A DNA stretch of 61,201 bases, filler included, from 4 parts of 4 records of this genome joined end to end with filler, not necessarily neighbours in it; one strand, 5' to 3'; shown: positions 1 to 61,201, numbered from the whole stretch's first letter. Numbers and translations are program-made. Notes: a model not told the origin generated them from the letters alone.

Positions 1-75
1 CTGAATTTGTTTTTTCAGGTCCAGACAGGTTTGTTCATCACTAACCAAAAGATGGCGGGCAGATGCTTTTGCCAT
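1..75 (-). CDS. ppiC: Parvulin-type peptidyl-prolyl isomerase, 5' part only (runs off window start)
   Basis: Not in the ORF track. Manual translation from ATG at 75 gives MAKASARHLLVSDEQTCLDLKKQIQ, the parvulin N-terminal ASARHxLV signature. AGGAG RBS upstream. Confidence 0.8.
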   Translation of the reverse strand, partial: MAKASARHLLVSDEQTCLDLKKQIQ

Positions 76-211
76 GTGTGTGCTCCTGTAAGCTTGAATA
101 CAATAATTTTAATAAACCATGTGGTCTTGCCGTTGCGATTTTGTGCGTCGCAAAAAATGACCTTGCATGAATACGCGAGGACTGCAAGGTGAAATACTGC
201 ACCAAAATTAT

Positions 212-1717
212 CTACATGTCTTCCAGATCAATGCGCTCCGCCAATTCAACCAGCGTACGCACACCGAATCCGGTTCCCCCGGCTGATCCGGCAGGCGTCT
301 TTTTCTTGCGCCATGCCGGTCCGGCAATATCGAGGTGCGCCCACGGGGTATCTTCGGGTACAAATTCCTTGAGGAACATCCCGGCATGGATGGTCATGCC
401 CTCACGGGAACCGACATTCTTAAGATCGGCGACTTCACTCTTAAGTTCTTCCTTATAAATATCCCAGAGCGGCATAGGCCAGAACCTTTCCCCTACCCGC
501 TTACCTGACTCAAGGACCAACTCCTGCATCATGGGGGAATTATCCATTACCGCAGCCACATTCCAACCAAAAGCCACAATGCAGCCCCCGGTCAAAGTGG
601 CAACATCAACTATCGCGGCAGGCTCATACTGAGCGGAATAGGCAAGGGCATCACAAAGCAGCAGGCGGCCCTCGGCATCGGTATTTAAAATTTCAATAGT
701 CTTGCCGGAAAATGAAGTGATCACCTCGCCCGGACGGGTGGAATTGGCATCAGGCATATTATCGGCGCAAGGCAGGATACCCACAACGGGCAGATCCGGC
801 TTGATTTCGCCTATGGCCTGAAAAAAGCCAAGGATAGCGGCTGCTCCGGCCATGTCACATTTCATATCTTCGATAAACCCGGTGGGTTTGAGAGAAATCC
901 CCCCGGTATCAAAGGTCACACCTTTACCCACCAGCACCAGCGGCTTCTCTCCTTCGCGATCCTTGGGGCAATATTCAAGGGTAATCATCCGCGGCTCGTC
1001 GGTTGACCCCTTAAAAACAGAAGCATAAGCGCCCATACCCTTATCGATGATTTCCTTGCGCTTCATGGCCTTGAACTTGAAGCCGTGCTTCTTGGCCATC
1101 TTCTTGGCTTCATCAGCAAGATAGACCGGAGTTGCAACATTGGACGGCAGATTGACCAGATCACGGGCATAGCCCATTCCCAACCCCACGGCCTGACCTT
1201 TAGCGAGCATTTCAGCCAAATGAACCGGAGGTTCTTCTTCACTCAGGAAACGCACCGTTTCCGGCAGCTCTTTCTTTTCATCCTTTTTGCTCTTGAATTC
1301 ATCAAAAGAATATAACCCTTCGATGGCAGCAACCACAAAATGCTCAAGCTTATCCTCAAGAACTATCCCTTCAAAAGCCGCAAGCGGTACACCCACAGTA
1401 CGGAATTTCAATTCCCGGCATTTCTGGAAAGCGGAACTTACCGCTTGCAAGAATTTATCAACCTCGAATTTATCTTCCTCACCAAGTCCGACCAGCAGCA
1501 CCCGCTGCACGGATGAACCGGAACCGTAAATAACAGTAGAGCTTCCCAGTTCCCCGGAAAAATCTCCCAAAGCAGGAGATCCGGCAACCCAGTCGGCATC
1601 AGATGCCATCCATGAGGAAAAACCGGGAAGATGCTCCTCAGATTCCTTGAAAGCAAAAAAGATAACCGCGTCCGCAGACCATGCGGAAGCCGGTTCGGTA
1701 ACAATATTAAATTCCAT
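212..1717 (-). CDS. pepA: Leucyl aminopeptidase (M17)
   Basis: GKGVTFDTGG, DMKCDMAGAA and NTDAEGRL motifs. Start moved to ATG 1717, which has a GGAG RBS. Confidence 0.95.
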   Translation of the reverse strand: MEFNIVTEPASAWSADAVIFFAFKESEEHLPGFSSWMASDADWVAGSPALGDFSGELGSSTVIYGSGSSVQRVLLVGLGEEDKFEVDKFLQAVSSAFQKCRELKFRTVGVPLAAFEGIVLEDKLEHFVVAAIEGLYSFDEFKSKKDEKKELPETVRFLSEEEPPVHLAEMLAKGQAVGLGMGYARDLVNLPSNVATPVYLADEAKKMAKKHGFKFKAMKRKEIIDKGMGAYASVFKGSTDEPRMITLEYCPKDREGEKPLVLVGKGVTFDTGGISLKPTGFIEDMKCDMAGAAAILGFFQAIGEIKPDLPVVGILPCADNMPDANSTRPGEVITSFSGKTIEILNTDAEGRLLLCDALAYSAQYEPAAIVDVATLTGGCIVAFGWNVAAVMDNSPMMQELVLESGKRVGERFWPMPLWDIYKEELKSEVADLKNVGSREGMTIHAGMFLKEFVPEDTPWAHLDIAGPAWRKKKTPAGSAGGTGFGVRTLVELAERIDLEDM

Positions 1718-1752
1718 AAACTGCTCCATATTACTGCGCAGAAAATGCGGCG

Positions 1753-2883
1753 TTATTTAGGGTGAATCTGTTCCACAAAGGAAAAAGTTCCGTTCTGATA
1801 TTCCACGATGTCCACACTTTTCATGGGAACCCTTATCCCTTCGGGATAGTAAAATTCCCCGGTAACACCCTTAAAACCGGCTGTTTTGGATAAAGCCTCA
1901 CGAACCTCTTCCGGCTTGGCTATCCCGGCCTTTTCGATGGCCTGAGCCAACAACATGACAGTATCATAGCCGAGGGCAGCAAACCCTGATTCAGGGCGAA
2001 TACCGAACATACGCTCATAACTGTCGACAAATTCCTGAACCTGCGGATCAGGATTATCCAAAGCCACATGGGTGGCGAAATAGATTGAATGGGCAAATTC
2101 CTGCGGGATATTCAACAGCCCCGGAGTATCAAACCCATCACCGGAGACAATCGGCTGGTCAAACCCGGCCTTGCGGACCGCGCTGACATATTTGGGTGCA
2201 TCCGGAGGAATGGAGGAAATGAAAATCAAATCAGGATTCTTTTCATCGCCCTTGGGCAGGGGATATTTACCCTCTCCGGAACTGTACCAGACCTCATCAA
2301 CAATGGTCCCGCCATATTTGCGGTAACGGCGCTTGAAATATTTGGAAAGAGTTTTGGTGAATTCGTTGGAAATATCAGTGCCCACAAAACAGCGGGAAGT
2401 ATCCAACCTGCGCTTGGCAAATTTAGCAACAGCACGGGACTGCATATTGTCCCCAAAAGCTGTCATGAAAAAATTCTTTCCGTACATGTAGGGAAGATTC
2501 TGCATAGTCGCCCCGGCAGTCATAAAAATGATATCCTTTGCTGTAATAGCCGGGGCAGCAGCCATGACATAATCAGTATCGTTCAGTCCGATCACAGCAA
2601 CCATGTCATCCTGATCGGCCAAGGCCTCGGAAGCCATTGCCGCAGAATCAAGATTTGAACGGCAATCGGAAACCACAAGGCTCAGCTTGCGGCCCATAAT
2701 TCCGCCCCCGGAATTAATGATTACCTTAGCCAGCTCCATGCCGTGCAATCCGGGACGATCAATGGCGGCCATTTCCCCGGTAAGGTTATAGAGCACCCCG
2801 ACCTTGATAATTTTATCCCCGGCAAAAGCTGGAGCGCACAAAAGTATCACGGCAAGCAGGCTGCCCAACAAACGAAAACACAT
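1753..2883 (-). CDS. Periplasmic substrate-binding protein, LivJ/branched-chain amino acid type
   Basis: Signal peptide, IKVGVLYNLTG start, ALGYDTV and FKGVTG motifs. No permease adjacent. Confidence 0.85.
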   Translation of the reverse strand: MCFRLLGSLLAVILLCAPAFAGDKIIKVGVLYNLTGEMAAIDRPGLHGMELAKVIINSGGGIMGRKLSLVVSDCRSNLDSAAMASEALADQDDMVAVIGLNDTDYVMAAAPAITAKDIIFMTAGATMQNLPYMYGKNFFMTAFGDNMQSRAVAKFAKRRLDTSRCFVGTDISNEFTKTLSKYFKRRYRKYGGTIVDEVWYSSGEGKYPLPKGDEKNPDLIFISSIPPDAPKYVSAVRKAGFDQPIVSGDGFDTPGLLNIPQEFAHSIYFATHVALDNPDPQVQEFVDSYERMFGIRPESGFAALGYDTVMLLAQAIEKAGIAKPEEVREALSKTAGFKGVTGEFYYPEGIRVPMKSVDIVEYQNGTFSFVEQIHPK

Positions 2884-2990
2884 ATATCCTCCTTAAAATC
2901 CATCACAATATTAACATTTGATCTTTTCTGATATTTACCCGCAACCGGAAGGCACAGGCAACCTGTATTTTGCTTGTAAACCCAAGATTA

Positions 2991-4466
2991 TCAATCCTGC
3001 TTGCCAAGTTTGGCCTGCTGGGCCTCCAGAAAGCGCTGAAATTTATTTAATTCCGCCTCACGTTTTTGCGGAACAAGAGGAAATTCAGCCTCCTCCCGGT
3101 AACGCTTTTCAGCGATGGACCGGCTTACCGGAATCTCGGCGGTTCCCTGCCACCCGGCATCATCACGGGCCAGCTTGCGGATATAGCTTACTCCCAGAAA
3201 AGCCCGGGTTACACGGCTGTTATCACGCAGTTTACGCATATCCTTGAACTCGGCCTTTGCGGAAACATCACGGACAACTTTATCAAGACAGACCATTTTT
3301 TCCGGCATATGTAACTGCTCAAAAACCGCGGCATGGTTGTTAAGGATATGGCCGCGATCCCCTGCTGTAGCCGGATCAATATAAAATGCATTGTAAAGCC
3401 CGGACTGGTCATAAACTGAAAGATCGCAAGAAAGATCAACACCCACCCCGCAAGTCAGACAGGAAACATCCCGGTGCCGGGGCAGCACATCACGCTTGAA
3501 CCATTCATCGCTATTGACTGGATCGGTGATGGCTTTCTTATTTTCAGGCGCAAACTCACGTACCGGAGAGCGCATCATAGTTCCGGCCATCAGTTCGCTG
3601 GTCTGCATCCATGCGGCCACCCCGAGCACTCCCTTGAAATCCCTGCGCCTGCGCCGGGAAAGCAGAAAAAGACCGCGGTAAAGACGATCCAAAGTTGTTC
3701 CGCCCTCTTCAGTGGACTCAAACATTATATATTCATTGAATCCACCGGAAAGAGTCAGGTTGAAGGGGGTCCGGATCATCACTGATCCGGTATCATTACG
3801 GGGAACAAGAAAATCAGCGAGGTCATGCCCGTCTGTGGGTAACCAGGCCATAGTCCCGCCGATGGTGATCATGGAACCGAGCACCTTCATATAGTCATCC
3901 GGTACTTCACCCAACCCGCCCACACCTATAGAATATTCAGTCTGGGAGAAACCACGGGAAAAAATTCGTGACTCATCTATGCGGGAATGAAAAATATCTG
4001 CAATAGAACCGATAACTTTCAATTCGGAAGGGGAGTTCTCGCCGGGAACAAACCTGAATTTACCAATGGGGGAATCAGCTGTTTCCATGCTCTCCCAGTT
4101 CTCAAGGGCCTGCCGCTCCCAATGAACGGATTGCAAAAATGTCATGGCTTCACTGCGGGTGGTGAAAATATTCAGGGAGCTGATCATACCGGCAGTATCG
4201 AGCACATTACGACAATAAGAGCAGAGAGCACAGATAGCCAAAGCACCGTTACGACGATGCAAAATCTTCATGGTCCGCACAATGGACCGGATACCGGCAC
4301 TGCTAAGATAGCGAACATCAGTCATGTCAAAAGCCATGCAGGCCAGTTCTTCATCTGCAAGGATATTTTTAAGGGTCTTCTCCAGTTCCCCGGCCCCGAA
4401 AGCGTCTATCCTCCCGCCCATGCCGATAACAACTGTATCCCCGTGTCTGCGCACTGTAATTTCCAT
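2991..4466 (-). CDS. STAS (anti-anti-sigma type) domain fused to a large C-terminal domain of unknown function
   Basis: N-terminal GRIDA...DMTDVRYLSSAGIR STAS motif with the phosphorylatable Ser, then about 380 aa not confidently assigned. Confidence 0.8.
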   Translation of the reverse strand: MEITVRRHGDTVVIGMGGRIDAFGAGELEKTLKNILADEELACMAFDMTDVRYLSSAGIRSIVRTMKILHRRNGALAICALCSYCRNVLDTAGMISSLNIFTTRSEAMTFLQSVHWERQALENWESMETADSPIGKFRFVPGENSPSELKVIGSIADIFHSRIDESRIFSRGFSQTEYSIGVGGLGEVPDDYMKVLGSMITIGGTMAWLPTDGHDLADFLVPRNDTGSVMIRTPFNLTLSGGFNEYIMFESTEEGGTTLDRLYRGLFLLSRRRRRDFKGVLGVAAWMQTSELMAGTMMRSPVREFAPENKKAITDPVNSDEWFKRDVLPRHRDVSCLTCGVGVDLSCDLSVYDQSGLYNAFYIDPATAGDRGHILNNHAAVFEQLHMPEKMVCLDKVVRDVSAKAEFKDMRKLRDNSRVTRAFLGVSYIRKLARDDAGWQGTAEIPVSRSIAEKRYREEAEFPLVPQKREAELNKFQRFLEAQQAKLGKQD

Positions 4467-4612
4467 TTACAACTCCTGTTCAACTCCATCAGGAATATGT
4501 TATCAGATTCAAAATCAACATAGGCATAAGCATAGTGGATTGTGAAGTTGCTTCTGGAAAAACTGTACTATTTTTTGCGGCTCTGATAATTATGTCTATA
4601 AGAGGAAGTACC

Positions 4613-5527
4613 ATGAAACGAATCCTGAACAAGTTCATACCTGACACTGAAACCGGTGAGTTCCTGAAGCAGGCACTTGAAGACCGGAACCTGACCATGA
4701 AGGATGTTCTTCACGGATACATGTACATTCGCTGGCCCAAGGCATATATCGGTGCCGCATTGGGTGAGAACAATCTGGCCCCCATCGCGGATTTTTTCAC
4801 CAGTTTGGTTGCTTCTCCCAAGGACAAGAAAAAACGTCAAAAGCTCAAGGACGACTTTGCGCAAAATTATCACGGCAAGGTCATTCCCACCGAAGAAGCC
4901 GTAAAACTGGTCAGGATAAAAAGAGAAGTGCGCACCACCTTGCCGGAACGGGTTCTGCCCTATGAAAAGGCCCGCGACATTATCTTGCAGCACCCTGAGC
5001 ATATAGTGCTCTTTGAATGTCCCTGTCGGGCTTCACGGGAAAATCCCTGCTATCCGCTTGATGTATGTATGATTGTGGGTGAACCTTTTGCTGCCTTTGT
5101 AGCCAAGAATCACCCGGAAAAATCTCGACGAATCACCGAAGACGAAGCTGTACGAATTTTGGAAGCGGAAAATGCACGGGGCCATGTGCACCATGTGTTT
5201 TTCAAGGATGTCATGCTGGGCAGGTTCTACGCTATCTGCAACTGCTGCACCTGCTGCTGCGGAGCCATGGAGGCAATGCGCAACGGAATCCCCATGCTGG
5301 CCCCTTCCGGATATATCGCTGTAGTTGACCCGCACAAATGCATCGGTTGCGGCCAATGTATGGAATACTGCCCCTTCGGGGCTATGCATCTGCGTGACAA
5401 GCGCATGCGCATTGATCCCAAGAAATGCATGGGATGCGGTGTATGCACCAACAAATGCCGCAAAGATGCTCTACACCTTGCGCGCAACAAGAAACACCCT
5501 GAACCTTTGCTGGTCGATAAGCTGTAA
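4613..5527 (+). CDS. 4Fe-4S dicluster / Cys-rich Fe-S protein
   Basis: ECPCR, ICNCCTCCC and two CxxCxxCxxxC ferredoxin motifs. ATG 4613 follows an AGAGGA RBS. Confidence 0.85.
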   Translation: MKRILNKFIPDTETGEFLKQALEDRNLTMKDVLHGYMYIRWPKAYIGAALGENNLAPIADFFTSLVASPKDKKKRQKLKDDFAQNYHGKVIPTEEAVKLVRIKREVRTTLPERVLPYEKARDIILQHPEHIVLFECPCRASRENPCYPLDVCMIVGEPFAAFVAKNHPEKSRRITEDEAVRILEAENARGHVHHVFFKDVMLGRFYAICNCCTCCCGAMEAMRNGIPMLAPSGYIAVVDPHKCIGCGQCMEYCPFGAMHLRDKRMRIDPKKCMGCGVCTNKCRKDALHLARNKKHPEPLLVDKL

Positions 5528-5546
5528 AGAATGAGTTCAGTCTGAA

Positions 5547-6653
5547 TTAACCGTCGGGAAAAGAACGTCTAAGCTCGAGGATATCATCCAAATTCTCAAA
5601 GAACAGATCAGTCAGATGCGGGTCAAATTGCTTTCCCTTGCTCTCTTCAAAATAAGCCCTGATCTTCTCAATGGGCCAAGCCTTTTTGTAAACACGCTCA
5701 CTGCCCAAAGCATCAAAAACATCCACAATACCGATAATTCTTCCGTAAATATGGATATCTTCTCCGGCAAGTTTACGGGGGTACCCTTCGCCATTCCACC
5801 ACTCATGATGCTCATAGGCCACAATTGCAGCAGCCTTGATGATGGGACGTTCGGAATGTTTTAAAATTTCATGTCCTATGGTGGTATGGGTCTTGATAAG
5901 TTCAAATTCTTCGGGAGTAAGTCGTCCGGGCTTGTTGAGCACGGTATCGGGGATGCCGATCTTACCCACATCGTGCATAGGTGATGCAAGACGCAACAGA
6001 TCAGCCTCTTCCTTACCCAAACCGTAACGGCGGGCGAGAATGTATGAAAGTTCCGCCACCCTGCGCACATGATTAGCAGTCTCATTGGAGCGGGTTTCCA
6101 CTACTTCGCCAAGGGTCAGGATCACTTCTTTCTGGGTTTCAATGACCTCATCCTGAATTGACATCAGGGCGTCCTGAGCTTCACGGCGGACTTTAATCTC
6201 ATTACGCAGTGCTTCGGTCCTTTTCTCCACTTCAGCTTCAAGATGCTCTTTATAGCGACGATTTTCCTTGATCAGGGTAGCCCGTTCAAGACCCTGCCCC
6301 AAGGCATGCTCCAGAATATTCAGATCCACGATGGGTTTGGTCACGAAATCCCAAGCCCCCAGCCGAACAGCCTTAATGGCATCCTGAATCAAACCGGCCC
6401 CGGAAACGACAATGATCGGAGTATCTGGGCTTTCTGCTGAAACATTTTGAAGAACCTCAAACCCGTCAACCTTAGGCATATTCAGGTCAACCAGAACAGC
6501 ATCAGGATTATCACGCCTGAAAACTTCCAATCCTTCCTCTCCGTCTCCGGCATCAATGATATTGAAACCGGAGTCGCTCAGATAGTCACTGATTGTTTCT
6601 CTTACAAAATCTTCATCATCAATAACGAGGATAGTTAATTCTGAATTATCCAA
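5547..6653 (-). CDS. Response regulator with HD-GYP (c-di-GMP phosphodiesterase) domain
   Basis: REC domain (IDDE...DLNMP...KP), HDVGKIG and HHEWWNGEGYP motifs. Confidence 0.92.
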   Translation of the reverse strand: MDNSELTILVIDDEDFVRETISDYLSDSGFNIIDAGDGEEGLEVFRRDNPDAVLVDLNMPKVDGFEVLQNVSAESPDTPIIVVSGAGLIQDAIKAVRLGAWDFVTKPIVDLNILEHALGQGLERATLIKENRRYKEHLEAEVEKRTEALRNEIKVRREAQDALMSIQDEVIETQKEVILTLGEVVETRSNETANHVRRVAELSYILARRYGLGKEEADLLRLASPMHDVGKIGIPDTVLNKPGRLTPEEFELIKTHTTIGHEILKHSERPIIKAAAIVAYEHHEWWNGEGYPRKLAGEDIHIYGRIIGIVDVFDALGSERVYKKAWPIEKIRAYFEESKGKQFDPHLTDLFFENLDDILELRRSFPDG

Positions 6654-6773
6654 TGCTTACCTCTGATCATTTTTACTCAGCAATTACAATTTCCACCATC
6701 AGATTACAGACATAGCAAAAAAACAATACATTTAAAACTGTTATTCCATAATTAGATCACACTGGATCAAACC

Positions 6774-6811
6774 AAAAAAAACACCGAAAAGTAGATACTT
6801 TCCGGTGTTTT
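6774..6811 (-). terminator. Intrinsic terminator after the cyclophilin gene
   Basis: AAAACACCG..AAAGT / ACTTT..CGGTGTTTT hairpin followed by a T-run on the minus strand. Confidence 0.7.
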
Positions 6812-6838
6812 AATATCATTCACATACGCTTTGAGTAG

Positions 6839-7348
6839 TTAATCTTCAAAACGCTTCATGGAAATGATGCTGATGGGATCAACCGGAACATCATCCATGG
6901 GACCGTAGGAACCGGTCTTTACTTTCTTGATTTTCTCAACAGCTTCCATACCGTCGACAACTTTACCGAATACGCAGTAGCCCCAGCCCTGCGGGTTCTT
7001 GCCAGTATGGTCGAGGAAGCCGTTGTCCTTCACATTGATGAAGAACTGTGCGGTTGCGGAATGGGGGTCCATGGTGCGAGCCATAGCAAGGGTGCCGAGT
7101 TCGTTTTTGAGGCCATTGTCAGCTTCGTTCTCGACAGGAGCGTTGGTGTCTTTCTGGTTCATGGAGAAGTCGAAACCGCCGCCCTGAATCATAAAATTAT
7201 TGATAACCCTGTGAAAGAGAGTTCCTTCGTAAAAGCCTTCGTCTACGTAACGCAGAAAGTTTTCTACGGTTTTAGGAGCTTCTTTTTCGAAAAGTTCGAT
7301 CAGGACTTCACCTTCAGGTGTTTCCATCAATACCATGGGATTGGACAT
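6839..7348 (-). CDS. ppiB: Cyclophilin-type peptidyl-prolyl isomerase
   Basis: FHRVINNFMIQGGG, LAMART and SATAQFFIN motifs. Confidence 0.93.
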   Translation of the reverse strand: MSNPMVLMETPEGEVLIELFEKEAPKTVENFLRYVDEGFYEGTLFHRVINNFMIQGGGFDFSMNQKDTNAPVENEADNGLKNELGTLAMARTMDPHSATAQFFINVKDNGFLDHTGKNPQGWGYCVFGKVVDGMEAVEKIKKVKTGSYGPMDDVPVDPISIISMKRFED

Positions 7349-7396
7349 ATTTAATTCCTCCGATTTTTTATCTTACCCGCTAAGGGGATTTTTCAT

Positions 7397-8683
7397 CTAC
7401 AATAAAACAAAAAAGTACGCCACTCCGAGCAACATAAGCATCAAGCTGGGAATGACAACCTTTTTCCATGCAGCAACCATATCCACTTTAAAATATTCGC
7501 AGGTCAAGAGAAAACAGATATGCAGAGGAGAAGCCATAATCCCGGAAAAACCGGAAAACATGCACAGCACGGCCCAAGCCGGAAGCTGATCCTGTAATCC
7601 GGAAGCATGTACCAGACCGACCACCAGCGGCATAGCCGCGCCCACAAAAGCCAGAGTAATCCCGGCGATAAAACCGACCAGAAACGGCACAAACACTGCT
7701 GCGGCAATGAGTGCGGCCTCTCCTCCGGCCAGACGGGCCAATTCATCCACAACCCCGCAGGCCCCGAGAATATCCTTGAACACAAACACGCAAACAATCA
7801 TGAAGATCATGTTCAGAAAGCGCTTCTCTACCAACAAAGCCCGAATAATAGCCAGTGAACCGGAATTAGCGAATGCAGAGCAGAAAACAGCAGCCAGCAA
7901 AGCCAGAATAATCCCGATCTCAAATGGGATACCCGGTAAAAGAAAACTCAGAAAAGTCTCAAAAAGAAAGGCTCCGCCAATGGCAACAATAAGCGGTAGA
8001 CCTTCCTTGAGCACAAGCCTGAAATCCCGCCCGTTGGCGCTAACATCGGCTCCATGTCCATTATTTTTCATGGGCAGGACTGAGGGGCGCAAATAAAAAA
8101 AACACCCCAACCCGATGCAGGCAAAAGCCCCGGGAAAAGTGTAACCAATATACTCAAAAATACTCATCCCACACAACGAAGCGGCCAGAATCATACCCGG
8201 ATAAAGAGGCCAAGTCAGTTCCCAGACATGACGAAACCAGTAGTTGATGACCACCTTATCCCGTCCGGAGACATCAAGCCCGTTGGCCGCCTCCTGAATC
8301 ATGGGCGCGGAAAAAATAGCCCCTCCGGGCATAGGCAACAGACCGATAAGTGCCGGGAAAAAGACCAATCGCAAACGGGGGCTTTTCAAGTACCCGGTCA
8401 GGGAATTCATAATTCTGCCAGCCTGACCTGTTTTCTCCAGCAAACCGGACAAAACCATAATCAGGGCCACAATCAAAGCCAAAAAAATAGTCTTCTCATC
8501 CATCAGGGCTGTAACACTGACCTTAAGCACCTCTCCCGATTTCATAGAAGTAAGCAGGGCCAAAACCCCGCCCCCGGCTAGAATGGACGGACCGACACCA
8601 AGTCTGAACCTGATTCCAACCAGCATGCATATAAAAACAAATATAATTTTGAATAACGGCAGAAGATTTTGCAGAAAGTCCAT
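7397..8683 (-). CDS. DUF401-family multi-pass membrane protein (ion-transporter superfamily)
   Basis: Many TM segments, IGLLPMPGGAIFSAP, NYWFRHVWE and SPLHICF motifs. Confidence 0.8.
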   Translation of the reverse strand: MDFLQNLLPLFKIIFVFICMLVGIRFRLGVGPSILAGGGVLALLTSMKSGEVLKVSVTALMDEKTIFLALIVALIMVLSGLLEKTGQAGRIMNSLTGYLKSPRLRLVFFPALIGLLPMPGGAIFSAPMIQEAANGLDVSGRDKVVINYWFRHVWELTWPLYPGMILAASLCGMSIFEYIGYTFPGAFACIGLGCFFYLRPSVLPMKNNGHGADVSANGRDFRLVLKEGLPLIVAIGGAFLFETFLSFLLPGIPFEIGIILALLAAVFCSAFANSGSLAIIRALLVEKRFLNMIFMIVCVFVFKDILGACGVVDELARLAGGEAALIAAAVFVPFLVGFIAGITLAFVGAAMPLVVGLVHASGLQDQLPAWAVLCMFSGFSGIMASPLHICFLLTCEYFKVDMVAAWKKVVIPSLMLMLLGVAYFFVLL

Positions 8684-8813
8684 AGATCACCCCGAACGCA
8701 AAAGAGGATTAACGGCCCGCAACGCGCAAGAAAAGACATCAGCACAGGACACAGGAGGGGGGAGATATTATTCTCCCTAAAATGGAAATACGTTAAAACG
8801 CTTGATTACTCAA

Positions 8814-10529
8814 TCAGGGAATCAAAGCCAGATTCTTACGGGCGATTTTATTATCCGGATCAATCTGCAAGGCCCTGCGCAGCCATTCTTTGGCCGCAGA
8901 GTTGTCCCCGCGCATGTAGTAAAGCAGTCCCATGTTGATCATATGATTGGGCTTCTGCGGTTCAAGTTGCTGAGCCTTGCGAATATCAGCCAATGCGGCT
9001 TCGAACTCGCCCTGTTGCATGTAGACAATGCCCCGGTTGCCGAGAGCAGTGGCGTAATCCGGATTGATCTGCAAAGCACGCTGATAAAGATCCAAAGCGG
9101 TATAGGGATCACCCTTGCGGCTCAAAACAGAAGCAAGACTGGTCATGGCTTTGTAGTGAGAAGGATCAGCCTTGAATGCAGCCCTGAAATGTTTTGCCGC
9201 CTCGGTAAGATTCTTTTCCCGTTCCAGCAGATTACCGTAATTGTAATGCATATGATGGTTGTTCTCGGTCACAGCCAGTGCACGGATATAGAGGGCTTTA
9301 CTATCCTTCCAGTGTCCTGCCTGGGTGAAGGCCCCGGCCAGCAAAACAGCCACAACAACCGATCCCAGCACAAGAGCTGCCTTTCCGGGCAAATGCCCTT
9401 CACGGACCAACCACGCCACGCCGAAAGCGATGATCATATAAATTCCCATAAAAGGAATGTAGACATAGCGGTCAGCCATGGACTGATCACCCACCTGCAC
9501 CAACCCTATTACCGGAACTAAGGTTCCCAGATACCAGAACCAGCCCACCGCACCGAGAGGAAACTTCTTAATAAAACGGACCGCAACCACAGAGACAGCG
9601 ATAAGAAGCAATGCAGCCAGCGCTGGCTGCCAAATAGGGATTTCATGCGGATAAGGATAAAAGACCGCCAAATTCACCGGAGCAACCAGCTCCCCGAGAT
9701 ACGCGACATATGATACCAGTGCGTTGGATATTCGCAGACTCAAGGGAAAAGATTCCACACTCTGCATAGCTCCGCCACCCTGCTGGGCCATGACGGTCAA
9801 AACAGAAGAAAGCACGGAAAGTCCGAACAGGGGCAGTTTCTCAACAATCAACTTGATCAGCTGTGCCAGTGAATTCTTTGCAAAGTCCACCCGGTTCATA
9901 GGCCAGATATCCAGCAAAACCAAAGCAGCTGGCAGGGTAACCACCATGGGCTTGGCCAGAATGCCCAGCCCGGTAAAGAAAAAGGTAAGTCCGTAGGAAC
10001 CCATATTTCTTTCTTTGACCCAGCCCAGCCAGCTGTGCATAGCACTGAGCCAGAAAAATGTGGAAAGCACATCCTTGCGCTCTGCAACCCAGGCCACGGA
10101 TTCCACATGCACCGGATGAACGGCAAAGAGGGCCGCTACAAAAAATGACGGAATCAGCCCGTCTTTATCAAATCCCCTCGTTGCTTTGAGCAAAAAGAAG
10201 AAAAGCAGCAACACATTACAGAGATGAAAAAAAACATTAACCAGATGGCGAGCCCCTGCGGAATCCCCGAACAGAGTTGTATCGAGCATGTGCGAAACCA
10301 CGGTCAGCGGGTGGTAGTTGGAAAGCTGGAAGGTACTGAAAGCCCAACCGACATTCTCGGTAGAAAGCCCCTGCATAACCCGCTGGTTATTGGTCACGTA
10401 ACTGGTGTCATCATAGGTGACCAGTTCAAAACCGCCACATTGTCCATAAACAATAAGTACCAGCGCGGAAAGGATTGCAGCTGTAATCAACGCTTTCTTC
10501 ATCTCATTTCCAACTTTCGCACCACTCAT
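8814..10529 (-). CDS. TMTC-like GT-C glycosyltransferase with C-terminal TPR repeats
   Basis: YDD in the first loop, YHPL, LFAVHPVHVESVAW, ADRYVY, multiple TM helices, then TPR repeats. Start moved to ATG 10529, just after the GT2 stop. Confidence 0.8.
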   Translation of the reverse strand: MSGAKVGNEMKKALITAAILSALVLIVYGQCGGFELVTYDDTSYVTNNQRVMQGLSTENVGWAFSTFQLSNYHPLTVVSHMLDTTLFGDSAGARHLVNVFFHLCNVLLLFFFLLKATRGFDKDGLIPSFFVAALFAVHPVHVESVAWVAERKDVLSTFFWLSAMHSWLGWVKERNMGSYGLTFFFTGLGILAKPMVVTLPAALVLLDIWPMNRVDFAKNSLAQLIKLIVEKLPLFGLSVLSSVLTVMAQQGGGAMQSVESFPLSLRISNALVSYVAYLGELVAPVNLAVFYPYPHEIPIWQPALAALLLIAVSVVAVRFIKKFPLGAVGWFWYLGTLVPVIGLVQVGDQSMADRYVYIPFMGIYMIIAFGVAWLVREGHLPGKAALVLGSVVVAVLLAGAFTQAGHWKDSKALYIRALAVTENNHHMHYNYGNLLEREKNLTEAAKHFRAAFKADPSHYKAMTSLASVLSRKGDPYTALDLYQRALQINPDYATALGNRGIVYMQQGEFEAALADIRKAQQLEPQKPNHMINMGLLYYMRGDNSAAKEWLRRALQIDPDNKIARKNLALIP

Positions 10530-10531
10530 GA

Positions 10532-11296
10532 TTATTCCGCCTGCCCTTTTCTGGGAACTTCCATCAAAAATTCGCTTTTCAGCCAGCCCAGCCGATGGCC
10601 CAAGGTCTCGCAAGAACAACGCAATACACCCAGCCCATATTTCACAGAACGGGCAAAGCTGATTGATGAAGAATCATCCATGTAACGGGTCGGGCAGGTA
10701 ACTTCCCCGATATCATAACCGGAATAAATAATCTGGCAGAGCATCTGGTTATCGAAAATGAAATCATCGCTATTGTCCTCAAAGGGAATAGTTTCCAGCA
10801 GCTCACGGGAAAAAGCCCGGTATCCGGTATGATATTCGGAAAGATGGTAGCCAACCAGCAGGTTCTGAAACCAGGTCAACGCCCGGTTGGAAATATACTT
10901 GTAGAGTGGCATTCCGCCCTTGCGCGCTCCGGTACCCAAAATCCTTGATCCTAACATGCAATCAAAGACCCCGTTGGCAATGGGCGAAACCATAGCTGAA
11001 ATAATCAGCGGGGTGTACTGGTAATCCGGGTGGACCATGACCACCACATCGGCCCCCATTTCAAGGGCTGTGCGGTAACAGGTCTTCTGGTTACCACCAT
11101 ATCCGGTGTTGCAGCTATGGACCACGGTCTTGATGCCAAGGCTTTCAGCCTGCGAAACCGTATCGTCACGGCTGCAGTCATCAACCAGCAGAATTTCGTC
11201 CACCACATCCGCAGGTAGTTCGTCCAATGTCTTTTTCAAGGTGGTTGCCGCATTATATGCAGGCATAACCATTACAACTTTTTTACCATTCACCAT
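10532..11296 (-). CDS. GT2 glycosyltransferase, DPM1-like (polyprenyl-phosphate sugar synthase)
   Basis: VMPAYNAA, VDDCSRD, NTGYGG, HPDYQY, GSR and TGYRAF motifs. Confidence 0.88.
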   Translation of the reverse strand: MVNGKKVVMVMPAYNAATTLKKTLDELPADVVDEILLVDDCSRDDTVSQAESLGIKTVVHSCNTGYGGNQKTCYRTALEMGADVVVMVHPDYQYTPLIISAMVSPIANGVFDCMLGSRILGTGARKGGMPLYKYISNRALTWFQNLLVGYHLSEYHTGYRAFSRELLETIPFEDNSDDFIFDNQMLCQIIYSGYDIGEVTCPTRYMDDSSSISFARSVKYGLGVLRCSCETLGHRLGWLKSEFLMEVPRKGQAE

Positions 11297-11493
11297 TTTT
11301 AGGTTCTCTCCTAAGATTTACTGCCGTAAATATTTAATGCGCTTTAAGCGCTTCTATTCCTGATTAGACGTTGGTTTATCACCAAAGCCCGATCCTAATC
11401 AAGTTAAGTAAACCAAGGCTGTTGCCTGCGGCCCCTCTTTTTAGTAACCAATCGGCATCTAAAGATACAAATTTCAGAACAGGGGATTAAATA

Positions 11494-11952
11494 ATGCAGG
11501 AAGCGGAAATCAAAAAATATATCTATAGAATCATCATGGACAAGTGCACTGCCGATGAAGAAGCCCGTCAAGATGCCCTAGGGGAATTCATCGCCATGAC
11601 CATGCCCAACATTGATGAAGGCGCAGTACGCAACATTAAAGCCATGATCCCGCCCATCACTGATCTTTATGATAAATGGGCCAATATGTTTGTCGAACGT
11701 CTGCTGGAAACCGTGCCTCGCAATCAGGTTGAAGAACTTTGCAGCGGTACCCCGGACAATGATTCCACCTTGGTGCTGGTCTACATCATGTTCATGGAAT
11801 CCGAACGCATGGAAAAGCAGGTTGCTGAAGACATCGCCTCTTTCGCCCCCGCTCAGGACGACGAAGCCGGAAATATCGCCAGCGCCTACATCCGTTCCAA
11901 GCTGACCCTCATCGCCGAAGAACAGAAAAAGAAAGACGCGACCATCCAGTAA
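11494..11952 (+). CDS. Hypothetical acidic helical protein
   Basis: Clean 152-aa ORF with GGGGA RBS, apparently co-transcribed with the DDAH gene. Confidence 0.75.
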   Translation: MQEAEIKKYIYRIIMDKCTADEEARQDALGEFIAMTMPNIDEGAVRNIKAMIPPITDLYDKWANMFVERLLETVPRNQVEELCSGTPDNDSTLVLVYIMFMESERMEKQVAEDIASFAPAQDDEAGNIASAYIRSKLTLIAEEQKKKDATIQ

Positions 11953-11964
11953 AGGAGGCTGAAA

Positions 11965-12741
11965 ATGTTCAGCAAAGCAATTGTCAGGACCCCGGCAAAA
12001 AGCCTCGGTCAAGGACTGACCGAAGCGGGCCTAGGCTGCCCGGACATGGAACTGACCCTTGCTCAGCACAAGGGTTACATTGAATATTTTGAACAAGCCG
12101 GAATCAGCGTGACTGTGCTGCCCGCAGTGGAGGAATTCCCGGATTCCGTCTTTGTGGAAGATACTGCAGTCATGATCCCGCACGGTAATGAAACCGCAGC
12201 TTTCCTGACCTGCCCCGGAGCAGAATCCAGACGCGGCGAAGTTGATGAAATCGAAACGGCCATTGCAGACCAGACTGACGTAATCGTCCGCATGCAGGGT
12301 GACGGACTTATGGAAGGTGGCGATGTGCTGCTCATGGGCAAGACATTTTACGTGGGCATCGATAGCCGGACCAATGCGCAGGGTTGCGAGCAATTTGCCA
12401 AAGCCGCTGCCAGATTCGGCTACAAGACTGTTCCCGTACCCTTTAATAACGGCATGCCTCATCTCAAAACCGAACTCTCCGCCCTTGATGAGGAAACCCT
12501 GATTATGAGTGCTCGTTTTGCCGAGCGCGAGGAGTTTTCCGAATTCAAGAAGCTTGTCGTACCTGAAGGAGAGGAATACTGCTCCAACTGCCTTTATCTG
12601 GGACAGAAGCTGCTCGCTCCGCAAGGATTCCCCAAAACAGCAGAACTGCTGGACAAAAACGGATTCAAACCGGATTTCATCGACATGTCAGAGTTCCGCA
12701 AAATGGACGGCGGACTGACTTGCTTATCTTTAAGATGGTAA
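11965..12741 (+). CDS. ddaH: Dimethylarginine dimethylaminohydrolase / amidinotransferase-family hydrolase
   Basis: PDSVFVEDTA, SRRGE, EGGDV, HLKT and DGGLTCLS provide the catalytic Asp/His/Cys set. Confidence 0.88.
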   Translation: MFSKAIVRTPAKSLGQGLTEAGLGCPDMELTLAQHKGYIEYFEQAGISVTVLPAVEEFPDSVFVEDTAVMIPHGNETAAFLTCPGAESRRGEVDEIETAIADQTDVIVRMQGDGLMEGGDVLLMGKTFYVGIDSRTNAQGCEQFAKAAARFGYKTVPVPFNNGMPHLKTELSALDEETLIMSARFAEREEFSEFKKLVVPEGEEYCSNCLYLGQKLLAPQGFPKTAELLDKNGFKPDFIDMSEFRKMDGGLTCLSLRW

Positions 12742-12744
12742 TAA

Positions 12745-12788
12745 ATTAAAAATGGGGTGGAGATTGTGATCACCACCCCATTTTTAAT
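12745..12788. terminator. Bidirectional intrinsic terminator
   Basis: ATTAAAAATGGGGTGG / CCACCCCATTTTTAAT arms between convergent genes. Confidence 0.85.
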
Positions 12789-13313
12789 CTAAATAGCAAT
12801 CTTATCTAAAACATCTTGCAAAATTTCTTCTTCACTTTGATCTGAACGCACTACATGATGGGCGGCTTCCATGAAGCTTGGCTCAAAACGGTTGATCATA
12901 AGCGAAATCTGTTCGCGTGCATCTTCAGACCCGTCGGAAGCATTCAGCAGGCTCATAAAATCGCACATGATAAAAATTACCTTGCCATTCTCTTTGAGCA
13001 TCTGACGGACTTTCTCGGACTTTGCGGCCCCGCGCGGCAGGCTGACAATCTGATTATCGCCCCCGGCAACCTTCTCCAACACCGGATTACCGTCGCTGCG
13101 GCTAACCACTAGAAATTCCCGGTCCAGCTTTTCAGCCACTTTGGCGGCTATGGATTTGCGCAGATCATCATTCAAACTAAAAATAAAAACATTACCGGAA
13201 TCGCGACCTCCGATAATCATATCTTTGGCCATACCCGGCACATAGACACTTTTCTTATCCTTTTCATCCACTCGATATTCAATATCAACCATTTCCATGT
13301 GTTCTTTCGCCAT
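12789..13313 (-). CDS. Hypothetical protein resembling a degenerate shikimate-kinase fold
   Basis: Segments IAAKVAEKLDREF, MLKENGKVIFI and EEEILQDVL resemble AroK, but there is no Walker A. Confidence 0.55.
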   Translation of the reverse strand: MAKEHMEMVDIEYRVDEKDKKSVYVPGMAKDMIIGGRDSGNVFIFSLNDDLRKSIAAKVAEKLDREFLVVSRSDGNPVLEKVAGGDNQIVSLPRGAAKSEKVRQMLKENGKVIFIMCDFMSLLNASDGSEDAREQISLMINRFEPSFMEAAHHVVRSDQSEEEILQDVLDKIAI

Positions 13314-13386
13314 TTCAATCCCTTATAATTATAAAGCTAAATACGAACAGAAATATAAAGTAAGCACTTCACCATGAGGGGCAAGA

Positions 13387-14067
13387 CTACCTGCGCTTAA
13401 AATACACAGTCCGTTTGTATTGCTTATCATCTGGGAGGGGGGCTGAAAGATAAGCTATCTCCCAGTTTTCTGCGAAAAGATCCACCGCAAAATCCAACAA
13501 GCTGAATATACCATTCTCAATTTTAGCCTGAGGATACATTTCTAAAAATTTATCCATTTCCAGACCAAGGTGCTTGCCGACATAGTATTCCGGACGGAAA
13601 GTAAGCAGCATTTCGGACTCACAACGTTTTTCAAGTCCTTTCAGGATCGCAGCCATATGGCCTTCGGCAATATTGATCTTGCCAAGAATATCGATAAGCA
13701 TGCCCATATTAAAAGTACGGTCCGGTTTGTCATAAGCGAAATTGCAAACGCAAAAATCTACATTGTCCACGCAATAAAGCCCGGAAAGTCTTTTAGCTCC
13801 GGCAATAACCTTGGGCTCCATATCGTAACCGACCACTTCATAGGCTCCGCACTCACGGGCATAAAAAGAATAGTGCCCCATATTGCAACCCAGATCACAA
13901 ACACTTTTACCAATGAAATCAAGTTCCTTAAATTCAGGATCAATTCCATCAATTTCATGCCCGACGCCCCCTGCAAGGGGTTTGTTTTCAAAGTCATAAA
14001 GCGGACGCCAGATCAGGTCTTCGCCAACCTCTGCAACAATCTTTTTCAACTCAGCGCTTCTGCTCAT
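13387..14067 (-). CDS. Class I SAM-dependent methyltransferase
   Basis: GKSVCDLGCNMG motif I and VVGYD motif II. Confidence 0.8.
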   Translation of the reverse strand: MSRSAELKKIVAEVGEDLIWRPLYDFENKPLAGGVGHEIDGIDPEFKELDFIGKSVCDLGCNMGHYSFYARECGAYEVVGYDMEPKVIAGAKRLSGLYCVDNVDFCVCNFAYDKPDRTFNMGMLIDILGKINIAEGHMAAILKGLEKRCESEMLLTFRPEYYVGKHLGLEMDKFLEMYPQAKIENGIFSLLDFAVDLFAENWEIAYLSAPLPDDKQYKRTVYFKRR

Positions 14068-14206
14068 GCGGACCTTCCAGAGTAGTGTTAATATTCTAAA
14101 TATACGATTGCATATAGCTTCATAATGTCCTTAACTCAAGATTTGTTTCAGATTGCATGGAATATAGATGCATGCTACTCCAATAAGCTGAAATAAGGAG
14201 TTTATT

Positions 14207-14980
14207 TTGCAGCAGTTAACTGAGCCATTTGCCTACGGCAACTCAATCATCCATTCCATGCATCCGGGATTCAGACTGGCCTGCGCTTTTCTTTTTTCCC
14301 TTGCCGGGGCACTGGTTACAAATCTGACAGCAGCAGCCAGTGTATTGGCCGCCGGCATCATATTCGCCCTTGCGGCCCGCTTGTCACTACCGACCCTGCT
14401 CAAGCGAATGCTTATCATAAACTTCTTTATCCTTTTCCTCTGGGTATTCCTGCCCTTCTCCCGCCCCGGAGAACCGCTTTTCCATATCGGGCCTTTTACC
14501 GCTACCCTTGAAGGAGTTCTCTACACTGCAATCATCACCCTGAAATCAAACGGGGTGATCCTGACCATGACCGCCCTGATCTCCACTATGGAAGTTCAAA
14601 CCCTTGGTGCAGGCATGCAGTCCCTGAAACTGCCGGAGAAACTCTGCCGTCTGCTCCTTTTCAGCTGGCGCTACGTACATGTAATGAGCATGGAATACAG
14701 CCGCATGCGACGGGCCGCGACCATGCGCGCATTCAGTCCCCGGACCAACATAAGAACCTACCGCACATACGCATGGCTCATGGGAATGCTGCTGGTACGC
14801 AGTCTGGACCGAGCCCAGAGAGTCTGGCAGGCCATGCTCTGCCGGGGATTCAGCGGAACATTCCATACCCTGACTACTTACCGCATGGGAAAACGAGACA
14901 TAGCCCTGCTGCTGGCAACCCTTGGCTGCGATGCAATTTTCATTTTTCTTGAGTTTAATAAAATCGAGGTTCTGCTGTGA
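14207..14980 (+). CDS. cbiQ: ECF transporter T component (CbiQ/NikQ)
   Basis: Membrane protein with RYVH, MRRAATMRAF and QAMLCRGF motifs. Confidence 0.85.
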   Translation: MQQLTEPFAYGNSIIHSMHPGFRLACAFLFSLAGALVTNLTAAASVLAAGIIFALAARLSLPTLLKRMLIINFFILFLWVFLPFSRPGEPLFHIGPFTATLEGVLYTAIITLKSNGVILTMTALISTMEVQTLGAGMQSLKLPEKLCRLLLFSWRYVHVMSMEYSRMRRAATMRAFSPRTNIRTYRTYAWLMGMLLVRSLDRAQRVWQAMLCRGFSGTFHTLTTYRMGKRDIALLLATLGCDAIFIFLEFNKIEVLL

Positions 14981-15675
14981 GTTCGTCCATATTTTCCCTG
15001 CATAATGTTAACTTCTCCTATCCCGGAAACAATGTCCTTAAAAATGTGGATTTCCAACTGAATAAAGGACAGAAAATAGGACTGACCGGACACAACGGAT
15101 CAGGTAAAACCACTCTGTTGCACATCATCATGGGCTTGCTCAAAACGCAGTCAGGGCAGGTCCGCTATATGGGCCGGGAGATGAAAACCGGAAATGATTT
15201 CCGGGAACTGCGCAAAGGCGTAGGCTTGCTTTTCCAGCAGGCCGATGATCAGCTATTCTGCCCGACTGTATTGGAAGACGTAGCCTTCGGACCGCTTAAT
15301 CTGGGAAAATCACCGGAGGAAGCGCGCAAGATAGCCGAATATACTCTCTGCACACTAGGTTTGTCAGGGTACGAAGAGCGGGTTTCCTACCGCCTTTCCG
15401 GTGGTGAAAAAAAACTGGTTTCCCTTGCCACGGTGCTGGCCATGAAGCCGCAGGCATTAGTACTGGACGAACCCACCAACGACCTTGACCCGTCCATGCG
15501 CGAAAGGCTGATCGAAATTCTGAATTCACTGGATATTGCCATGCTGGTGGTTTCCCACGATCTTGATTTTCTGGTAAGAGTCACTGAGGTGGAATATTCC
15601 TGCAGCAAAGGTAAAATCCTGCGTGAAGCATCAAATTTCAAAGACAATCACGACTACGGAAAATGCAAGCTCTAA
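14977..15675 (+). CDS. cbiO: ECF transporter ATPase (CbiO)
   Basis: GHNGSGKT, EDVAFGP, LSGGEKK and LDEPT motifs. GTGA overlap with cbiQ. Confidence 0.88.
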   Translation: MSSSIFSLHNVNFSYPGNNVLKNVDFQLNKGQKIGLTGHNGSGKTTLLHIIMGLLKTQSGQVRYMGREMKTGNDFRELRKGVGLLFQQADDQLFCPTVLEDVAFGPLNLGKSPEEARKIAEYTLCTLGLSGYEERVSYRLSGGEKKLVSLATVLAMKPQALVLDEPTNDLDPSMRERLIEILNSLDIAMLVVSHDLDFLVRVTEVEYSCSKGKILREASNFKDNHDYGKCKL

Positions 15676-15700
15676 ACGGAAAAATCAAACAGGAGTCATC

Positions 15701-16099
15701 ATGGGTAAATTTCGAAATCTGCTACTGATTATTGCCGCTCTTTTTGTGGTTTCAGGGTGTCTTGGTGAAGACAAAACCGTAACCATGAAAGTGGCTTCCA
15801 CGGCTTATACCTCGCATGTAGCCCAGACATCTGCCCACCCCTTTCTTGGAGCATGGGGGGATGAACTCAAGCCGGGCATGAAAGCCATCGCGGTCTCGCG
15901 AGACCTGATTCAAAAAGGACTGACCCACAACACCAAGGTTAAAATTGAAGGTCTTTCCGGTGAATATGTAGTCAAAGACAAGATGAACAAACGCTGGACC
16001 GATAAGATCGATATCTACATGGGCCTCGACACCAAAGCCGCCAAGGAATGGGGCAAACAGGAAGTGACCATCACTTTTGAAAAGAAAGATAAAAAGTAA
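15701..16099 (+). CDS. 3D-domain lipoprotein (MltA-like peptidoglycan-lytic family)
   Basis: Lipobox VSGC, STAYTS, IAVSRD, VKDKM and KIDIYM. ATG 15701 follows AGGAG. Confidence 0.85.
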   Translation: MGKFRNLLLIIAALFVVSGCLGEDKTVTMKVASTAYTSHVAQTSAHPFLGAWGDELKPGMKAIAVSRDLIQKGLTHNTKVKIEGLSGEYVVKDKMNKRWTDKIDIYMGLDTKAAKEWGKQEVTITFEKKDKK

Positions 16100-16105
16100 A
16101 AAACC

Positions 16106-16137
16106 AAAGGCGCATTCAACAAAAAATGCGCCTTTTT
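16106..16137 (+). terminator. Intrinsic terminator
   Basis: AAAGGCGCATT / AATGCGCCTTT followed by a T-run. Confidence 0.75.
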
Positions 16138-16285
16138 CCTTATCTATTCAAGACCTTATAAAAACTTTTTATTCAAAGCCGATCCGCTCTTTATTTTTAC
16201 GCCCGATTTACGTAAAGATGGGCTTTCGCGGCCAAAGGCATATCCATGCCATACAAAATCTCTGCCGCGATAAACGGAGAACAAA

Positions 16286-16621
16286 TTGAGCGAACGGAAA
16301 AGAAATCCTCATCAGTCCATCAGGGCTTACTGCCTGTGGTGCATGGGCGGCAGCCCGCAGCTCGTCAGGGAATGTGAGGACAGCGACTGCTCTCTTTATG
16401 AACTGCGCGGACCCAAGACTGAAGAATCACAGCGAACCTGTATCAGGGCCATCCGCAGGCATTGCCTCGCCTGCACAGTAGGTGACCGTCAGGCTATCCG
16501 CGATTGCAAGGAAAAAGAATGCGTGATTCGCCGTTTCCGCTTCGGGGTTCACCCCAAAACCATGCAAAAACGCAGAAAACGGCAAATTGAAAAGAGCCAT
16601 CTCATGCTTCCCGGACTTTAA
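16286..16621 (+). CDS. Small basic Cys-rich protein with a duplicated 4-Cys module
   Basis: IRAYCLWC...C....C and IRRHCLAC...C....C. TTG start after GGAGA. Confidence 0.7.
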   Translation: MSERKRNPHQSIRAYCLWCMGGSPQLVRECEDSDCSLYELRGPKTEESQRTCIRAIRRHCLACTVGDRQAIRDCKEKECVIRRFRFGVHPKTMQKRRKRQIEKSHLMLPGL

Positions 16622-16629
16622 AAATCAGA

Positions 16630-16669
16630 AAGCCGGGAGTCAGTTTAACTGACTCCCGGCTTATTTTTT
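16630..16669. terminator. Bidirectional intrinsic terminator
   Basis: AAGCCGGGAGTCAGT / ACTGACTCCCGGCTT 15-bp arms between convergent genes. Confidence 0.85.
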
Positions 16670-18820
16670 CTACATATCCGACTGACGCATACTCAGCGAA
16701 ATCCTCTTGCGCTGGATATCAACATCCAAGACCTTGACTTTCAGAGCCTGTCCCGGATGAACAACCGTTGCCGGGTCCCGCACAAATTCATCAGCCATAC
16801 GACTGATGTGAACCAGCCCGTCCTGATGCACCCCGATATCAACGAAAGCACCAAAAGCGGTTACATTGGTCACAATACCATTAAGAATCATACCTTCGCG
16901 CAGGTCTGAAACTTCCTTTACAGAATCATCAAACTGCACCGCTTCAAACTGCTTACGCGGATCACGCCCCGGTTTTTCCAGCTCCTTCATGATATCCTCA
17001 AGAGTGGGCAAACCAAGATCATCGGAAACATAATCTTCCAAATTAACCTTGGCCCGCAATTCCGCAGACTTGATCAAATCAGCAACATCAGCACCGAGGT
17101 CCTTGGCAATCCCAGCCACAGCCTTGTAGCGTTCCGGGTGAACAGCAGTACCATCCAGCGGGTTCTTGGCCCCGCGAATACGCAAAAAACCCGCGCACTG
17201 CTCAAAAGCCTTGGGACCGAGCCGGGTTACCTTAAGCAATTCCTTGCGGGAACCGAAGGGCCCGTTTTCCTCACGAAATTTAATCACATTGGCTGCCAGC
17301 ACCGGTCCAAGCCCGGAAACAGATTGCAGCAGCCTTGCGCTGGCAGTGTTCAATTCAACCCCAACCATATTCACGCATGACTCAACAACCCTGCCGAGAC
17401 TTTCCGCCAATCCTTTCTGATCCACATCATGCTGGTATTGGCCCACACCGATAGATTTGGGATCGATCTTGACCAGTTCCGCCAACGGGTCCATGAGCCT
17501 GCGTCCAATGGACACGGCACCACGCACAGTGATATCATAATCCGGGAATTCCTCTCGGGCGATCTCAGAAGCGGAATAGACCGAAGCCCCTGATTCATTA
17601 ACCATGATCACCTGAATGGACTTATCCAAACCCAATTCCTTAACGAACTGCTCAGTCTCGCGTCCGGCGGTACCGTTACCGATAGCCACAGCCTCAATAT
17701 CGTATTTTTTCACCAGATCACTGACAATACGAGCAGCCTCTTTCTTCTTACCTTCGGACGTAACCGGATAAATAGTATCATTGTGGAGCAGCGTTCCCTG
17801 CGCATCAAGACAGACCAGCTTGGCCCCGGTACGGAAACCCGGATCAAGGGCCAGCACCCGCATGCCGCCCAAGGGCGGAGCAAGCAGAATTTCACGCAGG
17901 TTAGCGGCAAAAATATTGATTGCTTCAGTCTCGGCTTTTTCCAACAGCACCCCGCGCAATTCGGTTTCCATCTGCGGAGCCAACAAACGCTTATAGCTGT
18001 CTGTTGCTGCCAGCTCCACCTGTTTGGAAGCTGCTGAATTAGAACGGACCAGCTTGCGATGCAGAATATCCACACCATCAGCCTCTTCCGGACGGATGGA
18101 TACCTTCAAAAACTTATCCCGTTCACCGCGGAACAGGGCCAGAATACGATGCCCCGCAGCCTTTTTGGCAGGCTCACGCCAATCGAACCAATCCCGGAAC
18201 TTGGAAGCCTTGTCCTTGTTCTCCTCGGCCTGAGCAGCCTTGGTAGGTTTGGACTCAATCAGGGCCTTTCGCTCAAACAAAGAACGTACCGCCTCACGAC
18301 TTACCGTGTTCTCGGCAATTTTCTCCGCAATAATGTCACGCGCTCCGGAAAGAGCTTCATCCACGGACTCCACACCCATTTTAGTGGAAACAAAAGCCTG
18401 CGCTTCCTGAACCGGATCACACTTCTGGGCAAAAAGTTTATAGGCCAGCGGTTCCAAACCTTTCTGAATCGCGGCCTGCCCCTTGGTTTTGCGCTTGGGT
18501 TTATACGGCAGGTACAAATCCTCAAGCTGACGCATGGTCTCAGCGGACTCAATCTTTTTGCGCAAGCCATCGTCAAGCTTACCCTGCTCATCAATGGATT
18601 TGAGCACGGTCTCGCGACGCTTATCCAGCTCCTTAAACTTTTCAAAAAGGTCACTGACATTCGATACCGCCACCTCATCAAGGCTTCCGGTGGCTTCCTT
18701 ACGGTAACGGGAAATAAAAGGAATGGTCGCGCCCTCATCAAGCAAAGACACAACAGCTTTTACGTTTTTATCAGGAATACTCAGTTCAGACGAAATACGA
18801 GATATATTTTTGGAATTCAT
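16670..18820 (-). CDS. tex: Tex-family transcription accessory protein (YqgF, HhH and S1 domains)
   Basis: EGATIPFISRYRKE, DPGFRTG, KSIGVGQYQHD and a C-terminal S1 domain. Confidence 0.95.
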   Translation of the reverse strand: MNSKNISRISSELSIPDKNVKAVVSLLDEGATIPFISRYRKEATGSLDEVAVSNVSDLFEKFKELDKRRETVLKSIDEQGKLDDGLRKKIESAETMRQLEDLYLPYKPKRKTKGQAAIQKGLEPLAYKLFAQKCDPVQEAQAFVSTKMGVESVDEALSGARDIIAEKIAENTVSREAVRSLFERKALIESKPTKAAQAEENKDKASKFRDWFDWREPAKKAAGHRILALFRGERDKFLKVSIRPEEADGVDILHRKLVRSNSAASKQVELAATDSYKRLLAPQMETELRGVLLEKAETEAINIFAANLREILLAPPLGGMRVLALDPGFRTGAKLVCLDAQGTLLHNDTIYPVTSEGKKKEAARIVSDLVKKYDIEAVAIGNGTAGRETEQFVKELGLDKSIQVIMVNESGASVYSASEIAREEFPDYDITVRGAVSIGRRLMDPLAELVKIDPKSIGVGQYQHDVDQKGLAESLGRVVESCVNMVGVELNTASARLLQSVSGLGPVLAANVIKFREENGPFGSRKELLKVTRLGPKAFEQCAGFLRIRGAKNPLDGTAVHPERYKAVAGIAKDLGADVADLIKSAELRAKVNLEDYVSDDLGLPTLEDIMKELEKPGRDPRKQFEAVQFDDSVKEVSDLREGMILNGIVTNVTAFGAFVDIGVHQDGLVHISRMADEFVRDPATVVHPGQALKVKVLDVDIQRKRISLSMRQSDM

Positions 18821-18825
18821 AAAAA

Positions 18826-19311
18826 CTACTGACTTGATTCTTCTTTCTTAAGTTCTTCGGGTGAGAGGGACCAGAAAGGGGTCCCGTCTTTGGTCAGACG
18901 AAATTTGTACTTACGTTCTTCTCCGGCCTTGAGCTTAGCGCACATGTATTCGTACTCGCCGTCAATCTCGACCAGCACACCATAGACTTTTACCCGTACT
19001 CCGGGACGCAGGTCTCTGATACGAGGCGCAACAAAATCCTTGGGACCGAGATGTACAAGCACTTTCTCGCCGTCTTCCTTATCTTTGACGAGAACGCCGA
19101 TCCCTTCGGTCATACCATCCATGGGTTCGATATCCTTAATCTTAAGGAGTGTTCCCTTGAACACATCGCGATCGGTGTTGTCATAAAGGGAGTCATAGTC
19201 GCCACCCTTTTCCCAACCCTTAATGTTCATTTCCCCGGCAAAACCGGACGAAACGCACAAAAGAGCAAGACAAAATACAGCAAGGAAACTCTGAAAAATT
19301 CTTTTAGTCAC
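18826..19311 (-). CDS. Secreted hypothetical protein (OB-fold-like, VHLGP motif)
   Basis: GTG start at 19311 after AAGGAG, with a signal peptide. Confidence 0.7.
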   Translation of the reverse strand: MTKRIFQSFLAVFCLALLCVSSGFAGEMNIKGWEKGGDYDSLYDNTDRDVFKGTLLKIKDIEPMDGMTEGIGVLVKDKEDGEKVLVHLGPKDFVAPRIRDLRPGVRVKVYGVLVEIDGEYEYMCAKLKAGEERKYKFRLTKDGTPFWSLSPEELKKEESSQ

Positions 19312-19340
19312 TACAAAAACTCCTTTTAAATCAAGCTTTG

Positions 19341-19919
19341 CTACTGGGTAAGCCATTTATTAAAGGCACGCAAGGTAACCTGCTTAATCACATAGTCGGC
19401 CCCGCCACGTGTAAACTCAGTACGGTCGAACTCGACGACGACTCTTCCGGTCTTTACATCCACCAAAAACAAACGGACATAGTCGGCACGGTAATTGTCC
19501 ATATCATCGCGAGCACCCAACGCATTATCAGCCGAAACATCATAAAGAAGGGCTAAATCAGCATCAACACCGGAAAGCACGGCCTGCACCTCGGACACAA
19601 CCGGATACTGCTTTCCATACTTACGCCGTTCCCACAAGCTGGTCTTCTCAATATTTTTAAGAAGTTCAACATTGCCACCGTTGACGGGATAGACTGACCA
19701 TTTCAGATCAAATGATCCGGCCTGCTTACAGGCTTTAAGCAGCGACTGGGTCATACGCCAGCGATACTTTAAATCAAAATCCATGGTAGTCGCCTGCCAG
19801 GGAAGCAAAGCCAGCTTGTAAACCTTCCCTCCTGTATCAAAGGGAGTACTGTAATTGTCAACTTTAGCGCAGGAAACACAGGCAAGACAAATAATCAGAA
19901 CCAGCAATATTTTTTTCAT
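19341..19919 (-). CDS. Hypothetical lipoprotein
   Basis: MKKILL...CVSC lipobox. Confidence 0.75.
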   Translation of the reverse strand: MKKILLVLIICLACVSCAKVDNYSTPFDTGGKVYKLALLPWQATTMDFDLKYRWRMTQSLLKACKQAGSFDLKWSVYPVNGGNVELLKNIEKTSLWERRKYGKQYPVVSEVQAVLSGVDADLALLYDVSADNALGARDDMDNYRADYVRLFLVDVKTGRVVVEFDRTEFTRGGADYVIKQVTLRAFNKWLTQ

Positions 19920-20048
19920 GGCAACCTCATACTTTTAACAGATACATTGTTTTATAACGGCAGTATCCATATGTCCATAGATTGAGTTTAAACTTGGCGT
20001 CCGGCCCTTTTGCCGTTACACTCCGGCAGTTTTCAAAGGGAGGAGCAT

Positions 20049-20594
20049 ATGTCGGATAAAAAAAAGGCCCAGAAACTTTCCAGGAGAGGATTCCTTTTCG
20101 GGGGATTCAGAAAAAAAGAAGACCGTGAACAGATACAGAGCGCGGCCAAGCCCATTGCAGCCAAAGAAGTCAATCTAGATACTTTGGCCGAAGCAAACGT
20201 GGCCTACGAAAACGGACGCTTTGAAGAAGCTGCCGCCAAGTACAAAGAATTCATCAAGACCGAACCGCAGAATGCCGATGCCCGCAAAAGACTCGGGCAC
20301 TGCCTGTACAATAACGAAAAATATATTCAGGCCAAAGTTGAATTCGAAAGAGCCATCCGCATCCTCGGCAAGGACAACTTTTCCTATCTATACCTAGGCC
20401 TGCTGCTCTGCCGCGCCGGGGCCGGACAAAAAGCAGTTCCGGTCTGGAAACTATATTTCGATCCTGAGAACATCACCCTGCAGCGCGAAATCAACCTGCA
20501 AATTGCGCTCATCGAATCTGATCCCGAAGCATCCTTCGAAGATGCCGCCAATATGGTGGAAAAAGTAATCGAAGAAACTGCTATGCAAGCTTAA
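20049..20594 (+). CDS. TPR-repeat protein
   Basis: TPR helices (YENGRFEEAA..., LGHCLY..., YLGLLL...). ATG 20049 follows GGAGGAG. Confidence 0.8.
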   Translation: MSDKKKAQKLSRRGFLFGGFRKKEDREQIQSAAKPIAAKEVNLDTLAEANVAYENGRFEEAAAKYKEFIKTEPQNADARKRLGHCLYNNEKYIQAKVEFERAIRILGKDNFSYLYLGLLLCRAGAGQKAVPVWKLYFDPENITLQREINLQIALIESDPEASFEDAANMVEKVIEETAMQA

Positions 20595-20597
20595 GAA

Positions 20598-20625
20598 GCC
20601 TCCGGCGGCCCTTCGGGGACCAAAG
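20598..20625 (+). repeat. Start of a probable dispersed extragenic repeat at the contig break
   Basis: GCCTCCGGCGGCCCTTCGGGGACCAAAG lies right after a stop codon at the contig end and resembles the GCCTCCGGCGGC extragenic repeats of Desulfovibrionaceae. Confidence 0.5.
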
Positions 20626-20725
20626 NNNNNNNNNNNNNNNNNNNNNNNNNNNNNNNNNNNNNNNNNNNNTTAATTAATTAANNNNNNNNNNNNNNNNNNN
20701 NNNNNNNNNNNNNNNNNNNNNNNNN
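20626..20725. other. Artificial contig linker
   Basis: N44-TTAATTAATTAA-N44, with stops in all six frames. Confidence 0.99.
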
Positions 20726-20726
20726 C

Positions 20727-22160
20727 TATGACGACAACGACATCTCCATCGAAGGCAGCACAGACATCGCCTTTACGGAAGACGTCAGCCGCCGCTTTCA
20801 GGCTTATGGCTGGCAGGTCATCAGGGTGGCCGACGGCAACGATATCGGCAGCATCGACAAGGCTGTCACCAATGCCAAAGCGGAAAAAGATCGCCCCACC
20901 CTGATCATGATCAAATCTCACATAGGCTTCGGAAGCCCCAAGCAGGATACTGCTTCGGCACACGGCGAACCTCTGGGCGCGGAAGCCATCAAGGCCACCC
21001 GTGAATTTTACGGATGGCCTGCGGACAGCTCTTTCAGCATCCCGGCCGACGTGCCCAAATACCTGTCCGGACTTATGAATAAAAAAGCGGACCAGGAAGA
21101 AGATTGGAATAAAACCTTTGAAGCTTACAGCCAATCATTCAAGGAAGAGGCCGATGCCTTTACCCGCCAGATGAAAGGCGAACTGCCCGCGGGTTGGGAA
21201 GAGAACCTGCCTGTGTTTGGCAATGATTCCGCCATGGCTACCCGCGCCGCTTCGGGCAAGGTCCTTAACGCCCTGTCCGGCGTCTTGTCAAACATGATCG
21301 GCGGTTCAGCCGACCTCGCGCCTTCAAACAAAACTTTTCTTGACGGGTACCCGGCATTCGGAGCAGGCCAGTCCGGTGCCCGGAATATTCACTTCGGCGT
21401 CAGGGAGCATGCCATGGGCGCCATGGTCAACGGCATGGCTCTCCACGGCGGATTAATACCGTACTGTGGAACCTTTTTCGTATTCTCCGATTATATGCGT
21501 CCGGCTATTCGCCTGGCCGCCCTGATGAACGTTCCGTCCATCTTCGTGTTTACACACGACAGTATCGGCGTGGGCGAAGACGGCCCCACTCATCAACCCA
21601 TTGAACATCTGGCTGCGTTAAGGGCAATACCGAACATGACGGTAATCAGGCCGGCCGACGCCAATGAAACAGCCAAGGCCTGGAAATGCGCGCTCGAAAA
21701 TAACGGGCCGACAGCCCTGATTCTTACGCGCCAGAAACTGCCGGTTTTATCCCCGGATAATGCAGCAGCCGCTTCAGGCGCTTACATACTTCGCGATGCG
21801 GATGATAAGCCGGACATTATTCTTATCGGCTCGGGCTCTGAAACCCATGCCGCACTGGCGGCCGCAGACATTTTGGCCGAAGAAGGAATCAAGCCAAGGG
21901 TCGTGTCCATGCCCTCCTGGGAATTGTTCGCCGCCCAGTCTCCCGAATACCAGGAAGAAATCCTGCCCGCCGGCGTCGCCGCCAGGCTGGCCGTCGAAGC
22001 CGGTACTTCCTTTGGCTGGAGGCGCTGGGTTGGTCCGGGCGGAGATGTAATAGCAATAGATGGTTTCGGCCATTCCGCGCCCGGCGGAGAAATCTTCAAG
22101 GCCCATGGCTTTACCGCGGAAAATATAGCCGCCAAGGCCAGGGAAATCCTGAAGCGTTAA
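20727..22160 (+). CDS. tkt: Transketolase, 5'-truncated by the contig edge
   Basis: Frame is open from the contig edge (YDDNDISIEG). Contains HGEPLG, GGSADL, FGVREHAM and GEDGPTHQP. Confidence 0.95.
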   Translation, partial: YDDNDISIEGSTDIAFTEDVSRRFQAYGWQVIRVADGNDIGSIDKAVTNAKAEKDRPTLIMIKSHIGFGSPKQDTASAHGEPLGAEAIKATREFYGWPADSSFSIPADVPKYLSGLMNKKADQEEDWNKTFEAYSQSFKEEADAFTRQMKGELPAGWEENLPVFGNDSAMATRAASGKVLNALSGVLSNMIGGSADLAPSNKTFLDGYPAFGAGQSGARNIHFGVREHAMGAMVNGMALHGGLIPYCGTFFVFSDYMRPAIRLAALMNVPSIFVFTHDSIGVGEDGPTHQPIEHLAALRAIPNMTVIRPADANETAKAWKCALENNGPTALILTRQKLPVLSPDNAAAASGAYILRDADDKPDIILIGSGSETHAALAAADILAEEGIKPRVVSMPSWELFAAQSPEYQEEILPAGVAARLAVEAGTSFGWRRWVGPGGDVIAIDGFGHSAPGGEIFKAHGFTAENIAAKAREILKR

Positions 22161-22189
22161 TAGATTTATATCTAAGTAATTGCAGACAC

Positions 22190-22222
22190 AAAAAAAGCCG
22201 CGTCTTCATCAGGCGCGGCTTT
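22190..22222. terminator. Intrinsic terminator between convergent tkt and epimerase genes
   Basis: AAAGCCGCG / CGCGGCTTT hairpin with an A7 run on the left, a T-run for the minus strand. Confidence 0.75.
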
Positions 22223-22279
22223 GGTATATATCGTTACTAATACTAAAACAACAGCAGCAATTTTCCTAATTATTCAATT

Positions 22280-22303
22280 GTAGGGGCACGGCGTGCCGTG
22301 CCC
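22280..22303 (+). repeat. GTAG-family REP-like palindrome
   Basis: GTAG followed by GGGCACGGC-GT-GCCGTGCCC, a perfect 9-bp stem. Confidence 0.65.
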
Positions 22304-22362
22304 ATCTTAAGCCCTGATCAATTGTAGATTGTTCTTATGAAACACAATAATATGGCGGACGC

Positions 22363-23232
22363 TCAGGCCAGGGCTTCTTCAACCGCTTGTTTCAATTCTT
22401 CATAAAATGATTCAAGTGAAACGCCTTGGTAATTGAGCAGCTGTTGAGATTCCAACGTGTCATACCAGTTAAGCCAACCCGGTCGATCGAGAAAAGTCAT
22501 CTCGTCGTAGGGGATATCCATTATTTCAGACCATTTACGGACATAACTCTCGCCGGTGACCTGCCAGGTCGGTCCGCCGGAAATGATATGGGTCTTATTG
22601 AGTGCGCCGTGGGCTTCGACCAGGTTGACCATGGCCCTGACCAGATCTGATAAGGCCACAAGCTCTATGCGTTGGTCGGGCATAAAAGGCCACGGCTCCG
22701 GCGGATCCAGAAATTCGGGAATGGCAATGGCTGAAATGCGAAGATTCACCCAGGGAAGGCCGGAATGCATCAGCAGGTTTTCCGCTTCAACCTTGCTTTC
22801 CGCATAAATATCATTGGGGTTGGTTGGAAAATCCGGTCCGAGCGGCTCTTTTTCCTGGCTGGCGTCTCCAAAAACCGAAATCGAAGAGGCAAAGACAATG
22901 TTGGGCGGTTTTTGAGCTTTTTTGCAGGCTTCCAATATCGCCGCCGTTCCGTCAACATTAACCTTGAAGGTCCTGGCGCGGTCTTCTTCACTAAAGGGGG
23001 GCAGAATCGCGGCCAGATGAAAGAGCCAGTCCGGGCCTTCAATTACCGGCGCCAGGGCTTCGGGATCAAGAATGTCGCCCGGGCAGATGTTTGTATTTTC
23101 CCATCCGTCAAAAAAACTGAAATCGCATCCCGGAAGGTCCAAAAGCGTCAGAGAATGGCCTTGCCCGCGTAATGCCTGGGCCAGGGTTCTGCCGAAATTG
23201 CCGGCGCCTCCGGTAATTAGTATGTCGGCCAT
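22363..23232 (-). CDS. NAD-dependent epimerase/dehydratase (extended SDR)
   Basis: ITGGAGNFG, HLAA and YAESK motifs. Confidence 0.88.
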   Translation of the reverse strand: MADILITGGAGNFGRTLAQALRGQGHSLTLLDLPGCDFSFFDGWENTNICPGDILDPEALAPVIEGPDWLFHLAAILPPFSEEDRARTFKVNVDGTAAILEACKKAQKPPNIVFASSISVFGDASQEKEPLGPDFPTNPNDIYAESKVEAENLLMHSGLPWVNLRISAIAIPEFLDPPEPWPFMPDQRIELVALSDLVRAMVNLVEAHGALNKTHIISGGPTWQVTGESYVRKWSEIMDIPYDEMTFLDRPGWLNWYDTLESQQLLNYQGVSLESFYEELKQAVEEALA

Positions 23233-23328
23233 AATAATTCCCTTTACTATTCTGGTTTATTTACGGTTATTAAGTAATTCTTACAACGGATCTCCTTTAA
23301 GTTCCTTGAAAAACGCTCACACGGGTAA

Positions 23329-23607
23329 TCATCCGCCCACAAGCAAAGGCACGAATTTTATTTCCTCGTTATCATTCAGAAGGATTTCCCGGTCTTCGTG
23401 ATCCCGTCCTTCCCCGACAACCAAAACAGAACCCTTAAAAAAGTTTTTTTCCGAATCCCAGAGCTTTTCCTTGAACATCGGGCCGTATTCGCGGCCGATT
23501 TCCTTTAATAAATCGCCATAGGTCGATCCGTTGGGAAGTTCGAAATCCACGGTCTCCCTCCCGATTTGCAGTCCAAGCGGGCCGAGAAACATAACTCTGA
23601 CTTGCAT
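23329..23607 (-). CDS. MoaD/ThiS-family sulfur carrier
   Basis: 92-aa beta-grasp-like protein ending in PLLVGG. Confidence 0.85.
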   Translation of the reverse strand: MQVRVMFLGPLGLQIGRETVDFELPNGSTYGDLLKEIGREYGPMFKEKLWDSEKNFFKGSVLVVGEGRDHEDREILLNDNEEIKFVPLLVGG

Positions 23608-23636
23608 AATTCATCACCCGGCTTTCAAATATCGGG

Positions 23637-23972
23637 TCAGGTCATTATCACTGTTCTTTCCTTTAAACCGGAGGCCAATGTCTTGGTTGCGCTTACAAAC
23701 GATTCTATCTTATCTTTTACGTCATCGGCGTCGTCCGGCGTGTCTTCCCAGACTTCTTCCAGGTATTCGGCTGCTTCCTTTATGGGAAAGGCCATGCTTG
23801 TACCATTTTTGGTCCTCAGCGTGGCCTTGCTTTTAAGCAGATCCAATGTGTCGCAGGCGCCGGCCAGTTCATCCAGCACCTGGTCTCCGTCCAGCACGCC
23901 GGACGACTTGATTTCCTCAAGTAATTTTCTGGTTAGTTCAAGAGAGTTGATAACTAATTCCTTACCATTCAC
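23637..23972 (-). CDS. Hypothetical small acidic helical protein
   Basis: GTG start after GAGG, same orientation as the AOR cluster. Confidence 0.65.
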   Translation of the reverse strand: MNGKELVINSLELTRKLLEEIKSSGVLDGDQVLDELAGACDTLDLLKSKATLRTKNGTSMAFPIKEAAEYLEEVWEDTPDDADDVKDKIESFVSATKTLASGLKERTVIMT

Positions 23973-24088
23973 TTTTCACCTCTTCCCGGGGCAGCGACGA
24001 TTTTTAATTGCGCCCCTGATTCGCAATATTCTACCAATAAAAATTGCAAATTGAAAACTACTTACTGCCGATAGCGGCAGGTAATGGC

Positions 24089-24126
24089 AAAAAAATGGCG
24101 AGGACGGCGTGCAGCCTGTCCTCGCC
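24089..24126 (-). terminator. Intrinsic terminator after the AOR gene
   Basis: GGCGAGGAC / GTCCTCGCC stem followed by T7 on the minus strand. Confidence 0.75.
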
Positions 24127-24136
24127 TTTGAAGGGA

Positions 24137-25993
24137 TTACAATCCTAATTCGTCCGCGGCCGGCCCCAGGCCCAGCATCTCAAGTCGAGCGCGGGTGGGG
24201 ACGCCATTATCGTCCCATCCTCTGAGTTGATAGTATTCATTAAGTTGAAATTCCAGGTCCGCGGCTTTACCGGCCGAACCGCCGTCAGGCAACGGCGTGA
24301 TCAGTCGTTTGGGCAAAGTGTCGTCCTTTCGGGTTATTCCCTCGCGATATGAGAAAGCCCTTTGCAGGTTGACTATGCGCTCGCCCGCCTGGAGAATGGT
24401 TTGGGTGTTGTGGGGCTGTCCGGCCACGATGCCGAGAAGCATACCCACGTGGGATGGCTGCAAGGCCATGCCGGCGAACATGCACATGGCCGTGGAATTG
24501 TGTACGGCCGCAACATCCTGGGCCACCTTGGCCGCCAGTCCTTTTTGTTTTTTATCGTGCCGGCCCTGCTTGTAATGCAGGCCGGCTTCAGGGGATATCA
24601 CCGCCATTTCAACAGTGTACGATCCGCCTTGCACGTGGCAGGCCCCTCGCGGGCCGGTGGCGTAATTCACGGCCAGGCTGAAATAGCAGCGGGGGTCGTG
24701 CATGGGCACTTCCAGGCCCTTGACCTGTATGGCGTATTCTTCCGAACCCTGGCCGACCTCCTGGGAAGCAATGCGGGTTCCCTTGTCAAGGAGCGCGCCG
24801 AAACCTTCCACCTTGCACATTTGGTCAAGCACTTCGAGCGTTGCGTCAACATTGCCCCAGGTCAGATCCAGGCCCCCGGTGTCCTCTTTAGTCAGTGCGC
24901 CTTTTTCATAAGCTTCCATGGCCCAGGCAATTGTGCAGCCGGCGGAAATCGTATCCAGACCGGCGTTGTTGCACATTTCACCCATCCAGGACACTGCTTC
25001 CAGGTCGTCAATAAGGCACATGGTGCCCAGGGCGCCTAATGTTTCATATTCCGGGCCCGGCCCTTCGTATTTGAAACGGCCTTCGGGAATTTCAACCCAC
25101 CTTGCGCAACGTATGGGGCAATTGTAGCAGGCGCCGCCGTGGGGTTTGAGAATGGTGTCGGCCATTTTGGCCCCGCCCAGGTTGACGCAGCCTTCCTGCC
25201 ACAGGCCCACCTGCCAGTTTTTGATGGGCACGTCTCCGGCGGCCCATCCCATGTCCATGCTGAAAGCCGTGCCCCACTTGGTAAAGAAGCCGGCAAACGG
25301 GTCTTCGGCCACACCGTTGTTTATTTCCTGGGCCATGATTTTAAGGAAATCGTCGGCCGCCGGATTTATTTTCTGGGTTCCGAGGCAGACGATGGCCTTC
25401 AGGTTCTTTGAACCCATAACCGCGCCCAATCCCCCGCGGCCGGCCGCCCGTCCTTCATCGTTCATAATGCATGAAATATTGGCCAGACCTTCTCCGGCCC
25501 GGCCTATGCCGGCGACGCGGGCTCTCTTTTTCGGCGCGCGCTCCTTTAGTATTTCCTGGGTATCATAAAAGTCCTTGCCCCAGAGATCGGAAGCGTCCTT
25601 TAAGGTTACGCCTTCATCAAGCATCTCCAGGTAAACCGGTTTTGGAGATTTACCTTCAAAGATTATGCCGTCATACCCGGTTTTCTTCAGTTCAACCCCC
25701 CAGAAGCCTGAAGATGTGGCCGTGCTTATAATTCCGGTCAATGGCGATTTGCCGCCAACCGTAAAGCGGCCCGAAGTAGGGAACCTTGTTCCGGTCACCG
25801 GACCGGTCATGAAAATAAGCTTGTTGTTTTCGCCCAATGGATCGGTGTTGGCAGGCACTTCGTCATAAAGATGCCTTGTGGCGAATCCGGCGCCGCCGAT
25901 ATAAGTTTGAGCAATACCAGGATCGATTTCCTCCGTGGTCATGTTTCCGGAGGAAAGGTTTACGCGCAAAATTTTACCCATGTATCCAAACAT
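24137..25993 (-). CDS. aor: Tungsten-dependent aldehyde:ferredoxin oxidoreductase family
   Basis: KSPLTG, GRGGLGAVMGSKNLKA, CYNCPIRC, GPEYET, GLDTIS and RGACH motifs. Confidence 0.93.
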   Translation of the reverse strand: MFGYMGKILRVNLSSGNMTTEEIDPGIAQTYIGGAGFATRHLYDEVPANTDPLGENNKLIFMTGPVTGTRFPTSGRFTVGGKSPLTGIISTATSSGFWGVELKKTGYDGIIFEGKSPKPVYLEMLDEGVTLKDASDLWGKDFYDTQEILKERAPKKRARVAGIGRAGEGLANISCIMNDEGRAAGRGGLGAVMGSKNLKAIVCLGTQKINPAADDFLKIMAQEINNGVAEDPFAGFFTKWGTAFSMDMGWAAGDVPIKNWQVGLWQEGCVNLGGAKMADTILKPHGGACYNCPIRCARWVEIPEGRFKYEGPGPEYETLGALGTMCLIDDLEAVSWMGEMCNNAGLDTISAGCTIAWAMEAYEKGALTKEDTGGLDLTWGNVDATLEVLDQMCKVEGFGALLDKGTRIASQEVGQGSEEYAIQVKGLEVPMHDPRCYFSLAVNYATGPRGACHVQGGSYTVEMAVISPEAGLHYKQGRHDKKQKGLAAKVAQDVAAVHNSTAMCMFAGMALQPSHVGMLLGIVAGQPHNTQTILQAGERIVNLQRAFSYREGITRKDDTLPKRLITPLPDGGSAGKAADLEFQLNEYYQLRGWDDNGVPTRARLEMLGLGPAADELGL

Positions 25994-26004
25994 AGCCTTA
26001 CCTC

Positions 26005-27327
26005 CTATGGCGCTCTCATGTCTTCAAGGTCAACTTCATCTTCACGCTTGAACCCGCCAGGCGGATAGACATCGCCCTTTTTTGCCAAAAGTTTGCCGAT
26101 CTTGGTTCCAACCGGTTCGGTATTGCATAGGAATGGAGTTGCATCCTCGGCCGGCGGAACTTCGATCAGTTCGTATTCGCGGGTTCCAAGGCCGATTTTC
26201 TGGCCGACATTTGGTTGAATTTCCTCGCTCACCCCTATGAATGAACCGCAGGCGGCAAACTTGGGCAGGCCCGGGTCCATAACGCCTTTTTGCATGGCCA
26301 GGGAATCAGGCATGCCCGCCGATTCTTTCGATTTTTGGATACAGGCCGAATCAAGCGCCACAGGATCCCAGGAAGCGAAAAGTCCGAGGTTGGGAATAAT
26401 CGGCCGATCGCTGAAATTGACGCAGTCGCACCATGGTGTAATGTCCAGGGCGAAATTGATGAAGCCGACTTTATCCGGTCCGCCGATGGCTTTGACAGTT
26501 GCCAGGGCCGAATCCGTAATGGCCGCGGCGGTCATGTCAAAGAAATCATCCGGCAGAAAGGCCACGCCGCACATGGTGACCACGCCGACGCAGGCCAGGC
26601 AGCCGATGCATTTATCCCTGTGAAATTCAACCGAGTCTTTAGTATGGACAATAGCGTTGGCCGGGCAGAGATTAAGACATGTTTCGTAATCAGGGCATTC
26701 TTCCTTGATGCAGCGTTCCGGCATCCAGTGTCGGGCGCAAAGGCCGTACCTGGGATGCCCGCCAAGGTGCAGATTGAACTTGCCGCGTTTTGAGGCGCAG
26801 CCAACGCCTATGTTCTTAAGCGCCCCTCCATAAGTGCCCATGGGATGGCCCTTGAAGTGGCTGAGAGCTATCATGCTGTCGGCAAGGGCGATCGCTGTGC
26901 CGATGTACTGTTCCTTAAGGATAAAGCCCTCCGGAAGGTCGACTCTCATGTCATCGGTTCCGATGTAACCATCGGCAATGATAATGGGGCAGCCCATGGC
27001 GTCCGGCGTGAAGCCGTTCCTGGCCACGGTTTTCAGGTAGTCAAGGGCCGTGGCCCTGGAAGAATATGGCCAGTAGGGCAGGGTGGTCGTGTCCACGACC
27101 ATGGGATCGCCGCCCAGGCTTTTGATTTTTTCAACAAGTCCGCGAACGTAAACCGGTCTCAGGTAGGCCGTGTTGTTCCATTCGCCCATGTGGAGTTTAA
27201 TTGCTACAACATCTCCAGGTTTTATCATCTCCTCAAATCCCGCGGCTTCAAACAGCGTAATCGTTTTGGCCACAAGGCTTGTCTGAATTGAGGTTGATCG
27301 ATCGTTCATGAAGAAAACCTTCGCCAT
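26005..27327 (-). CDS. DUF362 domain protein with a ferredoxin-like Fe-S insert
   Basis: VAIKLHMGE, SHFKGH, GGALKN, CIGCLAC, DITPWCDC and DPVALD motifs. Confidence 0.85.
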   Translation of the reverse strand: MAKVFFMNDRSTSIQTSLVAKTITLFEAAGFEEMIKPGDVVAIKLHMGEWNNTAYLRPVYVRGLVEKIKSLGGDPMVVDTTTLPYWPYSSRATALDYLKTVARNGFTPDAMGCPIIIADGYIGTDDMRVDLPEGFILKEQYIGTAIALADSMIALSHFKGHPMGTYGGALKNIGVGCASKRGKFNLHLGGHPRYGLCARHWMPERCIKEECPDYETCLNLCPANAIVHTKDSVEFHRDKCIGCLACVGVVTMCGVAFLPDDFFDMTAAAITDSALATVKAIGGPDKVGFINFALDITPWCDCVNFSDRPIIPNLGLFASWDPVALDSACIQKSKESAGMPDSLAMQKGVMDPGLPKFAACGSFIGVSEEIQPNVGQKIGLGTREYELIEVPPAEDATPFLCNTEPVGTKIGKLLAKKGDVYPPGGFKREDEVDLEDMRAP

Positions 27328-28106
27328 TATTTAACCTCCTTGTGTTGAAAAGCGTCGACTGGGCAAAGGCCCCGGCGCCTTTTTAGGTATTTTGCTGGAT
27401 CGAAACGCTTTGCCGAAACCTCCTTCCGGACGGTGAAAGCCGCCTTTGACGATATTTTTCCAAGCATTTAACCGGCGCGCAATTCCCTATGACGCCGAAA
27501 ATATTTCATAAGAAGTTGATTTCAAGAGAAAGTTCAATTGAAACCGCCCATGAAAAAATGACATGGCCGCTTAAGAATTATGTCAAGTTAGATATAATTA
27601 AATTGCTGTAATTATTGGAATAATACGATAAAGGTTGGCATATGTCAATAATGATGATCTTCAGGCGTTGCTTGGAGGCGCAACTCCGCTGTTTTAAGTT
27701 GAGGCAATAGGTCAAATGATATGCTACTGGAATCGGTCATTTTGATTTGTCATTGGAAATTGAAAAAAAGATCCATTGCATTGAAAAAATACCTTTATTC
27801 GGATATAACTCAATTGGGGAAAGTCCTTGGTAATATGGCACTGAAAACGTGGGACTCCACTCATAACTATTCATAATAATATCAATTTCTTTTTGTTTTC
27901 AGTATTCTTGCACTAATTCACCTTAAAGTTTTTGAACTCCGCTTTTCGTAGATCCAAATGTCAGAAACCATATACCGTGGCGTCGAATAACGAGAAAATA
28001 TTTAAATACTAAAAATATCAGGCAATTAAAGTTTAGGTGGCCTGACTGGTTGAAAATCGGTTCACCGCATAAAAGTAATTATAATAAAACTTGGGAGTTA
28101 TAAGAA

Positions 28107-31100
28107 ATGTACAAAACTCCTAAATTCTCCTTTACTGTATTAGTCTTATTTATAGTGATTGCGGCGATAAAAAGTCTATGGCCGTTTCAGTTATTCGCCA
28201 TGGACCCTGAAAAAAAACTGTCACTTCATAGAGAAAAGAAAAGTATCACCGTTGCGTACTGCAATGACAGCCCGCCTTTTCACTACCAGGATGAGTCCGG
28301 ACAGCCCGCCGGACTGCTTATCGACTATTGGAAGCTGTGGTCTGAAAAAACATGGATCACAATTATTTTCAAGCCGGCCGCCTGGGATGAAACGCTAGAG
28401 TTGGTTAAAACCGGGCAGGTAGACGCCCATGCCGGCCTTTTCTACAGCAAAGAGCGGGACGAATATCTTTTATACAGCGAGCCTATCAGCAAAACGGACA
28501 CCCACCTTTTCTACCATAAAACCCTGCCCGCCCCTCAAGATGTCAAGGACGCCGTTCCATATCGGGTGGGGGTTATTTCCAAAGACTTTGTAGAAGGCTA
28601 TATAAAGGAAAAAGCACCCCGGGCTGCCCTGGTTCCTTTTCAAACCTATGACGAAATGATGGAGAGTCTGCGGAATGGCGAGCTTAAAATGTTCGCCGCC
28701 GACACCCTGACCGGGTTGTACAAATTGCAGAAAAGCGGGTTGGCTCAATACTATAAATACCGGAGCACCCAGCCTTTGTACCAAAACAACTGGTTTTTTG
28801 CCGTGGCCGAGGGGCGGGAAGACCTCATACGGCGCATCAATAGTGGTTTGGCTCTTATCACCAGGGATGAGAGACTTCTGATCAACCGCAGTTGGGCCGG
28901 CGGGACCAAATCAGGAGAGGCCGGGGACTTGATTGTGGCCATTGATAGCAACTATCCGCCGTTCTCCCTGGTGGGGCCGGACGGTAATCCCACGGGCCTT
29001 CTGGTGGAGATGTGGGAACTTTGGAGTAAGGCTGCCGGCATCCCCATACGTTTCAGGCCAAGCTCGTGGGCGGAAACCATCGAGGCCGTGAAAAACGGGG
29101 AAGCCGATGTGCATTTCGGCCTTTTCATAAACGAGGAACGGAAGGAGTGGCTGAATTTTTCATCGCCGCTGCATGAGATTCGAACCGCCCTGTATTTTCG
29201 GGCCGGTCAGGGAGAACCTCTTTCTCTCGCCGAATTGGCCGGCCAAAAGGTCGGCGTCTTGAAAGGCTCTTTCCAGGAAGCCTGGCTCAGGAGCAAATAC
29301 CCGAACCTCGAGGTAATCGATTACATCGATGGTGAAGGCATGGTCATCGCACTGATTAAAGGAGAGATCGCGGCTATAGTCCACGAAGTGCCTGGAGTTG
29401 AAGCCGCCGTAAACATGCTTGGCCTCAAGGGCGCATTGATAAGGGGCGAAGATCTCTTTGGAAACACTGTCCATGCCGGCGTCCGTAGGGACCGTCCCCT
29501 GTTGCTGAAGGCGATCGAAAATGGTTTCTCAATGGTCGACCGGGAAAAACTTGCCGAACTGGATAAGCGTTGGATAGCCAATCCGGAAGATCGATACTAT
29601 CATTCCGTCACGAGCAAAATGCGGCTTACGGAGGAGGAAAATGCGTTCCTTCAATCTCACCCGAAAATCCGCATCGGCGTCATGGCCGCCTGGCCGCCTA
29701 TGAACTTCGTGGACGATACAGGTCAGCCGAGCGGTCTCGGTGCGGACTATGTCAAAGCCCTGAACCTAAAACTGGACGGTGTGCTGGAGATCGAGCCCGG
29801 GCCCTTCAAGGAGAACCTGGAACAGGTCAAATCCAGGAAGCTCGACGCTCTAATGGATGTAACGCCCAAGCCCGAGCGTGAGGAATTCCTCAATTTCACC
29901 CGCTCCTATCTGGCCATCCCCCACGTTATCGTGGCCCGGCAGGACGGCCCCTATTACGGTTCCGAGACAGAACTGAATGGAAAGACCCTGGCCCTGGAAA
30001 CAGGCTTCTACAATGTCAAGTATTTCCGGCAAAAATACCCGGGCGTGAAAGTGGAAGAATACCCCAACACCGCCATGGCCCTGGACGCTGTATCAAGGGG
30101 CAAGGCCGACGCCTATGCGGGCAACAGGGCTGTGGCCAACTGGATACTGGAAAAGGAACTCATTAGCAACCTCCAGGTCCAGGGCAGGCTTAGCAAGCCT
30201 AGCGCCATATTAGCCATTGGCGTGCGCAAGGACTGGCCCGAGTTGGCCTCTATCCTGGACAAGGCCCTGGCCTCAATGTCTGTGGATGAGGTCAGGGCGA
30301 TCCACCGCCGGTGGGCCGGCCTGGGCGCCGAAGAGACGGCCGACCAGCGCCTGGTACTGACCGACGAGGAAAAGTCGTGGTTGAAAGCCCATCAAAAGCT
30401 GCGTCTGGGAATCGATCCCACCTGGCCTCCCGTAGAATTTTTTAATGAAAATAAAGAGTATGTCGGAATCGCCTCGGGCTTTGTAAAAGCCATGGAAAAG
30501 AAATTAGGCCTGACCTTTGATCCAGCCCTAGGGCTCTCCTGGCCTCAGGTCATAGAAGGTCTTAAGAACAAGGATTTGGATGCGGTGGCCGCGGTAGCCC
30601 GCACCCCGGAGCGCGAGGATTACCTCGTTTTCACTAAACCGTACGTCACGTTTCCCGCAGTGGTCGTCACCCAGAAAGACGCTCCGTTTGTGTCGGAGAT
30701 TGGAGACCTGGCGGGTAAAAAAGTCGGGGTAATCGAGGGATATGCAGTTCAGGGATATCTCAAGGATAATTTCCCTGGTATCAGGATCGAGCCCAGGTCG
30801 AACTTGACGGAGCTTCTTCGCTCCATCTCCGTAGGCGAGTTGGACGCCGTCGTCTGCAGCCTTGCCGCGGTGACCTACGGCATAGACCACCAGGGTATTA
30901 CCAACCTCAGGATTGCCGCAACGACCGACTTCTCATACAAACTCAGCATGGGAGTCCGTAAAGACTGGCCGGAACTGGCCTTGATCCTTGACAAGGCCTT
31001 TGATGCAATGACCGCGGCCGAGAAAGCAGAGATAAAAAACCGTTGGGTGTCTATCCAGTACATTCAGGGCCTGAAGCTGCGTACGGTTCTTAAATGGGCC

Positions 31101-32513
31101 ATACCCATAGCAGCCGGCCTGATGGTGATTCTTTCGGTCATTATCCTGTGGAACCGTAGGCTCGGTCGGGAGGTTGCCGAGCGTAAGCGGGCTGAAGAGC
31201 AACTTCTGGAGTCGGAAAAGAAAACGCGGGCCATGAGCGAGGCGGTTCATGATGGATTGATAATGATCGACGGCCGGGCCAAGGTTATGTACTGGAACCA
31301 GGCTGCGGAAAAACTCTTCCGCATACCGGCGGATGAGGCCTTGGGCAAGGATATTCACACCTTGTTTGTGCCTGAAGAGTATCGGGAACAGGCCAGGGCC
31401 GGGCTGAAGGTGTTTGCGGAAACCGGTCAGGGCCCGGTTGTGGGAAAAATACAGGAATTGACCGCTTTGCGTAGCGACGGCGCCAGGTTCCCGGTGGAGG
31501 TTGGCGTGTCCGCCTTCCAGGTGGGCAATAAATGGTACGCCGTGGGCACGGTGCGAGATATCACGGAACGAAAACAGATCGAAGAACAAATCAAAGCCAC
31601 TCGTGAAGAACTGCTGCTTATTTTCAATAACAGCCAGGTCGGCATCATGTTCATGCACGGCGATTGCCAATTGGCCAGGGTCAACCGGGGGCTGGCCGAG
31701 ATCCTCGAGTACGAAGTCCCAAAGGAGATGATCGGTTTCAGCATGAGTCAGTTGCACTTGAGCGAGGAGCGTTTTCAGGCTTTCAAAAAGTCGAATCATG
31801 ATGTGTTGTGTCAGGGTAAGCAGAGCAAGGTCGAATATCAGCTTCGCAAGAAAGACGGCTCGGCCGTATGGTGTTCCATGTCCGGAAAGGCCGTGGACAC
31901 AGCCAGTCCCCCTGATCTGAGCAAAGGCGTCATCTGGGTCGTTGACGACATCTCCCGGCGCAAACGGATTGAAGACGACCTACGGGAATCCGAGGAGCGC
32001 AGCAGGCTTGTTCTGGAATCCGCCGGCGAGGGTATTTTTGGAGTCGACGCTTCCGGTCATATGACCTTTGTCAATCCGGCCGCCATCCACATGCTTGGCT
32101 ACACAAAAGAAGAACTGCATGGGCAGGATGTTCACCAACTAATCCATCATACTCACGCTGACGGCGCTCCATATCCCATAGAAGACTGTCCCATATCCGC
32201 CTCTTGTCAGCAGGGGACCATTCATCAGGTTGCCGACGAGGTGCTGTGGCGCAAAGACGGCAGCAGTTTTTTCGCCGAATATTCCTGCACGCCGATGCAT
32301 AAGAACGGCGGGGTGATCGGCGCCGTAGTCACCTTCCGAGACGTCACCGAACGCAAAAAAGTTGAAGAAGAATTGAATCAGCACCTGGAAGACCTTGAAA
32401 GGTTCAACCGGTTGGTAATCGGACGTGAAGAAAAGATGATCGACCTTAAATCCGAAATCAACGATTTGCTGGGGCAGTCCGGCCAAGGCAAAAAGTATAA
32501 AATTGTCGAGTGA
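28107..32513 (+). CDS. Membrane sensor with 4 periplasmic PBPb domains, a TM helix and 3 PAS domains, no catalytic output domain
   Basis: Four repeats starting DSPPF/NYPPF/AWPPM/TWPPV, TM ending WNRRL, three PAS-PAC units ending DITERK/DISRRK/DVTERK, C-terminus LERFNRLVIGREEKMIDLKSEINDLL. Confidence 0.9.
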   Translation: MYKTPKFSFTVLVLFIVIAAIKSLWPFQLFAMDPEKKLSLHREKKSITVAYCNDSPPFHYQDESGQPAGLLIDYWKLWSEKTWITIIFKPAAWDETLELVKTGQVDAHAGLFYSKERDEYLLYSEPISKTDTHLFYHKTLPAPQDVKDAVPYRVGVISKDFVEGYIKEKAPRAALVPFQTYDEMMESLRNGELKMFAADTLTGLYKLQKSGLAQYYKYRSTQPLYQNNWFFAVAEGREDLIRRINSGLALITRDERLLINRSWAGGTKSGEAGDLIVAIDSNYPPFSLVGPDGNPTGLLVEMWELWSKAAGIPIRFRPSSWAETIEAVKNGEADVHFGLFINEERKEWLNFSSPLHEIRTALYFRAGQGEPLSLAELAGQKVGVLKGSFQEAWLRSKYPNLEVIDYIDGEGMVIALIKGEIAAIVHEVPGVEAAVNMLGLKGALIRGEDLFGNTVHAGVRRDRPLLLKAIENGFSMVDREKLAELDKRWIANPEDRYYHSVTSKMRLTEEENAFLQSHPKIRIGVMAAWPPMNFVDDTGQPSGLGADYVKALNLKLDGVLEIEPGPFKENLEQVKSRKLDALMDVTPKPEREEFLNFTRSYLAIPHVIVARQDGPYYGSETELNGKTLALETGFYNVKYFRQKYPGVKVEEYPNTAMALDAVSRGKADAYAGNRAVANWILEKELISNLQVQGRLSKPSAILAIGVRKDWPELASILDKALASMSVDEVRAIHRRWAGLGAEETADQRLVLTDEEKSWLKAHQKLRLGIDPTWPPVEFFNENKEYVGIASGFVKAMEKKLGLTFDPALGLSWPQVIEGLKNKDLDAVAAVARTPEREDYLVFTKPYVTFPAVVVTQKDAPFVSEIGDLAGKKVGVIEGYAVQGYLKDNFPGIRIEPRSNLTELLRSISVGELDAVVCSLAAVTYGIDHQGITNLRIAATTDFSYKLSMGVRKDWPELALILDKAFDAMTAAEKAEIKNRWVSIQYIQGLKLRTVLKWAIPIAAGLMVILSVIILWNRRLGREVAERKRAEEQLLESEKKTRAMSEAVHDGLIMIDGRAKVMYWNQAAEKLFRIPADEALGKDIHTLFVPEEYREQARAGLKVFAETGQGPVVGKIQELTALRSDGARFPVEVGVSAFQVGNKWYAVGTVRDITERKQIEEQIKATREELLLIFNNSQVGIMFMHGDCQLARVNRGLAEILEYEVPKEMIGFSMSQLHLSEERFQAFKKSNHDVLCQGKQSKVEYQLRKKDGSAVWCSMSGKAVDTASPPDLSKGVIWVVDDISRRKRIEDDLRESEERSRLVLESAGEGIFGVDASGHMTFVNPAAIHMLGYTKEELHGQDVHQLIHHTHADGAPYPIEDCPISASCQQGTIHQVADEVLWRKDGSSFFAEYSCTPMHKNGGVIGAVVTFRDVTERKKVEEELNQHLEDLERFNRLVIGREEKMIDLKSEINDLLGQSGQGKKYKIVE

Positions 32514-32550
32514 TTAACTCATAAGAATGATTATTTAAAGGAGTCGAACC

Positions 32551-33357
32551 ATGAGCGTAAACAGCGAAAATGCTAATCCGGTCAACAACGAAATAGCTCT
32601 CGCCGTTTTGGAACAGATACCAACTCCGGTCATGGCCGTGGGGCGAGAATTCAACATCATTTTCATGAACGCCGCCGGCCGCGAATTACTTGGAAAATCA
32701 TGGCCGGATATTGAAGGACGCCCCTGTCATTCTCTTTTGAATTCATCTCATTGTCAGACTCCGGAATGCCGGATGCTACAGGCAATAGAAAGCGGAGCCA
32801 CATGCACCTCGCGAAATGAAGTGAGTATCGACGGCCGAGCCGTGCCTATTGAATACACGGCCGCTCCGCTAAAGGACCGGGAGGGGAACATATTGGGCGG
32901 ATTGGAATACGTCATTGATATTACGGAAAAGGTCCGCCACGAACAGAAATTGAGGGAACAAAGCCAAACCATTCTGGAAATCTCAACCCCGGCTATCAAA
33001 CTTTGGGACAGGATCGTCGTGCTTCCGGTTGTGGGAGTGGTCGATTCCTTCCGCGCCCAGCAGATGATGACCGCCATGCTGAAAAAGATCACGGAAACCT
33101 CCTCCAAAGTCATTATTCTGGACATTCAAGGCGTGGCGGCCGTGGACACTGCCGTGGCCAATCACCTGATCAAGATCACCAAAGCGACCAAACTGATGGG
33201 TTGCCGTTGTATTATCTCCGGCATATCTTCCGCCGTGGCCCAGACCCTTGTCCAACTGGGCATCGATCTGGGAGACGTTTCCACCAACGCCACCCTCGAG
33301 GATGCTTTACATGACGCCTTCGCCATGTTGGACTATGAAGTCAGGCCAAGGAAATGA
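32551..33357 (+). CDS. rsbR: Stressosome RsbR-like protein (PAS + STAS)
   Basis: ILEISTPAIKLW linker, LPVVGVVDS, LDIQGVAAVDT and ISGIS motifs. Confidence 0.88.
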   Translation: MSVNSENANPVNNEIALAVLEQIPTPVMAVGREFNIIFMNAAGRELLGKSWPDIEGRPCHSLLNSSHCQTPECRMLQAIESGATCTSRNEVSIDGRAVPIEYTAAPLKDREGNILGGLEYVIDITEKVRHEQKLREQSQTILEISTPAIKLWDRIVVLPVVGVVDSFRAQQMMTAMLKKITETSSKVIILDIQGVAAVDTAVANHLIKITKATKLMGCRCIISGISSAVAQTLVQLGIDLGDVSTNATLEDALHDAFAMLDYEVRPRK

Positions 33358-33416
33358 CGGCTTGAAAAAATATAAAAGCGCGAGACCTATTCACCAGGGG
33401 AAAGGAAGCCTTTGAG

Positions 33417-33863
33417 ATGGTAAACGGATTTGCCTATTCCGGCGCCGGCATGCACGTGGTCGGCGAAAGCCTCATTGCTTCGCTCAACGGGGAACCGGAC
33501 GACAATGAACTCAGACGGTTGCAGAAGGATATACTTTCGAAAATGGAGACCCTTTCCATCAGGGGCGTCCTGGTCGATGTTTCCCGGGTGCGGGTCCTTG
33601 ATTCGATTCTTTTTGCCATTCTGTCCGAAACAGCCAAACTGGTTGCTCTTTTAGGGGGAGAAACAATATTCGTCGGATTCCAGGCGGGGGTGGCTTCGGC
33701 CCTGGTCGATCTGGACGTCGATCTGGGAAGCATCAACACGGCAGTGACCATGGAAGACGGCCTCGAGCAGTTGCACCTGAGCTTCAAATCGCCCGGAATT
33801 GAGGAAGTAGTGGATGAAGAAAGAAAAGACGACGAATCACGGCCTGATGATCTAATGGAATAA
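33417..33863 (+). CDS. rsbS: Stressosome RsbS-like STAS protein
   Basis: GVLVDVSRVRVLDS (conserved Ser) and VGFQAGVASALV. Confidence 0.82.
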   Translation: MVNGFAYSGAGMHVVGESLIASLNGEPDDNELRRLQKDILSKMETLSIRGVLVDVSRVRVLDSILFAILSETAKLVALLGGETIFVGFQAGVASALVDLDVDLGSINTAVTMEDGLEQLHLSFKSPGIEEVVDEERKDDESRPDDLME

Positions 33864-33864
33864 A

Positions 33865-34287
33865 ATGGTAGAAATGCTAATCAGAATCCTTGATGAAACC
33901 CTCATTGATTTGCATGAACCTGCGGACAATGCCAGGGCGGTGAGCTCGGCCAGAAGTTTGGCCCATAGAATCGGCTTTGACGAAAACTTACAGTTCTTAA
34001 TTGCCACGGCCGTGTCTGAACTGGCGACCAACATCATAAGATACGCAGGGCAGGGTCAAGTGACGCTTAGAATTATCCAGGGCGACCAAATGCCGGGTTT
34101 TGAAGTGATCGCCCAGGATGCCGGCCCGGGAATGGCCAGCATTGAAGAGGCCATGAAAGACAATTTCAGCAGCGTTGACAGTCTGGGGCTTGGGCTGCCT
34201 AGTGTGAAAAGAATAATGGACGAGTTCGACGTCAAATCCGAGCCGGGATCCGGGACAATGGTTGTGGCTCGTAAATGGAGAACCTGA
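33865..34287 (+). CDS. rsbT: RsbT-like Ser/Thr kinase (anti-sigma HATPase)
   Basis: ATAVSELATNIIRYAG, DAGPG and LGLGLPSVKRIMDEF motifs. Confidence 0.92.
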   Translation: MVEMLIRILDETLIDLHEPADNARAVSSARSLAHRIGFDENLQFLIATAVSELATNIIRYAGQGQVTLRIIQGDQMPGFEVIAQDAGPGMASIEEAMKDNFSSVDSLGLGLPSVKRIMDEFDVKSEPGSGTMVVARKWRT

Positions 34288-34874
34288 TGCCCAAGTTGGA
34301 TATGCATTTTATAAAGCGCTCGCTTGAGGGGCCTGAAAACGAATGTGGGGACGCCGGGATTGTCAGAGAAGCTGATAACGAATGTTTTTTAGCCCTGATA
34401 GACGTTCTGGGACATGGGAGGGAAGCCCACAAGGTTTCGGTTCTGGCGGTGGAATTTTTAAAGGAAAATTATTCCCAAGGCCTGGTCGACCTGATGAACG
34501 GACTCCATTCACACCTAAAGGGCGCCAGGGGGGCTGTGGCGGCTCTGGGCCGCCTGAACCTACAAAACGGCGAATTGCGTTATGTCGGCGTGGGCAATAT
34601 CAGCGCAAGAATATACGGGACCAGGCCTTATCGATTCGTCCCCCGGGACGGCATTATCGGATACATGATATCCACGCCTAAAGAACACAAGGTCAAGTTG
34701 AAGGGCGGGGATATCCTGGTTCTGTCCTCGGATGGAGTGAAGGAGCATTTTAATTTAATCGACTATCCCGACCTCCTGACGGGCTCAGCCGGCACGATTG
34801 CCGCCAACATTCTTGATCGATTGGGCAAAGGCAATGATGACGCCTCTTGTATCGTATTGAGGTACTTACAATGA
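34287..34874 (+). CDS. rsbX: RsbX-like PP2C/SpoIIE phosphatase
   Basis: ECGD, DVLGHG, GVGNI, SDG and DDAS motifs. TGATG overlap with rsbT. Confidence 0.85.
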   Translation: MPKLDMHFIKRSLEGPENECGDAGIVREADNECFLALIDVLGHGREAHKVSVLAVEFLKENYSQGLVDLMNGLHSHLKGARGAVAALGRLNLQNGELRYVGVGNISARIYGTRPYRFVPRDGIIGYMISTPKEHKVKLKGGDILVLSSDGVKEHFNLIDYPDLLTGSAGTIAANILDRLGKGNDDASCIVLRYLQ

Positions 34875-35506
34875 CGGAATTGGGTCGACTGCAAATTAAA
34901 ACTCCGCAATCCATGAATGAAGCCAGAAGAAAAATCCTGAACCTGGCTGAAGCCCTGGAGTATGACTCCTTCCAAGCCAACAGGCTGGCCACAATATTTT
35001 CCGAACTGATCCGTAGCGGGGATATTGGAAAACCTGACGTTAACGTCGCCATAAGCCTCAAGAGAAATCATGGGCGAAACGGATTGAACTTGGATTTTGC
35101 ATATGGTCAAAAGGCAAAACCGAATCCGATTGCTTTGCGTTTTTTTGATGTTTTGGACGTGGATCTGGCCGGTGAGCCCTTCACTACAGTATCAGCGTTC
35201 AAATATTTAAATGATTCCGGCCCTGATCTTTCAACGGAATTCATTGAAAAACAAAAACAAATTCTAAGCCGGCCGTCCAGAGAGGAGATGTTCTACGACC
35301 TTCAGAGAAAAAACGAGGAATTAATATCCTCGGCCCAAGAAACTCAACAGGCTAAAGAGACGGCTGAAAAAGCGACTGAAGCTCTCCAGGATCAAATCAA
35401 GGAACTGGCCATGGCCCGTCGGGCCATGTTGAATATTCTGGAGGACCTGGATGAAGCAAAAAAGGAAGCTGTAGCCGCCACCCAGGCGAAAAGCGACTTT
35501 TTGGCT
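34871..35506 (+). CDS. Histidine kinase with N-terminal RsbT-like domain, 3'-truncated by the contig edge
   Basis: ATGA overlap with rsbX. N-terminus ...RLATIFSELIR is RsbT-like, followed by a coiled coil and AKSDFLA just before the expected H-box. Confidence 0.75.
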
Positions 35507-35606
35507 NNNNNNNNNNNNNNNNNNNNNNNNNNNNNNNNNNNNNNNNNNNNTTAATTAATTAANNNNNNNNNNNNNNNNNNNNNNNNNNNNNNNNNNNNNN
35601 NNNNNN
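35507..35606. other. Artificial contig linker
   Basis: N44-TTAATTAATTAA-N44. Confidence 0.99.
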
Positions 35607-35607
35607 T

Positions 35608-35958
35608 TTTAAAATGCCTTATCAGGGGCTTAAAACCCAGGTAGAGACCTTCAATGCCGCGATCAAGGCCGGGGAGGACAAGGAGTTCGGCAAACCGCTG
35701 GGGAAGGCCCACGTTATTAAAGCGCCCTATTATGCGGCGCGTACCTGGCCCAAGGTTCATTACACCATGGGCGGGGTGGCCATTAATGAAACCGGCCAGG
35801 TCCTGCACATGGGGACCGGAGAACCCATCCCCGGGCTCTATGCCGCCGGGGAATGCACCGGCGGCCCCCACGGCGCCAGCCGGCTGGGAAGCTGCGCCGT
35901 TGCCGAAACCCTTGTCATCGGTCGGATCGCCGGACGGACGGCAGCCACAACTGCCTGA
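35608..35958 (+). CDS. Flavocytochrome c / fumarate-reductase-family flavoprotein, C-terminal fragment
   Basis: PKVHYTMGG, PIPGLYAAGE, HGASRLGS and GRIAG motifs. Frame is open from the contig edge. Confidence 0.9.
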   Translation, partial: FKMPYQGLKTQVETFNAAIKAGEDKEFGKPLGKAHVIKAPYYAARTWPKVHYTMGGVAINETGQVLHMGTGEPIPGLYAAGECTGGPHGASRLGSCAVAETLVIGRIAGRTAATTA

Positions 35959-36022
35959 TCCGGTGCTGCCTGTGTTAAGATAAAACCATATAAAATTACA
36001 ATAGATTACAGGAGTTAATATC

Positions 36023-37684
36023 GTGCGTTCATACAAACAGATTATAACCGTGGTTTCCATGGCATTTATGGTGCTTTTTTCCGCCAACGTTTTTGCCGCC
36101 TCACCGGTAAAACTCACCGGGTACGACCTGACCCTGGAAGAGGTCATGGATGTGGCCAACGGTGCCGAAGTCGTCATTGCTCCGGCCGCCATTGAACAGA
36201 TGAAGAAAAGCCACAAGCTGCTCATGGCTTTTGCCGCCGAAGGCCGTCCGGTTTACGGCCTTACCGTGGGCGTGGGCCTGAACAAGGACAAATCCATTTT
36301 TGATGCCGACGGGAAACTGTCCTCCGAGGTCATTGCCCTGTCCAAACAATTCAATAAAAATGCCCTGCGGGCCCATTCCGCCGCCTACGGCCCTGAAATG
36401 TCCGCCCCCATGGTCCGTGCCACCATGGTGATCCGCCTGAACACCATGCTCACCGGCCGTGCTGCCGCCCAGCCCTATGTGGCAGAGCTTTATGCCGCCT
36501 TTCTGAATAAGAACCTGCTGCCCGTCATTCCCTCCCGGGGGACTGTGGGCGAATGCGATATCACCATTGCGCCCCATATCGGCCTGGTCATGATGGGGGA
36601 ATGGAAAGCCGATTTCAAGGGCAAACGCATGTCCGGTAAAGATGCCCTGAAAGCTGCCGGCCTGACTCCCCTTGCTCCCTATGGAAAGGATGCCCTGGCC
36701 ATCCTGAGCACCAATGCACCGGCTGCTGCCCAGGCCGTTTTTGCCGTTATGGAAGCCGAGCATTTCATGGCAGTTGCACCCAAAGTATTTGCCGTCAGCC
36801 TGGAGGGCCTGAACGGCAACGTGGCGCCCTTCCTGAAACCGGTGAATGATGTACGCCCCTTTGCCGGATTTGCCCTGGCTTCCAAGGTGATCCGCGACGA
36901 GCTGGCCGGCAGTTACCTGTGGCAGCCCAGAAAGGGCCGCGCCCTCCAGGATGCCCTGTCCTACCGGACCTCCGCCTATGTATTCGGCGGTGTCTATGAA
37001 GCCCTGATCAATGCCAAGAAAAAACTGGGTGTTCAGATCAACTCCTCCGACGACAACCCGGCCGTGGTTGTGGATGCCAAACCCTCGGATCCCGCCCTGG
37101 GACAGCTCAAAGGCTACTATCTGGAAGCCGACGGCGTAAAAGGGGCCATCTATCCCACTGCCAACTTTGAACCCCTTCCCTTTGTTCTGGACATTGAATA
37201 CCTCTCCATTGCCCTGAGCCATGTCTCCCGCAATGCCGCCATGAGAACCATTAAGCTTTCCGATCCCAAGTTCACCCACCTGTCCCGGTTCCTGGCCGCA
37301 GATAACGTGGCCATCAACTTTGGCGCCATCCAGAAACCTTTTGTGGCATTGGATGCCGAAATCCGCAGCCTGGCCAACCCCGTGTCCCAGGACAGCATTC
37401 CCATGGCCGGCAACATCGAAGACACCGCCACCAACTCCATGCGGGCCGCCCTGAACCTGGCAAAGATCGTGGACAACCTTTACTATGTTTACGGTCTCGA
37501 GCTTTTCCATGCCTCCCAGGCCGTCAGCCTCCGTCAGCGTGACGAATCCGGCATCATCCTCGGAAAAGGGACCCGCCCCTTTTTCAATGCCTATCGCAAG
37601 ACCGTTCCCTTTGTCACCGAAGACCGTCCCTTCTCCCCCGACATTCAGAATTCCTATGATTTCCTGAAAGGGTATGCCAAATAA
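36023..37684 (+). CDS. Secreted HAL/PAL-superfamily lyase lacking the MIO triad (ergothionase-like)
   Basis: Sec signal ending NVFA, VYGLT, SSDDNP, QDALSYR and NIED motifs. GTVGECD replaces GSVGASGD. Confidence 0.88.
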   Translation: MRSYKQIITVVSMAFMVLFSANVFAASPVKLTGYDLTLEEVMDVANGAEVVIAPAAIEQMKKSHKLLMAFAAEGRPVYGLTVGVGLNKDKSIFDADGKLSSEVIALSKQFNKNALRAHSAAYGPEMSAPMVRATMVIRLNTMLTGRAAAQPYVAELYAAFLNKNLLPVIPSRGTVGECDITIAPHIGLVMMGEWKADFKGKRMSGKDALKAAGLTPLAPYGKDALAILSTNAPAAAQAVFAVMEAEHFMAVAPKVFAVSLEGLNGNVAPFLKPVNDVRPFAGFALASKVIRDELAGSYLWQPRKGRALQDALSYRTSAYVFGGVYEALINAKKKLGVQINSSDDNPAVVVDAKPSDPALGQLKGYYLEADGVKGAIYPTANFEPLPFVLDIEYLSIALSHVSRNAAMRTIKLSDPKFTHLSRFLAADNVAINFGAIQKPFVALDAEIRSLANPVSQDSIPMAGNIEDTATNSMRAALNLAKIVDNLYYVYGLELFHASQAVSLRQRDESGIILGKGTRPFFNAYRKTVPFVTEDRPFSPDIQNSYDFLKGYAK

Positions 37685-37786
37685 CCCGCACCATCTTTTT
37701 CCAAGATGGTTCTGAGTCAACTCCCCTGGGAATCGCCCGGCAACGGTGCGGTTCCCGGGGCCTTACCATGCTAGTAGGTATAAATT

Positions 37787-38233
37787 ATGAAGACGTATAT
37801 CCGGACTTGTCTGGCCATGGCCATACTTTCCTGTACCCTGTTTGCGACCCATTCCCTCTGGGCTGAGGATGCCGCTCCCGCCCCGGCCTATGAGCCCGGG
37901 GTGACGGAAAAAGTTACCCTGTGGATGGACAGGACACTGGGCAGAAAAACCGTAAAACCCTATCATCAGAAAATCCATCAGAACGGCACCAATTGCGCCC
38001 TGTGCCACGGCGCCGAAAATCCCACCAAAGCGGCCGATGATGCCAACTGCCTCAAGTGCCACGGGACCCGGGAGCAGGTGGCCCAACTCACCGCCGAACT
38101 GGAACCCAACCCCCATGATTCTCCCCATTATGGCTTTGATGTCCCCTGCAGCACCTGCCACATGGAGCACAAGCCGTCCGAGATCTATTGCAGCAGCTGC
38201 CACGCCTTTAAGTACGATAATTTTAAGAAATAG
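37787..38233 (+). CDS. Periplasmic tetraheme cytochrome c (flavocytochrome heme-subunit type)
   Basis: Signal peptide, CALCH, CLKCH, CSTCH, CSSCH and NPHDSPH. Confidence 0.92.
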   Translation: MKTYIRTCLAMAILSCTLFATHSLWAEDAAPAPAYEPGVTEKVTLWMDRTLGRKTVKPYHQKIHQNGTNCALCHGAENPTKAADDANCLKCHGTREQVAQLTAELEPNPHDSPHYGFDVPCSTCHMEHKPSEIYCSSCHAFKYDNFKK

Positions 38234-38247
38234 AGGGGGTTGTTACC

Positions 38248-39888
38248 ATGCCAAAATATCTGACAGGGTTCTGTCTGGTATTCCTGTCCATCCTGACGGC
38301 CATACCGCTTTTCGCAGCCACCCCCCAGGTGGCGGCTGAAAATGCATCCTGCCTTCAGTGCCATGACGATCCGGACCTGGAACCCAGAACCCTTCGCGGG
38401 AAAACCCGCGATATCTATGTGCCCGGGCATCGCTTTGAAAAAAGTGTCCATGAAGGCCTGGCCTGCGCCTCATGTCACCAGACCGTCGAAAAGGACGGGG
38501 TGAAGCGGATGAAAACCGGCCAAAAAACAGAAGATATCAAATCCTGCCTGGAATGCCACCGGGATTATTTCCAGAAGGTGGAGACCAACTTTGCCATGAG
38601 TGTGCATGCCAAAAAGCTGGGCAATGCCATGGGCTGCGTCTCATGCCATGATCCCCATCTCATGCAGAAGGAAGACCCGGGTATGCCGACCGCCCGGCGG
38701 ATCCGGTTTGACAACGCCACCTGTATCACCTGTCACTCCGATTATGTGGGGTATAAGAAATTATCCGGCAAAGAGGTCTGGCAGCAGAATCTGGGCCATT
38801 CATTCCTGCCCTTCAAGGAAGAGCACTTTGAAAAGGTGCGCTGCATCGAGTGCCACACACCTGCCCAGGGCGACAACCGCCATACCATCCTGCCCGGGAA
38901 AGAGGCGTTGAAAGACTGTACCGGTTGCCACTCCGACGATTCCCTTCTGGTGGCCCGGACCCTGACCCCCACCTCTCCCGATGGGGCTGCCGGTGAATTC
39001 CTTGGAAAGGGCCTTTTTGATGACGCCGCCATCCGGGCCAGTCTGGCCAAAACCATCCGCCGGACCGCATCCCTAAAGCATACCGCATCGGTTGTGGATG
39101 AGCTGGGCTTTATCAATAAAGGGCGTTTCAAGAACACCTACCTCATCGGCGCCACCCGGAATCTGAAACTGGATGCCTGGGGCTTTAAGGCCCTGCTGGC
39201 TGTCCTGGCCGGAATCGCCATCCATGGGGGGCTGAGATTCCTGGCCTTCCTGAAACGGAAAGGAAACCCCGGGGGAGCGGTTCATTTAGAATATGTTTAC
39301 GATCTCAACGTGCGCATTCTCCACTGGACCAATGCCTTGCTGTTTCTCGTGCTCATGGCCAGCGGATTCAACCTCCACCTGGGAGGAAAGGTGTTTGATT
39401 TTGCCTTCGGTGTGCGGGTTCACCATATTGCCGGCGGGCTGCTGGTGATCAATTACCTCTGTTTTGCGGTCCTGAGCATCGCCCTGGGCAATATCCGGCA
39501 TTATCTCCCCCGGCCTGAAAAACTGGTAACCCGCTGGTGTATCCAGGCCCGGTATTATCTCTGGGGGATTTTCAAGGGCGCACCCCATCCCTATCGGGTG
39601 ACCCGGGAGCAGAAATTCAACCCCCTGCAACAGGCCGCCTATCTGCCGGTGATGTACCTGTTTTTGCCCCTGCTCATCCTTTCAGGGATTTGGATGTTTT
39701 TCCCCGGACTCACGCCGGAATCCATTCTGGGCTTCCCCGGCAGATGGGTGACAGCGACGGTGCATTATCTTCTGGCTGTCGGTTTTACCCTTTTCCTGGC
39801 CGGCCATCTTTATCTGTGTTCCACAGGAGATAGACTCGGGACATTGATCAAAGGCATGTTCACCGGTTATCATACTTCAGATCATTAA
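38248..39888 (+). CDS. Heptaheme cytochrome c fused to a membrane cytochrome b (putative quinol-oxidising module)
   Basis: Signal peptide, seven CxxCH motifs, then a b-type domain with RILHW, VHH, KFNPLQ, VHY and GHLY His ligands. Confidence 0.88.
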   Translation: MPKYLTGFCLVFLSILTAIPLFAATPQVAAENASCLQCHDDPDLEPRTLRGKTRDIYVPGHRFEKSVHEGLACASCHQTVEKDGVKRMKTGQKTEDIKSCLECHRDYFQKVETNFAMSVHAKKLGNAMGCVSCHDPHLMQKEDPGMPTARRIRFDNATCITCHSDYVGYKKLSGKEVWQQNLGHSFLPFKEEHFEKVRCIECHTPAQGDNRHTILPGKEALKDCTGCHSDDSLLVARTLTPTSPDGAAGEFLGKGLFDDAAIRASLAKTIRRTASLKHTASVVDELGFINKGRFKNTYLIGATRNLKLDAWGFKALLAVLAGIAIHGGLRFLAFLKRKGNPGGAVHLEYVYDLNVRILHWTNALLFLVLMASGFNLHLGGKVFDFAFGVRVHHIAGGLLVINYLCFAVLSIALGNIRHYLPRPEKLVTRWCIQARYYLWGIFKGAPHPYRVTREQKFNPLQQAAYLPVMYLFLPLLILSGIWMFFPGLTPESILGFPGRWVTATVHYLLAVGFTLFLAGHLYLCSTGDRLGTLIKGMFTGYHTSDH

Positions 39889-39910
39889 ATTTACATTACT
39901 GCCTGCAATC

Positions 39911-39942
39911 AAAGGCCTTCGGTTTTTCCGGAGGCCTTTGTT
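39911..39942 (+). terminator. Terminator closing the lyase/cytochrome operon
   Basis: AAAGGCCTTCGG / CCGGAGGCCTTT hairpin. Confidence 0.65.
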
Positions 39943-39957
39943 CGCAAAATATCGTGT

Positions 39958-40140
39958 ATGCTGGAGAAGCATCAGGTTCATCATCAGCCTTGACGTCCGG
40001 CCGTTCCCGTCGATGAAGGGATGGATGGTTGCAAGCCGTTCATGGATTTCGGCGCAGAAAACCACCGGATGCAGGGCCGCGCCCTCTTCACTGGCCCAGA
40101 GGATCAGGTCCTCCATGAGTTTGGGAACCTGCCAGGGCTG
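39958..40140 (-). pseudogene. Internal fragment of a Fic-domain gene
   Basis: About 60 aa containing HPFIDGNGRTSR, flanked by non-homologous sequence on both sides. Confidence 0.8.
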
Positions 40141-40579
40141 TGTTTCGATTATAGCCTTTTGAAATTGATTTAGGTGGAAACACATAGCTTCTAAAATACC
40201 AGAAATTCCATGTGTATATCCAGGCCATGGTTCTTTTCCATAAATTCTCCAGTACGACTGCCAATAGAAAATGGAATTACTTTCTCTCCGATAAATTTTG
40301 AGGCACCATATCCATTGATATTCTGGAAAAATGCCTAAACAAAAGGCTCATAGGTCACTTCCGCCGACATGTAAATCGAAAAGTTCTATTCCATTTTCAA
40401 GAGCAAAATTGGTTTCCAGTGTTGATTTGCATCTTTTGCAGGACCTTCTGAAGCGCGAATATGCGTCGTCTGAATTGAACCCGGAGGCGAGGGCAAAAAA
40501 TCTCGATTTGATTGATCTTATGCTATTTCACGGGATTTACGAAGTGGATAGCGATTGTAATCGCCCATGACCGATGGTG

Positions 40580-40619
40580 AAAAAATGGCGCAGGGGAAAA
40601 ATCCCTCTGCGCCATTTTT
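40580..40619. terminator. Terminator downstream of gltX (bidirectional form)
   Basis: AAAAATGGCGCAG / CTGCGCCATTTTT arms. Confidence 0.85.
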
Positions 40620-40651
40620 GTGTTGTGTAAACAACCGGTTTTTTGGCCGGG

Positions 40652-42055
40652 CTACTCTGCTGCCGGAATGAGTTTTACCGCTTCCCGGATGCGGGAGACG
40701 GTCTTTTCCTGGCCGAGGGCCAGGATCATTTCAAAGATTCCCGGGCTGACGGTCTTGCCGGTCAGGGCCACCCGCAGGGGCTGGGCGATCTTACCGAACT
40801 TGAGTTCATGCTTTTCCATCACCTGCTTGAAGATCTCCTCGAGGGCGGGCTCGGTGAAATCCGCCAGGCCTTCGATGAAGTCCGCACTCTCGGTCAGGAG
40901 CGGGAGTGCCTGGGGCTTGAGGAATTTTTTGACGGCCTTTTCGTCAAATTCCAGTGTTTCCTGGAAATAGAAGAGGGATGCCTCGGCCATTTCAACCAGG
41001 GTCTTGCTCCTTGGCTTGAGGGTCTCGACAGCCAGTTGGGCGGCCTCGTTGTTCTCCATGGTGATGCCCTTATTCGCCAGGTAGGGAATCAGGGCCTCGG
41101 CAATTTCCTCGTTTGACTTGGCCTGGATGTGCTTGGCGTTGAGGGCCATGAGCTTGTCCATGTCAAACATGGAGGCGGAGCGTCCGATGTGCTCTATGTC
41201 GAATTTTTCGATGAGCTCTTCCCTGGTGAAAAACTCCTGGTCTCCGTGGGACCAGCCAAGCCGTACCAGGTAGTTGAGCATGGCGTCGGGCAGGATGCCC
41301 AGCTCCCGGTACTCCTCGACGCTGGTGGCGCCGTGGCGTTTGGAAAGCCTGGACTTGTCGTGGCCGAGCACCATGGGAACGTGTCCGAAGACCGGAGGTT
41401 CCGCTCCAAGGGCCTTATAAAGAAGGATCTGCTTCGGGGTGTTCACCAGGTGGTCGTCTCCCCTGAGGATGGTGTTGATCCCCATGGTGAGGTCGTCCAC
41501 CACAACCGCCAGGTTGTAGGTGGGGCTGCCGTCGCTTCTCTGGATGATGAAATCATCGATCTCGCTGTTCTGGAACGGGGTGGGGCCCTTGACCACATCC
41601 TCCACCACCGTGGTTCCGTTGTTCGGCACCTTGAGTCTTACCACCATGTTCTCGCCGGGCTCAAGACTGCGTTCCCGGCATTTACCGTTGTACATGGGGC
41701 GCTTGCCGTTGGCCTTGGCCTCTTCCCGCATGGCGTCCACCTCTTCCGGGGTGCAGCTGCAGTAGTAGGCGTTGCCTGATTCCACAAGCTTCTGAATGTA
41801 TTCACGATAGATGTCGTAGCGCTCGGTCTGGAAAAAGGGGCCTTCGTCCCAGTCGATTTCAAGCCATCTCAAGGAATCGAAGATGGCGTCCACCGACTCT
41901 TTTGTGGAGCGGGCCTCATCCGTGTCTTCGATCCTTAAAACAAATTTGCCGCCGGTTTTCCGTGCCCAGAGCCAGTTGAAAAGGGCTGTTCGTGCCCCTC
42001 CGATATGAAGATAGCCCGTGGGGCTGGGGGGAAAACGTGTTATGACTGTATCCAT
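40652..42055 (-). CDS. gltX: Glutamyl-tRNA synthetase
   Basis: RFPPSPTGYLHIGG (HIGH), LRIEDTD and RLSKRHG (KMSKS-equivalent). Confidence 0.97.
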   Translation of the reverse strand: MDTVITRFPPSPTGYLHIGGARTALFNWLWARKTGGKFVLRIEDTDEARSTKESVDAIFDSLRWLEIDWDEGPFFQTERYDIYREYIQKLVESGNAYYCSCTPEEVDAMREEAKANGKRPMYNGKCRERSLEPGENMVVRLKVPNNGTTVVEDVVKGPTPFQNSEIDDFIIQRSDGSPTYNLAVVVDDLTMGINTILRGDDHLVNTPKQILLYKALGAEPPVFGHVPMVLGHDKSRLSKRHGATSVEEYRELGILPDAMLNYLVRLGWSHGDQEFFTREELIEKFDIEHIGRSASMFDMDKLMALNAKHIQAKSNEEIAEALIPYLANKGITMENNEAAQLAVETLKPRSKTLVEMAEASLFYFQETLEFDEKAVKKFLKPQALPLLTESADFIEGLADFTEPALEEIFKQVMEKHELKFGKIAQPLRVALTGKTVSPGIFEMILALGQEKTVSRIREAVKLIPAAE

Positions 42056-42162
42056 AGTTGCTCCGTAAAATCAATCTGGTTTTTTCATGTAAATCCTGGG
42101 GCATGCAAATATCACAGGCCCCGGATTTGGGCAAGGGATATTGGGTCTCAGTGATTATTTTC

Positions 42163-42192
42163 TTGACAATCTTTGCCGGTTAATTTAGATAT
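42163..42192 (+). promoter_or_regulatory. Putative sigma-70 promoter of the rpmF operon
   Basis: Perfect TTGACA at 42163 with an AT-rich but imperfect -10 (TAGATA) 17 bp downstream. Confidence 0.4.
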
Positions 42193-42262
42193 TAACGTTT
42201 ATTGGTAACTACGAATGTATAGTATATTTTGAAACAAATTAGATGGTTAGGAGGAAATACAA

Positions 42263-42448
42263 ATGGCAGTTCCAAAGCAAAAAAGCTCTAAGAGTCGTGG
42301 TAGAAAGAGACGTACACATCAGAAAGTTGCGGCTCCGACCATCACTGTGTGCCCCGAGTGTCAGGAAGCCAAGCTTCCCCACGCGGCTTGTCCCGAGTGT
42401 GGTGCATATCGCGGAATGAATGTAAAGGCCGATACTGACGAAGAGTAG
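42263..42448 (+). CDS. rpmF: 50S ribosomal protein L32 (zinc-binding form)
   Basis: MAVPKQK..., CPEC...CPECG. Confidence 0.96.
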   Translation: MAVPKQKSSKSRGRKRRTHQKVAAPTITVCPECQEAKLPHAACPECGAYRGMNVKADTDEE

Positions 42449-42492
42449 TATCCGACCTTTCCTAAACCCTTTACGGAGGCGGTTCTCGAACA

Positions 42493-42726
42493 ATGACTGT
42501 TGAGACAAAGGTTAAAAAGATAATTGCGGAGAAACTCCAGGGTGTGGATATTGAGGATGTGGTACCCGAGGCGTCGCTGGTCGACGATCTCGGGGCTGAC
42601 TCCCTGGCCCTGGTTGAGCTTGTAATGTCCATGGAAGAGGCGTTTGACATCGATATTGATGATGACGACGCTGAAAAAATGCTCACTGTCAAGGATGCCA
42701 TTGAGTACATCAGTTCAAAATCTTAG
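42493..42726 (+). CDS. acpP: Acyl carrier protein
   Basis: DDLGADSL phosphopantetheine site. Confidence 0.95.
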
Positions 42727-42740
42727 CAACGGGCAGGTTC

Positions 42741-43181
42741 ATGGATAGAGAAAATCCAATTATAATCGGAAGCGATCACGCGGCTTTTGGGCTGAAAAAA
42801 AAGATCCTTACCTTTGTTTCAAGCCTTGGTATTGAAGTAAAGGATGCGGGAACATTCAGCGAAGAGTCTGTAAACTATGTAGATTACGGCAAAAAAGTCG
42901 CCCAGGCTGTGTCGGAAAAAGAGTACACCAGGGGAATCCTGCTGTGCGGCACCGGTCTTGGTATGTCAATGGTTGCCAATCGGTTTCCTGAGGTGCGGGC
43001 AGCGCTTTGCAGCGATATTTTTTCGGCGCGCATGAGCCGTCAGCATAATGATTCAAATGTTCTTGTCCTTGGCGCCCGTGTGATCGGTGACGCCCTTGCC
43101 TTTGAGCTGGTGAAAGCCTGGCTTGAAACCCCGTTTGAGGGGGGAAGGCATCTGGACAGAATTTTGAGCATGGAAAGATAG
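42741..43181 (+). CDS. rpiB: Ribose-5-phosphate isomerase B
   Basis: GSDHA, CGTGLGMS, HNDSNVL and FEGGRH motifs. Confidence 0.95.
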   Translation: MDRENPIIIGSDHAAFGLKKKILTFVSSLGIEVKDAGTFSEESVNYVDYGKKVAQAVSEKEYTRGILLCGTGLGMSMVANRFPEVRAALCSDIFSARMSRQHNDSNVLVLGARVIGDALAFELVKAWLETPFEGGRHLDRILSMER

Positions 43182-43202
43182 GAACTGGAAAAGGAGAGAG
43201 GG

Positions 43203-44447
43203 TTGGACATTACACCGATTAGTGAAATCGACTCGGAAATTGCAGAGATCATCAGGCAGGAAGAGCAACGGCAGGAACAGGGGCTCGAACTCATCGCATC
43301 TGAAAACACCGCAAGCCAGGCAGTTATGGCTGCCCAGGGCTCGGTTTTGACAAACAAGTATGCCGAAGGATACCCGTCAAAGCGCTATTACGGCGGATGT
43401 GCCGTGGTTGACCGGGCGGAGACCCTGGCAATTGACAGGGCAAGGGATCTGTTCAAGGCCGAGTATGCAAATGTTCAGCCCCACTCCGGCTCCCAGGCGA
43501 ACATGGCAGCCTATTTTGCCGTGATCAAGCCGGGAGACACCGTGCTTGCCATGGATCTTTCCCATGGCGGGCATCTTACCCATGGGAGTGGCGTCAGCTT
43601 TTCCGGCAGGCTCTTCAACTTTGTCCATTACGGTCTTTCGTCCGAAACAGAAATGATCGACATGGACGAAGTGGCGGATCTTGCCAAAAAACACCGGCCC
43701 AAACTGATCGTGGCCGGCGCAAGCGCCTATCCCAGGATTATCGATTTTAAGGCGTTCTCAGACATTGCAAAGGCAAACGACGCCTTGTTTATGGTGGATA
43801 TGGCCCACATCGCGGGACTCGTGGCCGGAGGGGTTCATCCCTCACCGGTCCCCCATGCCGATATTGTCACCTCCACCACCCACAAGACCCTCAGGGGGCC
43901 CAGGGGTGGTATCATTCTTTCATCCAATGAGATCGGGGCCAAGATTAACAGCCAGATCTTTCCCGGCATCCAGGGCGGGCCCTTGATGCACGTGATTGCG
44001 GCCAAGGCCGTGGCTCTGAAAGAGGCCCTCTCTCCGACTTTCGCCCAGTATCAGCAGCAGGTGGTGGCCAATGCGGCCGTCCTTGCCCAGAGTCTGATGG
44101 AACGGGGATTCGATCTTGTTTCCGGCGGTACCGACAACCACCTCATGCTGATGAATCTCACCAGCAAGGACCTGTCCGGAAAGGATGCCGAGAACCGTCT
44201 TGGGGCGGCAGGCATCACGGTGAACAAGAACGCCGTTCCCAACGATCCCAGGGGGCCCATGGTGACAAGCGGTATCCGGCTTGGAACGCCGCTCCTGACT
44301 TCCAGGGGAATGAAGGAGACGGAGATGAAGCTCGTAGCCAAATATATCTGCGACGTGCTTGAAGATGCTTCAGTCACGGACACCGTGCATGCAGGGGTGA
44401 AAGACCTTTGTAAGGCATTTCCCCTTTACGGGGGAAGCGCGAACTGA
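43203..44447 (+). CDS. glyA: Serine hydroxymethyltransferase
   Basis: [13 protein letters not shown] and [12 protein letters not shown] motifs. Confidence 0.97.
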
Positions 44448-44899
44448 TGAGTGATGGTTCAAGGCCGTCATGGCATGAGTATTTTATGGGAATCGCCAGT
44501 CTTGTCGCCACCCGCGCCACCTGCACCCGGCGAAAGGTGGGGGCGATCCTGGTCAAGGAAAGAAGAATCCTCTGTTCCGGCTACAATGGCGCGCCCACGG
44601 GCATTGCCCATTGTGACGTCGCTGGATGCCTGAGGGAGCAGCTCAATGTTCCCTCCGGGGAGAAGCATGAGCTTTGCCGTGGCGTCCATGCCGAGCAGAA
44701 CGCCATCGTCCAGGCGGCATTCCACGGTATTTCCGTCAGGGGTGCGACCCTTTACTGCACCCATCAGCCCTGCTCAATCTGTGCAAAAATGATTATCAAC
44801 GCAGGCATCACCAGGGTGATTTATGGTGACGGGTATAACGATCCCATGTCTGAAACAATGTTCGACCAGGCCGGGATTGAGCTCACGGCGTTAAGATGA
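44447..44899 (+). CDS. dCMP deaminase-family (ComEB-like) protein
   Basis: GYNG, HAEQN and PCSIC zinc motifs. Confidence 0.9.
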
Positions 44900-44911
44900 T
44901 GAGGTCCTGAT

Positions 44912-45409
44912 ATGAAGTGTCCCTATTGCGGACAATTGAACAACCGGGTGGTGGACTCGCGGCTCAGCCGCAGCGAATTTGCCATCCGCCGGCGCAGGGA
45001 GTGCCTGGACTGCATGCGCAGGTTTACCACCTATGAAAAGGTTGAGGACCTGCCCGTGATGGTCGTGAAGAAAGACGGCCGCCGGGAGGAATTCAACCGT
45101 GACAAGATCCTGAACGGTATTAAAAAAGCCTGTGAAAAGCGTGCCATCAGCATGGATCAGATCGAAGAGATTGTCGATACCATCGAGCGTGATTTCAGGG
45201 AGGTCAACGAGAAGGAGATCTCCTCCAGGATCGTTGGCAACAAGATTATGGAGCGGCTCCACGCCCTGGACGACGTGGCCTATGTGAGGTTCGCTTCCGT
45301 GTACAGGGAGTTCAAGGATGTCGATGATTTCATCGAGGAATTGAAAAGCCTGATCCCCCTCGAAAGGCAGTCAAACCGGAAAAGAGACGGAAACGCTGAC
45401 AATGACTGA
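44912..45409 (+). CDS. nrdR: Transcriptional repressor NrdR
   Basis: CPYC...RRRRECLDC zinc ribbon, ATP cone and VAYVRFASVY. Confidence 0.96.
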   Translation: MKCPYCGQLNNRVVDSRLSRSEFAIRRRRECLDCMRRFTTYEKVEDLPVMVVKKDGRREEFNRDKILNGIKKACEKRAISMDQIEEIVDTIERDFREVNEKEISSRIVGNKIMERLHALDDVAYVRFASVYREFKDVDDFIEELKSLIPLERQSNRKRDGNADND

Positions 45410-46505
45410 TCAAGAGTACATGGATCTTGCCATCTCCCTTGCCGAAAAGGGCAGGGGGTACACCTCGCCCAATCCAATCGTGGGGGCGGTGGTGGTCAAA
45501 GACGGTACCATCGTGGGACAGGGCTGGCACCACGGGCCGGGGCTTCCCCATGCTGAGGTCGAAGCGATCAATGACGCAGGCGACCTTGCAAGGGGCGCTG
45601 ACATCTATGTGACCCTGGAGCCCTGCAACCATACGGGCAGGACGCCTCCCTGCACCCGGAAGATTCTCGACGCCGGGATCAGGCGGGTGTTCGTGGGAAC
45701 GGAAGATCCCAATCCCTTTGTGGCCGGCGGCGGCATCCGTTTCCTGCGGGAACAGGGGGTCGAGGTCCAGGTGGGCATCAGCCGGGCCCGGGCCGAGGTT
45801 CTGATCGAAGATTTTATCTGGTACGTGAAAAACGACAAGCTTCCCTTTGTGGTTTTAAAATGCGCCTCCACCCTGGACGGAAGGCTTGCCACCAGCACCG
45901 GTGATTCCAAATGGATCACCAATGAACATTCCAGGGCGCGTGTCCATGAGTTGCGGCATTGGGTGGATGCCATTTTGGTTGGCGCAGGCACGGTAAAAGC
46001 GGACAATCCTTCCCTGACCACCCGGATAGAGGGTGTTGACACCCGGGATCCCATACGGGTAATCCTGGATGCCCGCCTTTCCATGGACCCCGATGCCAGG
46101 GTGGTCACCCAGGACTCCAATGCCAAAACCATCATCGCCACATCGGAAAGCGCGGATCCGGAACGAAGAACCCTGTTCCGGGAGCGGGGCGTTCAGCTGC
46201 TGATCCTTCCTGAAAAAGACGGGATGATCGATTTCGACAGTCTCATGGTCAAACTCGGTGAGCTCGGGATCATGAGTGTGCTGATCGAGGGCGGCGGACG
46301 GGTGATTCATTCGGCCCTGTCCGCAGGCATTGTCAACAAGGCATATCTTTTCATGGCCCCCAAGCTGCTGGGCGGGGACGACGGCGTTCCCATGTGCAGG
46401 GGCAACGGCCCTGTCCTGATGAAGGATGCCATTCAGCTGAACCGTGTTGCGGTGGAGAGTTACGATGACGATATCCTGGTTACGGGATATCTGAAAAACA
46501 GTTAA
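45402..46505 (+). CDS. ribD: Bifunctional riboflavin deaminase/reductase
   Basis: PNPIVG, HAE, TLEPC, SKWIT and IEGG motifs. Confidence 0.96.
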   Translation: MTDQEYMDLAISLAEKGRGYTSPNPIVGAVVVKDGTIVGQGWHHGPGLPHAEVEAINDAGDLARGADIYVTLEPCNHTGRTPPCTRKILDAGIRRVFVGTEDPNPFVAGGGIRFLREQGVEVQVGISRARAEVLIEDFIWYVKNDKLPFVVLKCASTLDGRLATSTGDSKWITNEHSRARVHELRHWVDAILVGAGTVKADNPSLTTRIEGVDTRDPIRVILDARLSMDPDARVVTQDSNAKTIIATSESADPERRTLFRERGVQLLILPEKDGMIDFDSLMVKLGELGIMSVLIEGGGRVIHSALSAGIVNKAYLFMAPKLLGGDDGVPMCRGNGPVLMKDAIQLNRVAVESYDDDILVTGYLKNS

Positions 46506-46519
46506 TTGGGAGAACTACG

Positions 46520-47188
46520 GTGTTTACAGGAATCATCGAAGGGTCTGGTACCCTCAAGAAAATTGAGCCCATTGGCGAGGGAAAACGGCTCGCCATTTTA
46601 ACGGACATGGACCTGAGCAGCACAAAGATCGGGGATTCCATTGCCGTCAACGGCGCCTGCCTCACCGTTGTGACCCTGAAGGGCAATCTTTTTGAGGTGG
46701 ACATGGCGCCGGAAACGGTGGACCGGACAACATTCAAACACCTTGCTCCCGGTGCCCTGCTCAACCTTGAACGGGCATTGAGGCTTTCCGACCGCCTGGA
46801 CGGCCACCTGGTTTCCGGGCACATCGACGGAACCGGGCGTGTGCTTGCCAAAACAGTCAAGAGTAATGCCGTGATCGTCACCATCGGCCTTCCTTTGAAC
46901 CTTGCCAGGGAAATAATCGAAAAAGGATCGGTTGCAATCGACGGAATCAGTCTTACTATTAACAGGTGCAGCGAAACGGACTTTGATGTGAGCGTCATTC
47001 CCCATACCGCCAAGATCACGACCATCGGGATCAGGAATGTCGGGGATGAGGTCAACATCGAGACCGATATGATAGGGAAGTACGTTAACAGTTTCCTTAC
47101 AAGAAACACGACAGATGCGACTGCCGGGACTGGTAAGAATACAGGGTCGATAAGCATGGAACTTCTGGCGAAAAAAGGATTTTTATAA
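46520..47188 (+). CDS. ribE: Riboflavin synthase alpha chain
   Basis: [18 protein letters not shown] and GHLVSGH motifs. Confidence 0.96.
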
Positions 47189-47205
47189 GGAGTGGAATAA
47201 GAACA

Positions 47206-48411
47206 ATGCCGCAGATTACAATAGAACAGGCCATAGAGGATATTAAAGCCGGACGCATGGTCATTCTGGTGGATGACGAGGATCGGGAAAACGAAGGGGA
47301 TCTTACCATGGCCGCAGAGGCCGTCACCCCTGAAGCAATCAATTTCATGGCCAAATACGGCCGGGGGCTCATCTGTCTCTCCATGACCGGGGATATGGCG
47401 GACAACCTGGGGCTTCCCATGATGGTGGAGGACAATACCTCCCAGTTCGAGACCGGGTTCACCGTCTCCATCGAGGCCAAGAAGGGCGTCACCACCGGTA
47501 TTTCAGCTGCCGACAGGGCCACTACCATCCAGACCGCCGTGGCGGACGGGGCATCGGCAAGTGACCTTGCACGGCCGGGTCATATTTTCCCCCTGCGGGC
47601 CCGGGAAGGCGGCGTCATGGCCAGGGTCGGCCAGACCGAGGGATCTGTGGATCTTGCCCGCCTTGCAGGATTGAAACCTGCCGGCGTGATCTGCGAAATC
47701 ATGGACGATGACGGCACCATGGCACGGATGCCCTCCCTGGAGAAGTTCAGCGAAGAGCACAATATCGGCATCTGCACCATCGCAGCCCTGGTTGAGTATC
47801 GCCTCAAGACGGAGTCCTTTGTAAGGAAGGCGGCCGAGACCGTTATCCCCACTGAGTTCGGCGGCGACTTCAGGATGATTGCCTATGAAAACGACCTTGA
47901 CAACCTCACCCACATCGCCATGGTCAAGGGCGAGATCGATTCTGAGAAGGAAATTCTGGTTCGGGTTCACTCCGAATGCATGACCGGTGATATTTTCGGC
48001 TCCATGCGTTGTGATTGCGGCGAGCAGCTCCACAAGGCCATGCATGTGATGGACGAGGAAGGCTGCGGCGTGGTTCTCTATCTCCGCCAGGAAGGCCGGG
48101 GAATCGGGCTTGTGAACAAACTCAAGGCCTATGAGCTCCAGCGCCAGGGGTGCGACACGGTTGAGGCCAACCTGAAGCTCGGGTTCGACGCGGACATGCG
48201 CGACTATGGTGTCGGTGCCCAGATGCTGGTGGATCTCGGGGTGAGAAAAATGAGGCTCATGACCAACAATCCCACCAAGATGATCGGGCTCGAGGGGTAT
48301 GGCCTGAGCATCGTGGAGCAGGTTCCCATCGAGGTTGCCCCCAACGAGTTCAACAAGGGATACCTCAAGTGCAAGCAGCTTAAGATGGGACACATTCTAA
48401 AACAGTGCTGA
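47206..48411 (+). CDS. ribBA: DHBP synthase / GTP cyclohydrolase II
   Basis: [21 protein letters not shown] and QEGRGIG motifs. Confidence 0.97.
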
Positions 48412-48442
48412 TTTTTTCAGATAACCAGATAAGGAATACAAG

Positions 48443-48919
48443 ATGCCACAGATAATTGAAGCAGGTTTTCGGGCAGATGGAAAGAAATTCGGAATCATTG
48501 CGGCCAGGTTCAATGATTTTATCACAGACAGGCTTGTGGGCGGCGCCATTGACGCCTTGAAACGAAACGGAGCGGCGGATGAGGATATCTCCCTGGTAAA
48601 AGTGCCGGGCGCATTTGAGATTCCCCTTGTTGCAAAAAAAATGGCAGCATCCAACGCCTATGACGCCGTCATCTGCCTGGGTGCCGTTATCCGCGGGGCC
48701 ACAAGCCACTACGACTACGTGTGTGCAGAGGTCTCCAAGGGTATTGCAACCGTAAGCCTGGAGCACGGCCTGCCGGTTATTTTCGGCGTCCTCACAACAG
48801 ACAGCATCGAACAGGCCATTGAGAGAGCCGGTACCAAGGCCGGTAACAAGGGCTTTGACTCCGCCCTTGCCGCCGTTGAGATGGTCAATCTCATGACAAC
48901 CATGGAGAAGACAGAATAG
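48443..48919 (+). CDS. ribH: Lumazine synthase
   Basis: [14 protein letters not shown] and GNKG motifs. Confidence 0.97.
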
Positions 48920-48920
48920 T

Positions 48921-49337
48921 ATGGGTTACCGCAGGTTGGCAAGGGAGCTTGCCCTTCAGGCTCTTTTCTATTTTGATATGGACAGGGGCGATCCGGCCGA
49001 GCTGCTGGAGTTGTTTTGCACTAATTTTGAAGAGATGGTAACGGATACGGTGAAGCCCTTCTTTATGGAACTGGTGGAGGGGGTTTCCGCGTCCCGGGAT
49101 GAGATCAACACCCTGCTGGATAAAAGCTCCAGCAACTGGAAAATCTCAAGAATGCCCGTGGTTGACAGAAACATCATGCGTATCGCAACCTTTGAGCTGG
49201 TGAAACGGCCCGATATTCCTTCCAGCGTCTCCATCAACGAGGCGGTGGAGATCGGCAAGCGGTTCGGTACCAGGGGATCGGGTGCTTTCATCAACGGGGT
49301 GCTGGACCGTATCCGCCTATCGGAAAAAATAGACTAA
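48921..49337 (+). CDS. nusB: Transcription antitermination factor NusB
   Basis: RRLARELALQAL, INEAVE and FINGVLD motifs. Confidence 0.95.
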   Translation: MGYRRLARELALQALFYFDMDRGDPAELLELFCTNFEEMVTDTVKPFFMELVEGVSASRDEINTLLDKSSSNWKISRMPVVDRNIMRIATFELVKRPDIPSSVSINEAVEIGKRFGTRGSGAFINGVLDRIRLSEKID

Positions 49338-49347
49338 GGAGACTGTT

Positions 49348-49968
49348 GTGATCATAAAGAAGCTTGAAGTCGGGCCCATCATGGCGAACTGCTACATCCT
49401 TGGCTGCGAACAGACAAAAGAGGCCGTGGTCATCGATCCCGGAGACGAGGCGGACAGGATCCTCATGACCCTGTCGGAGTCCAACCTCAAGGTGAAGTAC
49501 CTCATCAACACCCACGGCCACTTTGACCATGTGGGTGCAAACAAGCGCATGAAGGAGATCACCGGGGCGGAGCTCCTGATCCACGCAGAGGATGAGCCCA
49601 TGCTCAAGGATCTCAACAGGGCGGCCCAGGCTTTTGGCCTCAGGGCCGAGAATTCACCTCCTGCCGACAGGCAGATTGCCCACGGGGATGAGCTTTCCTT
49701 TGGAAACATCACCCTCAGGGTGATCCACACCCCGGGCCACTCCCGGGGCGGGGTCTGTTTGCATACGGACGGGGCGCTGTTTTGCGGGGATACCCTGTTT
49801 GCCGGGTCCATCGGCCGGACCGATTTGCCGGGCGGGGACTACGATACCCTGATTTCCTCCATCAAGGAGAAACTCCTCGGGTTTGACGACAAGACCATTG
49901 TCTACCCGGGGCACGGCCCTGAAACATCCATCCTCCAGGAGCGGAGAATGAATCCGTTTCTGCGGTAA
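49348..49968 (+). CDS. MBL-fold hydrolase (glyoxalase II-like)
   Basis: THGHFDH, TPGH, GDTLF and PGHG motifs. Confidence 0.92.
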   Translation: MIIKKLEVGPIMANCYILGCEQTKEAVVIDPGDEADRILMTLSESNLKVKYLINTHGHFDHVGANKRMKEITGAELLIHAEDEPMLKDLNRAAQAFGLRAENSPPADRQIAHGDELSFGNITLRVIHTPGHSRGGVCLHTDGALFCGDTLFAGSIGRTDLPGGDYDTLISSIKEKLLGFDDKTIVYPGHGPETSILQERRMNPFLR

Positions 49969-50024
49969 TGGGAACCATATGATGCCTTTGCCTGAGTTGG
50001 GAGTGCAAGATTGACCATGGCCCG

Positions 50025-50682
50025 ATGAAATCGTTTATCCGTCAACTGCCATCCATGGGACGGGTTCACCAGGAAACCATAGACCTGGCCGTCCCCTTTG
50101 ATTCGGTTGCCTCACGGTTCTCGGGCCTTGCCGGCACCGTGGTGCTGATGAGCGGTACCGATCTGGACTGCGCACGGTACCACATGCTTGCCGTTGATCC
50201 CTGGCTTTCCCTCAGGGCAAAGGGCTGTGCCATCACCACTGAGGTCTTTGGTGAGACCGCCTCCTTTGAGGCCGATCCCTTTGACTGTGTGGAAGCCCTT
50301 GCGGAACGCTTTTCCCTGGATGGTCAGGGAATCGCAGGACCCGTGGGGGCAGGACTGTTCGGTTATTTTTCCTATGACCTGAAGCAGCGCATCGAAACCC
50401 TTCCGGTCACCTGCATGGATCACAAACTGCCTGATCTGTGTCTTTACCTCCCCAGCATTATTCTCGTCCACGACCGGCATAGGGGCACCACCACCCTTTC
50501 CATCCCCCTGATTGCTTCAGGGGCCGGCGATCCGGCCGGGCAAGCATATCTCCAAGCGGTCCGAACCAGGTTCTTCACCACCCTTGACTCTCCCGAAACA
50601 CCGGAAACAACCGACACCCAAGTGAAGGACGGTTTCCGGATCGACAGCCGGGGATTCCGCTCCAATTTCTCCAAGCCCGCCT
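50025..50682 (+). CDS. pabB: Aminodeoxychorismate/anthranilate synthase component I, 3'-truncated
   Basis: GLFGYFSYDL N-terminal domain motif and FRSNF. Runs into the linker. Confidence 0.75.
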
Positions 50683-50782
50683 NNNNNNNNNNNNNNNNNN
50701 NNNNNNNNNNNNNNNNNNNNNNNNNNTTAATTAATTAANNNNNNNNNNNNNNNNNNNNNNNNNNNNNNNNNNNNNNNNNNNN
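50683..50782. other. Artificial contig linker
   Basis: N44-TTAATTAATTAA-N44. Confidence 0.99.
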
Positions 50783-52346
50783 TGATGATGAGAAATTGTT
50801 CCAGCCGTTCCCGCCACTGGGCAACAAGTTGCTGCCGGTGAACCAATACCAGAGTATTCACTTTTTTTATACTGATTAATTTTGCGCCGATAACGGTTTT
50901 TCCGAATGCCGTCGCAGCGGCTAACACGCCATTGGCATGTGCCGACAATGCATCAAGCGCAAGTTGCTGTTCATCCCGCAATTTCCCTCGGAATTCAACA
51001 TTAATAATCTTTCCGGGGTTTGATTCATCTTCCTGCATCAGGGTGACATTATTTTTTTTGAATAAATATTTGATATCGCGTTCACATCCGCGAGGCAGGG
51101 CAAGATGGTTTATATAATCATCTGAACAGGAAATGACCCTTGGCTTGCCAAAGGTTGATTTCCTCATGGCCTGGGCCTTATAAAATACTGGGTTTTTAAA
51201 GGCCGCATACCTTTTAAGGGTATTCAGTGCTTTCTGGCTTAACCCTGTTTTTTCAATATAGAGCATGCCGGATTTTGTCATTTTAACCGTTTTGGGAAAA
51301 TCCTTAGCCTTCAGGTCAATGGCTTGTTGTTTTTCCCACGGTTTTGATTCTGATATTTCCTCCTTTAGCATTCCCAGGTCGTTTCCCCGGGCCAGCTTGT
51401 TTATAAAAGATTTCAGATTCTTCTCGCTCAGCTTTTGAATGCCGGATATAAACTGCCATTGGTCAGGGTACGGATAAAAATCGTCATTGATAAAAACCGC
51501 ATTATCGTTATCCCGGGCCGTTTTTTGGAGCGGTAGGGCGATCAGATTGCCAAAACCGCCATCCGGCATGGTGTCTTGATTCGGAAACAGCCTGTCATAG
51601 GATTTGAACGAGATTTCATGCCGCTTCCCCATTGCGTAAGTTAATAATGATGTCCCGAATTGCCGGGCAAATGCTGCAGGAACCTTTTGTTCGAAGAAAA
51701 ACCAGGCATGACAGCCATTTCCGGATTGTGACCGCTCTATTGCAACCGGTATTTTAAATTCTGAGCAGGTGTTCCGAATCACCGCAATGTCTTGTTTCCA
51801 TCCTTCTTTATCAAAATCGATTGCCAGAAAATGGCAGGTCTCATCAAAATTCATGGGATAGACCCCGATGACGTATTCACCCCTGAGATGCTTTTCAACA
51901 ACGGATTTATTTAGCGTCCCATATGATTGATTCCCACATACCGAACATTTGATTTTGGGCTTATTGCAGATCCCGGGTATCCATTCATTAAGGCAGACCG
52001 GACTGTATCCAGTAGCGCCCTTTCTGCTTTTCCATTTTTTTGCATATACATCGGTTCTGCCTTTAAACAGGGACATAAAAAGATCAATCTTTTCATGATT
52101 TTGAGAATACCGGGTCACTTGGTTGGCATTGTTTTTTGAAGATACTGCCGTATCGGATTTTTGACTTGTTGCAGTTTTTTTTAAGTTCTTGAATAACAAC
52201 GTTTCCCTGGAGTGGCCAGGTTTATGATGGGAAGTAATAATTTCGGGGTTGGGTGTCAATTCCCGGATTTTTGCTTTCAGAACTTTGTTTTCTTCAAGCA
52301 GGTCGTCATATTTTTTTTTCAACTCATCGTAATCGTTGATAGTCAT
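50783..52346 (-). CDS. AEP-type primase domain (TOTE-associated family) fused to an SF2 helicase, 3'-truncated
   Basis: LFKGRTDVYA, Cys cluster C..C...C..C, AIDFD (motif I), SQSGNGCH (motif II), GNLIALPLQ (motif III), then LRDEQ and ATAFGKT (Walker A). Confidence 0.82.
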
Positions 52347-52588
52347 ATCGTATTTTTGGTGTTTCTTTTCAAAAAGCCAGTGCGAACAATTTCTTTTACA
52401 TCAGCATTTTGATGTTTATCAGCCCCGTAATCCCAAGGCAAGCGGATACTACAAATGTATTGAAAATTATTGAATTTATAAGTTCAATAATTTATTTTAG
52501 CTTTCACATAAATCTCCCATCGACCTTTAGTGGACCGGCTGACGCCACTGATATCCCGGGTAACATCCTGGGCCAGGTCTCCTTTGGC

Positions 52589-52660
52589 CATCTCTTAGAA
52601 GATATAGAATTAGCAGCGATTGTGAAGAAGAGGGAGAACGATCCCGAGATTGAGGTTGAA
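52589..52660 (+). pseudogene. Possible remnant of a Phd/StbD-type antitoxin C-terminus
   Basis: HLLEDIELAAIVKKRENDPEIEV resembles antitoxin C-terminal helices. No start codon or toxin gene nearby. Confidence 0.4.
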
Positions 52661-52852
52661 AAAACCTCGTATAAAAAGTGCAGAATTCAGCAATATGGAA
52701 AATTGGGCTTTGGTCATATTTTAGGCCATACGGATCTCCGGTTATCGGTTAGTTTATCAAGTGCGAGATCTGGAAGTTGTAGTTTCTGTTATTGCGGTTG
52801 GCAAGAGAGACAAAAATTTGGTTTATCGATTCGCCATGGGAAGAGTATAGGG

Positions 52853-52895
52853 AAAATGAAGCCGGCCCGCATGCATAAACGCATTGCGGGCCGGC
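52853..52895 (-). terminator. Probable terminator of the RND operon
   Basis: GCCGGCCCGCA / TGCGGGCCGGC stem followed by TTCATTTT on the minus strand. Confidence 0.6.
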
Positions 52896-53017
52896 CCTGG
52901 ATTGCACCTTGTCCCGGAAAATGGATTAAGAGCCTTTTTTTATATGAAAGTCAAAATAACGTATTGAATTACTTTCATCCTTTGTTACGTGTTGGGCCTG
53001 GGTGTTGATAGACCAAG

Positions 53018-56000
53018 TCAGCCTATGGCTGTTAGGCTATCGTAATTTACCCTGAACAAGATGGAGTAGAGCACCGGCACGATAACCAGTGTGAGCAAGG
53101 TGGCAAACAGCAGTCCGAAAATAATGGATACGGCCATGGTTTCGAACATCGGGTCATGGCTGATCCACAGGGGGAGCATTCCGCCCACGGTGGTTGCCGT
53201 GGTCAGCATGATGGGCCGCAACCGTTGCTGGCAGGCCTCGATCACCGCCTCGCCGGCCGGCCGCCCGTTTTCCTCCTGTTCGATATTAATCCGGTCGATG
53301 AGCACAATGGCGTTGTTGATGATGATCCCGCATAGGGAGACAATGCCTAGGATGGTAAAAAATCCGAAAATCGTTCCCGCAATGTTCAGCCCGAAAGAGA
53401 TGCCGATCATCCCTAAAGGAATGGTGAACAGGATAATGACGGTTTTCCGGATATTGTTGAATTGGGCTACTAAAAGCAGGAGGATGATCATGCCGGATAT
53501 GGGTAGCTTGGCACTGATGGCGGCGCCGGAATCCTCGGAGGTTTCCATCTCCCCGCCCATTTCATAGGTGTATCCTCGGGGCCATCCGGTCTGCTGTTCA
53601 TCCAGCCAGGGAAGGACCTGGCTGGACACGTCTGTGGCCGTCACCCCGGGAAAATGCTGGGTGCGCACGACTATGGTCCTTGTCCTGTCCCTGCGTTTGA
53701 TGATGGCGTTTTCCCATACCAGTTCCACGTCTGCCACCTGTTTTAAGGGGACTTGGGCATTTCCGTTCTGGGCATAAACGATCAGGCCGTTAAGTTTTCC
53801 CAGGTCCTGGCGGTCCGCGGAAACAGACCGCAGGGTAACGGGGATGATATCGTTGCCCTCCCTGAATTCCGTCATCTCAAGGCCGGATAAACCGGTTTTC
53901 AGGGAGAGGGCCACATCGGAATTGGAAACCCCAGCCCGCCGGGCCCTGTCCTGGTTGACTTTAATAGACAGCTTTTTGGTCCGCCCCCCCCAGTCGTCAC
54001 TGACATCCATGACCCCGGGGGTGACCAGCAGCTTTGCTTTAATGGACCCGACAATATCGTAAAGGGCGGAAATGTCATTTCCTGTCACCCTCACCTCAAT
54101 GGGGTAGTCAATGGGAGGGCCGTTAACCAGTTTGGCCATTTTGACTTCCAGGTCAGGATATGCGGCAGCGGCATAAGTTTTCACATCCGCAACAATTTCC
54201 TGGATCACCCCAGGTGTGGTGGTCTGTACGATCATGGCCCCCCGGTGGGTATCTTCCTGATCCGGTTCAATGCCCAGGACAAACCTTGGGGTGCCCACGC
54301 CGATGAAGCTTAATATATCCAGAACACCGTCTTTGTCCTGTCCGGCTGCATGGTGCTCAAGCATATAGGCCTCAAGATCGGATAACACCGCTTCGGTCAC
54401 GGCGATATCCGTGCCCCTGGGCATGTTGAATTTGGCAGAGATCACAGGATCTTCCCGTCCCGGGATAAATACCGCAGGCACAAACCGCAGGCCCCAGACA
54501 GAGACAACCAAAAGAATAAGGGCAATTATTATGGGGACGGCCCTGAACCTGAGGCTGGGAAAAAGAATCCACCGGTAGATACGGTACATCATCCCTTTGT
54601 ATGGTTTTATTGCACCGTCCTTGTCCACTTTAGGCTTTATTTTCATGAGGATGGTGGTGAGGATGGGGATAAAGGTCATGGCAAGAAGCCATGAGGATAT
54701 CAGGGCAATTGAAACCACCTTGAAAATATCTGCTGTGAATTCTCCCACGGCACTTTCCGCAAGGAATATGGTTAAAAACGCAGCCGCCGTGGTCAATGAA
54801 GAGATGAGCAGGGGGATGGTCATCTCATTTCCCGCACGGACAGCGGCGGTGATTTTATCTTCTCCGTTTTTCCGGCGGACCATAATGCCCTCTGCCATGA
54901 CGATGGCGTTATCCACCAGAAGCCCCAGGGCAATGATCAGTGCAGCCAGGGAAATGGTGTTGATGGTAATGCCGAATACGGACATACAGGCCGAGGTTAC
55001 AAAAATGGTGGACGGGATGAGGCAAGCCACAATGAGCCCGGTACGAAATCCCAGAAAAAGAAACATCACCCCGGCCACAATGGCCACAGCCTGTACCAGG
55101 TTTGACATGAAACTGTTCACGGAATTTTTAACAAACCTGGGCTGGGAAAAGACTTTTTTCAAAGTGACACCATAGGGGTAGGCCGCCTCAATGTCAGGCA
55201 CGGCCTTGTCCAGCCGCTGATTCAGGGCCAGAATATCCCCGCCCTCCCGAAGGGAGATGGCCAGCACGATGCCGGGGTTTCCGTTTAGCCGGACCTTGGA
55301 GCTGGCCGGGTCTTCGTACCCCCTTGTGATTTCAGCAATGTCTTTAAGGTAAATGACACCGCCTGTGCCGGGCAGGCTGATTACGGTGTTGGCAAGGGCC
55401 TCCAGGGTCTCGTAATTGCCCGTGGGTTCCAGCACGATCCGTTCCTGGCCCATGCGCAGACTGCCCCCGGTTTCAAGAATATTGGCAGAAGCCAGTGCAT
55501 TGCTCAAGGTGGTGGGGGTGAGGCCGATCTCCTGAAGCCTTGCGCCGTTGTACTCCACATAGATGACTTCTTCCTGCTCCCCGATAATTTCAACCTTTGC
55601 AACATCCTGGATGTGTAACAGGTTGTTGCGCACCTCATCGGCAATCTCCTTGAGATCGGCATCGGAAAATCCCTCTCCCTGCAGGGCATATAAAATACCG
55701 TACACATCTCCGTACTCATCGTTTACTGCCGGTCCCATGATACCGGAGGGCAGGGTGCCGTCATCTTTAAGGTCATCCATTTTCCGCCGTACCTTATTGA
55801 AGATCGGCCGCATATCCTTGTATTTATCCTGGAAGTTTACCGTGACAATGGAAATGCCCGAGCGCGATTCACTTTCAATATAGTCCAGTTCAGGAATCTC
55901 CTGGAGCACCTCTTCAATGCGATCTGTGACCAGTTGCTCCACCCGGGCGGGATTGGCCCCGGGAAAGACCGTGTTGATGACGCAGGCCCTGATGATGAAA

Positions 56001-56152
56001 CCAGGATCCTGCTGCTTGGGGATTGAAAAATAATTGCTGATACCGGCCGCGCACAAAATGGCCACAAGAACCAGCACCGTGACATGGTTTTTTACGGCAA
56101 ATCCTGTGATGCCGCCGCCTGATTCGAGCAGGCTGTTTTTATTGTCTGTCAT
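53018..56152 (-). CDS. RND efflux permease (AcrB/AcrD/AcrF family)
   Basis: 1044 aa, GLLVDNAIV, GIIINNAIVLID and RLRPIMLTT motifs. Confidence 0.95.
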   Translation of the reverse strand: MTDNKNSLLESGGGITGFAVKNHVTVLVLVAILCAAGISNYFSIPKQQDPGFIIRACVINTVFPGANPARVEQLVTDRIEEVLQEIPELDYIESESRSGISIVTVNFQDKYKDMRPIFNKVRRKMDDLKDDGTLPSGIMGPAVNDEYGDVYGILYALQGEGFSDADLKEIADEVRNNLLHIQDVAKVEIIGEQEEVIYVEYNGARLQEIGLTPTTLSNALASANILETGGSLRMGQERIVLEPTGNYETLEALANTVISLPGTGGVIYLKDIAEITRGYEDPASSKVRLNGNPGIVLAISLREGGDILALNQRLDKAVPDIEAAYPYGVTLKKVFSQPRFVKNSVNSFMSNLVQAVAIVAGVMFLFLGFRTGLIVACLIPSTIFVTSACMSVFGITINTISLAALIIALGLLVDNAIVMAEGIMVRRKNGEDKITAAVRAGNEMTIPLLISSLTTAAAFLTIFLAESAVGEFTADIFKVVSIALISSWLLAMTFIPILTTILMKIKPKVDKDGAIKPYKGMMYRIYRWILFPSLRFRAVPIIIALILLVVSVWGLRFVPAVFIPGREDPVISAKFNMPRGTDIAVTEAVLSDLEAYMLEHHAAGQDKDGVLDILSFIGVGTPRFVLGIEPDQEDTHRGAMIVQTTTPGVIQEIVADVKTYAAAAYPDLEVKMAKLVNGPPIDYPIEVRVTGNDISALYDIVGSIKAKLLVTPGVMDVSDDWGGRTKKLSIKVNQDRARRAGVSNSDVALSLKTGLSGLEMTEFREGNDIIPVTLRSVSADRQDLGKLNGLIVYAQNGNAQVPLKQVADVELVWENAIIKRRDRTRTIVVRTQHFPGVTATDVSSQVLPWLDEQQTGWPRGYTYEMGGEMETSEDSGAAISAKLPISGMIILLLLVAQFNNIRKTVIILFTIPLGMIGISFGLNIAGTIFGFFTILGIVSLCGIIINNAIVLIDRINIEQEENGRPAGEAVIEACQQRLRPIMLTTATTVGGMLPLWISHDPMFETMAVSIIFGLLFATLLTLVIVPVLYSILFRVNYDSLTAIG

Positions 56153-57248
56153 CGTACTTCACCTCCATGTCCTCCCTGAGAACGGAAACCCCGGCCGTGA
56201 CAATGCGCATGCCCGGCGTAAGGCCTTCTTTCACTTCAAGGCCCTCCTGGAGAACATTGCCAATGGTAACCTTTTGCCGTTTAACCAGGGCAAGCCCGGG
56301 CTTTGTGATATTAAGGACAAAGACAAAACGGCCTTCGCGGTCTTCGCCCACGGCAAACGGGGGGACCACAAGGCCGAGACTGTCCCTTTTAAAAGTAAAA
56401 AAGACATTTGCAGACAGGCCGGCCTTGAGTTGCTTTGAATTCGATCCGGTTAAAAGGATGGTCACAGGGTAGGTGGTCCCGGCGGCAACCGATGTCACCC
56501 CGACTTCGTTGACGATACCCTCAAAATTTTTTCCCTCAAGGGCAGGAAAGCTGACACGGACCGTCATATCTTTTTGTACATGTGAAATCACTGTTTCAGG
56601 GATATCCAGTTTCACCTCAAGTTCCCGGCCGCAGGTGGTATAAAAAATTTGGCTTCCCTGGGCGACATTTTCTCCAACTTCCGCATCTTTGGAGGCAATG
56701 CCGCAATCTGCTTCGGCAATAAGACGAGTATAGGAAAGATTGAGCTGGGCGATTTCCAGGGCCTTGCGGGCGGCCTGCACAGACGCCGTTGAAGAATCGG
56801 CTGCAGCCCTGGCATTATCCAGGGTGCTTCTGGATTCATTGCCGCCGATATATAATTTTTTGACGCGCTTATACTCAGACTGGGCATTGCGCAGTTCGGA
56901 TGTCGCTTCTGCCAGGGAGGCACGGGACTGCTGGGCTTCAAGGGCATAGGTCGACGGATCAAGACTTGCAAGCACGTCACCTTTTTTAACGGTGTCTCCC
57001 ACCTTTACGAAAATTTTTTGTATGGAGCCGGACACCTTAAAGCTCAATGAGGTCTCTTTTAGGGCATGAAGCCGCCCGGAAAAGCTGGTCTGTGTGACTC
57101 CGCTCCCTGTATCCACAAGCATGGTGCGCACCTGACGCAACGGGGCCTTTAGTTCCTTTTTTTCCTGCTCGCTGCAGCCTGTCATAAAGCATGTTGCAAA
57201 AACCACCAGGCAGGTTGCCGGAATGATGCATTTAATTGGTTTATTCAT
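56139..57248 (-). CDS. RND periplasmic adaptor (MFP) lipoprotein
   Basis: Lipobox MTGC, LSFKVSG...VKVGDTVKKG lipoyl half, coiled-coil hairpin. Confidence 0.92.
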   Translation of the reverse strand: MNKPIKCIIPATCLVVFATCFMTGCSEQEKKELKAPLRQVRTMLVDTGSGVTQTSFSGRLHALKETSLSFKVSGSIQKIFVKVGDTVKKGDVLASLDPSTYALEAQQSRASLAEATSELRNAQSEYKRVKKLYIGGNESRSTLDNARAAADSSTASVQAARKALEIAQLNLSYTRLIAEADCGIASKDAEVGENVAQGSQIFYTTCGRELEVKLDIPETVISHVQKDMTVRVSFPALEGKNFEGIVNEVGVTSVAAGTTYPVTILLTGSNSKQLKAGLSANVFFTFKRDSLGLVVPPFAVGEDREGRFVFVLNITKPGLALVKRQKVTIGNVLQEGLEVKEGLTPGMRIVTAGVSVLREDMEVKYDDRQ

Positions 57249-57262
57249 TTGTCTTCTAATCC

Positions 57263-59617
57263 CTATTTAGAATTTTCATGGTTGTTAATATATGCGTCCA
57301 CTTCACTGATGAACGACTTGCGCTGATCATCGGTTAAGAAAAAATCAAACGCCCCTGTGGTCCGCTGCAGGTTCATCAAATCAATCAGAAAGGTGTATAC
57401 GGCATTCATGGATGATTCCCTGGCACTGATCAAGGTATCCTGGGCATCAAGAACCTCCACAATGGAGTCCCGGCCCTGGGCATAGGCGGCTGCCACCAGC
57501 TCATAATTTTTTTGAGAGGCGGCTTCCGATTGCCGGGTCAAATCAATGGAATCATAAGAAGCATGCAAGGATTCAACGGCACTGCGTATTTCTTGTTCAA
57601 CAGTATTGGCTGTATCCATGTATTGGGCCCGTAACTGGCTCATTGCCAGCCGGCTTTGGGCCCTGCGGGCGGCTTTAGCCCCGCCTTCATAAAGGTCAAG
57701 TGTAAGTTCCAGGCCGATTGTCCAATCATTTTCATCCACAGCCATCCCACTGGATGCCCGGGTTTCATCAAAATTTCGGGTGTATTCTCCTGTCAGGTTC
57801 AGTTCCGGCAGCCAGAACGCCTTTTGATCACTTTGAAGCCGGCGCTGATAGGCCGCTATCTGTGCCTTAAGCTGTTTTAATTCCGGTGCCCTGTCCACCC
57901 CTGTTTTTACGAAAACATCTGTTAACCTTGCCAAAGACCAGGGATTGGTAATCAAGTCTGCAGCATCGGGATCAGACATAAGCAGCAGCGGATTATCCAG
58001 GGTTTCCTCGGTGGTTGCAAATGGCTGGCTGATTGGTCGGTTAAGGATACGGTTCAAGGACTGGTACTGCTGTTCAAGGCGTGAGTTTGCTGTAAGTACG
58101 CTTTGTTTGGCATTGGCCAGCTCGCTTTCCCAGCGGAAGAGATCAGAGGCATTACTTGCGCCTACATTCACCCTGTTTTTGGCCAGTTCATGATTTTCCC
58201 GGGTAATTTCAAGATTATATCGCTCCTGGTCCAGGGATGTTTTATTTAAAAGCACATTTAAATAGGCATTAACCGCTGACAGGATAATATCCAGCTCGGT
58301 TTCGTGCAAGACTTCCTTGGCTGACAGGTGAGAATACTTCTGGATGGCGTAAGCAGCCCAGGCTTTTTCTGAAAACAGGGGCTGGGTCAGTGTGATTGAC
58401 CCGTCCGTTGAATTTTCGGCATAGGTGCCGGACCGGGTATAATCTGTTTCCCTGCGTTTAAAATAGTTGATGGAAGTACTGATCCGCGGCAAAAGAGTCC
58501 CTCTGGCCTCTTTCACGGCCTCGCCTGCACTCTCGGCCGCAAGTCGCTGGACTGCAACCGAAAGGTTGGTCTCTACCGCTGTCCGGGCCACACGGCCCAG
58601 GGACCAGGTTGTGTCGACAGCATTTTTATCTTCATTGATCAGGACAGCATCCCTAAGCACATCAAACCCCGGAGAAAATCCAATAGCCCTTGCGGTTTCC
58701 ATATTAATCATCAGCCGGTCCGTGGTTTCAAAAAAGACCGGCAGTGTTGATGCCCGGGCGCCCAGAAATACCTCCTGCATATGAATGGCATTTTTTCGGG
58801 CCAGTTTTTTCCAATCCGTATCCGGATTGTTTGTGGCCAGGGCTCCCATGCGTAACAGGGTTTCCCCACTTAAAGAAAAACTTTTGAATTTCTTTGCGTT
58901 GACCCGTTGAATCAAGTCTTTGAGCTGATCCGGCCGGGCAGAGGGGAATGCCCCATAGAGCACGGCATCGGTATCTTCCGGGATGGCGGAGACAGCAGTT
59001 ACATTATTCTCGTCCCAAGTTATAATGGTCAGATCCACTCCCATGGTTTTGACCCGGGCACTGACCTTTTCCCGCATTTTATGGCCAATGGTTTTGGCGA
59101 TCCCGGCATCGGAAATCAATACTGCTTTGCTGAACGGTGCCACCCGGGATAGAACAAAAATTTCCCTTGCAAGATCTACGTTCCGGCTTTCATAGTGCAG
59201 GTTCTTTTTCCCGCTGGTCTTTCCATCTAAAGGATAACCAAACAGTTGGGCATTGAATACCCTGGGCAAAAATGTCGGCTTTGCAAAAACAGGATGCCGG
59301 CCTAGGGTCTGGTTGGCGGCAAGGTCCAGTACCAGGACCAGATCCGTGTCAGGATCGGCATAGGCCTTGTCCAGCAAGGTATGGGCATCTTTCTCAGTCC
59401 CGTGACTGTCAATGGGAAATTTTTTGAAATCAACCTGATGTTCTCCTTTGAACAAGGCGGTTAATTCTTTTTTGAACAGGCGGTCCAACTGGGCATTGGC
59501 CGCCTGGGGCGACGCCGTTTCAATGACCGCCACATTGATGGTGCGGGACAAGGCTGATGTTTGTATAACAAACAGGATTCCCATGACCAAGCTTAAAGTC
59601 AATACTAATTTGTTCAT
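57263..59617 (-). CDS. TolC-family outer membrane factor with an N-terminal ABC-binding-protein-like domain
   Basis: 784 aa. C-terminal OEP repeats (LTQPLF, AYLNVL, LDLYEGG, EVLDAQ). N-terminal ~330 aa end in LPV...LMINMETARAIG. Confidence 0.85.
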   Translation of the reverse strand: MNKLVLTLSLVMGILFVIQTSALSRTINVAVIETASPQAANAQLDRLFKKELTALFKGEHQVDFKKFPIDSHGTEKDAHTLLDKAYADPDTDLVLVLDLAANQTLGRHPVFAKPTFLPRVFNAQLFGYPLDGKTSGKKNLHYESRNVDLAREIFVLSRVAPFSKAVLISDAGIAKTIGHKMREKVSARVKTMGVDLTIITWDENNVTAVSAIPEDTDAVLYGAFPSARPDQLKDLIQRVNAKKFKSFSLSGETLLRMGALATNNPDTDWKKLARKNAIHMQEVFLGARASTLPVFFETTDRLMINMETARAIGFSPGFDVLRDAVLINEDKNAVDTTWSLGRVARTAVETNLSVAVQRLAAESAGEAVKEARGTLLPRISTSINYFKRRETDYTRSGTYAENSTDGSITLTQPLFSEKAWAAYAIQKYSHLSAKEVLHETELDIILSAVNAYLNVLLNKTSLDQERYNLEITRENHELAKNRVNVGASNASDLFRWESELANAKQSVLTANSRLEQQYQSLNRILNRPISQPFATTEETLDNPLLLMSDPDAADLITNPWSLARLTDVFVKTGVDRAPELKQLKAQIAAYQRRLQSDQKAFWLPELNLTGEYTRNFDETRASSGMAVDENDWTIGLELTLDLYEGGAKAARRAQSRLAMSQLRAQYMDTANTVEQEIRSAVESLHASYDSIDLTRQSEAASQKNYELVAAAYAQGRDSIVEVLDAQDTLISARESSMNAVYTFLIDLMNLQRTTGAFDFFLTDDQRKSFISEVDAYINNHENSK

Positions 59618-59934
59618 ATCTTTTCCTTACGCTTTTCTTCTATTAAAGCGGCTTTCCAAACCGAATGATTAACCAAACCCAGATTTGCAAACATATCTGC
59701 GATGCTGGATCCGATAAATGTCTTTCTCGGTGACCCGTCATCATCATTGCGGACCAGGTGAATGGAATAGTCCAATTCCAGTTCACGGTTCACATAGAGC
59801 TTGGCACAAATTTTTTTGCCGGTTTCCGGGCATCGGCCGGACCAGACATGCTCAATTATTTCCCGGACCATTTTTTTGTTATCCGGGCTGAACAGTCTTA
59901 CACTGATTATTTCAACCCATTTATTCTTCGTCAT
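59614..59934 (-). CDS. Hypothetical protein, first gene of the RND operon
   Basis: GGAG RBS and ATGA overlap with the TolC-like gene. Confidence 0.7.
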   Translation of the reverse strand: MTKNKWVEIISVRLFSPDNKKMVREIIEHVWSGRCPETGKKICAKLYVNRELELDYSIHLVRNDDDGSPRKTFIGSSIADMFANLGLVNHSVWKAALIEEKRKEKI

Positions 59935-59977
59935 TTGATATACTCCGTTTTCAATTTTAATGAACAGTGGTGGGAAT

Positions 59978-59994
59978 AGCTAAAATCGTGCCAG
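59978..59994 (-). promoter_or_regulatory. Sigma-54 (-24/-12) promoter of the RND operon
   Basis: Minus strand CTGGCACGATTTTAGCT: GG-N10-GC spacing with TGGCAC, divergent from a sigma-54 activator. Confidence 0.85.
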
Positions 59995-60045
59995 AATTAA
60001 AAAGGCTTTAAAAACAGGTGGTTTTAACCTCGAGGATTGACAAAC

Positions 60046-60110
60046 TCCCGAATTCGGGATAATTATATCCCATATAAGGGATATAATTGAAGTTTCACCA
60101 TATACGGGAT
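60046..60110. promoter_or_regulatory. Palindromic upstream activator sites (TCCC-N6-GGGA)
   Basis: TCCCGAATTCGGGA (60046-60059), AATTATATCCC-ATATAA-GGGATATAATT (60061-60088) and a degenerate CACC-ATATAC-GGGA (60096-60109). Confidence 0.7.
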
Positions 60111-60115
60111 AAATC

Positions 60116-61201
60116 ATGGCAACAAGCAATGCCGAAGAAAATATGGCTTATTTTCACCAGGCCACAAAACGAATATGCAGCAGCCTTGATATACATATTA
60201 TCCTGGATGGCTGCCTGGATTTTTTCAAGGGGTTAATGCCCCTGGAAAGCATTGCCATGAATGTGTATGATCCAGGTCTTCAACGTGTTCGAACCATTGC
60301 AACAACAGGCCCGGCAAAATTCAAAAAAGAGATTGTGTTTCCATCGGAAGCCATTGAAATTATAGACAATGAATCCCACGGCACTGTAGAGATTTTTAAT
60401 CGTCCGGAAAAGGACTTTCTTGGGCGTTTTGTCTGGCAGGCCATGGGAAGGATCAAAATGTCGGCCATGGTATTGAAATTGGGCATTGACGGAGAAAAAT
60501 TGGGAGTCGTGGTTTTTTACACATCGTGGAATGACCAATATACCCAGATCCATGCCCGGCTGCTGGAAATGGTTCACGATTCCTTTGTCATGGCCCTGTC
60601 AAATACTCTCAAACACCAGGAGGTCCTCCGGCTGAAAAATCTGCTGGAAGATGACAACCAATACCTTAACCGGCAGCTCCATCATATGTCCGGCGACGAG
60701 ATCATCGGCCGGGACTTCGGGCTGAAATACGTCATGGAGATGGTCAGGCAGATTGCCCCCCAGAAAAGCCAGGTATTGCTTTTAGGGGAAACCGGGACAG
60801 GCAAGGAGGTCATTGCCAATGCCATCCATTATTCTTCTCCCAGAGCAACCCGCCCTTTCATCAAGGTCAATTGCGGGGCTATACCGGACAATCTCATTGA
60901 CAGCGAGTTGTTCGGACATGAAAAAGGGGCGTTCACCGGCGCCCTGACTCAAAAGAGAGGGCGTTTTGAACGGGCCCACAGCGGCACCTTGTTTTTGGAT
61001 GAAATCGGGGAGCTGCCGCTGCCGGTCCAGGCCCGGCTGCTCAGGGTGCTCCAGAACAAAGAAATAGAACGGGTGGGGGGGGCAGGGCCCATTCCCGTGG
61101 ATATCCGGATCATCGCCGCCACCCATAGGAATCTGCCCAAACTGGTCCGGGAAGGAAAATTTAGGGAAGACCTCTGGTTCAGGCTCAATGTCTTTCCCAT
61201 C
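60116..61201 (+). CDS. Sigma-54-dependent transcriptional activator (GAF-like + AAA+), runs off window end
   Basis: Not in the ORF track because it has no stop. Manual translation gives MATSNAEENMAYFHQATKRICSSLDI..., GETGTGKE, VNCGAIP, ELFGHEKGAFTGA, LFLDEIGEL and FREDLWFRLNVFP. Confidence 0.93.
   Translation, partial: MATSNAEENMAYFHQATKRICSSLDIHIILDGCLDFFKGLMPLESIAMNVYDPGLQRVRTIATTGPAKFKKEIVFPSEAIEIIDNESHGTVEIFNRPEKDFLGRFVWQAMGRIKMSAMVLKLGIDGEKLGVVVFYTSWNDQYTQIHARLLEMVHDSFVMALSNTLKHQEVLRLKNLLEDDNQYLNRQLHHMSGDEIIGRDFGLKYVMEMVRQIAPQKSQVLLLGETGTGKEVIANAIHYSSPRATRPFIKVNCGAIPDNLIDSELFGHEKGAFTGALTQKRGRFERAHSGTLFLDEIGELPLPVQARLLRVLQNKEIERVGGAGPIPVDIRIIAATHRNLPKLVREGKFREDLWFRLNVFPI

Follow-up and report, generated by a model that had tools for sequence, protein, structure and literature searches.

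The window, i.e., the whole stretch of DNA analyzed (61,201 nucleotides), is composed of four contigs joined by N44-TTAATTAATTAA-N44 linkers. It harbors four genes, all located on the plus strand, for an FAD subunit, a lyase, a tetraheme cytochrome, and a 7-heme-c/diheme-b fusion protein, separated by gaps of 64, 102, and 14 nt and closed by one strong hairpin. The arrangement of four co-oriented genes with a single terminator, as given in a preliminary description of this locus, was thus confirmed. The following features were assigned:

35507..35606, no strand: assembly linker N44-TTAATTAATTAA-N44, cutting the FAD-subunit gene, with another contig to its left
35608..35958, plus strand: FAD subunit (C-terminal 116 amino acids) of a two-subunit periplasmic flavocytochrome c of the SO_3058 type (PF00890, TIGR01813)
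36023..37684, plus strand: exported MIO-less trimethylammonia-lyase of 553 amino acids, predicted ergothionase (PF00221, 7e-123; 6S7J, 8e-101; column table; tree)
37787..38233, plus strand: exported tetraheme cytochrome c of 148 amino acids, flavocytochrome heme subunit and counterpart of SO_3056 (PF14537, 3e-15; four CXXCH motifs)
38248..39174, plus strand: periplasmic 7-heme c domain of the fusion protein, with signal peptide (seven CXXCH motifs)
39175..39888, plus strand: membrane part of the fusion protein, consisting of one linker helix and a PhsC/HydC-like cytochrome-b domain (PF01292, 2e-21; hydropathy; alignment)
39910..39940, plus strand: likely operon terminator, a 13-bp GC-rich hairpin 22 nt past the last stop codon, with a weak U-tail

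The lyase, tetraheme, and fusion genes were found to be complete, with intact frames and all catalytic and heme motifs present. The FAD-subunit gene is interrupted by the linker, meaning that the DNA to the left of position 35507 is not its true neighbor. A contig from the likely source run matched the stretch over its full length, showing 0 differences, and extended 2,244 nt beyond the start of the window contig; the cut in the window is that of the N-linker and, judged by this match, the gene is whole in nature. The 75-nt stretch containing the hairpin reached -29.6 kcal/mol (z = -6.2), a stability attained by 0 of 200 shuffled sequences, and it was not listed by a simple terminator scan because of its weak U-tail. 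No uptake or downstream catabolic genes were found within the operon. A 101-aa fragment of a broken Fic gene adjoins the operon and overlaps its 3' end region.

The lyase gene starts with a GTG codon located 8 nt downstream of an AGGAG sequence. Its product matched PF00221 with residues 36-526 along profile positions 1-466 of 466, corresponding to a full-length HAL/PAL-family fold. The N-terminus features a 25-residue hydrophobic extension ending in VFA|A, representing a predicted signal peptide (approximately residues 1-25), in which residues 7-25 are hydrophobic (KD 2.18) and are preceded by Arg/Lys. The alignment to the cytoplasmic ergothionase (ETL) begins only at residue 30, and matches to relatives lacking an FAD neighbor begin at residues 25-31, which supports the prediction that the lyase is exported. 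At the MIO site, Glu177-Cys178, with a one-residue deletion, aligned to Ala142-Ser143-Gly144 of HAL and to Glu-Gly of ETL, and the true-HAL-like outgroup row of the alignment featured Ala-Ser at these columns. By this alignment, the enzyme lacks the Ala-Ser-Gly triad and hence the MIO cofactor. The proposal of an exported HAL/PAL-family lyase without this triad therefore withstood the analysis.

Among solved structures, the Treponema denticola ergothionase 6S7J was the best match to the lyase, and HAL followed at 2.5e-40. The two ergothionases agree in the length of the MIO-less motif, and the catalytic Tyr and the thiolate-binding Lys align; the T. denticola enzyme, however, is cytoplasmic, whereas the window lyase possesses a signal peptide and an additional 23-residue insertion (residues 354-376). 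Residues were mapped by aligning the protein with 1GKJ and 6S7J in HMMER and by means of a 135-row alignment, and all ergothionase residues checked were found to be kept (Y78, H118, Q309, R315, N345, K438, and E466). Their roles, as described for Swoo_3913, comprise a catalytic Tyr, carboxylate-binding Gln, Arg, and Asn, and imidazole-binding His and Glu (10.1101/2025.08.13.670108). K438 is the equivalent of the thiolate-binding Lys384 of ETL. According to the accessible parts of two preprints, Lys in this column denotes an ergothionase, Asn a histidine-betaine lyase, and Gln an N-pi-methyl-HB lyase (10.1101/2025.08.13.670108, 10.64898/2026.04.22.720169). The column assignment was validated by six Shewanella lyases encoded near an UrdA-like FAD gene (three adjacent, three 4-5 kb off), all of which featured Asn, as reported for Swoo_3913 (Asn439). 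In a survey of 116 related loci, Lys was present in 47 out of 47 lyases whose genes lie no more than 2.6 kb from an SO_3058-like FAD gene and in none of the 16 lyases beside an UrdA-type FAD gene (13 Asp, 3 Asn). In the lyase phylogeny, the Desulfovibrionales/window clade formed a separate, well-supported branch (98-99 SH-aLRT), for which Cys178 is typical, while most relatives carry Ala and T. denticola carries Gly at this position. Taken together, these results support the assignment of the window lyase to the ergothionase-type trimethylammonia-lyases rather than to HAL.

Regarding the flavoprotein, membership in the fumarate-reductase family was verified for the C-terminal 116 amino acids (PF00890, 7e-23, profile positions 322-413 of 414; TIGR01813, 3e-40). 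The fragment retains the carboxylate-binding residues H445 and R486 (SO_3058-like numbering). Its sequence identity amounts to 72% with the FAD subunit of Desulfobaculum, 59-60% with SO_3058-like proteins of Shewanella, and 39-43% with UrdA-like proteins, supporting the SO_3058 type (a proposed thiourocanate reductase) and not the UrdA type. The gene in the window is partial, its substrate-defining part being lost to the assembly gap; this half was judged by a single proxy, namely the metagenomic FAD protein P0121, which is 92-94% identical to the fragment. P0121 features Q168, W296, F304, T312, and R337 as well as a twin-arginine signal. Gln168 and Thr312, along with Trp296, Phe304, and Arg337, constitute the proposed thiourocanate-binding signature of SO_3058 in the available text of the preprint (10.64898/2026.04.22.720169), the numbering of which was reproduced exactly in the SO_3058-like protein of S. 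xiamenensis. The complete set was also identified in the 72%-identical Desulfobaculum protein and in 44 out of 44 SO_3058-like FAD proteins of the survey.

The two cytochromes likewise proved to be as initially proposed. The tetraheme protein is 59% identical to the product of the Desulfobaculum gene and 42-47% to those of Shewanella genes following an SO_3057-type lyase. The fusion gene (38248-39888, plus strand) encodes 546 amino acids, in which the seven CXXCH motifs are followed by the cytochrome-b domain. In 18 homologs, six of these motifs are invariant and one is nearly so; six further His residues are also invariant. His326, 359, 392, 506, and 520 are invariant in the same set, and the second helix of the cytochrome-b domain, around His359, remained below the hydropathy cut-off. 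Assignment of the fusion protein as PhsC was rejected, since NF011582 scored 184.7 bits (cut-off 204) and covered residues 315-542 only, which indicates a fold relative. Based on its domain family and gene linkage, the membrane domain is proposed to be the quinol-oxidizing site, and the protein may act as a quinol dehydrogenase. The fusion gene was located downstream of FAD and tetraheme genes in five out of five Desulfovibrionaceae-labelled loci. Desulfobaculum was the sole genus in which it accompanied a lyase among the surveyed lyase loci; Desulfovibrionaceae also carry it next to flavocytochromes without a lyase. A Geobacter MAG contained heme-c/cytochrome-b genes only as split pairs, the b part being 34-35% identical to the fusion protein. 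In architecture, which alone was compared, the protein resembles G. sulfurreducens CbcL, described in the accessible part of the source as an inner-membrane bc-type quinol oxidase whose periplasmic domain passes electrons to a small periplasmic cytochrome (PMC9129911): in both, a diheme-b membrane domain is covalently joined to a periplasmic multiheme-c domain. CbcL has nine c-hemes and six helices, and the fusion protein seven c-hemes and about five helices.

A survey of the gene neighborhood showed that the order FAD subunit-lyase-tetraheme recurs in 24 complete Shewanella loci that are orthologs of so_3058-3056 (identities of approximately 51% for the lyase, 59-60% for the FAD fragment, and 42-47% for the tetraheme cytochrome). 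In the so_3056-so_3058 cluster, too, an exported MIO-less, Lys-bearing lyase lies between the FAD-subunit and tetraheme genes, and Q168/T312 are matched in the window by proxy. By contrast, the b/c fusion was found in none of the 24 Shewanella loci (5-kb flanks), and the host of that cluster is a gammaproteobacterium. In Shewanella, the respiratory-chain cytochrome c feeding the flavocytochromes is CymA. The flavocytochromes of Shewanella usually receive their electrons from a respiratory-chain cytochrome c, as stated in the available text of the preprint, which also describes SO_3057 of S. oneidensis as a periplasmic ergothionase, reports that ergothioneine supports anaerobic growth and respiration, and bases thiourocanate reduction by SO_3056/3058 on modelling and not on an assay (10.64898/2026.04.22.720169). 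The nearest named relative for all four proteins is Desulfobaculum, where the four genes are present in cultured strains. Desulfobaculum sp. SPO524 (loci L001/L117) features the identical four-gene order and Glu-Cys at the MIO site of the lyase, although its host belongs to another order and the identities for FAD subunit, lyase, tetraheme, and fusion protein are only 72%, 67%, 59%, and 48-63%, respectively. Its cluster is preceded by a divergent sigma-54 activator gene, whereas the upstream region is missing from the window.

The host is a member of the Desulfobacteraceae and a relative of sulfate reducers, as deduced from the window GlyA, which shares 96% identity with its counterpart in a dsrA-containing MAG of this family. 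The designation 'sulfate reducer' in the preliminary description was narrowed to one of kinship, and no dsr, apr, or sat genes were detected among the window ORFs scanned. In the genome closest by GlyA, no ortholog of the lyase or the fusion protein was found, and hence the four-gene trait is not stably maintained within the lineage. The genes seem to form an accessory operon that was probably acquired laterally. Copies with 95-99% identity were detected in three other environmental runs.

Considering these results, it is likely that the operon provides a self-contained module for respiring ergothioneine in the periplasm. The Sec-exported, cofactor-less lyase would convert ergothioneine into thiourocanate and trimethylamine in the periplasm. 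Electrons from the membrane quinol pool would enter the diheme-b domain of the fusion protein and pass through its seven c-hemes and the tetraheme subunit to the Tat-exported FAD subunit, which would reduce thiourocanate at its C2=C3 double bond, so that trimethylamine and dihydro-thiourocanate would be released. Gene content, gene order, export signals, lyase active-site residues, the four family assignments, and the conservation of linkage are shown by the present analysis. Which substrate is used, in which direction electrons flow, that quinol donates them, and that energy is conserved are inferred. The lyase-plus-reductase mechanism put forward in the preliminary description is supported by comparative evidence: K438 and the other ergothionase residues, the export of the lyase, the SO_3058-type FAD subunit, the gene order, and the linkage of the fusion gene.

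It is also conceivable, albeit unlikely, that the same architecture serves another 2-substituted or modified histidine betaine, such as selenoneine or a marine thiohistidine betaine, the matching urocanate analogue then being reduced. Few residues shift specificity in this lyase family, the K438 column being occupied by Lys, Asn, Gln, Asp, Val, or Ala; Lys is needed for ergothionase activity, which does not imply that it suffices to exclude other 2-substituted histidine betaines. Moreover, the window clade is separate and has its own Cys178, and the true natural substrate of SO_3299 is described as still not established in the accessible part of the preprint (10.64898/2026.04.22.720169). On the other hand, all residues reported as necessary for an ergothionase are present, the proxy P0121 carries the exact SO_3058 marker set, and there is no positive pointer to another compound.

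A non-respiratory role, i.e., scavenging of sulfur or nitrogen or detoxification of ergothioneine or thiourocanate without energy conservation, appears improbable. Catabolism is the role of cytoplasmic ergothionases according to the available preprint text (10.64898/2026.04.22.720169). In this case, however, all four products are predicted to be exported or membrane-bound, genes for uptake or further catabolism are absent from the operon, a quinol-linked heme chain leading to an enoate reductase corresponds to the layout of a terminal reductase, and homologous genes occur in S. oneidensis, which, by the same source, grows anaerobically on ergothioneine.

Utilization of histidine betaine (hercynine) by a lyase and a urocanate reductase, as in S. 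woodyi, is very improbable. There, the periplasmic lyase Swoo_3913 supplies the acceptor to the neighboring periplasmic enoate reductase Swoo_3912 with release of trimethylamine (10.1101/2025.08.13.670108), and the lyase family and the periplasmic logic are common to both systems. Nevertheless, the window lyase, approximately 40% identical to Swoo_3913-type lyases, features Lys and not Asn in the diagnostic column, and the Lys-bearing SO_3057 is inactive on pure histidine betaine as reported in the accessible part of the preprint (10.64898/2026.04.22.720169). Its partner is a two-subunit heme flavocytochrome instead of an FMN_bind-FAD (UrdA-type) fusion, and the FAD fragment shows lower identity to UrdA-like proteins (39-43%) than to SO_3058-like ones (59-72%). 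Finally, the interrupted FAD gene and the adjoining, overlapping Fic fragment could be taken for signs of a decaying remnant with a truly truncated FAD gene, but the chance of this is slight given the linker at the cut, the difference-free longer contig, the three intact genes with all their motifs, and the copies in three other runs.

The preliminary description had regarded a complete chain of this kind in a sulfate reducer as a new respiratory option, but the ergothioneine module is no longer new in principle: the pair of an exported ergothionase and a thiourocanate-fed periplasmic flavocytochrome c has already been described for Shewanella in two preprints (10.1101/2025.08.13.670108, 10.64898/2026.04.22.720169), the latter, in its accessible part, naming Desulfobaculum among the holders of the cluster without detail. 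New here are the Desulfobacteraceae host, the apparently accessory and probably laterally acquired operon, and its own putative b/c quinol dehydrogenase, and the predicted pathway now extends to the Desulfobacteraceae. Since the operon encodes its own, predicted quinol-oxidizing b/c cytochrome, a single transcription unit would specify the entire chain, which could be transferred as one piece. The recurrence of the fusion gene with lyase-less flavocytochromes of Desulfovibrionaceae suggests a general module through which electrons enter periplasmic enoate reductases where CymA is lacking. Given the near-identical copies in salt-marsh, beach-sand, and microbial-mat runs, ergothioneine may have been overlooked as an electron acceptor and as a source of trimethylamine in sulfate-rich sediments.

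More tentatively, the operon may represent a portable, self-sufficient quinol-to-organic-acceptor chain that has moved between sulfate-reducing orders of the Desulfobacterota. If so, its carriers in coastal sediments would themselves produce trimethylamine directly, either from ergothioneine or from a marine analogue, e.g., selenoneine, and the b/c fusion would represent a hitherto uncharacterized quinol:flavocytochrome-c oxidoreductase of general use in the Desulfovibrionaceae. As methanogens and sulfate reducers do not compete for trimethylamine, its release would constitute an unrecognized link from sulfate reducers of coastal sediments to methylotrophic methanogens.

Linkers of the form N44-TTAATTAATTAA-N44, containing stops in all six frames, join the four contigs of the window (20626-20725, 35507-35606, and 50683-50782), and genes separated by a linker are no true neighbours. 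The third contig (35607-50682) begins with the operon; a sensor-kinase fragment at 34847-35506, on the other side of the linker, is unrelated to these genes. The following features were recognized in the operon and at its end:

35608-35958, + strand: FAD subunit of a flavocytochrome c, last 116 aa (PF00890, 7e-23, profile positions 322-413 of 414; TIGR01813, 3e-40)
36023-37684, + strand: HAL/PAL-family lyase, 553 aa (PF00221, 7e-123)
37787-38233, + strand: tetraheme protein, 148 aa, with four CXXCH motifs
38248-39888, + strand: haem-c/cytochrome-b fusion, 546 aa, with seven CXXCH motifs, then one linker helix and the cytochrome-b domain (PF01292)
39910-39940, + strand: 13-bp hairpin after the last stop (75-nt stretch: -29.6 kcal/mol, z -6.2, 0 of 200 shuffles as good)
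39877-40185, - strand: Fic/DOC-domain fragment, 101 aa (PF02661, 4e-15, profile positions 38-93 of 93, HPFxDGNGR motif)

The four co-oriented genes (intergenic gaps of 64, 102, and 14 nt) and the terminator of the preliminary description were confirmed, but the flavoprotein gene is incomplete. In the likely source run, a 10,651-nt contig matches 35607-39950 with 0 differences and reaches 2,244 nt further upstream, indicating that the truncation stems from an assembly gap and is not biological. The hairpin was not returned by a simple terminator scan because its U-tail is weak.

Among solved relatives of the window lyase, the Treponema denticola ergothionase 6S7J was the best match (8e-101), followed by a probable HAL (3.9e-49) and the Pseudomonas putida HAL (2.5e-40). 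The window lyase carries Gly-Glu-Cys-Asp, compared to Gly-Ala-Ser-Gly-Asp in HAL and Gly-Glu-Gly-Asp in ergothionase; since the motif is one residue shorter, as in ergothionase, MIO formation is impossible. Alignments to solved structures and a 135-row alignment placed Y78 at the catalytic Tyr position, Q309, R315, and N345 at the carboxylate ligand positions, H118 and E466 at the imidazole ligand positions, and K438 at the position of ergothionase Lys384. A Lys of this type was described to bind the thiolate and to be essential for ergothionase activity, the histidine-betaine lyase of S. woodyi having Asn439 and SO_3299 having Gln434 in the same column (10.1101/2025.08.13.670108; 10.64898/2026.04.22.720169). 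Asn was found at exactly column 438 in six Shewanella lyases encoded near a gene for a reductase resembling urocanate reductase (UrdA; three adjacent, three 4-5 kb away), which independently validates the column assignment. A true histidine ammonia-lyase was ruled out, because the MIO triad is missing, ergothionase is the closest solved relative, and Lys occupies the thiolate site. Residues 1-25 comprise basic residues, a 19-residue hydrophobic core, and VFA followed by A, and similarity to the cytoplasmic ergothionase begins at residue 30. This N-terminus is a typical Sec signal as predicted from sequence, and the earlier view of an exported lyase lacking the Ala-Ser-Gly triad was thus upheld.

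To place these residues in context, two scans of species-representative genomes were carried out, yielding 116 lyase loci, some of which overlap (L014/L111 and L064/L115). The first scan gave 145 pattern matches; 92 of them encoded relatives, from which the 80 best were retained. The second gave 84 matches, 39 of them encoding relatives, and thereby 37 loci. Lys was present at column 438 in all 47 lyases located at most 2.6 kb from an FAD gene at least 50% identical to that of Desulfobaculum, and in none of the 16 adjoining a UrdA-like FAD gene (30-40% identical), where 13 Asp and 3 Asn were found. Lyases with no FAD gene nearby (n = 54) featured Lys in 39 cases and Ala, Val, Ile, or Asn in 15. 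The Asp class comprises 13 exported Sutterellaceae lyases beside UrdA-like FAD genes (L015-L016, L018-L019, L021-L026, L029, L064, and L115) and is described in neither of the preprints cited for Lys384. Furthermore, Val occupies the Lys384 position in Enterococcus (4 loci) and Ala in Rhizobiales (6 loci), and His118 is replaced by Thr in L012, L013, L027, L031, and L034.

The FAD subunit was evaluated using the residues Gln168, Trp296, Phe304, Thr312, and Arg337 named for SO_3058, the S. oneidensis FAD subunit (10.64898/2026.04.22.720169). Numbered from its first ATG, the S. xiamenensis FAD protein has exactly the residues named, identifying the FAD set as orthologues of the so_3056-3058 system. 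Q168, W296, F304, T312, R337, H445, and R486 were kept in 44 out of 44 FAD proteins at least 50% identical to that of Desulfobaculum. The window fragment, which retains the conserved His (H445) and Arg (R486), is 72% identical to the Desulfobaculum protein, 59-60% to Shewanella SO_3058-like proteins, and 39-43% to UrdA-like proteins. A metagenomic protein of 520 aa (P0121), 92-94% identical to the fragment, possesses five of five markers (Q168/W296/F304/T312/R337) and a twin-arginine signal. Metagenomic relatives were also detected for the lyase (P0001, 94%) and the fusion (P0241, 81%).

Among the 116 lyase-centred loci, the whole order FAD-lyase-tetraheme-fusion was encountered in Desulfobaculum sp. 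SPO524; the fusion was not found in the other loci, and it was absent from 24 out of 24 Shewanella loci of the FAD-lyase-tetraheme type examined. As a single-sequence query of genome contigs, the fusion gave no match; an 18-sequence alignment used in its place recovered 209 relatives, of which the best 80 were kept. Within these best 80 of 209, 11 loci encode the fusion in one frame, and the rest feature a haem-c gene and then a separate cytochrome-b gene, such split pairs occurring in Bacteroidales, Rhodocyclaceae, Calditrichota, and others. In five of the 80 kept loci, the gene directly follows FAD and tetraheme genes, and these are the five labelled Desulfovibrionaceae, Desulfovibrio, Maridesulfovibrio, or Desulfobaculum. 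Four Desulfovibrionaceae operons of the FAD-tetraheme-fusion type (L118, L120, L121, and L123) are devoid of a lyase gene, and their FAD proteins have Gln, not Thr, at position 312, the only marker differing from the SO_3058 type. These operons probably serve another acceptor and represent candidate reductases for an enoate taken up ready-made.

In the 18 fusion homologues, all seven haem-c motifs and six further periplasmic His were kept; the membrane part likewise retained His326, 359, 392, 506, and 520. A thiosulfate reductase subunit (PhsC) was considered, as the fusion achieved 184.7 bits with NF011582 (PhsC); this value is below the cut-off of 204, no genes for a molybdopterin or Fe-S subunit adjoin it, and its linkage is to flavocytochrome genes, so that membership was rejected. 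By its profile score, the fusion is a relative of PhsC outside that family. Based on its domains and linkage, it is proposed to act as a quinol:flavocytochrome oxidoreductase. Wolinella FccABC includes an in-operon NapC/NirT-type quinol dehydrogenase for flavocytochrome c. In architecture, the fusion is like the quinol oxidase CbcL of Geobacter, whose dihaem-b domain is linked to a periplasmic domain with nine haems (PMC9129911).

For the lyase, a quick maximum-likelihood tree (LG+G4, SH-aLRT support only, a HAL-like row as outgroup) was calculated from 68 rows hand-picked from the 135 to reduce redundancy. SO_3299-type (Gln) lyases were not represented among the 135 aligned rows, and that class is therefore outside the tree. 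The window lyase grouped with P0001 (support 100); four Desulfobaculum-type rows (99) and then Salidesulfovibrio (98) joined them. The sister group of this clade (support 99) comprises 38 rows of lyases from Shewanella, Ferrimonas, Enterobacterales, and Sutterellaceae. Cytoplasmic ergothionases fall outside, including that of Blautia producta, an ergothioneine user according to the preprint.

GlyA encoded on the operon's contig was 96% identical to that of a Desulfobacteraceae MAG, 81% to uncultured Desulfobacterium, 70% to Desulfobacter, and 62-65% to Desulfovibrionaceae. Judged by these identities, the host is a member of the Desulfobacteraceae and not of the Desulfovibrionales. The closest MAG encodes dsrA above the curated cut-off. 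With the queries used, neither a lyase orthologue (best match 32%) nor a fusion orthologue was found in it, which does not prove their absence. It contains a HAL-family homologue (L277; G001:C39:14942-16417), 32% identical to the window lyase and with one in-frame TGA.

The nearest relatives of the operon and those of the host are thus discordant. The truncated Fic gene shares 12 nt with the end of the fusion gene and also overlaps the terminator region; approximately 450 nt that appear to be non-coding follow it. This fragment may be a trace of the operon's arrival. The rest of the contig carries housekeeping genes (gltX, rpiB, glyA, nrdR, and rib genes). Taken together, the discordant relatives, the truncated Fic gene, and the housekeeping contig suggest that the operon is accessory and laterally acquired. 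GC content (0.55-0.56 in the operon versus 0.49-0.57 in the flanks) is not discriminating; base composition leaves transfer unsettled, and the argument rests on the discordant nearest relatives.

A serine hydroxymethyltransferase gene lies approximately 0.5-3.5 kb downstream of the operon both in Desulfobaculum sp. SPO524 (L001, 12435-13694, - strand) and in the window (43203-44447, + strand), possibly by coincidence. In L001, a sigma-54-dependent activator (4503-6089, - strand) with an N-terminal sensor part of approximately 210 aa is located divergently upstream of the operon. Elsewhere in the window, a tungsten-type aldehyde:ferredoxin oxidoreductase (24137-25993, - strand) is encoded beside a DUF362 protein (26005-27327, - strand), and a 1,468-aa sensor protein (28107-32513, + strand) combines several PAS domains with four periplasmic SBP_bac_3 domains. 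The fourth contig opens with a candidate defence-system gene (50727-52346, - strand), whose product has an archaeo-eukaryotic primase domain of TOTE conflict systems (PF22548, 4e-101) and a ResIII helicase piece.

A periplasmic trimethylammonia-lyase acting on histidine betaine was reported to feed a urocanate reductase in S. woodyi (10.1101/2025.08.13.670108). SO_3057 was described as the periplasmic ergothionase of S. oneidensis, where ergothioneine induces SO_3057 and supports anaerobic growth; reduction of thiourocanate by SO_3056/3058 was proposed by modelling, and Desulfobaculum was named among the genera with such clusters (10.64898/2026.04.22.720169). Both preprints originate from one laboratory. 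Cytochrome b, quinol, menaquinol, and CymA are not mentioned in the main text of either, and the supplements (S1, S4, and S5) may show the cluster of Desulfobaculum together with its b/c gene. The mechanism put forward in the preliminary description, a lyase feeding a reductase, is supported as far as sequence analysis reaches: the general scheme, in which a lyase of the histidine-betaine type supplies an enoate reductase in the periplasm, is close to certain, and ergothioneine, the best-supported substrate, is a likely one.

The operon system is not new in kind, and the novelty first claimed for it was reduced accordingly: the principle was already set out in the two Shewanella preprints, but the Desulfobacteraceae host and the dedicated b/c gene stand. 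A literature search revealed no work on ergothioneine as an electron acceptor in sulfate-reducing bacteria, judging by the titles and abstracts retrieved. New here are the predicted dedicated b/c quinol dehydrogenase, absent from all 24 Shewanella loci examined, the presence of the operon in a member of the Desulfobacteraceae, and its occurrence as 95-99% identical fragments in salt-marsh (11 pieces), beach-sand (12), and microbial-mat (5) runs.
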